Positions 1 through 43,427 of a stretch of DNA of 43,427 bases are shown piece by piece (the stretch's first letter is position 1; every line of letters starts with the position of its first letter). The notes beneath the pieces are model-generated. The model saw only the letters and a program-made list of their open reading frames with translations. It had not been told where the DNA came from and searched no databases. A program made the translations under genes and the position numbers. Origin of the DNA: Macrostomum lignano (Eukaryota); the NCBI GenBank assembly GCA_002269645.1, contig NIVC01003851.1, forward strand, positions 1 through 43,427, in the 5' to 3' direction.

Positions 1-102
1 GGTCGACATCTGTGGGGTTGACATCTCCGACACCGAGTCCATTTCCCCAGTGCTGTCGTCCTCCTCAGAGGAGAAAATCATATCTCTTGTTAATCGAGAA
101 GG
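1..102 (-). CDS. KIF20: Kinesin tail exon, partial (PSRLTRDMIFSSEEDDSTGEMDS...)
   Basis: TTTTTTTCAG acceptor at 103-112; open in phase 0 to the window edge. Confidence 0.7.
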
Positions 103-3100
103 CTGAAAAAAAGAGTTTCAGATTGTCCGTCATAAATATATTAAAGCTGTTGTCTTTCTAGACACAAATGTATTTATTAAATACAATTTGTTTACAAGAA
201 ACACAAGCATGGTCTTAACAAATATTTAATACTGAAGAAAATACTGATAAATAAATAGCACATCCAATGAATACAGAATGAATCCAATGAATACAGATCC
301 ACAAGTTCATTCCTAAAAACGTCATTAAATTCTAATTTCCAAGAAACACGGATCCGTTAAGTTCATTTTCTAAGAATGAAATCAATTAATTCCATTTCAA
401 AAACAGAGATTAATAACTCATATCTAAGAAACGCTGATCAATAAATCGCATTTCTAAAGAAACGCAGATCAATAAATCGAAATGCAGATCAATAAATCGC
501 ATTTCTAAGAAACGCAGATCAATAAATCTCATTTCTAAGAAACGCTGATTAATAAATCTAATTTTTAAGGAACGCAGATTAATGAAATCATTTCTAAGAA
601 ACGCAGATCAATAAATATCATTTCTAAGAAACGCAGAAATAGATTAATAATCTAATTTTAAGAAACGCAGATCGATAAATCGCATTTCTAAGAAACGCAG
701 ATTAATAAATATAATTTCTAAGAAATGCAGATAAAAACTTATTTCTAAGAAACGCAGATCAATAAATCGCATTTCTAAGAAACGCAGATCGATAAATCTC
801 ATTTCTAAGAAACGCAGATGAATAAATCTCTTTTCTAAGAAACGCAGATCAATAAATCTCATTTCTAAGAAACGCAGATCAATAAATCTCATTTCTAAGA
901 AACGCAGATCAATAAATCTTATTTCTAGAAACGCAGATCTATAAATCTCATTTCTAAGAAACGCAGATCTATAAATCTCATTTCTAAGAAATGCAGATCA
1001 ATAATCGCATTTCTAAGAAACGCAAATCTATAAATCTCATTTCTAAGAAACGCAGATAGAAACGCAGATCAATAAATCTCATTTCTAAAAAATGCAGATC
1101 AATAAATCGCATTTCAAGAAACGCAGATCTATAAATCTCATTTCTAAGGAACGCAGATTAATAAATCTCTTTTCGAAGAAACAAAGAACTAAAACTCCCT
1201 AAAGTTCAAATTTTTGAATTTTTAAATTAAAAAAAACCAAAGGGAACTCACCCTAACCCGCTGCCGTTTAGTACCCGCTTTCACAGTGGCGGATGTCGTC
1301 GAGCAAGTCGAAGCTCTTGACGACAAACGCGGCGGCGGCGGGCGGCGGCAACTGGAGCTGCTCGATTTTATCCTGGAGCTTAGCGTTATCCAAATGAAGG
1401 CTGGCCACCTTAGCCATCTCGGCCTCCAACTCCCGTTGGGCCTTGGCTCGTTCGGCCAGCCTGTTATTCTCGGCCGCTTCAAGATTTCGCCGACTTTCAA
1501 GCCGGCGCTCTTCTAATTTGCGCCTATACGCGTCCTTCTCATCCTCCAGGTCGCGTTTGAGCACTTCTAAACGGCCCTGCAAGTCCGCTACGTTGCGTCT
1601 CGCAACCTCAGCTTCTGCCTCGGCAGCGGTTGCACGGTTCTCGACTATGAAGAGTGAGTTGGAGTTGTTGAGTCTTAATTATTGCGTCTAAGATTGAGGG
1701 GGGGGGGGTCGCCACACACACCCTCAATTACCTCCAGCGAATGCTGGCAACCCATTTTACAGCTGGGTGAACTGAAGCAATGCAGAGTTAAGCTGCTCAA
1801 GGACACAAATTGTTCCAAGTGGAATCGAACCCCGACCTTCAGGTCGTCAGTCCGACGCTCTAATCACTAGGCTACAAACCCCGGTGCCAGCAGCTTAGGC
1901 TCGATTTCAAGTGCAGTCACATTAATTTTTGGGCTTAAAATCGGAATCTCGGCTTGGCTCTGCTCGTGCAATTAACGCCCAGCTTGATGGCCAACCCTCA
2001 GGCACAAATCAAGGCTATGAAATGTACATAATAAGACTCACAGCCTGGATGAGCTGGCTAGTTTCTTTCGAACGTTGAGCTAACTGCTCTTTCAGCTCAT
2101 TAATCTGATTTTGTTTGGCTTGAATAGTATCTGTATCCGCTGATAGTTGCTCTTGGAGCTGTAATAAAATAATTTAGTTTTCGTATGTTTTTACTTACAG
2201 TAGACAAAATGCGAACTAGTCTACAAATTTAGTTGTGATTTTTTTATTTACCAACGTTATCCTTTCTTCAGAGTCCGTATTGTTCACGGAGAGGCGCTGC
2301 TTTAAATCAATCAGTAACTGATCTTTTTCAATAGATGCAACTGATTCAAGCTCCAGTTGTTGCTCCAGCTGTTGAGATCAAAGCATGGACTATTATAGAG
2401 CTTAGGAGAAACAGTACAAAAAATGCTTACTGGCTGTTTGTACAGGGATGGGACTAGCTGTTTGTACAAGGGTGGGACTAGCTGTTTGTACAGGGTTGGG
2501 ACTAGCCGTTTGTACAGGGGTGGGACTAGCTGTTTGTACAGGGATGGGACTAGCTGTTTGTACAGGGGTGGGACTAGCTGTTTGTACAGGGTTGGGACTA
2601 GCTGTTTGTACAGGGGTGGGACTAGCTGTTTGTACAGAGGTGAGACTAGCTGTGTGGTACAGAGGTGGGACTAGCTGTTTGTACAGGGATGGGACTAGCT
2701 GTGTGGTACAGAGGTGGGACTAGCTGTTTGTACAGGGATGGGACTAGCTGTTTGTACAGGGATGGGACTAGCTGTGTGGTACAGAGGTGGGACTAGCTGT
2801 TTGTACAGGGATGGGACTAGCTGTGTGGTACAGGGGTGGGACTAGCTGTGTGGTACAGGGGTGGGACTAGCTGTGTGATACAGGGGTGGGACTAGCTGTT
2901 TGTACAGGGTTGGGACTAGCTGTTTGTACAGGGGTGGGACTAGCTGTTTGTACAGAGGTGAGACTAGCTGTGGTACAGGGATGGGACTAGCTGTGTGGTA
3001 CAGGGGTGGGACTAGCTGTGTGGTACAGGGGTGGGACTAGCTGTGTGGTACAGGGGTGGGACTAGCTGTTTGTACAGGGATGGGACTAGCTGTGTGGTAC

Positions 3101-3859
3101 AGGGGTGGGACTAGCTGTGTGGTACAGGGGTGGGACTAGCTGTGTGGTACAGGGCTGGGACTAGCTGTGTGGTACAGGGCTGGACTAGCTGTGTGATACA
3201 GGGGTGGGACTAGCTGTGTGGTACAGGGGTGGGACTAGCTGTGTGGTACAGGGGTGGGACTAGCTGTGTGATACAGGGGTGGGACTAGCTGTGTGGTACA
3301 GGGGTGGGACTAGCTGTGTGGTACAGGGGTGGGACTAGCTGTGTGGTACAGGGGTGGGACTAGCTGTGTGGTACAGGGGTGGGACTAGCTGTGTGGTACA
3401 GGGGTGGGACTAGCTGTGTGGTACAGGGGTGGGACTACAGAGCACTCACCGAATGAATTTTCTCAGCATTTTCGGCTTCTTTGTTTGCAATTTGCTGCCG
3501 CAGTTCATTCAGCTCAGTTTCCTTTGCATCGAGCTTGACTTGCCCAGCAACTAGCTCATCTCGGAGCTAGAATTGTGGAAATATATGCGAATAAATTTAA
3601 TAAGTTTAACAAGTATAAATTAAACATGGGATTTCATTTCTGCTAAGAGCGAACCTGCAAAAATTACAAAAAAACATAAATTCTATAAACAGAAGATAGC
3701 GAGCGGAAACGAAATCATAAATCATTTTTCCGGAACAAGCATGTACAAGCCTACTAAGACAAGTTAAATGAAAGTCAGACAGAAAAGAAACTAGGATGGA
3801 CAGGCCAAAACAAAAATACAGTCATTTAAAAAAAATGTACTAAAACAGAAAAGGCCGAT

Positions 3860-3916
<57 letters not shown>

Positions 3917-6900
3917 AAGAAGACGAAGACGCTCGAGTTAGTTAATACGAGCTATTATCAGACTTTTTTGGGATAAGTTACCATATGTTCCCAGATGTGA
4001 CACACTGTTTCCCATATGTGACACCATGTTCCCATATCGGACACCCTGTTCCCATCTGACACCATGTTCCCATATCGGACACCCTGTTCCCATATGTGAC
4101 ACCCTGTTCCCATATCGGACACTCTGTTTCCCATCTGACACCCTGTTTCCCATCTGACACCCTGTTTCCCATCTAACACCGTTTCCCATCTGACACCCTG
4201 TTACCCATCTGACACCCTGTTTCCCATCTGACACCCCGTTTCCCATCTAACACCGTTTCCCATCTGACACCCTGTTTCCCATCTGACACCCTGTTTTTCA
4301 TCTGACACCCTGTTTCCCATCTGACACCCTGTTTCCCATCTGACACCCTGTTTTTCATCAGACACCCTGTTTCCCATCTGACACTTTGTTTAACATCTGA
4401 CACCCTGTCTCCCATCTGACACCCTGTTTAACATCTGACACCCTGTCTCCCATCTGACACCCTGTTCCGATATCTGACACCCTGTTCCGATATCTGACAC
4501 ACTGTTTCGCATCTGACACCCTGTTTCGCATCTGACACCCTGTTTCCCATCTGACACCCTGTTTCCCATCTGACACCCTGTTTCCATATCTGACACCCTG
4601 TTTAACATCTGACACCCTGTTTCCCATCTGACACCCTGTTCCCATATCTGACACCAGATCCTATATCTGACACCTTTTTTTATCTGACACCCTGTCTCCC
4701 ATCTGACACCCTGTCTCCCATCTGACACACTGTCTGCATATCTGACACCCTGTCTCCCATCTGACACCCCGTCTAAAGCTCATTTTCTTAAGCTCACCTG
4801 CTTAAGCTGATTCTCAGCTTCAGACTCAGCTTCATCCAGCCGACGCCGAAGCTCCAGCAGCTGCTCATCCTTTGCTGAGGACTCCGCCGAAATGGACTCC
4901 AACTTCGCTTCAGACTGGCGGAGCTTCTCAACCTTCAATGAAAAACAATAGGTTGATAAAAAATAAGAGACGAGTCCCAACTCCCACACGCTTGCTTACC
5001 GTCTCATTCAGTTCGATAGAGAGCTTATCACTGTCACGTGACTTTTCTGCCAATTGCGACTGGAGTTGGGCTAGCTGCTGATTTAGCTGAAATGAATGTT
5101 CAAAATGGCTCAATTATTTTACTGAGGCTAATAATATATTTGTAATACTTTAATAGCACTAATTTGCTAACCACTTCTATTCGCTTATCAAGTTTTCGTA
5201 TTTGGTAATTTTTCAGGTTTCTTGAAAATCCTCCTTTTTGGCAATTTTTCGGGTGTGTTGAAAATCCTTATATTTCGGCAAATTTTGGGGTCTGTTGAAA
5301 ATCCACCTATTTCGGCAATTTTTCGGGTTTGTTAAAATCCTCAGATTTGCAGCAATTTTTCGGGTTTGTTAAAATTCTCAGATTTGCAGCAATTTTTCGG
5401 GTTTGTTAAAATCCTCAGATTTGCAGCAATTTTTCGGGTTTGTTAAAATCCTCAGATTTGCAGCAATTTTTTGTGTTTGTTGAAAATCCTCAGAGTTCAG
5501 CAATTTTTCGGGTTTCTTGAAAATCCTAAGATTTCAGCAATTTTTCGGGTTTCCCGAAAATCCTCAGAGTTCAGCAATTTTTCAGGTTTGTTTAGGATAC
5601 TTACATTTCGGAAACTTTTCTGAATCGTTGAAAATCCTCATTGGTAATTTTCAGGTTTTTTTAATTTTTTAATATTTCATATGTCTCACCCTGTTTCCCA
5701 TCTGACACCATGATCCCACATCTGACACCCTGTTCCCATATCTGACACCTGATCCCACATCTGACACCCTGTTTCTCATCTGACACCCTGTTTCCCATCT
5801 GACACCCTGTTTTCATATCTGACACCAGATCCTATATCTGACACCCTGTACCCATATCTGACACCTGATCCAATATCAGACACCTGATCCCACATCTGAC
5901 ACCATGATCCCATATCTGACACCCTGTTCCCATATCTGACACCTGATCCCACATCTGACACCCTGTTCCCATATCTGACACCTGATCCCACATCTGACAC
6001 CCTGTTTCCCATCTGACACCATGATCCCACATCTGACACCCTGTTTCCCATCTGACACCATGATCCCACATCTGACACCCTGTTTCCCATCTGACACCAT
6101 GATCCCACATCTGACACCCTGTTTCCCATCTGACACCATGATCCCACATCTGACACCCTGTTTCCCATCTGACACCATGATCCCACATCTGACACCCTGT
6201 TTCCCATCTGACACCATGATCCCACATCTGACACCCTGTTTCCCATCTGACCCCATGATCCCACATCTGACACCCTGTTTCCCATCTGACACCATGATCC
6301 CACATCTGACACCCTGTTTTTCATCTGACACCATGATCCCACATCTGACACCCTGTTTCCCATCTGACACCATGATCCCACATCTGACACCCTGTTTCCC
6401 ATCTGACACCCTGTCTCCCATCTGACACCCTGTTTCCCATCTGACACCATGATCCCACATCTGACACCCTGTTTCCCATCTGACACCATGATCCCACATC
6501 TGACACCCTGTTTCCCATCTGACACCATGATCCCACATCTGACACCCTGTTTCCCATCTGACACCATGATCCCACATCTGACACCCTGTTTCCCATCTGA
6601 CACCATGATCCCACATCTGACACCCTGTTCCCATATCTGACACCTGATCCAATATCAGACACCTGATCCCACATCTGACACCTGATCCCACATCTGACAC
6701 CCTGTTCCCATATCTGACACCTGATCCCACATCTGACACCCTGTTTCTCATCTGACACCCTGTTTCCCATCTGACACCCTGTTCTTTTATCTGACACCCT
6801 GTTCCTTTATCTGACACCCTGTTTTCCATCTGACACCCTGTCTCCCATCTGACACCCTGTTTCCCATCTGACACCTGATCCCATATCTGACAGCCTGTTT

Positions 6901-9900
6901 CTCATCTGACACCCTGTTTCCCATCTGACACCCTGTTCCTTTATCTGACACCCTGTTCCTTTATCTGACACCCTGTTTCCCATCTGACACCCTGTTCCTT
7001 TATCTGACACCCTGTTTTCCATCTGACACCATGATCCCATATCTGACACCCTGTTCCCATATCTGACACCTGATCCCAAATCTGACACCCTGTTTCTCAT
7101 CTGACACCCTGTTTCCCATCTGACACCCTGTTCTTTTATCTGACACCCTGTTCCTTTATCTGACACCCTGTTTTCCATCTGACACCCTGTCTCCCATCTG
7201 ACACCCTGTTTCCCATCTGACACCTGATCCCATATCTGACAGCCTGTTTCTCATCTGACACCCTGTTTCCCATCTGACACCCTGTTCCTTTATCTGACAC
7301 CCTGTTTCCCATCTGACACCCTGTTCCTTTATCTGACACCCTGTTCCTTTATCTGACACCCTGTTTTCCATCTGACACCCTGTTTTCCATCTGACACCCT
7401 GTCTCCCATCTGACACCCTGTTTCCCATCTGACACCTGATCCCATATCTGACAGCCTGTTTCTCATCTGACACCCTGTTTCCCATCTGACACCCTGTTCC
7501 TTTATCTGACACCCTGTTTCCCATCTGACACCCTGTTCCTTTATCTGACACCCTGTTCCTTTATCTGACACCCTGTTTTCCATCTGACACCCTGTCTCCC
7601 ATCTGACACCCTGTTTCCCATCTGACACCTGATCCCATATCTGACAGCCTGTTCTCACATCTGACACCTGATCCCATATCTGACACCATGATCCCAAATC
7701 TGACACCTGATACCATATCTGACACCTGATCCTATATCTGACACCAGTTCCCATATCTGACACCCTGTTCCCATATCTGACACCTGATCCCACATCTGAC
7801 ACCCTGTTTAACATCTGACACCCTGTCTCCCATCTGACACCCTGTTTCCCATCTGACACCCTGTTTAACATCTGACACCCTGTTTAACATCTGACACCCT
7901 GTCTCCTATCTGACACCCTGTTCCCATATCTGACACCTGATCTTATATCTGACACCCTGTTCCTTTATCTGACACTCTGTTTTCCATCTGACACCCTGCC
8001 TAAAGCTCATTATCTTAAACTCACCTGCTTAAGCTGATCCTCAGCTTCCGACTCAGCTTCATCCAGCCGACGCTGAAGCTCCAGCAGCTGCTCATCCTTT
8101 GCTGAGGACTCCGCCGAAATGGACTCCAACTTCGCTTCAGACTGGCGGAGCTTCTCAACCTTCAATGAAAAACAATAAGTTGATAAAAAATAAGAGAAGA
8201 GCCCCAACTCCCACACGCTTGCTTACCGTCTCATTCAGTTCGATAGAGAGCTTATCACTGTCACGTGACTTTTCTGCCAATTGCGACTGGAGTTGGGCTA
8301 GCTGCTGATTTAGCTGAAATGAATGTTCAAAATTGCATCTGCATCTGACACCCTGTTCCCACATCTGACACCTGATCCTATATCTGACACCTGATCCCAT
8401 ATCTGACAGCCTGTTCCCACATCTGACACCTGATCCCATATCTGACACCATGATCCCAAATCTGACACCTGATACCATATCTGACACCTGATCCTATATC
8501 TGACACCTGATCCAATACCTGACACCATGATCCTATATCTGACACCTGATCCCATATCTGACACCCTGTTCCGATATCTGACACACTGTTTCGCATCTGA
8601 CACCCTGTTTCCCATCTGACACCCTGTTTAACATCTGACACCCTGTTTAACATCTGACACCCTGTTTAACATCTGGCACCCTGTTTAACATCAGACACCC
8701 TGTTTAACATCTGACACCCTGTTTAACATCTGACACCCTGTTCCCATATCTGACACCTGATCTTATATCTGACACCCTGTTTCCCATTTGACACCCTGTT
8801 CCCATATCTGACACCCTGTCTCCCATCTGACACCCTGTTTCCCATCTGACACCCTGTTTCCCATCTGACACCCTGTTTCCCATCTGACACCCTGTTCCCA
8901 TATCTGACACCAGATCCTATATCTGACACCTTTTTTATCTGACACCCTGTCTGCATATCTGACACACTGTCTCCCATCTGACACCCCGTCTAAAGCTCAT
9001 TTTCTTAAGCTCACCTGCTTAAGCTGATTCTCAGCTTCAGACTCAGCTTCATCCAGCCGACGCCGAAGCTCCAGCAGCTGCTCATCCTTTGCTGAGGACT
9101 CCGCCGAAATGGACTCCAACTTCGCTTCAGACTGGCGGAGCTTCTCAACCTTCAATGAAAAACAATAAGTTGATAAAAAATAAGAGACGAGTCCCAACTC
9201 CCACACGCTTGCTTACCGTCTCATTCAGTTCGATAGAGAGCTTATCACTGTCACGTGACTTTTCTGCCAATTGCGACTGGAGTTGGGCTAGCTGCTGATT
9301 TAGCTGAAATGAATGTTCAAAATTGCATCTGACACCCTGTTTTCCATCTGACACCCTGTTCCCATATTTGACACCAGATCCTATATCTGACACCTTTTTT
9401 TATCTGACACCCTGTCTCCCATCTGACACACTGTCTGAATATCTGACACCCTGTTTTCCATCTGACACCCTGTTTTCCATCTGACACCCTGCCTAAAGCT
9501 AATTTTCTTCAACTCACCTGCTTAAGCTGATTCTCAGCTTCCGACTCAGCTTCATCCAGCCGTCGCTGAAGCTCCAGCAGCTGCTCATCCTTTGCTGAGG
9601 ACTCCGCCGAAATGGACTCCAACTTCGCTTCAGACTGGCGGAGCTTCTCAACCTTCAATGAAAAACAATAAGTTGATAAAAAATAAGAGAAGAGCCCCAA
9701 CTCCCACACGCTTGCTTACCGTCTCATTCAGTTCGATAGAGAGCTTATCACTGTCACGTGACTTTTCTGCCAATTGCGACTGGAGTTGGGCTAGCTGCTG
9801 ATTTAGCTGAAATGAATGTTCAAAATTGCATCTGCATCTGACACCCTGTTCCCACATCTGACACCTGATCCTATATCTGACACCTGATCCCATATCTGAC

Positions 9901-12900
9901 AGCCTGTTCCCACATCTGACACCTGATCCCATATCTGACACCATGATCCCAAATCTGACACCTGATACCATATCTGACACCTGATCCAATACCTGACACC
10001 ATGATCCTATATCTGACACCTGATCCCATATCTGACACCCTGTTCCGATATCTGACACACTGTTTCGCATCTGACACCCTGTTTCCCATCTGACACCCTG
10101 TTTAACATCTGACACCCTGTTTAACATCTGACACCCTGTTTAACATCTGACACCCTGTTTAACATCTGACACCCTGTTTAACATCTGACACCCTGTCTCC
10201 CTTCTGACACCCTGTTTAACATCTGACACCCTGTTTAACATCTGACACCCTGTTTAACATCTGACACCCTGTTTAACATCTGACACCCTGTTTAACATCT
10301 GACACCCTGTCTCCCATCTGACACCCTGTTCCCATATCTGACACCTGATCTTATATCTGACACCCTGTTTCCTATTTGACACCCTGTTCCCATATCTGAC
10401 ACCCTGTCTCCCATCTGACACCCTGTCTAAAGCTCATTTTCTTAAACTCACCTGCTTAAGCTGATTCTCAGCTTCCGACTCAGCTTCATCCAGCCGACGC
10501 TGAAGCTCCAGCAGCTGCTCATCCTTTGCTGAGGACTCCGCCGAAATGGACTCCAACTTCGCTTCAGACTGGCGGAGCTTCTCAACCTTCAATGAAAAAC
10601 AATAAGTTGATAAAAAATAAGAGAAGAGCCCCAACTCCCACACGCTTGCTCACCGTCTCATTCAGTTCGATAGAGAGCTTATCACTGTCACGTGACTTTT
10701 CTGCCAATTGCGACTGGAGTTGGGCTAGCTGCTGATTTAGCTGAAATGAATGTTCAAAATGGCTCAATTATTTTACTGAGGCTAATAATATATTTGTAAT
10801 ACTTCAATAGCACTAATTTGCTAACCACTTCTATTCGCTTATCAAGTTTTCGTATTTGGCAATTTGTCGGTTCTGTTGAAAATCCTTAAATTTTCGGCTA
10901 ATTTTCGGGTTTTTTGAAAATCCTTATATTTCAGCAATTTTCAGGTTTGCTAAAAATATCAACTAATGGGTGTTGCCTAGAGTTTCTGTATATAAATCAT
11001 TTTATTGATCAGTAATTGAAAAAATGAGCTCACTAAATCTGATGATTTGCTAGAGGCATCAACTCCGCTCTGAGAAGATTCCAGCTGGTCTTTCAGCTCC
11101 AGCAGCTGTTGATTGAGCTGAAGCAGGCGTTCAGAGACGAAAAAGCATTTTACTTGAGCCTAATGTTAGTAATGAAAGTTAAGCATCTGGGAGGCTGGTG
11201 GCCCAGCAACTGGGGATCTGGGAGGCTGGTGGCCCAGCAACTGGGGATCTGGGAGGCTGGCCCAGCAACTGAGGATCTGGGAGGCTAGTGGCCCAGCAAC
11301 TGGGGATCTGGGAGGCTGGTGGCCCAGCAACTGGGGATCTGGGAGGCTGGTGGCCCAGCAACTGGGGATCTGGGAGGCTGGCCCAGCAACTGAGGATCTG
11401 GGAGGCTGATGGCCCAGCAACTGAGGATCTGGGAGGCTGTTGGCCCAGCAACTGGGGATCTGGGAGGCTGGTGGCCCAGCAACTGGGGATCTGGGAGGCT
11501 GTTGGCCCAGCAATTGAGGATCTGGGAGGCTGGTGGCCCTGCAACTGGGGATCTGGGAGGCTGGCCCAGCAACTGAGGATCTGGGAGGCTGGTGGCCCAG
11601 CAACTGGGGATCTGGGAGGCTGGTGGCCCAGCAACTGGGGATCTGGGAGGCTGTTGGCCCAGCAATTGAGGATCTGGGAGGCTGGTGGCCCTGCAACTGA
11701 GGATCTGGGAGGCTGGTAGCCCAGCAATTGAGGATCTGGGAGGCTGTTGGCCCAGCAATTGAGGATCTGGGAGGCTGGTAGCCCAGCAACTGAGGATCTG
11801 GGAGGCTGGTAGCCCAGCAATTGAGGATCTGGGAGGCTGTTGGCCCAGCAATTGAGGATCTGGGAGGCTGGCCCAGCAACTGAGGATCTGGGAGGCTGGC
11901 CCAGCAACTGAGGATCTGGGAGGCTGGCCCAGCAACTGAGGATCTGGGAGGCTGTTGGCCCAGCAACTGAGGATCTGGGAGGCTGGTGGTCCAGCAACTG
12001 AGGATCTGGGAGGCTGGTGGCCCAGCAACTGAGGATCTGGGAGGCTGGCCCAGCAACTGAGGATCTGGGAGGCTGGTGGTCCAGCAACTGGGGATCTGGG
12101 AGGCTGGCAGCAGCCAAAGCCCTATAATACTGCCATAAGTAGTATATCGTTAGTATAAGTATCATACCTGCTGCAACTGGGCCTCAGCCTGCGAGCTAAT
12201 TCGTAGAACTTGCTCATTCATCTCTTCTAGTTTGGCGTCCTTAGCCTTGGAATCGGCCATTTCTTCGCGGAGTTTCTGGACGAGCTGGCAAATGATTAAA
12301 GAATAGAAATTTGAAACGGAGATTCTTCAAAGAAGAAAGCGTATTCTTCTTTAACAAACTATTGCTTATTGGACTAGATCACCCTTTCTACATCTCTTCC
12401 ACGAGTCTTAATTATGTATTAAGCATTTAGCTACGGTATCTACCCAATTCTATCTCCCAGCCACTGAGCACTTCTCATGAACATCGTCAATGCATAAGAA
12501 TATTAATACGAAAACCAAATATCTAAGCAACACGGTAGTGATCACTCACGCATTCAACTCTTTCCTCTAGATCAACATCAGCCTTAGCAGCCTCTTTCAA
12601 ATGCTCGTTAGCCATTTGGCAGCAGCTTTGATCGGATTCAATGTTCTTAGCAGTATAAGCTTCATTGTCTATGGCATCGGCAGATTTAGCAGCGGGCTCT
12701 GATCCTTGTTCGGCATGCCCGAGGGCTTCGATGCGACTCCTTAACTGGCTGATGGTTTCCGCCTGGGTGCAAGTGGTGCATTTTCAGAGAGAGTCATTCA
12801 TATGCTTTGACTGTTCCTCGTGTCTACCTTCTCCTCCTCTCCCATCTCCGCTCTCCCCTCTACCATCTCCTATCTCCCTTCTCCCATCTCATATCTCCCT

Positions 12901-15900
12901 TCTCCTATCTCCCTTCTCCCCTCTCCTATCTCCCTTCTCTCCTCTCCTATCTTCCTTCTCCCATCTCATATCTCCCTTCGCCCCAAACCGCTCTCGCATT
13001 TCCCTTCTATATCCCCCGTATCGACTCTCTCCTCTCCTATCTCCCTATCTGGTCTCTGCATCTGTGTATCTACCATCTAATCTCACACTCAATCTCCAAT
13101 TCAACTCTATTCTCAAGCCAGTTCCCCTCACCTGCTCCTCAACAGTCAGCCGTGCAGTCTTCAACTCCTCAGCCAGCAATTCTCGCTCCATCCTGAGTCC
13201 ATCCAGCATCTCCTGTGAGCAGGCCAGCGTGGCAGTCATGGCGCCTACCTGTCGCTCTCGGTTCTCCTGCTCTTCAACCAGTTCAGCCTCCAGCTCGTGA
13301 ACCAGAAACGAGTCGTTCTTAAGCAGAGTGGCCCGCATTGCAGACCGGTGCTGATTGGTGGGCGGAGGCGGGTGCGACCTGGCCAGGCTGCTGATATCTG
13401 CAGACTCCGCTAGCCGCCTGTGCATATCGCCGATTCTCCTGACTCGAATGTTTACTTCGGCTTCGATGGCCTCTTTAGTGGAGACGCTCTGAGCAGCGGC
13501 CAGCTCCATCTCCAATTTCTCAACTTTATTATTCAAATTTTCCAACTGCTCATCTTGCTGCTCAGCCTCCGACCTGGCCTCGCCAAGTTGCTCTTCTAAT
13601 CTATCGATTTTTGCTTGCAGTTCGGCCAGCTTGCGTTTGTGAGCCTCAACCATGCGCTTCTTCAGGTTGTCGCTGATCCGCTGGGAAGTGTCCAGGTACT
13701 CGCGCAGGCGGGTGTCGTGGCGCTCCTGCAAGGGTCAATGGGGAATGGTTTAGTAGTTATAAATCAATGTCAGAGGCAAATTTTAAGAATTCAATCGCTA
13801 GACTCTAGGAAAAGGAATAGAAATGGCAGATTTTAACCACGAAATGGCAGATTTAACTACAAAATGGCAGATTTAACTACAAAATGGCAGATTTAACTAC
13901 AAAATGGCAGATTTTGAATCTACAAAATGGCAGATTTAACTACAAAATGGCAGATTTTGAATCTACAAAATGGCAGATTTAACTACAAAATGGCAGATTT
14001 TGAATCTACAAAATGGCAGATTTTGAATCTACAAAATGGCAGATTTTGAATCTACAAAATGGCAGATTTAACTACAAAATGGCAGATTTAACTACAAAAT
14101 GGCAGATTTTAGCTACAAAAATGGCAGATTCTGAATCTACAAAATGGCAGATTCTGAATCTACAAAATGGCAGATACTGAAACTACAAAACGGCAGATTC
14201 TGAAACTACAAAATGGCAGATTCTGAAACTACAAAATGGCAGATTCTGAAACTACAAAATGGCAGATTCTGAAACTACAAAATGGCAGATTCTGAAACTA
14301 CAAAATGGCAGATTCTGAAACTACAAAATGGCAGATTCTGAAACTACAAAATGGCAGATTCTGAAACTACAAAATGGCAGATTCTGAAACTACAAAATGG
14401 CAGATTCTGAAACTACAAAATGGCAGATTCTGAATCTACAAAATGGCAGATACTGAAACTACAAAATGGCAGATTCTGAAACTACAAAATGGCAGATTCT
14501 GAAACTACAAAATGGCAGATTTTGAAACTACAAAATAATTGAAGAATCTTGGAATAGCATTGCTCAGTTATATCACAACGTACCTCTTGCAGCTCCTTCT
14601 GCTCCTGAAGCTGCTGCTCAAATCGCTCCTCCACCTCGCTCATCAGCCGGTCCCGTTCGGCAATGAGCTCGCGTCTAATGCGCATCTCCCGCTCCTCCAT
14701 CTCCTCCTCTTGCTGCTGCACAGTTTGGCGCAGGTCTCCAATGAGCTTCAGCATCTCCTGCAGTAGTTTTAGGATTGGATTATCGTTTAATTTAGATATT
14801 GAAGTCACTAGATCTATTTATTGAAGCCTCTACATTAATCCAGCTATCTAGACGAGAAATCGATAGTTTATCTAGCCGGTTTTTTGAAAACAGATAGAAA
14901 TGCTTCAGGTCTCACTCTTAGATCTCAGAAATCACCCTTCGATACCCTTCAGGCCTCACCGTTAGATATCTTTCAGGCCTCACCCTTGGATATCCTTCAG
15001 GTCTCACTCTTAGATATCCTTCAGCCCTACTCTTAAATTCATCCGCACTACACTATTGAAAAGAGCATCATTTAAAGGAGTGCAAACCCACACCTCAAGC
15101 ACTGCAACTCGCTCATTCCTTACCTCCTTACTACACTGGGCAATGTCGGCCATTTCGAATTCATTCGCATCAACGTAGGTCACTTCGTACTGCTGCTCAT
15201 CCTCGCCATCGGAGTCTTCTTGATGGTCGCCGATCTCGTCTACTATTGGCTCAATTGGCTCAATTGGCTTAATCTCCTCCTGTTCATCTTTCTTAGCAAC
15301 CGTCGTCATAGCAGCCGCAGTAACAACTGTAGCTGTCATAGTTTTAGTCTGATAGACTGGCACAATAATAGTAGAATTATTATGACTGCTACTCTTAGCA
15401 GTAGCTGTAGTAACCGTAGTAGAAGTCTTATTACTATTAGTAGTAGTAGTAGCCGTAACCTTCCTAATTCCAATGCCGGGAGAGGCGGCATTCGGAGCGG
15501 CCAAGTGAAGCCGGTGCGGGGTCGGCGCCGTCACGGTGATGTTGCTGGCTAGCGCGCTGAATCTCAATACGTTTAAAGTGTCATCAAACAGACTGGCGCA
15601 CCTGCTGATATTCACAATCATAGTGGCCCTGCCGCTGCCGCTGAAGTACGGCTGTATCAACTGGGTGAGTTTGGACTCGCGGAACGGCACCAGCCTGGCT
15701 GATTTCGGATTCTGCTGATTGTGCTGAAGTGTTTCAATGCACCTGCGCAGAGTCAGCAGGCTGCTGTTGATGCTGCAGGCCTCGCGAGCGCGGTCGTTTG
15801 CGCCGATGTTGGCGCCGTATCGGGCTGTGCGCTGGCTCTCTGAACCGGCCAGGTCGCAGAATGTTAAACTGGACACCTGTTGTTTCCAATGCGTGTTTAT

Positions 15901-18900
15901 GCTGGGCTGTATAATAAACTCTCCGGAATATCTTCATCGGAATTCCCCAGATAAATACAAATTCAGAATCCTACTTACTGACTGAATTCCCCAGACTCTC
16001 TATGTGAATTCTCCAGACTCTCTATGTGAATTCCCCAGACTCTCTATGTGAATTCCCCAGACTCTCTATGTGAATTCCCCAGACTCTCTATGTGAATTCC
16101 CCAGACTCTCTATGTGAATTCCCCAGACTCTCTATCTGAATTCCCCAGACTCTCTAACTGAATTCCCCAGACTCTCTAACTGAATTCCCCAGACTCTCTA
16201 TCTGAATTCCCCAGACTCTCTAACTGAATTCCCCAGACTCTCTAACTGAATTCCCCAGACTCTATCTGAATTCCCCAGACTCTCTATCTGAATTCCCCAG
16301 ACTCTCTATCTGAATTCCCCAGATTCTCTATCTGAATTCCTCAGACTCTCCATATGAATTACCCATGCTCCCTATCTGAATTCCCCAGACTCCCTATCAG
16401 AATTCCCAAGACTCTTTATCTGAATTCCCAAGACCCTCTATCTGAATTCCGCAGACTATCTGAATTCCCTAGACTATCTGAATTCCCTAGTAGACTATCT
16501 GAATTGCACAACATCTCTATCTGAATTCCCCAGACTATCTGAAATCCCCAGACTCTCTACCTGAATTCCCTCGAAAAATGAATCTGAATTCTCTAGAATC
16601 CATCTAAATTCCCCCAAAATCCATCTGAATTCCCTAGACTCTCTATCTGAATTCCCCAGAGCCCCTTACCAATCCAAAATTAGGCGCCTCCTTATCCAAG
16701 CAGGTGACCAGGCGAACAGCGAACAGCGAGTGACTCCTGGAGGACTGCTGATTCAGAACGGTAGCGGCCACGCTCTGGTTCTGTTTGCCCAGCAACACGA
16801 GCCTGCAGGCGTCCTGAGCGCTGCACACAGGCAGGCAGCGCAGGCCTTTGATATAAAATTTGCCTGTCTTGTCCCAACGAACATCCAGAGCAGTCCGGCT
16901 CGGCTTCCGGCCGCGTTGAACAATCGGCTCCAGCAGGTCGTACACGACTTCGTTGTAGATCTCGGCGTACGAAACCCAGACGCAGAAGCGCTTCTGCGAT
17001 GACGGAACTGACGAAGCATCGCCAATCACTTCGCTGTCTGATTCGCAGGTTGTCGAAGAATCGACAGCAGCGTCCGATGACAGGCGGGAATCGAAAATCA
17101 CTGAATCGCGGGAATTGTTGCACCTGCAGTGGTTTTGCGATGGGGATGCGAGAAAGGATTTATATAAGTTGGCTAGGAATTCGATTTAAGATTATTCAGA
17201 TGGGAGATTTTCCCTGAAAATGGGATATTCTTCAGGAGATGGGAGATTTTAATTAAGAATGGGATTTTTTCAAATGAGAGATTTTTCCCTAAAAACGGGA
17301 TTTTTTCAGAAGATGGGAAATTTTCCCGTAAAATGGGAGATTCTTCAGAATATGGGACATTTTTCCTTTAAAATGGGATATTTTTCAGAAGATGGGAGAT
17401 TTTTTCCCTGAAAATGGGATATTATTTTGAAGATGAGATTTTTCCCTGAAAATGGGATTATTTTCAGAAGACAGGAGATTTTTCCCTAAAAACGGGCGTT
17501 TTTTAAAGATGTAATTTTCCCTAAAATGGGATGTTCTTAAAATGGGAGATTTTCCCTGAAAATGGGATATTCCTAAAATGGGAGATTTTTTCCAAAAAAT
17601 GGGACATTCTTTAAATGGGAGATTTTATTCGAAAATGGGATTTTCATCAGGATATTGGAGACTTTTCCCGAAAAATGGGAAACTCGTTACAATATAGGAG
17701 ATTTTCTGGTAAAAATAGGATATGATGGGAGATTTTTCCCTAAAAATGGGATCCTCTTCAGAAGATAGCAGATTTTTCTCTGAAATTGGGAGATTCTTCA
17801 GAGGAGCTTCTTTCCCTATTGAAAGGGAAATTCAATAGTTGTAATTAATAAACTGCTGCAAGTATACCAACTACAAATAGAAACAACCTACCAGGCGGTT
17901 GCCACAGCCTCTCCAGCCTCATAGGACTGCAGTAGGGCTTTGGTTTTCTTAAACGCAGCTTCAGCATCTCCTCTGGACAGCTGGACAGCTTGGCTAAAAC
18001 TGTCCGGACGGAATAAACAGCCAGGCTGAGCAGGCGTTGACAACAGGCGGTCGCCAATGTTGTCGAACAGAGATTTCAGGGCGCGCGGCAGAATGCCGGG
18101 TTGGTCGCCGCTGCCCTGCAAAAATGATACGATTAATTTTCTGATTACGCGCTCTGATGTGCCCCGATGAAAATGGTACCTGTGCCAAAAAGCATCCCAG
18201 AGTCACTTGCGTCGCCTTGTTGTAGGTAGGTAATACAGGTAAAATGTAAAAATAAGTGACCCAAGACTCTGAAACGACCCGGGGCGATTCTACAAATATA
18301 TCGACTCTGGAGCAAAATATTAGTATCTGAGGAAGTATCTCCCCTCTCTCCTATCTACCTCTCTCTTATCTACCTCTCTTCTATCTACCTCTCTCCTATC
18401 TACCTCTGTCCTATCTACCTCTATCTACCTCTCTTCTATCTATCTATCTATCTATTACGTCTACTTATCTACGTCTACTACTCTATTTCTCTCCTATCTA
18501 CCTCTCTTAAGGGGGCCGTAGCCCAGCGGTAGCGCAGCTGCTCTGGTGTGCCAGCGGCCCAGGCTCGATTCCAAGTGCAGTCGCATTAATTTGGGGCTGA
18601 ATTGGAATCTCGACTTGGCTCTGCTCGTGCAATTAACGGCCTTGAGAGCCAACCCCCAAGGCGCAGTGAAGTGTACATGCCTAACGATAAAATAAAGTTA
18701 GGGCCGCTGTACACTCCTGTGTGAGTGTGTGCCTGTGCGTATGACTGCTCAGGGGAGTCAGGCGCCAGGATAACCACAGCCCCTGGCCTCTACATTATAG
18801 TATTTATAGCTTCAAAATCCAGCGATGTGAATAGGAGGATTGAAAGCCAGTCCAACTCACTTGAATAGTATGAGTCTTGCCAGCGCTTGTGACACCATAG

Positions 18901-19494
18901 CTGAAGACAAGGCCGCTGTGACCTTGCAGCAGCTGCTTGACAAGGTCAGCCACTGTACCGTCAAACATCTGCGACTGACTGACTGACTCGTTGAACACTC
19001 GGCTGAAGGCGAACCGATGCGACAGGCGCTCGCTATCCCGCAGATGCCCAGCAGGTGGAGCGTCAGCCGATGCGTTAGCAACAATTGATTTTGGCCCGTC
19101 AATTGTGAAGCAGTGCTTCTCTTCGCCAGCAGCGAGCTCGGCTTCAGTGAGAGGTCGGACTCGCAGGTAGATTTTCATTCGATCCGACACCGCATGCGCT
19201 GTTGATGCCGATGCAACGCTGCCAGTCTGCTCTGAGCGGCTGACGTCCAGGCTGCTGAATCGCAGCTTCTGACGAATGGACTGCAGTGGCAGTTCAGCTT
19301 CCAGCTTGTCAACATCTGGCTGAGGCTGGGGCGCATTGGGGCGCTTGTTCTGCAGCTCCGCTAGGGTGTCTGGTTAAGTATAAAAAAGAACAGCAGTATC
19401 GATTAAATATGATTCTAAATATACAACCTTTGAACTTACACAAGCCAAGAGACTTGTCGGAGGGCTCTGCAGGTAGACACAGGTTTTTCAACAT
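1..19494 (-). CDS. KIF20: Kinesin-6 family motor (KIF20A/KIF20B/MKLP2-like), multi-exon gene, 3' end beyond window start
   Basis: Motifs IYLRVRP, YGVTSAGKTHTIQG (P-loop), GILPRAL, long L6 insertion, VWVSYAEIYNE, SSRSH (switch I), DLAGSE (switch II), VPFRESKLT, then a long coiled coil. GT-AG exons join in frame by manual translation: 19440-19494, 18861-19369, 17892-18115, 16670-17123, 15124-15876, 14584-14757, 13132-13725, 12550-12762, 12168-12284, 11034-11117, 5x(87+135 nt), 3450-3566, 2252-2368, 2042-2158, 1252-1644 (two 1-nt discrepancies), 1-102. Confidence 0.93.
425..1180. repeat. Intronic minisatellite, 30-bp unit ATTTCTAAGAAACGCAGATCAATAAATCTC
   Basis: About 25 tandem units; explains the 10-aa-periodic ORF 644-892. 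Confidence 0.95.
1252..1644 (-). CDS. KIF20: Kinesin late coiled-coil/tail exon with two apparent 1-nt indels
   Basis: The frame ENRATAAEAEAEVARRNVADLQGRL... is coiled-coil-like. A second frame (PPPPRLSSRAST...TKRQRVR) ends at a phase-0 GTGAGT donor. Confidence 0.65.
1688..1882 (-). mobile_element. tRNA-derived SINE (family A)
   Basis: Reverse strand has an A-box-like TAGCCTAGTGATTAG, a B-box GGTTCGATTCC, then a body ...CAGCTGTAAAATGGG... that recurs near 43177. Confidence 0.7.
1884..2030 (+). mobile_element. 5'-truncated tRNA-derived SINE (family B)
   Basis: Matches the copy at 18511 (GGCTCGATTyCAAGTGCAGTC...CTTGGCTCTGCTCGTGCAATTAACG). Confidence 0.7.
2042..2158 (-). CDS. KIF20: Kinesin coiled-coil exon, 117 nt (LQEQLSADTDTIQAKQNQINEL...)
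   Basis: TTACAG acceptor, GTGAGT donor, phase 0, open. Confidence 0.8.
2252..2368 (-). CDS. KIF20: Kinesin coiled-coil exon, 117 nt (LEQQLELESVASIEKDQLL...)
   Basis: ACAG acceptor, GTAAAT donor, phase 0, open. Confidence 0.78.
2430..3437. repeat. Intronic minisatellite, 24-25-bp unit GGGACTAGCTGT(TT/GTG)GTACAGGGGT
   Basis: About 40 tandem units, grading from the 24-bp to the 25-bp variant. Confidence 0.95.
3450..3566 (-). CDS. KIF20: Kinesin coiled-coil exon, 117 nt (LRDELVAGQVKLDAKETELNEL...)
   Basis: TTCTAG acceptor, GTGAGT donor, phase 0, open. Confidence 0.8.
3860..3915. repeat. (GACA)n microsatellite
   Basis: About 14 perfect units. Confidence 0.95.
4798..5086 (-). CDS. KIF20: Repeated exon pair, copy 5 (5000-5086 and 4798-4932)
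   Basis: LRRR variant; splice sites intact. Confidence 0.8.
5200..5640. repeat. About 37-bp minisatellite CAGCAATTTTTCGGGTTTGTTAAAATCCTCAGATTTG
   Basis: About 11 units; a shorter version of the same intron sequence lies at about 10840-10950. Confidence 0.85.
8025..8313 (-). CDS. KIF20: Repeated exon pair, copy 4 (8227-8313 and 8025-8159)
   Basis: EDQLKQ variant; splice sites intact. Confidence 0.75.
9015..9303 (-). CDS. KIF20: Repeated exon pair, copy 3 (9217-9303 and 9015-9149)
   Basis: LRRR variant; splice sites intact. Confidence 0.75.
9518..9806 (-). CDS. KIF20: Repeated exon pair, copy 2 (9720-9806 and 9518-9652)
   Basis: Near-identical to copy 1; splice sites intact. Confidence 0.75.
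10452..10740 (-). CDS. KIF20: Repeated exon pair, copy 1 (10654-10740 and 10452-10586)
   Basis: LNQQLAQLQSQLAEKSRDSDKLSIELNET, 67-nt intron, VEKLRQSEAKLES...ENQLKQ; intact GT-AG, phase 0. Confidence 0.85.
11034..11117 (-). CDS. KIF20: Kinesin coiled-coil exon, 84 nt (LNQQLLELKDQLESS...)
   Basis: TTCAG acceptor, GTGAGC donor; starts LNQQL like the repeated 87-nt exon. Confidence 0.75.
11184..12108. repeat. Intronic minisatellite, 28/31-bp unit GGCCCAGCAACTGAGGATCTGGGAGGCT(GGT)
   Basis: About 30 tandem units between two kinesin exons. Confidence 0.95.
12168..12284 (-). CDS. KIF20: Kinesin coiled-coil exon, 117 nt (LVQKLREEMADSKAKDAKL...)
   Basis: CCAG acceptor, GTATGA donor, phase 0. Confidence 0.8.
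12550..12762 (-). CDS. KIF20: Kinesin stalk exon (71 aa, AETISQLRSRIEAL...)
   Basis: CCCAG acceptor, GTGAGT donor, open phase-0 frame; not in the ORF track. Confidence 0.8.
12825..13075. repeat. CT-rich degenerate intronic repeat
   Basis: CTCCTATCTCCC motifs; regular 21-bp counterpart at 33765-34290. Confidence 0.75.
13132..13725 (-). CDS. KIF20: Kinesin coiled-coil exon (198 aa)
   Basis: TTGCAG acceptor, GTGAGG donor, open frame. Confidence 0.88.
13820..14534. repeat. Intronic minisatellite, 20-23-bp unit CTACAAAATGGCAGATTCTGAAA
   Basis: About 32 tandem units. Confidence 0.95.
14584..14757 (-). CDS. KIF20: Kinesin coiled-coil exon (58 aa)
   Basis: CTGCAG acceptor, GTACGT donor, E/Q/R/L-rich. 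Confidence 0.88.
14905..15030. repeat. Short ~25-bp intronic minisatellite (TTAGATATCCTTCAGGCCTCAC..)
   Basis: About 5 degenerate units; expanded in the copy at 32075-32360. Confidence 0.75.
15124..15876 (-). CDS. KIF20: Kinesin motor exon (switch II to end of motor) plus Thr-rich and acidic linker
   Basis: LTFCDLAGSE, INSSLLTLRRCI, VPFRESKLTQ, TMIVNIS; phase-0 splice sites. Confidence 0.95.
15983..16660. repeat. Intronic minisatellite, 22-bp unit TGAATTCCCCAGACTCTCTAT(G/C)
   Basis: About 30 tandem units. Confidence 0.95.
16670..17123 (-). CDS. KIF20: Kinesin motor exon (loop 6 insertion to switch I)
   Basis: FCVWVSYAEIYNEVVYDLL and LNQQSSRSHSLF; CAG acceptor and GTAAGG donor in matching phase. 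Confidence 0.93.
17195..17800. repeat. Degenerate intronic satellite (AAAATGGGAGATTTTTCCCT-like)
   Basis: Recurrent ATGGGA motif about every 20 bp. Confidence 0.75.
17892..18115 (-). CDS. KIF20: Kinesin motor exon (GSGDQPGILPRALKSLF...)
   Basis: TTTTGCAG acceptor, phase 0; GTAGGT donor, phase 2. Confidence 0.9.
18340..18507. repeat. CTCTCCTATCTACCT-type (~15 bp) low-complexity repeat
   Basis: Tandem degenerate units. Confidence 0.75.
18511..18810 (+). mobile_element. tRNA-derived SINE (family B) in a kinesin intron, antisense to the gene
   Basis: GGGGGCCGTAGCCCAGCGGTAG (A box), GGCTCGATTCC (B box); second copy at 1884; 3' boundary approximate. Confidence 0.7.
18861..19369 (-). CDS. KIF20: Kinesin exon: N-terminal extension, motor start and P-loop
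   Basis: Pyrimidine tract/CAG acceptor; RMKIYLRVRP...YGVTSAGKTHTIQ; GTGAGT donor. Confidence 0.93.
19440..19494 (-). CDS. KIF20: Kinesin putative first coding exon (MLKNLCLPAEPSDKSLGL)
   Basis: ATG at 19494 and GTAAGT donor; a 70-nt intron joins it in frame to the next exon. An alternative 5' model exists (see findings). Confidence 0.55.
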
Positions 19495-19509
19495 ATTATA
19501 GTATATGCC

Positions 19510-20056
19510 CCCTATTGGAATAAATGTTGAAAACTTGTGGACACACGCTTTAGAAAAAGAGTCAAATTATTTTACCGCACTTTATGATTATTAGAAATCA
19601 TTTTCTGTCGAAATCAAAATTTGCCAACTTTTGAAATCGTAATTAAAATTTTCCAAAATCAAAATTCAGAAAAACAAAGTTTACTATGACCAAAACTCAC
19701 TTTTTACTATTGATTTACTGCTCATGCAAAACAAAATACATGGATATATAGCGCAAATTAGTTTATTTTTAGCCACTTTTTATACGCTTCCAAAATTTTC
19801 ACTTCTAAATTGTTTTGAAATCGAAATTCTACATTTTGGAAAATCAAAATCAAAATTTTTGAACATGTCTAAGCATTATACAAGAAATACGAGTGTATAA
19901 GCCCCTTCCACAAAGGTATTAGACCCTCTTCAATGTATATTTATTTTCTAGAGCAGCAGCCAGTAGGAAAAGGGCAGCTTTAATAAAGGGCAATTTAGAA
20001 AAAATTTGAAAGTGCGCCAGACACTGTCCGCGGTTTTACAACTTTTTCCTATAGGG
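19510..20056. mobile_element. 547-bp non-autonomous DNA transposon (MITE-like)
   Basis: Ends CCCTATTGGAATAAA...TTTTTCCTATAGGG. Perfect flanking duplication TATATGCC at 19502-19509 and 20057-20064 (9-bp GTATATGCC if the terminal G is assigned to the TSD). Confidence 0.75.
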
Positions 20057-20198
20057 TATATGCCTCTTTAACTGATAGGCATCTCACCTTGAAGGTTTTA
20101 TTTCATATACAATTATTATTCATCACTATACCTAAAAATCAAAAAATAATTATAGCATGGCTTAATTTATTGGCTTTATAAATCTTTTCTACCATCTA

Positions 20199-21506
20199 CG
20201 AGGGCTGAGCAATAAGTTTCCGGATGTTGCCCAGACAGAAATAGTTAGAGAGAAAAAAACAGTTACATCTTTTCAAAGTACTCTCCAGCAGATTCGATGC
20301 AAATTTTCATGCGCTCAAACCACTTGCTGAAGCAGCTGGACCAATCTGAAGCAGGCACCTCCACCGCATGCCGGATGAAGGCCTCCACTGCAGCTTCTGG
20401 TGATCCATAGCGGATTCCACGCATCCTGCGCTTGATTTGTGGAAACACAAAAAAGTCGCAGGGGGCCAGGTCGGGGCTGTAGGGTGGATGACCGAGCTTT
20501 TGAATGCGCTCTCCGGCCAGAAACTCCGCCATCTGTCATGCCTTGTGGGCCGGGGCGTTGTTGTGATGGAGAAGGATGCCCCGAGCTCGAGTCCTTGGGC
20601 GACGCCTGGAGAGAGCGCTCAGCACTTCTGGCAGGCAAACATTGGCATACCAGTCACCGGTGACTGTGCCCTGCTGCACGAGTGGAACCGTGGCCAGATG
20701 ACCGGTTTTCGCCACAAAAACGGCCACCATCTGCTTCGCCACGCTGCGCTCTCGCCGAAGCTTGGATGGTGGGGTGCCGCCAACTGGAGTCCACTGGGCC
20801 GACTGCTGCTTAGTCTCCGGGTCGAAACTATAGATACAGGACTCGTCACCACTGACAATATCCCAGACCGAGTTTGAGCTGCCTCCGTTGAATCTGTCGA
20901 GCATGGTGCGGCACCAGGTCACCCGAGCCTCCTTCTGCTCCGGAGTCAGCTGATGAGGCATCCAGCGTGCAGAAATCTTGCTCCGGTTGAGCTGCGAATG
21001 CAGGATCGTCCTGATGGATCCTGATGAGATGCCCATCTCTGCCTCTATCTGGGCCACAGTCACTCGGGCATCATCCTCAACCATGGCCCGGACAGCAGCA
21101 ACATTATCCTCGGTCGTCGCGGAGACCGGCCGGCCACTGCGCTCCTCATCATCCAGACTCTGCCTGCCGCGTCGAAATTCGGCAAACCAGTCAAAAACGG
21201 TGGATCTAGATAGTGCTTCATCCCCAAAAGCTCCTTGCAATCGCTCAACTTTCTTGCTGCCGCAAACCACTTTTATAATCGTAATAAATCATTGCTCTAA
21301 AATGACTCCTATTGAGCTCCATTGTGAATTTGATAGATAGGGTGGGTATGCTAGCTTGGTTTGGGTGCTGCACTGGCTATATATGACCAGTGTGTCTGAA
21401 ACTTTACAAACATTGTACTTATATAATGTACTTGACACCTATGGTGTCAGATTTTGTCAGCCGCCTCTCAACTATGCACATCCAGAAACTTATTGCTCAG
21501 CCCTCA
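20199..21506 (-). mobile_element. Full-length decayed mariner (DD34D) transposon, 1,308 bp
   Basis: ~28-bp terminal inverted repeats (TIRs) (C/T)GAGGGCTGAGCAATAAGTTTC flanked by TA at both ends. Transposase has WMPHQL, IVSGDES and YSPDLAPCD, with 34 residues between catalytic positions 2 and 3. Confidence 0.95.
20263..21322 (-). pseudogene. Mariner transposase, inactivated
   Basis: ATG at 21322 (MELNRSHFRAMIYYDYKSGL), frameshift near 21250, second catalytic D changed to N (HHNN), in-frame TGA at 20536-20538. Confidence 0.9.
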
Positions 21507-21789
21507 TATTGCACATATTGTTACAGTCAGCTAAGAATCATAAAATAGATTCATAAAACCAATAACATAAGCTATGCTATTTTTATATAGTATTTTTAAG
21601 TATAGGACACATTTAGATTAACCTAGAATGCTGACTTTCTATACAAAAGGCTTTATGAATATCCATAATTATAAGAAAGCTAAAACATATTAAAAGATAA
21701 ACATTAGGTCTAGCTCCTATTGAAAGCAATTATTTCTGTGCAAAAAAAGCTCTTTTTTTCAAGGTAATGAAGAAGCATTAAAAGTGGCT

Positions 21790-22070
21790 AAAAAGTGTAT
21801 AAAAGAGCGGCTAAAAATAAACTAATTTATGCTACATATGCATATATTTTGTCTTGCATAAGTAGTAAATCAAGAATAAAAAAAATGAGTTTTGGTCATA
21901 CTAAACTTTTTTTTAATTTTGATTTTGGAAAATTTTAATTATGATTTTGGAAAGTAAACAAATTTTGATTTTGACAGAAAATGATTTCTAAGAATCCTAA
22001 AATGTGGTAAAATAATTGGACTTTTTATAAAGCATGTGACTACAAGTCTTTAATATTTATTCCAATAGGG
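21790..22070 (-). mobile_element. Diverged inverted homolog of the first ~280 bp of the 19510 element
   Basis: Reverse complement aligns by eye to 19510-19790 at roughly 80% identity. Confidence 0.7.
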
Positions 22071-22116
22071 TTTATTCCCATAGGTATAAGGCCATATATA
22101 TCAAATATATCATTAT

Positions 22117-22977
22117 TAGTGTTCCGCTGTAGCCATAGTGGAGGGATCCTATGGCAAATATGGTAAAATAGGTGCCTATGGCAGCTATGGATATGCCTAC
22201 AGTAGCTAGCTGCTCTTATAGCTACGACTATGGAAATATGGTAGTTGCTATCACATTCAGCAGATTCCCATAGCCATAGTTATTAATGTTAAAAAAATTG
22301 AAAAAATATTAGAAACAGGTAGAGTAAAACAAAGATACTTTTAGTTAGTGTTCCACCGTAAGGAGGGTCAATGTACCATAGCTGTAGCCATAAGCAAAAC
22401 TATGGCTTATTCCAATTTGCCGTAGGGACCCCGAAATTACCATATTCCCATAGTTCCCATAGCTATAGCCGTAGTTTTAACAAAAAGTCTAGAAAACAAA
22501 ATATTTTGAATCAAGAAGATAACCTAATGCTAAACAACTGCAAATTAAGTTAGAAAATAAAAGAAACATTTGATTGCCCTTGTATTGTAAGATTATATTT
22601 TGTCTTTTTTAGAGCAACAATCCCAATTGTTACTAAAAGTACTAATGCTAAACTTTTTCACATTAATTAAAATTAGAGTTTGCTTGTATTTTATTGTACT
22701 TTTTTAGATATATTTTATAAGTTTCTAGGTTGATAATACAGTTTACTAAAAGTATATTTGTTTTATTCTACCTGTTTCTAATATTTTTTCAATTTTTTAA
22801 TATTAATAAATATGGCTATGGGAATCTATGGAATTGACAGCAACTACCATATTTCTGTAGTTGTAGCCATAACAGCAGCTAGCTACCGTAGGTGTATTTG
22901 TAGCTGCCGTAGGCACCTATTTTACCATATTTGCCGTAGAATCCCGTAGTAGTAGCTACAGCTATGGCAGAACACTA
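22117..22977. mobile_element. Foldback/MITE-like element with ~230-bp imperfect inverted arms
   Basis: 22117-22340 is the reverse complement of about 22750-22977; termini TAGTGTTC/GAACACTA; a third internal end at 22346; no TSD seen. Confidence 0.65.
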
Positions 22978-25900
22978 CTTCAGGAAAACTGAAGGACCTT
23001 TGTAGGAATTTTAGGCATTCATTTTAGAGAATTTTTTTTTTTTTTTGGTGTACACTGGCATACATTTAGCTGAGATAGGATTTTTGTTCTGGCATACATT
23101 ACTATACTATCTAGACCCTGGACAAAAGGAATTATTATAATGTAATAATTCTGTTTTAGCATCAATCTTCCTAGCTAGGCATTCCAATGAGGTTTGTGAA
23201 ATATGTCCCAAAACACGAAAAACGTGAAAATGTGTCCTACATAGAATGAAGAAAAAAGGTACTAAATTACAAAATAAAGACAAACTGAAATATACAACAG
23301 AAACTAGACAAATTATACTTTCCAAAATGTGTTGAACATTCTTATAGTATGACATAAGAAAAAAGTTATACGTGTCGAAAGTTACCACAAAAAGCGTCAC
23401 AAATACGAAATGAAGCCAATCGTAAAAATGAGGGTTCATACGGCCAATTGAAATATCACCTTAAAGCGTGCTAGGAATAACAAATTAAATGAAAGGAATG
23501 AATAAAGGATATAGTAAAGCACAAATTTTGCAATTAAAAAATGAAAAAAAAATTTCTAAGCCCCCTCTACTGTCAGTTGAAAATTTTCAACATGTTTTTC
23601 TTTGTGTCGTCATGAAAGGCTGCATTTTAAACAATGACTTGCTGCAAGGCAGCTGAGCCTCTGTTCCTTTATACATGTAAACTGCCATTAAGAAGACAAT
23701 AAAGTTGATGTCTCTCTTTACAGATGCAGAGACAAGGAAATTAAACATGTTTAATATGTAGATTTCCATGTTGAATGACATGGTATAAGTCCCATTGCAT
23801 GAAGTTTGCCGCAAGGTCAATATTTAAGTTAACCTGCCAAAAATGCGCGTCTACTTGTAGTAGATAAATGGTAAATTTGCAGATTTTTTTTCATTTTTTT
23901 TATTTTGCTTTTTTTGATCAATATGATGTCCTTAATGAAACTGAATGCAAAGAGGGCATGTATAGGAAATATAAAAATGCAAAAAAATGACACCAAACAT
24001 ATTAAAATTGAATAAGGGACAAAAAAGTTATAAATAAAAGTATATGAAAAATTGTACTTTTTGTGCAAAAAAGGTCACAGGCTGTAATGCAAAAATGCCA
24101 TAAGGAATTACAAAATTTTCTACAACTAAAAATGCTATAACTTTTTTATTCCTTGACAGAAATTAACAAGTGAGGCCATTTTGGATTTTAATTGCAGAGA
24201 TCTACTTAGCTGCCCAAAAATATCCAAGAATAAAAAATGTTTCAAAACCTTACTGGAACCCCTATCCTAGTTACTAGGCCTATCAATAGGAAAATGGAAA
24301 TGAGTGAAATGTATAGACCTAGGCTTATTATTATTTATTTAGACATTTATATCTGTGGCTACCTTGTGTGTGGCCATCTTGGTAATATGCCAAATTGGCT
24401 TATTAGGTTAGGCCTAGGCTTAAATAAATTTGCATGCCAATATTGAAAAAGAATTTGACCCAGTACAACATCTATACATGTTTATAATTTATACATTTGA
24501 TATTGATCCTGATTCCACTCCAATATTCCCAAAATCCCAGGACCCTTGCAAAAAATGGAATCCTGATCTAACTCAAACACAACTTTGTTTGTTGTTGTCC
24601 AACCTGTACAAATTATAATAGTAATAAATTATAATAATAATAAATAATAATAATAATAAATAACCTATTAATAATAGGTTAAATACTTGATTAAAAAGAC
24701 TTACTTTTAACTTGATCCATATATTGCCCTGTGATAAACTGAAAGAATAATCAGTCTAGACTTGTCATGCGTGCCATACCGACCGTGCAGTCCGATGATG
24801 CCAGCACACGTGAGCTCGATTTGATGATTTAAAAAAATAGCACGCTTTTAAATTTTGTCAACTTGTAAAACAAAGTTTTAAATAGATTTCATTGATACAC
24901 CGTCTAATTGTAGCTAATTGTTATAATCAGCATTATTTTAATGTATGCAGTAAAAATAAAATTATTTGTACTAAACTATAAAATTTCGTGAACTGATTTG
25001 TTCCTACGTACCACGATGTACATGTATTATTTTGAGATCAATATATTGGGATTACCAGAGAAGGGAATACGGCAAAGTCGCTCCATTGATTTGGCTACTC
25101 GCCTTGATCGACGTTTCAGTTCTGCTTAGCCCTCCTCAGCCAATCAATATTATTATTTATGGTCAAGGCTAAAGCGTGGACGCACGATGCGGTATTCAGG
25201 CCTCCGCGGAAACTGGATGTTTTGGCTCTTGTTCTGCAATTGCTACTTCCAGAAGTAATTGGCACTTCCTTCTTCAAACTTTTTTTCTAGTGTACATTTT
25301 CCATATTCTTTTCTCCCCTCTCTACTACCGCGCCGGTATCTTCCCTTCTTATCATTTTGTCTCTACAATTAATTTTCCTCTGCCTCTCAATATGCTTCTT
25401 TCTTATATTTTCCAGTGGGAATCTCAACAGCACTGCATATATACATTCGCACCAGCATTACTTTTTTGGGTCATAGTCCTCTCTCATATATCATTATTAT
25501 AAGTTATCAACGCTTTAGCGGCAATCTGGCATGGTACTTGCGAGTTTAGCGAGAACTAATATATATTTGATGGAAAATGTATGTGTTTTTTATACATACC
25601 TTAATGAGAAATGAGAGAGAAGGGTGCTCAAATGCGCGAGCTCAAATGAGCATTCAGCTACAGCAGTTTGGGTCCAAATTTCCGCGCGAAATTATAAACT
25701 GGTGGTGTGAAATCTAGATCTGCTGCTCAATTGGAGCCCTAAAACCCTAAAACCCTAAAAAGCATACAAATCTGAATACGGCTACTATTGTGAAAACGCC
25801 GAGAACTAATTCCAATGCAGTCACCGATCTGTCACCGACTAATGCAGCTTCTAACATGTATGGCAGGCTCACTCACCATGCAGTTATGTACATGTCAGCC

Positions 25901-26709
25901 AATTGTCTGGTGGATGCAGCGTGGAAGGCGGAATGGGACCGCCAGTCCCGCTAGACCTTCGCGACCAGACTTTCATGTACCGAAGTGATGTCGCTCAAGG
26001 GGAGAGGGCCCGTCAGTCTCGCCTGCCTCATCGGGCGCGGTAGGGAAGAAGTCAGCTCATTCCGTGTCCTCTAGGTACTACCAGGAGCGCGGTACATGTT
26101 CTTGGGTCGTGGGTCGGAGAGAAACCGCGGGTTTGGTCCCTGCAGCTAGCTACATGTGTATGCCAAGCAATTCAAGCACCACTGCCTCTCGCATATCCCG
26201 CGTCGCCTCTGTGGCAGAGCATATAAATAAGTAATGAACTGCCTGCGTAAGCGCTCAGCAGATGCATGTGCACGTAGATATACACAGCGAGATACTGTAA
26301 TAATTAGCAGAAGGGTTTTGCGTTTTAGTGTTGGATCATATAAGCGTTAATTGGGAAACCTGCTTTATTCACCAAAAATATACATTTAGCTTGTTAAAGC
26401 AGGGGAGCTTTAAATGCGCGTGACAGTCAGTTAATTATATTTCGCCTCTTGCAGTCTTATACTGGCTGCAGCTGCCACTGGAAGCGGCCGCGGAATCGGT
26501 CACAGGCTGACGGCAGCTGAGGCTGGGGGGAGGGGCTCTCATCTCCCAGCTCCCACCCCATCATCATGGATTGACTGCAGTCTGAGCTTCTAACAGCATA
26601 AATACCATTAAGCAGGAGGTCTATACCTGCTTCCCATCAGGTCTCCCATCTCCCCGCAAACCATCAAATTAGCATCCACAGCTAAAAGCTTAGAATCTTG
26701 TCGCAGACT

Positions 26710-28450
26710 ATGAAATTCTCGGTCATTTTTGCGATTGTGCTTATTCGAGCGAGCGGTGAGTAGCTCTACACTCTACTCAACATGCCTCGTCACTCATGTC
26801 ATGCATTGCACGTTTAATCCTAAGTGCGTACATGCATACATCAATGTGAACTGCTGTTACAGCACTCTTACATGTTCTTTTGAATTGCAGTGACCAACGC
26901 AGCAGATGGCAAACGCTTCAATCGATTCGTCACCAGCGGCTCCGTTGAGCTGAGTGACTCTGTGAGCAGCTGGTTGTTCATCGAGACCGAAGTCGCTCGG
27001 GAAAGCCATTGCCTGCTGCTGTGCCAGCTCCGAGGCTGCGCTGTCGCCGAGCTGAACCAGACGGCCAGAGTCTGTCGGGCAGTCAGCCTCAGCAATGAGT
27101 CATCGGGGCAGCCCGCCGGCCTAAACGGAAGTCACGTGACGAGACAGCTCGGCTCGCCCGACGACAGCGCTGTGAATTTTTGGAAAGCGGAAGAATTTGA
27201 ACAATACCTGATGAGTTTGACGTCGGCTGGAGACTTGCTTAGAAGTGAGTCATGAGATGTGAAATTTCAAAAAAAGTTTGTAAAAATCGTTACACACAAA
27301 GCTTCATCAGTTACAATGGACACTGCATGACCCCTGCAGACAGCAGCTCCGGCCGAAACGGGTCGATCGAAACCTTCACGGCTCCCGCTAGCGGCTGCTT
27401 CCTGATCGAGGCTGCCGGAGCCAGAGGGGGCAACAACACTCTAATGAACACCACCGGAGGCCCGGGAGCCCAGGTGAGCGCCAGAGTCAACCTGACGGCC
27501 GGAACCCAGCTGAGCATCGTGGTGGGCCAGACGGGCGGCTCGACCTCCCTGGACTACGAAGGAGGCGGCGGAGGCGGCGGCAGCTTCGTGTACCGGACGG
27601 GCGACCGGCTGCTGCTGCTGGCTGCTGGTGGGGCGGCGGAGCTTCCAGGAGTAAAAATGGAGAGATGACACGCTTGCAGCTAACGATAACAGCAAGTGCA
27701 ATGGTACCTGCATTCGGTGGCGTCAATACGGCAATAGTTAGTACGCCACAACTGTAAATTCTTAGCAGATAGCCAGTATGTTTACTAAACACACTGAGTA
27801 GTAGGTATTGATTTCCGTTTGATGCCGTTTAGAGCCAATAATGGAAACCATCTTTTTTTAACAAAAAGCATCCGGTAAGCAACAAAAAGAGGCAACCGCA
27901 TACTCTTGAGACATCTAAGCTTGCTTAAATTATTTTGGAACTCTGCGCAGGACGGCCGGGAGAGGTCGGCGTCAACGCTTCCGACAGCATGGGATCTGGC
28001 TATTCCAATACGGGATTCGGTGGCAGCAACGGACAGCCGGGCTCCAACGATCCAAGCAGCACTTCCAGCTACACCAACCACGGCGGCTGCGGCGCCGGCT
28101 GGCTTGGCAGGGCCGTCAACCCGAGGCGCAGCTCCAATGATGGCGAGCGAGGCAGCGGTCTGGCCGAAGGCTTCGTCGGCGGCAGCGCCGGTGGTGGCAG
28201 CGCCTGCGACGGCGGCTTCGGCGGAGGCGGCGGAGGCGGCTGCAAGTGCGGCGGCAAATACGGAGCTCCGGGAGCTGGCGGCGGCTTCAGCGGCGGCGGA
28301 GCCGGGATCGGCTACGGGCACAGAGGCGGCGGCGGCGGCTCCTTCTGCCTGGGCGGCTGCGTCTCCGGAACCGTCTCGACTGTCGATCAGGGCTTCGCGT
28401 CTATCCAGTTGGAGTCCGTGTCCGTGTTGGAGTTATTCATTTATTTGTAG
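26710..28450 (+). CDS. Secreted PAN/apple-like plus ALK/LTK-type glycine-rich-domain protein, frameshifted as assembled
   Basis: Exons 26710-26755 (signal-like MKFSVIFAIVLIRAS), 26891-27244 (CLLLC...C...C PAN-like), 27340-~27659 and 27951-28450. Domain motifs FTAPASGCFLIEAAGARGG, LSIVVGQTGG, GGGGGGGSFVY, LLLLAAGG, GGGGGSF. Introns are phase 1. Confidence 0.75.
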
Positions 28451-28841
28451 ATTGTGCCTCGACTAAATTAAAACATTTTTTATTATTCATTCGGTTGAAG
28501 GGAACGTTCTCGCCAATTCTAGAAAAATATAGTGCAACGAAATTTTTGACAGTTCTAGAACCTTCCATTGCTGGATTATAAAGAAGGATAGGTGGGCATC
28601 ATGTCATAGTCATTGCCTTCTATTTTTTCAGAATAGCGCCTGAAAAATGGAAATTTCAAAACTCTATAGTCGTGAATGTTTGCTCTACGACTTTAAATCT
28701 GGACTTAATGCCCGGGACTGGTTCACTCGTTTCCGCAATGGAAACTTTGAACTCGAAGACCAGCCCCGATCAGGTCGACCATCGGGGGTGGATGACGAGC
28801 AGCTGCGCCAGCTCGTAGAAGCCGATCCCCGCGGAACCCAG

Positions 28842-30848
28842 TGATGAGGACGCACTTTTTTTCAAATTTCACGCTCGCACATGGGTTCCAAACTTGCTAG
28901 CCTACTAACAGCAGGCTATGGGCGTTTTTCTACTTTTTTTGTAATTTTTCTAGAATTCATGCTAGTAGGACTTCTGTAGCTATTAATCTGCCATACTTGT
29001 AGTTATAATAACATAGGCGCGGTTTTTTGCTGCTTTTGGGTCATAAATCATTGCGTCTGAGCTGGCCTGACAGCCACCTGCGCCTCACTCAATGCGGAGG
29101 CTGGCGCCAGGTGGTCTGAGAGGATGCGGGCGGTAGCTTTTTTCTCATCATTTTGACAGGCCATCAAAATTTATGAGGTCAGGGCCTATTGTTCGTGTTC
29201 ACTCAAGCGTGTGACAGCTTTGACAGCTATGCGTTTTACCCCTAAAAGTACTTTGGGATTAGTGATTAGCGATTTCTCTTCACCATCTTCACTTTCTACT
29301 TAATAAGAGCTTTCTAATGTATATTTTTTCATTAGTTTTTGTCAATTCTACGCGAAAAGTCATAAATCATTTTTTTGCGATTTTGATTGATTCATGGCCG
29401 CACCTTTCATATTTTTACGACCCCGAGGGAAGTGATAGGATCTCCTGGTCACGTGACTTTGGGTGGCAACAAGCGCAGCCAATCAGAAAATTCGACGCTC
29501 ATTTTAACAAATCGGCTTAGCCAATCAGAATCGACGTGTTCCATTATAACAAACTGCGGTCCAGTTGGCGGCTATTTAAACCGGTGTTTTTGGGCCGCTC
29601 GCAAAACACCCTTTCTGGTGACCGGCCAGGAACTTGCTCTCTCTCTGGCCTGACCGTCGTTTCTTGATCCCCGGATTGCAACTCCCCCCATCATCATCAA
29701 GGACGAATTCCCCCGGTCATCAGTAGTGAACATCAAAGTCAAGAGCATCACCTCCTAGCTATCTACGAAGGTTGTGACATCAGCATCATCCCGGGTCTAC
29801 AGCTGCAAAGCACTAAGCCGATTCGGTCACTGTGGATTACCTGGTCTCCGGCTGTTGAGTTTCTGATTGGTTGGGTGAGAGGCTACCTAGACTTGCTTGA
29901 TTGGGTGATTCCCTATCTGTCCCCTGTTTCAGTAGCTGGATTAGGCGCACACTTTTGCTTATTTTGTTCAGTAGTGCTGTTACTGAGGCAGAAATCATTC
30001 AATAATACTGTTAGTAGTCTGAAGCTCCAATTTAATCTGAGTTGTGAAGTGATTTAAGAAGGTTAAATCTAACAGTCATTTGTATCGGTTTTATTTCTTT
30101 GTCCGCCGATGGCTCAGATGAGTAGCTAAGCTAGTAGGCGCCGGTCGCAGTGGACCAATGGCAAGGCAGTTCTCAGTCGATCAACCTATCAAACCAGTGA
30201 GCAAAACAGCCAGTAGTGCAGAATCGGCGCCAGAGATGTACTCTGTGCACTCTAGGTTCGCCAAGCGGCTCGGGTAATGAATCATGAGGTCTCCGATGTT
30301 CGAGTTAGCCTATCATCAGCGCTAGAAGAGGCTAGTTGGCGCGTTGAAGGCCAAAAGTACAATTCCTCCTATTTAGCAATGTAATAGTACATGTAGCTAC
30401 CCCATAGCCTCGCCACTGCAAGAATCCCCTGCACAAGTCCCCTCTGTACCTGCATGGCCAATGCGATCGAGTCCCAGCAGTGTCCCTTATCATCGGCTAT
30501 GACTTCGAGATTGACAGCAAAAAGACACTAGTTGGCACGTAAGTGCTAAGCCCCCTCTAGTCGGAAGCCCGATTTCGAAAGTTCCGGTTGGGTGGGCCAG
30601 AACGCACGGGCTGGTGGCAGCGGGTTAGTTAATCTGCGGATTGGCTGATCTCTACCTTCAAAATTCTCCCTGCTTGTCTCTCGCTGTCCCTCTCTTAGCT
30701 ATAGGACCTAGACTGCTCGCCACACGATCAAGCTACCATGGGGCTGACCATCTGACAGGAGTGGGGGCCAGGACTCTAATTGATTTATTTCTGAGGCCTG
30801 AGGCCCGAAGGCTTCCCCACAAGGGGGCCGAAAGGTCGAAACCCATCA
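28842..30848. mobile_element. 2,007-bp nested insertion with TG...CA ends and a 4-bp near-TSD
   Basis: Begins TGATG and ends CATCA, flanked by CCAG and CTAG. Removing it restores the transposase frame DPRGTQHEMADVLG. Confidence 0.7.
29440..29580 (+). promoter_or_regulatory. Promoter-like motif cluster inside the nested insertion
   Basis: CACGTG at about 29449, two GCCAATCAG boxes near 29480 and 29520, TATTTAAA near 29574. Confidence 0.35.
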
Positions 30849-31711
30849 CTAGCATGAAATGGCAGATGTCCTCGGGGTACACCAGACCATCATCACCGAT
30901 CACCTGCGCCAGCTGGGTAAGGTGTACAAGTTGGCATAATGGGTACCCCACGACCTTACCGAGTTCGACCGTCGGCGTTGCGCTGATGCTGCCATCCATA
31001 GTGACGGGTGACGAAAAGTGTTGTTTATACACCAACGTGAAACGCCGTGCTTTGTGGGTGGACGAAAATGAAGTGCCAAAACCACAGCCGAAAGCACCAC
31101 TGCACCCTTGATGATTTGGCAGCAAAGATCAAAGAAAAGCGCCCGAATCATGGTCCGGTCCGTTTTCTTCACGACAATGCGCGGCCGCACACGGCAAAGG
31201 CTGCTTGATCTGGGCTGGGAGGTTTTACCCCACCCACCTTATTCACCGGACCTTGCACCATCTGATTACCACTTGTTCCTATCCCTGTCCAGCGCCATGG
31301 CCGAGAAATCGTTTGATGAAGAGCATGAACTCAACGTCTGGCTGGACAACTTCTTCGCCTCAAAACCAGCTAAGTTCTATAAGGACGGCATCATGAGTCT
31401 GCCCAAACGACGGCAGAAAGGCCTCGAATATGATGGCGATTACTTCACTTTGTGAAGTTGCTTCAGTTCTATAAAAACTCAGTACGATTTAAGTTCTTAA
31501 AATCGGCAAGAAATTTACCCTTCAAACGAATAGCAAGGCACAATTTATGAACTATTTCGGCTAATCGCCGCAAGTCGTTAAGTAAAATCCTATTCGTAAA
31601 AAACTGACTTTAGTATTACTGATCGCACCAATGGGTATTGCTCTATGAAAGTATGAAATTGCTGCTAAACTGCTGGAGGCATTGCTAAATGCTGTGCTGT
31701 GCGAAGTTGCT

Positions 31712-31922
31712 GCTTCGTCGGCTTCGTCGAAGGCTTCGGCGGAGCGGCGGAGGCGGCTGCAAATTCGGCAGCAAAAATGGAGCTCCAGGCGTAGGGGTCG
31801 GCTACGGGCACATCGGCGGCGGCGGCGGCGGCGGCTCCTTCTGCTTGGGCGGCTGCGTCTCAAGAACCGTCTCGACTGTCGACCAGGGCTTCGCGTCCAT
31901 CCGGCTGGAGTCGGTGTCTTGA
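31712..31922 (+). pseudogene. Partial, deleted copy of the glycine-rich gene 3' end
   Basis: GGGGCKFG...GYGHIGGGGGGGSFCLGGCVSRTVSTVDQGFASIRLESVS matches about 28165-28420. Confidence 0.9.
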
Positions 31923-31925
31923 TTT

Positions 31926-34593
31926 CTGACTCTGCGTAGGTGCATTGAAACACTTCAGCACAATCAGCAGAATCCGAAATCAGCCAGGCTGGTGCCGTTC
32001 CGCGAGTCCAAACTCACCCAGTTGATACAGCCGTACTTCAGCGGCAGCGGCAGGGCCACTATGATTGTGAACCTCACTTGTGAGACCTTGTGAGACCTCA
32101 CTAGTCTCACTATGAGTGAGACCTGAAGGATATCTAAGAGTGAGGCCTGAAGGATATCTAAGAGTGAGACCTGAAGGATACCTGAAGGTGAAGCCTGAAT
32201 GATATCCAAGGGTGAGGCCTGAAGGATATCTAAGGGTGAGGCCTGAAGGATATCTAAGGGTGAGGCCTGAAGGATATCTAAGGGTGAGGCCTGAAGGGTA
32301 TCGAAGGATGATGTGATGTCTAAGATCTAAGAGTGAGGCCTGAAGGATATCTAAGGGTAAGGCTACATAGAAGAACTATTGATTTCTCGTCTAGATAGCT
32401 GGATTAATGTAGAGGCTTCAATAAATAGATCTAGTGACTTCAATATCTAAATTAAACGATAATCCAATCCTAAAACTACTGCAGGAGATGCTGAAGCTCA
32501 TTGGAGACCTGCGCCAAACTGTGCAGCAGCAAGAGGAGGAGATGGAGGAGCGGGAGATGCGCATTAGACGCGAGCTCATTGCCGAACGGGACCGGCTGAT
32601 GAGCGAGGTGGAGGAGCGATTTGAGCAGCAGCTTCAGGAGCAGAAGGAGCTGCAAGAGGTACGTTGTGATATAACTGAGCAATGCTATTCCAAGATTCTT
32701 CAATTATTTTGTAGTTTCAAAATCTGCCATTTTGTAGTTTCAGAATCTGCCATTTTGTAGTTTCAGAATCTGCCATTTTGTAGATTCAGAATCTGCCATT
32801 TTGTAGTTTCAGAATCTGCCATTTTGTAGATTCAGAATCTGTCATTTTGTAGTTTCGAAATCTGCCATTTTGTAGATTCAGAATCTGCCATTTTGTAGTT
32901 TCAGAATCTGCCATTTTTTAGATTCAGAATCTGCCATTTTGTAGATTCAGAATCTAATCTAGTCAAAATCTGCCAGTTTATCTCCTAGAATCTACCATTT
33001 TGTAGTTTCAGAATCTGCCATTTTTTAGATTCAGAATCTGCCATTGTAGATTCAGGTCAAAATCTGCCAGTTCCAGAATCTACCAATCCTGAGGAGCACG
33101 ACACGCCTGCGCGAGTACCTGGACACTTCCCAGCGGATCAGCGACAACCTGAAGAAGCGCATGGTTGAGGCTCACAAACGCAAGCTGGCCGAACTGCAAG
33201 CAAAAATCGATAGATTAGAAGAGCAACTTGGCGAGGCCAGGTCGGAGGCTGAGCAGCAAGATGAGCAGTTGGAAAATTTGAATAATAAAGTTGAGAAACT
33301 GGAGATGGAGCTGGCCGCTGCTCAGAGCGTCTCCACTAAAGAGGCCATCGAAGCCGAAGTAAACATTCGAGTCAGGAGAATCGGCGATATGCACAGGCGG
33401 CTAGCGGAGTCTGCAGATATCAGCACCCTGGCCAGGTCGCACCCGCCTCCGCCCACCAATCAGCACCGGTCTGCAATGCGGGCCACTCTGCTTAAGAACG
33501 ACTCGTTTCTGGTTCACGAGCTGGAGGCTGAACTGGTTGAAGAGCAGGAGAGCCGAGAGCGACAGGTAGGCGCCATGACTGCCACGCTGGCCTGCTCACA
33601 GGAGATGCTGGATGGACTCAGGATGGAGCGAGAATTGCTGGCTGAGGAGTTGAAGACTGCACGGCTGACTGTTGAGGAGCAGGTGAGAGGAACTGGCTTG
33701 AGAATAGAGTTGTACAGGGGATTTAGTACGAGATTAGATAGTGGATATATGAATGCAGAGAACGGATAGGGAGATAGGAGAGGAAAGAAGATATGGAAGA
33801 TATAGAAGGGGGATGCGAGAGCGATTTGGGGGCGAAGGGAGATATGAGAAGGGAGATAGGAGAGGGGAGAAGGGAGATAGAAGAGGGGAGAAGGGAGATA
33901 GGAGAGGGGAGAGGGGAGATAAGAGAGGGGCGAAGGGAGACAGGAGAAGGGAGATAGAAGAGGGGAGAAGGGAGATAGGAGAGGGGAGAGAGGAGATAAG
34001 AGAGGGGCGAAGGGAGATAGGAGAAGGGAGATAGAAGAGGGGAGAAGGGAGATAGGAGAAGGGAGATAGAAGAGGGGAGAAGGGAGATAGGAGAGGGGAG
34101 AGGGGAGATAAGAGAGGGGAGAAGGGAGATAGGAGTGGGGAGAAGGGAGATAGGAGAGGGGAGAAGGGAGATAGGAGAGGGGAGAAGGGAGATAGGAGAG
34201 GGGAGAAGGGAGATAAGAGAGGGGAGAAGGGAGATAGGAGAGGGGAGAAGGGAGATAAGAGAGGGGAGAAGAGAAGTGAGATAGGAGGCTTAATCTATTA
34301 AGTCTAATAAATTCGGTGTAACAGCCAAAACCTGAATCAACCTCTCTCAATTTGCACCCAGGCGGAAACTATTAGAGAGTTAATGAGTCGCATCGAAGGT
34401 TTCGAAGCCCTCAGACATGCCTAACAAGGATGAGATGCTAAATATTCGTCCTAAATCTGCTGAGGCCATAGACAATGAAGGCAATACTACTGAGAACATT
34501 GAATCTAATCAAAGCTGCCGCCAAATGGCTAACGAAGAAGACGAGTCTTCGATAGAGGCGGCTGAGGCTTATTACACTGCTGAAATTAATTGA
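31926..34593 (+). pseudogene. KIF20: Inverted partial duplicate of the kinesin-6 gene (part of exon 5, exons 6-8)
   Basis: 31926-32071 matches the motor end and 32485-32658 is the intact 174-nt exon. 33094-33682 is the 594-nt exon with its acceptor lost and small deletions. 34362-34593 is a diverged exon with TAA at 34422. The same intronic satellites are present. Confidence 0.92.
33765..34290. repeat. 21-bp GA-rich minisatellite AAGGGAGATAGGAGAGGGGAG
   Basis: About 24 units; explains the SPLSYLP-periodic ORF. Confidence 0.9.
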
Positions 34594-35654
34594 CAGACTT
34601 TTCTTGACGCTGCAGCTGTTTTCTCTGAAGTCGGACAGTTTTTTAGTCCAGTGTATAAAATCCCTCACAAGTTTTACGTGCGGCCGCTTATCTCCTTTGC
34701 GGTTGAATTGCTTTTATAAACTAAGAATCAGCAGTTATGACCATAGACTAAGCTTCTGCTGATCTCAAGCATTAGAACTCAAAGAAAAGCACTTGAAAAT
34801 GATTTAGAATCCGACTGACACAGGACTTCGTTTCACAACAGCAGCAGCAGCAGCAGCAGCTAGTGTCTATGGCCCAAACCTCAGGGTAAATATATACATG
34901 TACATTAGCGATTGCTGGAGTGACAAATTGCTTTTATAAACTTTATAGGTTATATCGAATCTTGTGTACATTGTCACAATTGCAATACATGATTGCCACA
35001 CGTTCGATGAGTTGATTTTTTTAGTATACGTCTATGAGAATATTTATTACATGTAGTACAAGCGTATAATTTATGTACATGTGTAAAAGATATAGAATTA
35101 TATCCGATTTTTCTTTGCACAACAGCAAAAGCTTGATGTTATGGCTTTTACCCTCCTAATACGATTTTTTATTCGAGCAACTTTCTTTTTGGTTCTTAAT
35201 TTATGTAGCTGCGCGATGACTCAATATCTTTGCGGGTCTTACTCATGCAGCTATTATTATATATATAATCTAATGATTAGCATTGTACATCCATGGAACG
35301 CGTATCTGAAGAATGGTGTGGTACACCATTTTACCTCCTATGTTCAAAAGAAACAAGCCAGAACTTCCATTCAAACACTTTAAGAAATAACAGCCCTTGC
35401 GGAAATTCAATTCAAACAAAGTCCCTTTCTATTGAAACAGAAGAACTTCAATTCAGACTGTCTGGCCAAAACTGTCCCCGAGTGACGCGCATAGCATGCG
35501 CAAACTTGAAATTCAAAAGAAACAAAGTCACATTCTATTTCGACAGAGATTTTTGCACATAGGTACAACTTAAAAAAGTACATTTTTAGTACATTAATCT
35601 AACTGTTTTCCCTGTACTGCATAACTGTACAATCGTTGCGCAACAAGAAACGAT

Positions 35655-35930
35655 ATGAATGCTGAAGATCAGATTGAAGAAGACGATGAATTGCTGGAAG
35701 AAGATGGAATCGATGAATTTGAAGCAGAATTCGATGAAGATATCATGGAACAGCAGCATTGGCAGTGCGCTATTGTTTAAGCAACAGTGACAAAGACCGT
35801 ATCATCAGGGCTGCTGATCGTGGGGATTACTTTGTGGAACTGGCGCGCCAACTTGGAGTCAAGGGGTCAACAGCGAACACGATTGTGAGGTCAGGGAGAG
35901 CGGAAAAGCAGCCTACGAGATTCCGGACAC
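35655..35930 (+). mobile_element. Tc1/IS630-like transposase N-terminal helix-turn-helix fragment
   Basis: Acidic leader, then (frameshifted) RYCLSNSDKDRIIRAADRGDYFVELARQLGVKGSTANTIVR, a typical paired-like HTH pattern. Confidence 0.55.
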
Positions 35931-36269
35931 CATTCAGGTCAAGCCACTACGGAGCTATTGAATCTGAGAATATATATTTGCCCAAATTGTCAGTCCTATT
36001 TTGACAAGGTCAACTTCCCGGCCCAATTATAGTTACAGCAGGATCCATTTGTCGATAAATTCGCTGTACTATTTTTGTCAACATGCATACAGTGAAACAG
36101 AGAATGGATGAGGGAAAATCCGAGAGCAAAATTGTTTGAGCGTGGTAGTATGCTTGCAAAATGGTGGTACGTGTGTATACATGTACAATTGGTTAAGTGC
36201 CCTTTTTAGTGCGAAGCGCGGAGCGCGCACCAGCGAGTTGAGCGCCGACGCGAGCGAAACCGGCGAGAC

Positions 36270-36700
36270 CGGCAACGTGGCGGTCCATCTGGGTCTTCCG
36301 GCGCTGTTCTAGGCGGTGGTCGAGACCGTCCTTTTGTACAACGCCGAGACCTGGACGCTGACGGATTCGCTCGAACAGCAAGTCAACGCGGCGCACGCTG
36401 GCCTTTTGCACGCCGCCTTTGAAGATCAGCGATGAGCGGATCACTAACGCGGCACTCTATCGCCGCGCCGGCCTGGCCCGTCCAAGTGAACTGCTGCGAC
36501 TTCAGCGACTCCAGCTGGCAGGCCACATCATTCGCGCCGAGTCCTACTGCCCGCGCAGCCGGTGCTGGAGGTGCTGCTGCTAACGCTGCAGGCACCCTTA
36601 CCGGCGGCCAGGCCCAAACTCGGCGTTTCGTCGACTGCCTGCTCGCCGACGCTGGCGCCCCTGCCGCGGTGGGGCCTTTGTTCGCCCCCAGACTCTGAAG
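36270..36700 (+). mobile_element. Non-LTR retrotransposon (RTE-like LINE) 3' fragment, frameshifted
   Basis: AVVETVLLYNAETWTLTDSLEQQV...ITNAALY...LRLQRLQLAGHIIR, typical of the region C-terminal to LINE reverse transcriptase. Confidence 0.8.
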
Positions 36701-37459
36701 CGTGCGCTGTGACGCAGCATTTTTCCACCTGACAGCGTATTTTGTTGTTGTGCGAAATTTAAAATTTTGATGCTGTCAAAAAGCTTTGAAAGTCATTGAG
36801 AGTAAACTCGTGTATACATGTAGTGTAGGCAGTTCAATAAAGACAATATTGATATCTAAACACTAGCTCTTGGCGAGTGACCTCGCCTTTAGTCAAGACT
36901 TATCAGTCATATAGAATACCGGCTGCCGGATGATGTCGAAAAGTTTAGGCAGATAAATTATAGAAAATGATAATGGAAACAAAATAAATGACTTGAATAG
37001 GTTGCCCTCGTTTTATTATATTAGAAATTGGTGCAGTATAGACCATGATTTAACTTTAACGTCACAGTAAAATTGTTGTTTTACTTTGTCAAATGACAAA
37101 TGAATTTTCGGAGAAATGGCATTTCTATTTTAAGAAACAGTACTACTCACCACAAGATGGTGGATCAGAGGCCTGTTCTGTCTATACAGTCGATTCCGTT
37201 TCGTTCCGACCCATGCCATAACTAACTAGGAAAAATATGCAAAAACTGAACCCAGCCTTGCCTTGGCATTTGGAGGATGCAGTGTGAATAGGAAATTCAT
37301 TTTTTAAACATACAAATGTTCCTACGAGGACTTTAGAATTAGAATTTAGCATCGAGCAATTTTTTAACCACGATGCATGTATTGTCACAGGAAAATCTCT
37401 GATCAAGTGGTGAAAGTTTGAAAAAAATGTTTTTTTCTGAAATCAATTGCATATGGACA

Positions 37460-38130
37460 GACGGATTCGAGACGAGATTCAAGATGAGAAGGGTTATAAG
37501 CCAAGAATTTCGAGACAAGACAAGACAAAGTAAATCTAAAAAAATATATTTCAGAATTGCATCTTGTCTTGCTCTTATCTTGTCTTATCTTGTCTTAAAT
37601 TTCTTGATAAGATATAATTCTAAAATAAATTTTTTAGATTTTCTAGAATACTTTCTTAATTCTAGTTTTAATTCTTTGCTATTTATTCAAAAGCATTTAT
37701 GCTTGTAGCATATAGGCCCTTGGCCCTACTATGTCTATTACTAATTCTTCAAAAGACCTATGTAGATTGTCTTCAAGTCTGCTGTGATACACATTGCTGC
37801 AGAACTGAAATGATAACTAAAAGAGTGCATATGCAATGCAAACTCGTATATAATGACATTCATTAAATAACTAAAACTGCTTGACATTGGCTAGATTTTA
37901 CCATTTGAAAATTGCCCTATCAAGTGTGTTACAACAAACAGTTGTATTTATATGAAAATTTGCTCCCCTTTTTATATCTTATCATTTAAAAACTTTTGAA
38001 AAAAAGGTATCAAAAAATTCTTGAATCTCGTCTCAAATTTCTTGACAAAATTCGAGATTTCTCGAGATAAGAAAAAATGTCAAGATCTTGTCTCGAATCT
38101 TGTCTTGTTGAGATCTTGTTACAGCTCTAC
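37460..38130. repeat. CAAGA/TCTTG-rich inverted-repeat remnant, probable MITE
   Basis: GAGACAAGACAAGA and TCTTGTCTCGAATC motifs on both strands; right end ...GTTACAGCTCTA; left end not found. Confidence 0.4.
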
Positions 38131-39534
38131 TATATTCTACAGTTGATTCTGCAACTTTACTTATTATTCTGCATTTTACTGTGCTATTCTATTTTAATTC
38201 TGCTGTGGATTCCATGTTTTACTAGGTACCCTATGCTATGGCTATATATGCTATGATCTGATCTTGGATTTGGAATATCAATATTGATATTGTTTTTGGG
38301 ATTTGTTTCCTATCCTAATTTTTATTGGTATTCAAGATCCTATGGCTATGATTTTAGTCTTCAATATTAAGATTAGCAACCTAACTAACCTATCTGGCTA
38401 TCTAACCTATCCTGATGGTTTTAGAGTTCAAGATATGATACTGAATTGAAATATGAAAAAGATCAGTTGCACTCGTTTTTTTGGTCCTAAAATAGCAAAT
38501 CTATAGGGGGCCTATCATAGTTTATTGAAAAAATTTTGAAACTAGTTTTATTTAAAAGCAAATGGGTTATATTTTAGTAAGTATGATAGTTGTTGCTACA
38601 GAAACATGCCTTTATAGAGACAATAAATTTGCTTCTGAATTCCTATGAGTTTTGATTGCCTAATTATCTAAAGTTGTTTTTTCTAAAAGATAACATGTAT
38701 ACTTAATATATTGGTTTCCTGACAGACATTCAGAAATCATTCAGTAAATGTTTAACAAAATTGTCTATTTAGTATGCAAGACAGTGCAATTTTTCATATA
38801 TTTTTATGCTTGTTTCTGCTTTGAAAAGATACATCAGACACACACAAAGACACTTTACAAGCTGAGATATCCCTAGCAACAGTTGTTACGACATTTCCCA
38901 ATAGTCCAAATACTGTATATAGTTGTTTTTGAGGAGCCACTACATTGTTGCACTTTGCTCTTTTTGGCCAGGTCAGCCAATGGCCAATGTTCTTTAAACA
39001 TTCAGCTGCTATGTGTGGTTAAAAATCATCTTAATATCTATCTTCAAATAGGTAGCATCAAACTTAAAATCAGCCTTCAAAAATTTTTATATAGTTTATG
39101 AGTGCCGGGTCCTTCTTTAATAATTGTCCTTGTATGTATATATAGGTTGCAATGTAATTTGGAGTATTAAATTATGGCTTACTACTGTTGACTTATTTCC
39201 CAGATTGACGATGCCATCTCTTAGGCAAGAAAGGCACACTCCATTCCTAAAGATTACCAAAATTGAGATCCTATTTTCTCATTTTTAGCTTGCAACTAGG
39301 AATTAGAAATAACTTGAGAAATTGTATGACTATGTGGAATTGGCTTTGGAAAGCCAAATCTATATGTAGCACCCAGTGTTCACCTGTGCAACCTCCTCAT
39401 GAAGATGAGTCTTGTTTCCAATAGAACAGCAATTCATTTAGACCTCATAGCTCCACTGAATACCAGCCAACCAGTGGCCAGGCTAAAGCCCAGCCAGCCA
39501 CTGGCCAGGCGACCAAGAATGAAAGAGCCAGAAG

Positions 39535-39648
39535 TCCTGAAGGGACTCCTGAAGGGACTCCTGAAGGGACTCCTAAAGGGACTCCTGAAGGGACTCCTGA
39601 AGGGACTCCTAAAGGGACTCCTGAAGGGACTCCTGAAGGGACTCTTGA
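39535..39648. repeat. 12-bp tandem repeat CTGAAGGGACTC
   Basis: About 9 near-perfect units. Confidence 0.9.
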
Positions 39649-40465
39649 AAGGCAACTTGTTATGGACTGCTCCTCAATGAATGAAGTGACAGCAACAATG
39701 ACAATATCAATTAAAGCTATAAGGAAGATTCATTTAGGAATTAATAATTCCAAATATGTTTTTTTCGAAGCTAGCACTAAATGAAGCTCTTTGCAAATCA
39801 TTGAGATCTATATCGTCTTGTTGCTTGCGCATGAGGGAGTATTGTCATGTTAGTGCAATTGAATCTAGAAAAAAATGTACAAATTTTTTGACAATAAGGG
39901 CTGAGTGCAAGATGCAAGGGTGCAAGAAACTTACTTTTGTAATGAAAGAAAAACCCCTATTGCAAGATGCTGGGAGTGGCACGTCATCGGACAAGGTCTC
40001 TTTGACCATTCGAAAGCCAAATCATCAACTTTTAGAAGAATAACAGAGGATGAGGAAGAAAATTTCACAAAACTTGTTGCAGAGGAAATTTTCTTTGCCA
40101 TTTTGAAAGTCATGTCTTACTTTCTTCTAGCAGTTGTTCAACAACTTTGCTGTCTCGATGACTTGTGACAATCTGATCAGGTATAGTTGACACTCTAGAT
40201 GGGTGTGGAATCTCAAAAAGTTACATTTACTTGTGATTTCTTTTAGGGCTGTTTTTGTTGCTTCCTTGTGTTGCTTTTTTGCTACATTTAAATTATCCAA
40301 CATTTCTTACATTTTCTCTCAATAATCTTAACTTAATAATAATAGTAGTAGTACAGTATATAATCATAGTAATATTAATAATAATAACAGTACAGTAATG
40401 TTAATAGTAATAACATTATTATAAGTAGTGCAAATATTATTAAAAAGTAATATTAATAATAATAG

Positions 40466-40950
40466 CATTCGGTGTACTAAGTATTTAGAAAACATTGTAA
40501 CAACCATTGCTAAAGAATATCTCAGCTTGTGAAGCATCTTTGTTGGTCTTTAATGTGTCTTTTTACAGCAAGGCATGCATAAAGTAGCAGTGCAATTTTC
40601 ATCCAGAATGAGCACAGCTTCTAAAAAAATGGTTATACAATTCAAACAGCAACATCAAACAGCATTCGGTATATCTAGAAAATATGGTAACAACCATTGC
40701 TAGGGAATATCTTAGCTTGTGAAGTGTCTTTGTGTGTGTCTAATGTGTCTTTTTAAAGTAGAGACATGTGTAAAGCAGCTGTGTAATTTTCATTCAGAAA
40801 GAACAAAGTGCAATGATATAGCGGCTCCTCAAAAACAACTATATACAGTATTTGGTATATTGGGAAACATTGTAACAACCATTACTAAAGAATATCTCAG
40901 CTTGTGAAGCATTTTTTGTGTGTATCTGATGTGTCTTTTTAAAGCAGAGA
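40466..40950. repeat. Three degenerate direct repeats, period about 190 bp
   Basis: Shared core GTAACAACCATT(G/A)CTA..GAATATCT.AGCTTGTGAAG near 40495, 40687 and 40872. Confidence 0.8.
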
Positions 40951-42155
40951 CATTAACTGTGATGGTCTCAGTGTGGTAGACCAATCAAAATAATATACAG
41001 CAAGTCTAAAAAATACAAGTGTAAATAGTTGTTGATGTAGGGTAAGACTTGGATAGAAAAACAAGACCTTCATTAATTATAGTGTTTTGTATTTCACCAT
41101 TTTAATCTTTAACATATTTTAGCCCCTTTTGACCTAGCTTTTTTGTTTTATTAGTTTATTGGTTTATTTTTATTTTTTAATTATCTTTCTTTTTATTTGC
41201 ATTTTGCCTTAATTAATTTGTTTTGCTTATTGGCTTATTTAGGTCCTATTGTCAGGAAGGTGTCAAGTGTTTTTAGGTGAAAGAGTTTTTTAGGCAAAGG
41301 TTTTGGTGTATGCCAAGTATGCTAAGACTCTCCAACCCCTAATTATAAAGTTTTAACCTTTTAATCTTGACATTGTTTGCTCAATTTTGTTCAACTCTAT
41401 ATGGATTTACAAACTACAATACACTAAAAGACTTGAACCCAATTCTTAAATTCCAATCCCAATCCTGAGAAAAAAATTATTCCTGATCCCAATCCCACCC
41501 AATGATTTCAGTCAATTCTGTCCAACCTCTAATATACTGTTTAAAAATATATGTTTTGAAAAGAATAAATTAACAAAAAAGCTCACAGAATGAAAATTTT
41601 AGATATAAAAGTTACAATTGTTCAAATAAAGGGTTGCATGTTGATACATTGAACAAACTTTTGAGTGCAGTGAAGCTCCTAGCCTGCAGTTTTGTTTTAC
41701 CTTCTTGTTCAGATTAAGGATTTTGGATGCAGTTGAAATTAAGTAACCATCTTTGCTGGTTACTGGCACCCTCTATCCTTATTGCTTGTTAAATGCAGTT
41801 GATTTGCCATAGCCTCTGTTTCTAGTATGTTTATTTTTGCTATTAAGTCTCAGATTTCTAGATTTGATCAGATTGCAAAAACCAATATTAAGTTCTATAT
41901 TGTGTGTTATTTATATTATTTCTTTCATTTGAAGTAATTTGATGTTTTTAGCAATAGCAATAAAGGGTAAAGTACTTAGCAACCCAGGGCACTAGCAATT
42001 CCTATTCATGCCCTCCAAGGCTCCAATCCAGGAGTAGAGATATTGATATTTTATTGAATTTTAGGCATAGGTCTAAAAGTGCAGATTATAATTTTTTTAT
42101 GGCTAAAAGTAAAGCCTATTACAATAATCAATGGAGTTTAATACCACAACATTGC

Positions 42156-42510
42156 ATGTTGTTCTATAGCTTCTTCAAGACCCTCGTGGGTAAAGACGTG
42201 GTGGTGGAGCTCAAAAATGATTTGAGCATCTGCGGCACCCTGCAATCTGTTGACCAATATCTCAACATTAATTTGAACGATATTAGCGTCACAGATCCAA
42301 ACAAATATCCGCACATGATGTCAATGAAAAATTGTTTCATCGTGGATGCGCTATGTACAGCTGCCGGCTGACGAGTGCGACACTGTTGAGTTGCAGAATG
42401 CTGCTAGAAAGGAGGCGATGCAAAGCAAATCAGTTGCTGCGGCTGCCTCTGCTGCTGCTGCAGGAGGAGGAGGAGGCGGCGGCACTGGAGGACACGGCGG
42501 AGCACATTAG
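42156..42510 (+). pseudogene. LSM2: Intronless LSM2 (U6 snRNA-associated Sm-like protein) copy with a frameshift
   Basis: MLFYSFFKTLVGKDVVVELKNDLSICGTLQSVDQYLNI...KNCFI; deletions at 42341-42347 disrupt the RGSVV motif; then RYVQLPADECDT...AARKEA in another frame. Confidence 0.88.
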
Positions 42511-43176
42511 ATAAGTCATTTCCTGGAACTGAGCCTGCTCTAAAAAGGGCCGTTTTTTTCTCATCTATATGTCAAAATATTTGTTTTTGTATTCACGTTA
42601 AAGTAATTTTATAAGGGTGTTCAAAATAAAGATAAATTGTCATTATAAAATTTTTTAAGTCTTAGTGTTGCCATAATTGTACTATGTAAGCAACCATTTT
42701 CATAATTTTCTAGCATTTAACTATATTATAATCTGTCTGCTTTGAAATCTTAGCTGTCTTTTGTGTTGAATATCTGAAAAGTTGAAGTAATATAAAATAA
42801 TAGTGAAGTTTTGCCTGGACTTTAAAGTCCCATGCTTTTTACTTTGGAAATCTTTTTTGTCTTAAAATTATTTTTTTAAGAGTACGCCTATAATTATTTA
42901 TTTTAATAGCAAAATAATTCTGTAGTAATTATATACGACAATTTTTGTTTTCAGAATTATCTCTCGTATTTACTCGTCATACGCTAAAACTGAACTACTT
43001 CAAGTAGTTGAAATCTGTATAGAAAAATGAGCCAGAACCACGGAGTCAAAGGCTCTCAGACTGTTACAGTTGAGCCTCAGCCGCAAGAGGAGACTGTCAC
43101 TTTCATTGATTGATAACTCGACTCAAGATAGTAGGCAGGTAAGAAATCGTCTTAATCTTTGTGCATACCATCGAGT

Positions 43177-43226
43177 AGCTGTAAAATGGGTGTTAGCTGG
43201 GTTGAGGGTGTGTTGTGGCGACCCCC
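43177..43226 (+). mobile_element. Fragment of SINE family A
   Basis: AGCTGTAAAATGGG...TTGAGGGTGTG(T)TGTGGCGACCCCC matches the reverse complement of about 1700-1765. Confidence 0.6.
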
Positions 43227-43427
43227 AGTCCTTGGACTGAACATCCGTTAGGGCAGGTGTATCAACTATTTATTGTTATATTATTAAAGGTTTCCCTGAC
43301 AGCTTTATTTAACATTTCTAAGAAACGCCCTTTAACTGAGGTGCAATTCGCCAGGTACACTGTAGACAATTGAGCATCTTGGCAAAAAGAAATCCAAATG
43401 CTGTTGCGTCTACAAGAAGCCAAGAAA

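Follow-up and report, generated by a model that had tools for sequence, protein, structure and literature searches.

A kinesin-6 gene in Macrostomum lignano

The window analysed here spans 43,427 nucleotides and is the entire contig NIVC01003851.1 of the Macrostomum lignano assembly Mlig_3_7. Annotation places the gene BOX15_Mlig000035g5 on its minus strand (1588..24720), and the encoded protein PAA49536.1 (P0008, 1255 aa), which is the sole transcript-guided model for this contig, was mapped onto the window. Three exon open reading frames matched the Pfam family Kinesin (PF00225; E 6e-17 to 2e-28). The motor comprises residues 66-525 (460 aa), and in a comparison among solved structures its top match was KIF20A (E 2.4e-86, 294 bits), with which it is collinear over KIF20A residues 7-463, including the region of the loop-6 insert at which the Pfam match is interrupted. 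The second match was 5x3e (E 2.4e-51), deposited as 'Kinesin-like protein' and presumably the C. elegans kinesin-6 ZEN-4; the match to all other kinesin families was at E 1e-40 or weaker. The alignment of the whole motor to KIF20A, loop-6 insert included, bears out the kinesin-6 assignment made in an initial annotation of this DNA. Judged by its sequence, the gene is a KIF20A/MKLP2-like kinesin-6, a class assigned by comparison with solved structures. Protein-database searches detected no relatives of the stalk sequence outside M. lignano; orthologues recognised by their motor would not be alignable in this part. A literature search on both gene identifiers found no paper. The frame of the tail is uncertain near position 1645, where a 1-nt indel probably lies at the acceptor of exon exS.

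Five near-identical cassettes within the stalk

The stalk contains a cassette composed of an 87-nt exon (exon 1), a 67-nt GT-AG intron and a 135-nt exon (exon 2), encoding 29 + 45 = 74 aa in a coding unit of 222 nt that is phase 0 at both ends. Five cassettes lie head-to-tail on the minus strand (4798-10740), each comprising its two exons and the intron between them. Cassette c1 occupies 10452..10740 (exon 1 10740-10654, intron 10653-10587, exon 2 10586-10452) and is followed by c2 at 9518..9806 (exon 1 9806-9720, intron 9719-9653, exon 2 9652-9518), c3 at 9015..9303 (exon 1 9303-9217, intron 9216-9150, exon 2 9149-9015), c4 at 8025..8313 (exon 1 8313-8227, intron 8226-8160, exon 2 8159-8025) and c5 at 4798..5086 (exon 1 5086-5000, intron 4999-4933, exon 2 4932-4798). 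The acceptor CATTCATTTCAG, an intron reading GT(A/G)AGC...TTGAAG and the donor GTGAG are present in all five; AG and GT are intact in 5/5 copies, and stop codons were found in none (0/5).

Divergence between the copies amounts to 1-6 of 289 positions, and their identity of 96-100% over 300 nt rules out chance similarity. From c1 to c5 the types run A, A, B, A, B, where type A carries LQRR (LQRR/ENQ in c1, the EDQ variant in c4) and type B (c3 and c5) carries LRRR. Among the five peptides no more than two residues vary, both conservatively (Q/R and N/D). Five phase 0 copies of 87, 67 and 135 nt with GT-AG sites and no stops had been proposed at exactly these limits, and the copy-diagnostic variants named with them are real. 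In a test for purifying selection across the five copies, 4/222 exonic sites were variable versus 4/67 intronic sites (Fisher p 0.087); no selection signal can be read among cassettes this young and near-identical.

The exons around the array are likewise phase 0 and on the minus strand. Two of them are older, diverged paralogues of the cassette exons: exA (12168..12284, 117 nt) is related to exon 2 (z 5.5, p 0.001) and exB (11034..11117, 84 nt, LNQQLLELKDQLESSQSGVDASSKSSDL) to exon 1 (z 3.7, p 0.003). Both lie beside the array and belong to the annotated mRNA. The first exon past the array is exP (3450..3566, 117 nt), which is followed by exQ (2368-2252, 117 nt) and by exR (2158-2042, 117 nt), a paralogue of exP (z 8.1); exP and exR, too, are exons of that mRNA. 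Because the cassettes and the flanking exons are all phase 0, any number of cassettes keeps the frame.

AlphaFold2 predicted a helix that runs unbroken across three cassettes and the junctions between them (pLDDT 82), in line with the earlier description of the cassette as coiled coil. A heptad model placed one stutter in each cassette and gave a continuous register across all junction types, including the exon 2-to-exon 1 junction between joined cassettes, which would read ...CTTAAGCAG directly followed by CTAAATCAGC... Fourier periodicity of hydrophobic residues gave a weak, uninformative signal. The region is predicted to be the distal coiled-coil stalk, built from short symmetric phase 0 exons between minisatellite-filled introns. 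With extra cassettes spliced in, this unbroken alpha-helical stalk would gain up to 4 x 74 aa (about 44 nm), and the heptad register further downstream would stay undisturbed.

The spacers are a mosaic of intronic minisatellites

The cassettes are separated by an intronic minisatellite of 19-20 bp (+ strand unit TGACACCCTGTTTCCCATC), which in the two contigs examined is confined to the cassette region. Its blocks measure 0.2-2.3 kb each, and the spacers differ in content and length (214-2938 nt). The block between c1 and c2 (9835..10430) is collinear with that between c3 and c4 (8342..8986; 91.6% over 604 nt), while the block between c2 and c3 (9326..9491) is 90% similar to the 192 nt that immediately follow c5. 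The spacer between c4 and c5 holds a block of about 119 units in which a 39-bp dimer periodicity is seen (5687..7998), and a further block with a 19-bp unit lies downstream of c5 in the intron before exP (3998..4769).

The minisatellite reaches to about 20-22 nt before the acceptor in c2-c4, as had been noticed from the letters alone, and these copies retain only about 20 nt of native upstream intron. The upstream flank of c1 (10741..10960) consists of unique sequence and 2.7 units of a 37-38-bp minisatellite (10859-10957). The native-type flank upstream of c5 (5099..5640), composed of about 108 nt of unique sequence and then 11.8 units of a 37-bp minisatellite (5207-5640), duplicates the flank of c1 with 90% identity over 219 nt, and the downstream flanks of c1 and c5 are also alike. 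The description of the spacers as a single 19-20-bp satellite thus holds for the satellite itself and fails for the c4-c5 spacer, which adds the 37-bp minisatellite and the unique stretch. Since the end of this spacer is a copy of the c1 upstream flank, native upstream intron is present at c1 and c5, and only c2-c4 abut the satellite.

Exon 2 has been amplified separately in a paralogous gene

A paralogous contig, NIVC01002757.1, contains one full cassette and then at least 12 further units, each made of the last 63 nt of the cassette intron and exon 2. This gives at least 13 copies of exon 2, a lower bound from a count that covers a 10-kb flank; all 13 are identical and keep AG and GT. The array has a higher-order period of 3759 bp, with the same two repeat families between its units. 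This contig has amplified exon 2 alone, independently and with a different breakpoint. The comparison of copy number is between paralogues only, five full cassettes versus one full cassette plus at least 12 exon-2 units. The transcript model of the paralogous gene ends within its first exon 2. A UniProt model from the earlier ML2 assembly (P0004) contains three successive exon-2 copies, LQRR, LQRR and LRRR, which is the order of c1, c2 and c3; no record was found when the contig encoding it was looked up.

How the array arose and how much of it reaches mRNA

The contigs demonstrate, at the level of genomic sequence, both the five-fold amplification of the module and the independent amplification of exon 2 in the paralogue. 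It is very unlikely that the array was created, or its copy number inflated, by misassembly of noisy PacBio reads in tandem repeats. Such an artefact would fit an assembly in which 36% of scaffolds are reported to be chimeric and many paralogues misrepresented (PMC10733133), as well as the probable indel near 1645 and the suspicious identity of the 13 exon-2 copies and 3759-bp repeats on the paralogous contig. However, the cassettes carry distinct substitutions and lie between spacers unlike in length and content, the ML2-based model repeats the order A, A, B, a second contig holds a differently structured array, and the 6-kb region fits within single long reads. A hairpin or chimeric-read artefact was ruled out, the copies being direct repeats with distinct variants and spacers. 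Exact copy numbers are provisional because of the noisy long reads, the chimeric scaffolds and the probable indel.

The annotated protein PAA49536.1 contains exactly one cassette. Transcripts with one cassette only had been named in the initial annotation as an observation that would refute it; a short-read assembly would collapse the repeat anyway, and an mRNA with five cassettes, collapsed in this way, would look no different. Only M. lignano gene models were returned by a protein-database search with a two-cassette query and flanking exons and by a HMMER scan, exhaustive over 1.84 billion representatives, with the query exon 2-exon 1-exon 2-exP; neither found a transcript-derived protein, or one from other species, with two cassettes. 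The acceptor, donor, internal intron and frame are the same in all five cassettes and the flanks of c5 equal those of c1, which makes it more probable than not that further cassettes besides the annotated one are present in the mature mRNA.

A less probable, though serious, alternative is that one cassette is spliced while the other four are silent duplicates, unused pseudo-exons awaiting decay in a 6.9-kb repeat-filled intron. The single cassette of PAA49536.1 and the end of the paralogue's transcript model in its first exon 2 are consistent with this, and the intact frames are uninformative in copies so young. Moreover, the branch points of c2-c4 may be lost because only about 20 nt of native upstream intron remain. 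Yet c5 matches c1 on both sides, leaving no visible sequence basis for using one and skipping the other, and the LQRR/ENQ of PAA49536.1 is also the majority consensus expected from a collapsed five-copy short-read assembly. Short reads fed the annotation pipeline, which discarded transcripts overlapping repeat annotations (PMC5730564), and earlier duplicates of these exons have indeed been taken into the mRNA. Mutually exclusive use, with exactly one of the five cassettes in each transcript to give protein variants, would agree with the one-cassette model and with the known mechanism of tandem duplicated exon substitution (PMC9741552). This was ruled out as highly improbable: the five cassettes give almost the same peptide, so choosing among them would yield no meaningful diversity.

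A motor of tunable length, in which cassette number varies by allele, individual or regulated skipping and the different reach is used or selected, appears improbable. All exons are phase 0 and keep the frame at any cassette number, the predicted helix and heptad register are equally continuous at any number, and one genome holds two gene copies in which the module was amplified twice independently. Against this, the sole transcript-based model has one cassette, near-identical copies carry no readable selection signal, and a mutational hotspot predicts recurrent amplification equally well, the same repeats flanking the module in both gene copies. Only slightly less doubtful is the proposal that the stalk of this essential cytokinesis motor changes its length very rapidly in evolution, as exon modules are gained and lost by way of the repeats, such that the two gene copies would express coiled coils differing by hundreds of residues (5 x 74 aa versus at least 13 x 45 aa) and lines or individuals would differ in copy number.

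We favour, with good confidence, a model in which the stalk module was recently amplified by exchange in intronic repeats, as a mutational by-product, and in which the mRNA, more probably than not, carries several cassettes. The 29 + 45 aa two-exon module has reached five tandem copies, and the array looks like the outcome of exchange within intronic repeat arrays, first illegitimate and later unequal homologous. The same module is unstable in the paralogous gene, where exon 2 alone has been multiplied to at least 13 copies by way of another breakpoint. The amplification-by-exchange reading of the initial annotation gains support from the mosaic spacers, the independent amplification of exon 2 in the paralogue and the older duplicates among the flanking exons. 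Amplification is most simply explained as a by-product of a very repeat-rich neopolyploid genome and not as a regulated device. Simple and tandem repeats make up 15% of the M. lignano genome (PMC5730564), and its paralogous copies differ chiefly by indels (PMC10733133).

Discussion

If the extra cassettes are expressed, M. lignano kinesin-6 stalks would exceed their annotated length by up to about 44 nm, and the two gene copies would give stalks of very different length. This would provide a natural series, a ready-made experiment on how stalk length relates to kinesin-6 function at the central spindle and in cytokinesis, and M. lignano suits this question with its transgenesis and abundant dividing stem cells. 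The array also carries a practical warning for annotation: precisely there, the protein models deposited for the two gene copies are truncated, frameshifted or collapsed. Intronic minisatellites appear to have driven exon amplification twice at one module, which illustrates how long coiled-coil stalks built of symmetric exons can grow.

Like the cytokinesis kinesin-6 motors KIF20A (MKLP2) and KIF20B (MPP1), the M. lignano protein has a motor with a loop-6 insert followed by a long predicted coiled-coil stalk. The stalk of KIF20B is unusually long. To our knowledge, no kinesin-6 stalk has been reported to contain a recently amplified array of exon cassettes. Still, the array is a frame-preserving tandem exon-cassette duplication of a known kind, for which the earlier proposal of an undescribed system was not justified: duplications that change protein length in this way are known from LPA KIV-2 (PMC6314250) and from the heptad exons of chicken BG genes (PMC5938342).

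In LPA, the copy number of a 5.6-kb KIV-2 unit sets protein length and gives more than 40 isoform sizes (PMC6314250). As in M. lignano, the tandem unit is two whole exons with an intron, the frame is preserved, and short reads cannot resolve the near-identical units. The LPA copies are all known to be expressed and polymorphic in number, traits that are hypothetical for the M. lignano array; the LPA unit encodes a folded kringle domain between ordinary intron spacers, whereas the M. lignano unit encodes a predicted coiled coil between minisatellites. The chicken BG (butyrophilin-like) genes also encode a coiled coil, the length of which is set by the number of small repeated exons; exon number ranges from 27-37, differing between genes and haplotypes (PMC5938342). 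There, 21-nt exons of one heptad each, starting with a split codon, build a cytoplasmic tail in a multigene immune family; here, phase 0 modules of 29 + 45 aa with a built-in stutter build the stalk of a motor protein. Tandem duplicated exon substitution shares the origin by tandem exon duplication within a gene (PMC9741552), but its pairs are ancient, diverged and used singly, while the M. lignano copies are 98-100% identical and probably additive. The M. lignano array is thus real and fast-changing, and the duplication within a gene that it represents is of a known kind.

A cassette array in a kinesin-6 stalk

The array lies within BOX15_Mlig000035g5, a minus-strand gene at 1588-24720 whose annotated protein (PAA49536.1, here P0008; 1255 aa) maps onto the window exon by exon. 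Its motor exons match Pfam Kinesin, and the alignment of the motor (residues 66-525) to KIF20A (residues 7-463) is collinear and takes in the long loop-6 insert (E 2.4e-86). The second-best match, entry 5x3e (E 2.4e-51), is presumably the kinesin-6 ZEN-4, and among the solved structures compared, all other kinesin families scored 1e-40 or weaker. On these matches, the kinesin-6 label of the initial annotation is right. A protein query of the stalk exons matched M. lignano proteins only.

Alignment identified five direct copies of a unit of ~300 nt (family D11) at 4798-10740, and these exact cassette coordinates coincide to the base with the array limits first proposed. Read on the minus strand, each cassette comprises an acceptor context (CATTCATTTCAG), an 87-nt exon 1 in phase 0 (LNQQLAQLQSQLAEKSRDSDKLSIELNET), a 67-nt internal intron (GT(A/G)AGC...TTGAAG), a 135-nt exon 2 in phase 0 (VEKLRQSEAKLESISAESSAKDEQLLEL[Q/R]RRLDEAESEAE[N/D]QLKQ) and the donor GTGAG. 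As originally described, all five copies retain intact phase-0 exons and none contains a stop codon; the exons on both sides of the array are likewise phase 0. Differences among the copies amount to 1-6 of 289 positions and separate them into types A (c1, c2 and c4) and B (c3 and c5), giving the order A A B A B in the direction of the gene. The boundary between the upstream stalk exon exB and exon 1 reads ...TCATCAGATTTA|CTAAATCAGCAG..., that between exon 2 and a following exon 1 would read ...CAGCTTAAGCAG|CTAAATCAGCAG..., and that between exon 2 and the downstream exon exP reads ...CAGCTTAAGCAG|CTCCGAGATGAG....

The 19-20-bp satellite reported between copies does fill the spacers, and at c2-c4 it reaches to within ~20-22 nt of the acceptor. 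A feature missed at that stage is the flank preceding c5, where, as upstream of c1, unique sequence (~108 nt) is accompanied by a 37-bp minisatellite (5207-5640, with its c1 counterpart at 10859-10957). Since the native upstream intron is present at both, c1 and c5 are complete units.

The number of cassettes in the mRNA

The transcript-guided protein PAA49536.1 holds exactly one cassette (...SSKSSDL|LNQQLAQ...NET|VEKLRQ...LQRR...ENQLKQ|LRDELVAG...), which at face value is the one-cassette transcript that would speak against the length-variable stalk originally proposed. Its LQRR/ENQ combination is also what a majority consensus would give if the five copies were collapsed during assembly, and the annotation used short reads and de novo assembly, with repeat-overlapping transcripts discarded (PMC5730564). 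The other deposited models break at the array: PAA55420.1, from a paralogous contig, runs into a frameshift within its first exon 2, while P0002 and P0003 are cut short and exon 1 is skipped in P0009 and P0004. Within the window, c5 matches c1 in both exons, the intron between them and the flanks, with no visible sequence basis for splicing one and ignoring the other; splicing of c2-c4 is less certain because the native intron before them is only ~20 nt long. From these sequence features, we lean towards more than one cassette being present in the true mRNA. A "tunable reach" of the motor stalk is a hypothetical possibility.

At the 3′ end of the same gene (1591-1660), the annotated protein terminates 18 residues past the downstream exon exR (SRTVQPLPRQKLRLRDAT*). 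Another frame holds a long coiled-coil ORF (ENRATAAEAEAE..., to 1271), through which P0009, based on the ML2 assembly, runs as SENRATAAE. The pattern suggests a contig indel of 1 nt where the acceptor CATAG|TCGAG lies, or else splicing to the following AG; if so, the true kinesin C-terminus is probably ~110 residues beyond the annotated end.

Independent amplification in two gene copies

The strongest evidence on the origin of the array comes from the paralogous contig NIVC01002757.1, which encodes PAA55420.1 (95% identity over the matched stretch). Here an exB the same as that of the window is followed by one complete cassette and then by at least 12 further units, each made up of exon 2 and just the 63 nt of cassette intron that precede it. 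The exon-2 copies (13/13, a lower bound, with the array still continuing where the DNA covered ends) are identical, with AG and GT intact and a 3759-bp higher-order period, and an exon 2-exon 2 boundary (...CAGCTTAAGCAG|GTTGAGAAGCTC...) is diagnostic for this paralogue. The units are separated by the 19-bp repeat common to the window and by 37-bp-type repeats. At the paralogue junction the 37-bp repeat abuts the cassette intron at its position +5, whereas in the window the 19-bp repeat abuts position -20 relative to the exon 1 acceptor. One and the same stalk module has therefore undergone independent amplification in the two gene copies. At 21700-21871 of the paralogous contig, PAA55420.1 exits exon 1 one base off register (LDE|RLRSSASLK...) and stops, frameshifted, within the first exon 2; this ending is an artefact of the annotation where the exon-2 array begins.

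Spacers in the window form a mosaic, each resembling other parts of the array region: those between c1 and c2 and between c3 and c4 are collinear (91.6% over 604 nt), the one between c2 and c3 resembles the 192 nt that directly follow c5 (90%), and the end of the c4-c5 spacer resembles the flank upstream of c1 (90% over 219 nt). Such matches, combined with the type order A A B A B, indicate several rounds of exchange rather than a single event. P0004, a UniProt entry from the older ML2 assembly, contains three consecutive exon-2 copies with LQRR, LQRR and LRRR, the order of c1, c2 and c3, which supports the arrangement of the array, though raw reads are common to both assemblies. Repeat-linked exchange as the mechanism of amplification is supported.

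Constraint and predicted structure of the stalk module

Between the window and the paralogue, the cassette exons are 95.4% and 98.5% identical and the adjoining non-repeat intron 89%, a difference that is consistent with a coding role of the module. Among the five copies, variable sites number 4/222 in exons and 4/67 in the intron (p 0.087), too few to judge constraint; two of the four exonic changes are non-synonymous.

AlphaFold2 (single sequence) predicted one unbroken helix across three cassettes and their junctions (residues 60-326, mean pLDDT 82), the sole helix break falling in the Ser/Gly-rich part of exB. A simple heptad-register model gave one stutter per 74-residue cassette (74 = 10 x 7 + 4) and a register continuous over the exB-exon 1, exon 2-exon 1 and exon 2-exP junctions. 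Extra cassettes would, on these models, be structurally harmless, and the earlier estimate of ~11 nm per cassette agrees with 74 residues at 0.15 nm each.

Older exon duplications and genome context

The exons flanking the array are older, diverged paralogues of the cassette exons: exA, upstream of the array, is similar to cassette exon 2 (z 5.5) and exB to exon 1 (z 3.7), and the downstream exons exP and exR resemble each other (z 8.1). All flanking exons are phase 0, and exA, exP, exQ and exR are each exactly 117 nt. As these exons are included in the annotated mRNA, the stalk has grown by exon duplication before.

M. lignano is a recent polyploid with 15% of its genome in simple and tandem repeats (PMC5730564); indels, more than substitutions (~2%), separate its three subgenome copies, and 36% of the scaffolds in Mlig_3_7, the assembly that includes the window's contig (NIVC01003851.1), were judged chimeric (PMC10733133). 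A comparison of window 400-18500 with 13200-21030 of the paralogous contig revealed a distinct minisatellite in almost every kinesin-gene intron, with units of about 30, 25, 19, 37, 31, 21, 23, 24, 22, 40 and 15 bp. The corresponding paralogue introns share the arrays with units of 19, 23, 24, 31 and 40 bp and, probably, 22 bp, so these arrays are older than the split of the gene copies. Thus the cassette array is one outcome of a general property of the gene and genome.

Several other features were observed in the window. An inverted partial duplicate of the kinesin gene (12823-15756 versus 31926-33989) takes in the final part of the last motor exon and two stalk exons, with the minisatellites of their introns; its non-repeat arms are 97-99% complementary, its stalk-exon frames are still open (32425-32757 and 33050-33766, both plus strand), and either a gene fragment or the misjoining of a paralogue could account for it. 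Mariner/Mos1-type transposase remnants lie at 20539-21288 (minus strand; Pfam HTH_48, HTH_32 and Transposase_1) and 31072-31452 (plus strand; no Pfam match, resembling a transposase C-terminus). Glycine-rich protein ORFs at 27249-28447 (plus strand) match the ALK/LTK glycine-rich domain (PF12810, E 1.5e-7), with a diverged partial copy 3.5 kb downstream (31689-31919; 82% over 131 nt). An ORF at 41964-42368 (plus strand) with an LSM domain (PF01423, E 1e-11) is probably an Sm-like snRNP protein gene. A 12-bp tandem repeat at 39535-39649 (TCCTGAAGGGAC, 9.6 units, 95% matches) looks perfect, is open in several frames (PEGT/LKGL repeats) and may be coding or merely another minisatellite.

Comparison with known systems

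In the array, an exon cassette has been duplicated in tandem within a gene, with the reading frame preserved. Mutually exclusive duplicated exons (PMC9741552) were set aside as a parallel because the cassettes encode near-identical peptides. The initial annotation had proposed an undescribed system, but the kind is already known from LPA KIV-2 (PMC6314250) and chicken BG (PMC5938342). LPA KIV-2, with a 5.6-kb repeat unit and >40 protein sizes, is the best-known example of such intragenic duplication, while the chicken BG tail, with 21-nt heptad exons in variable number, is the closest coiled-coil analogue. The kinesin-6 stalk is a tidy new case, amplified independently in two paralogues.
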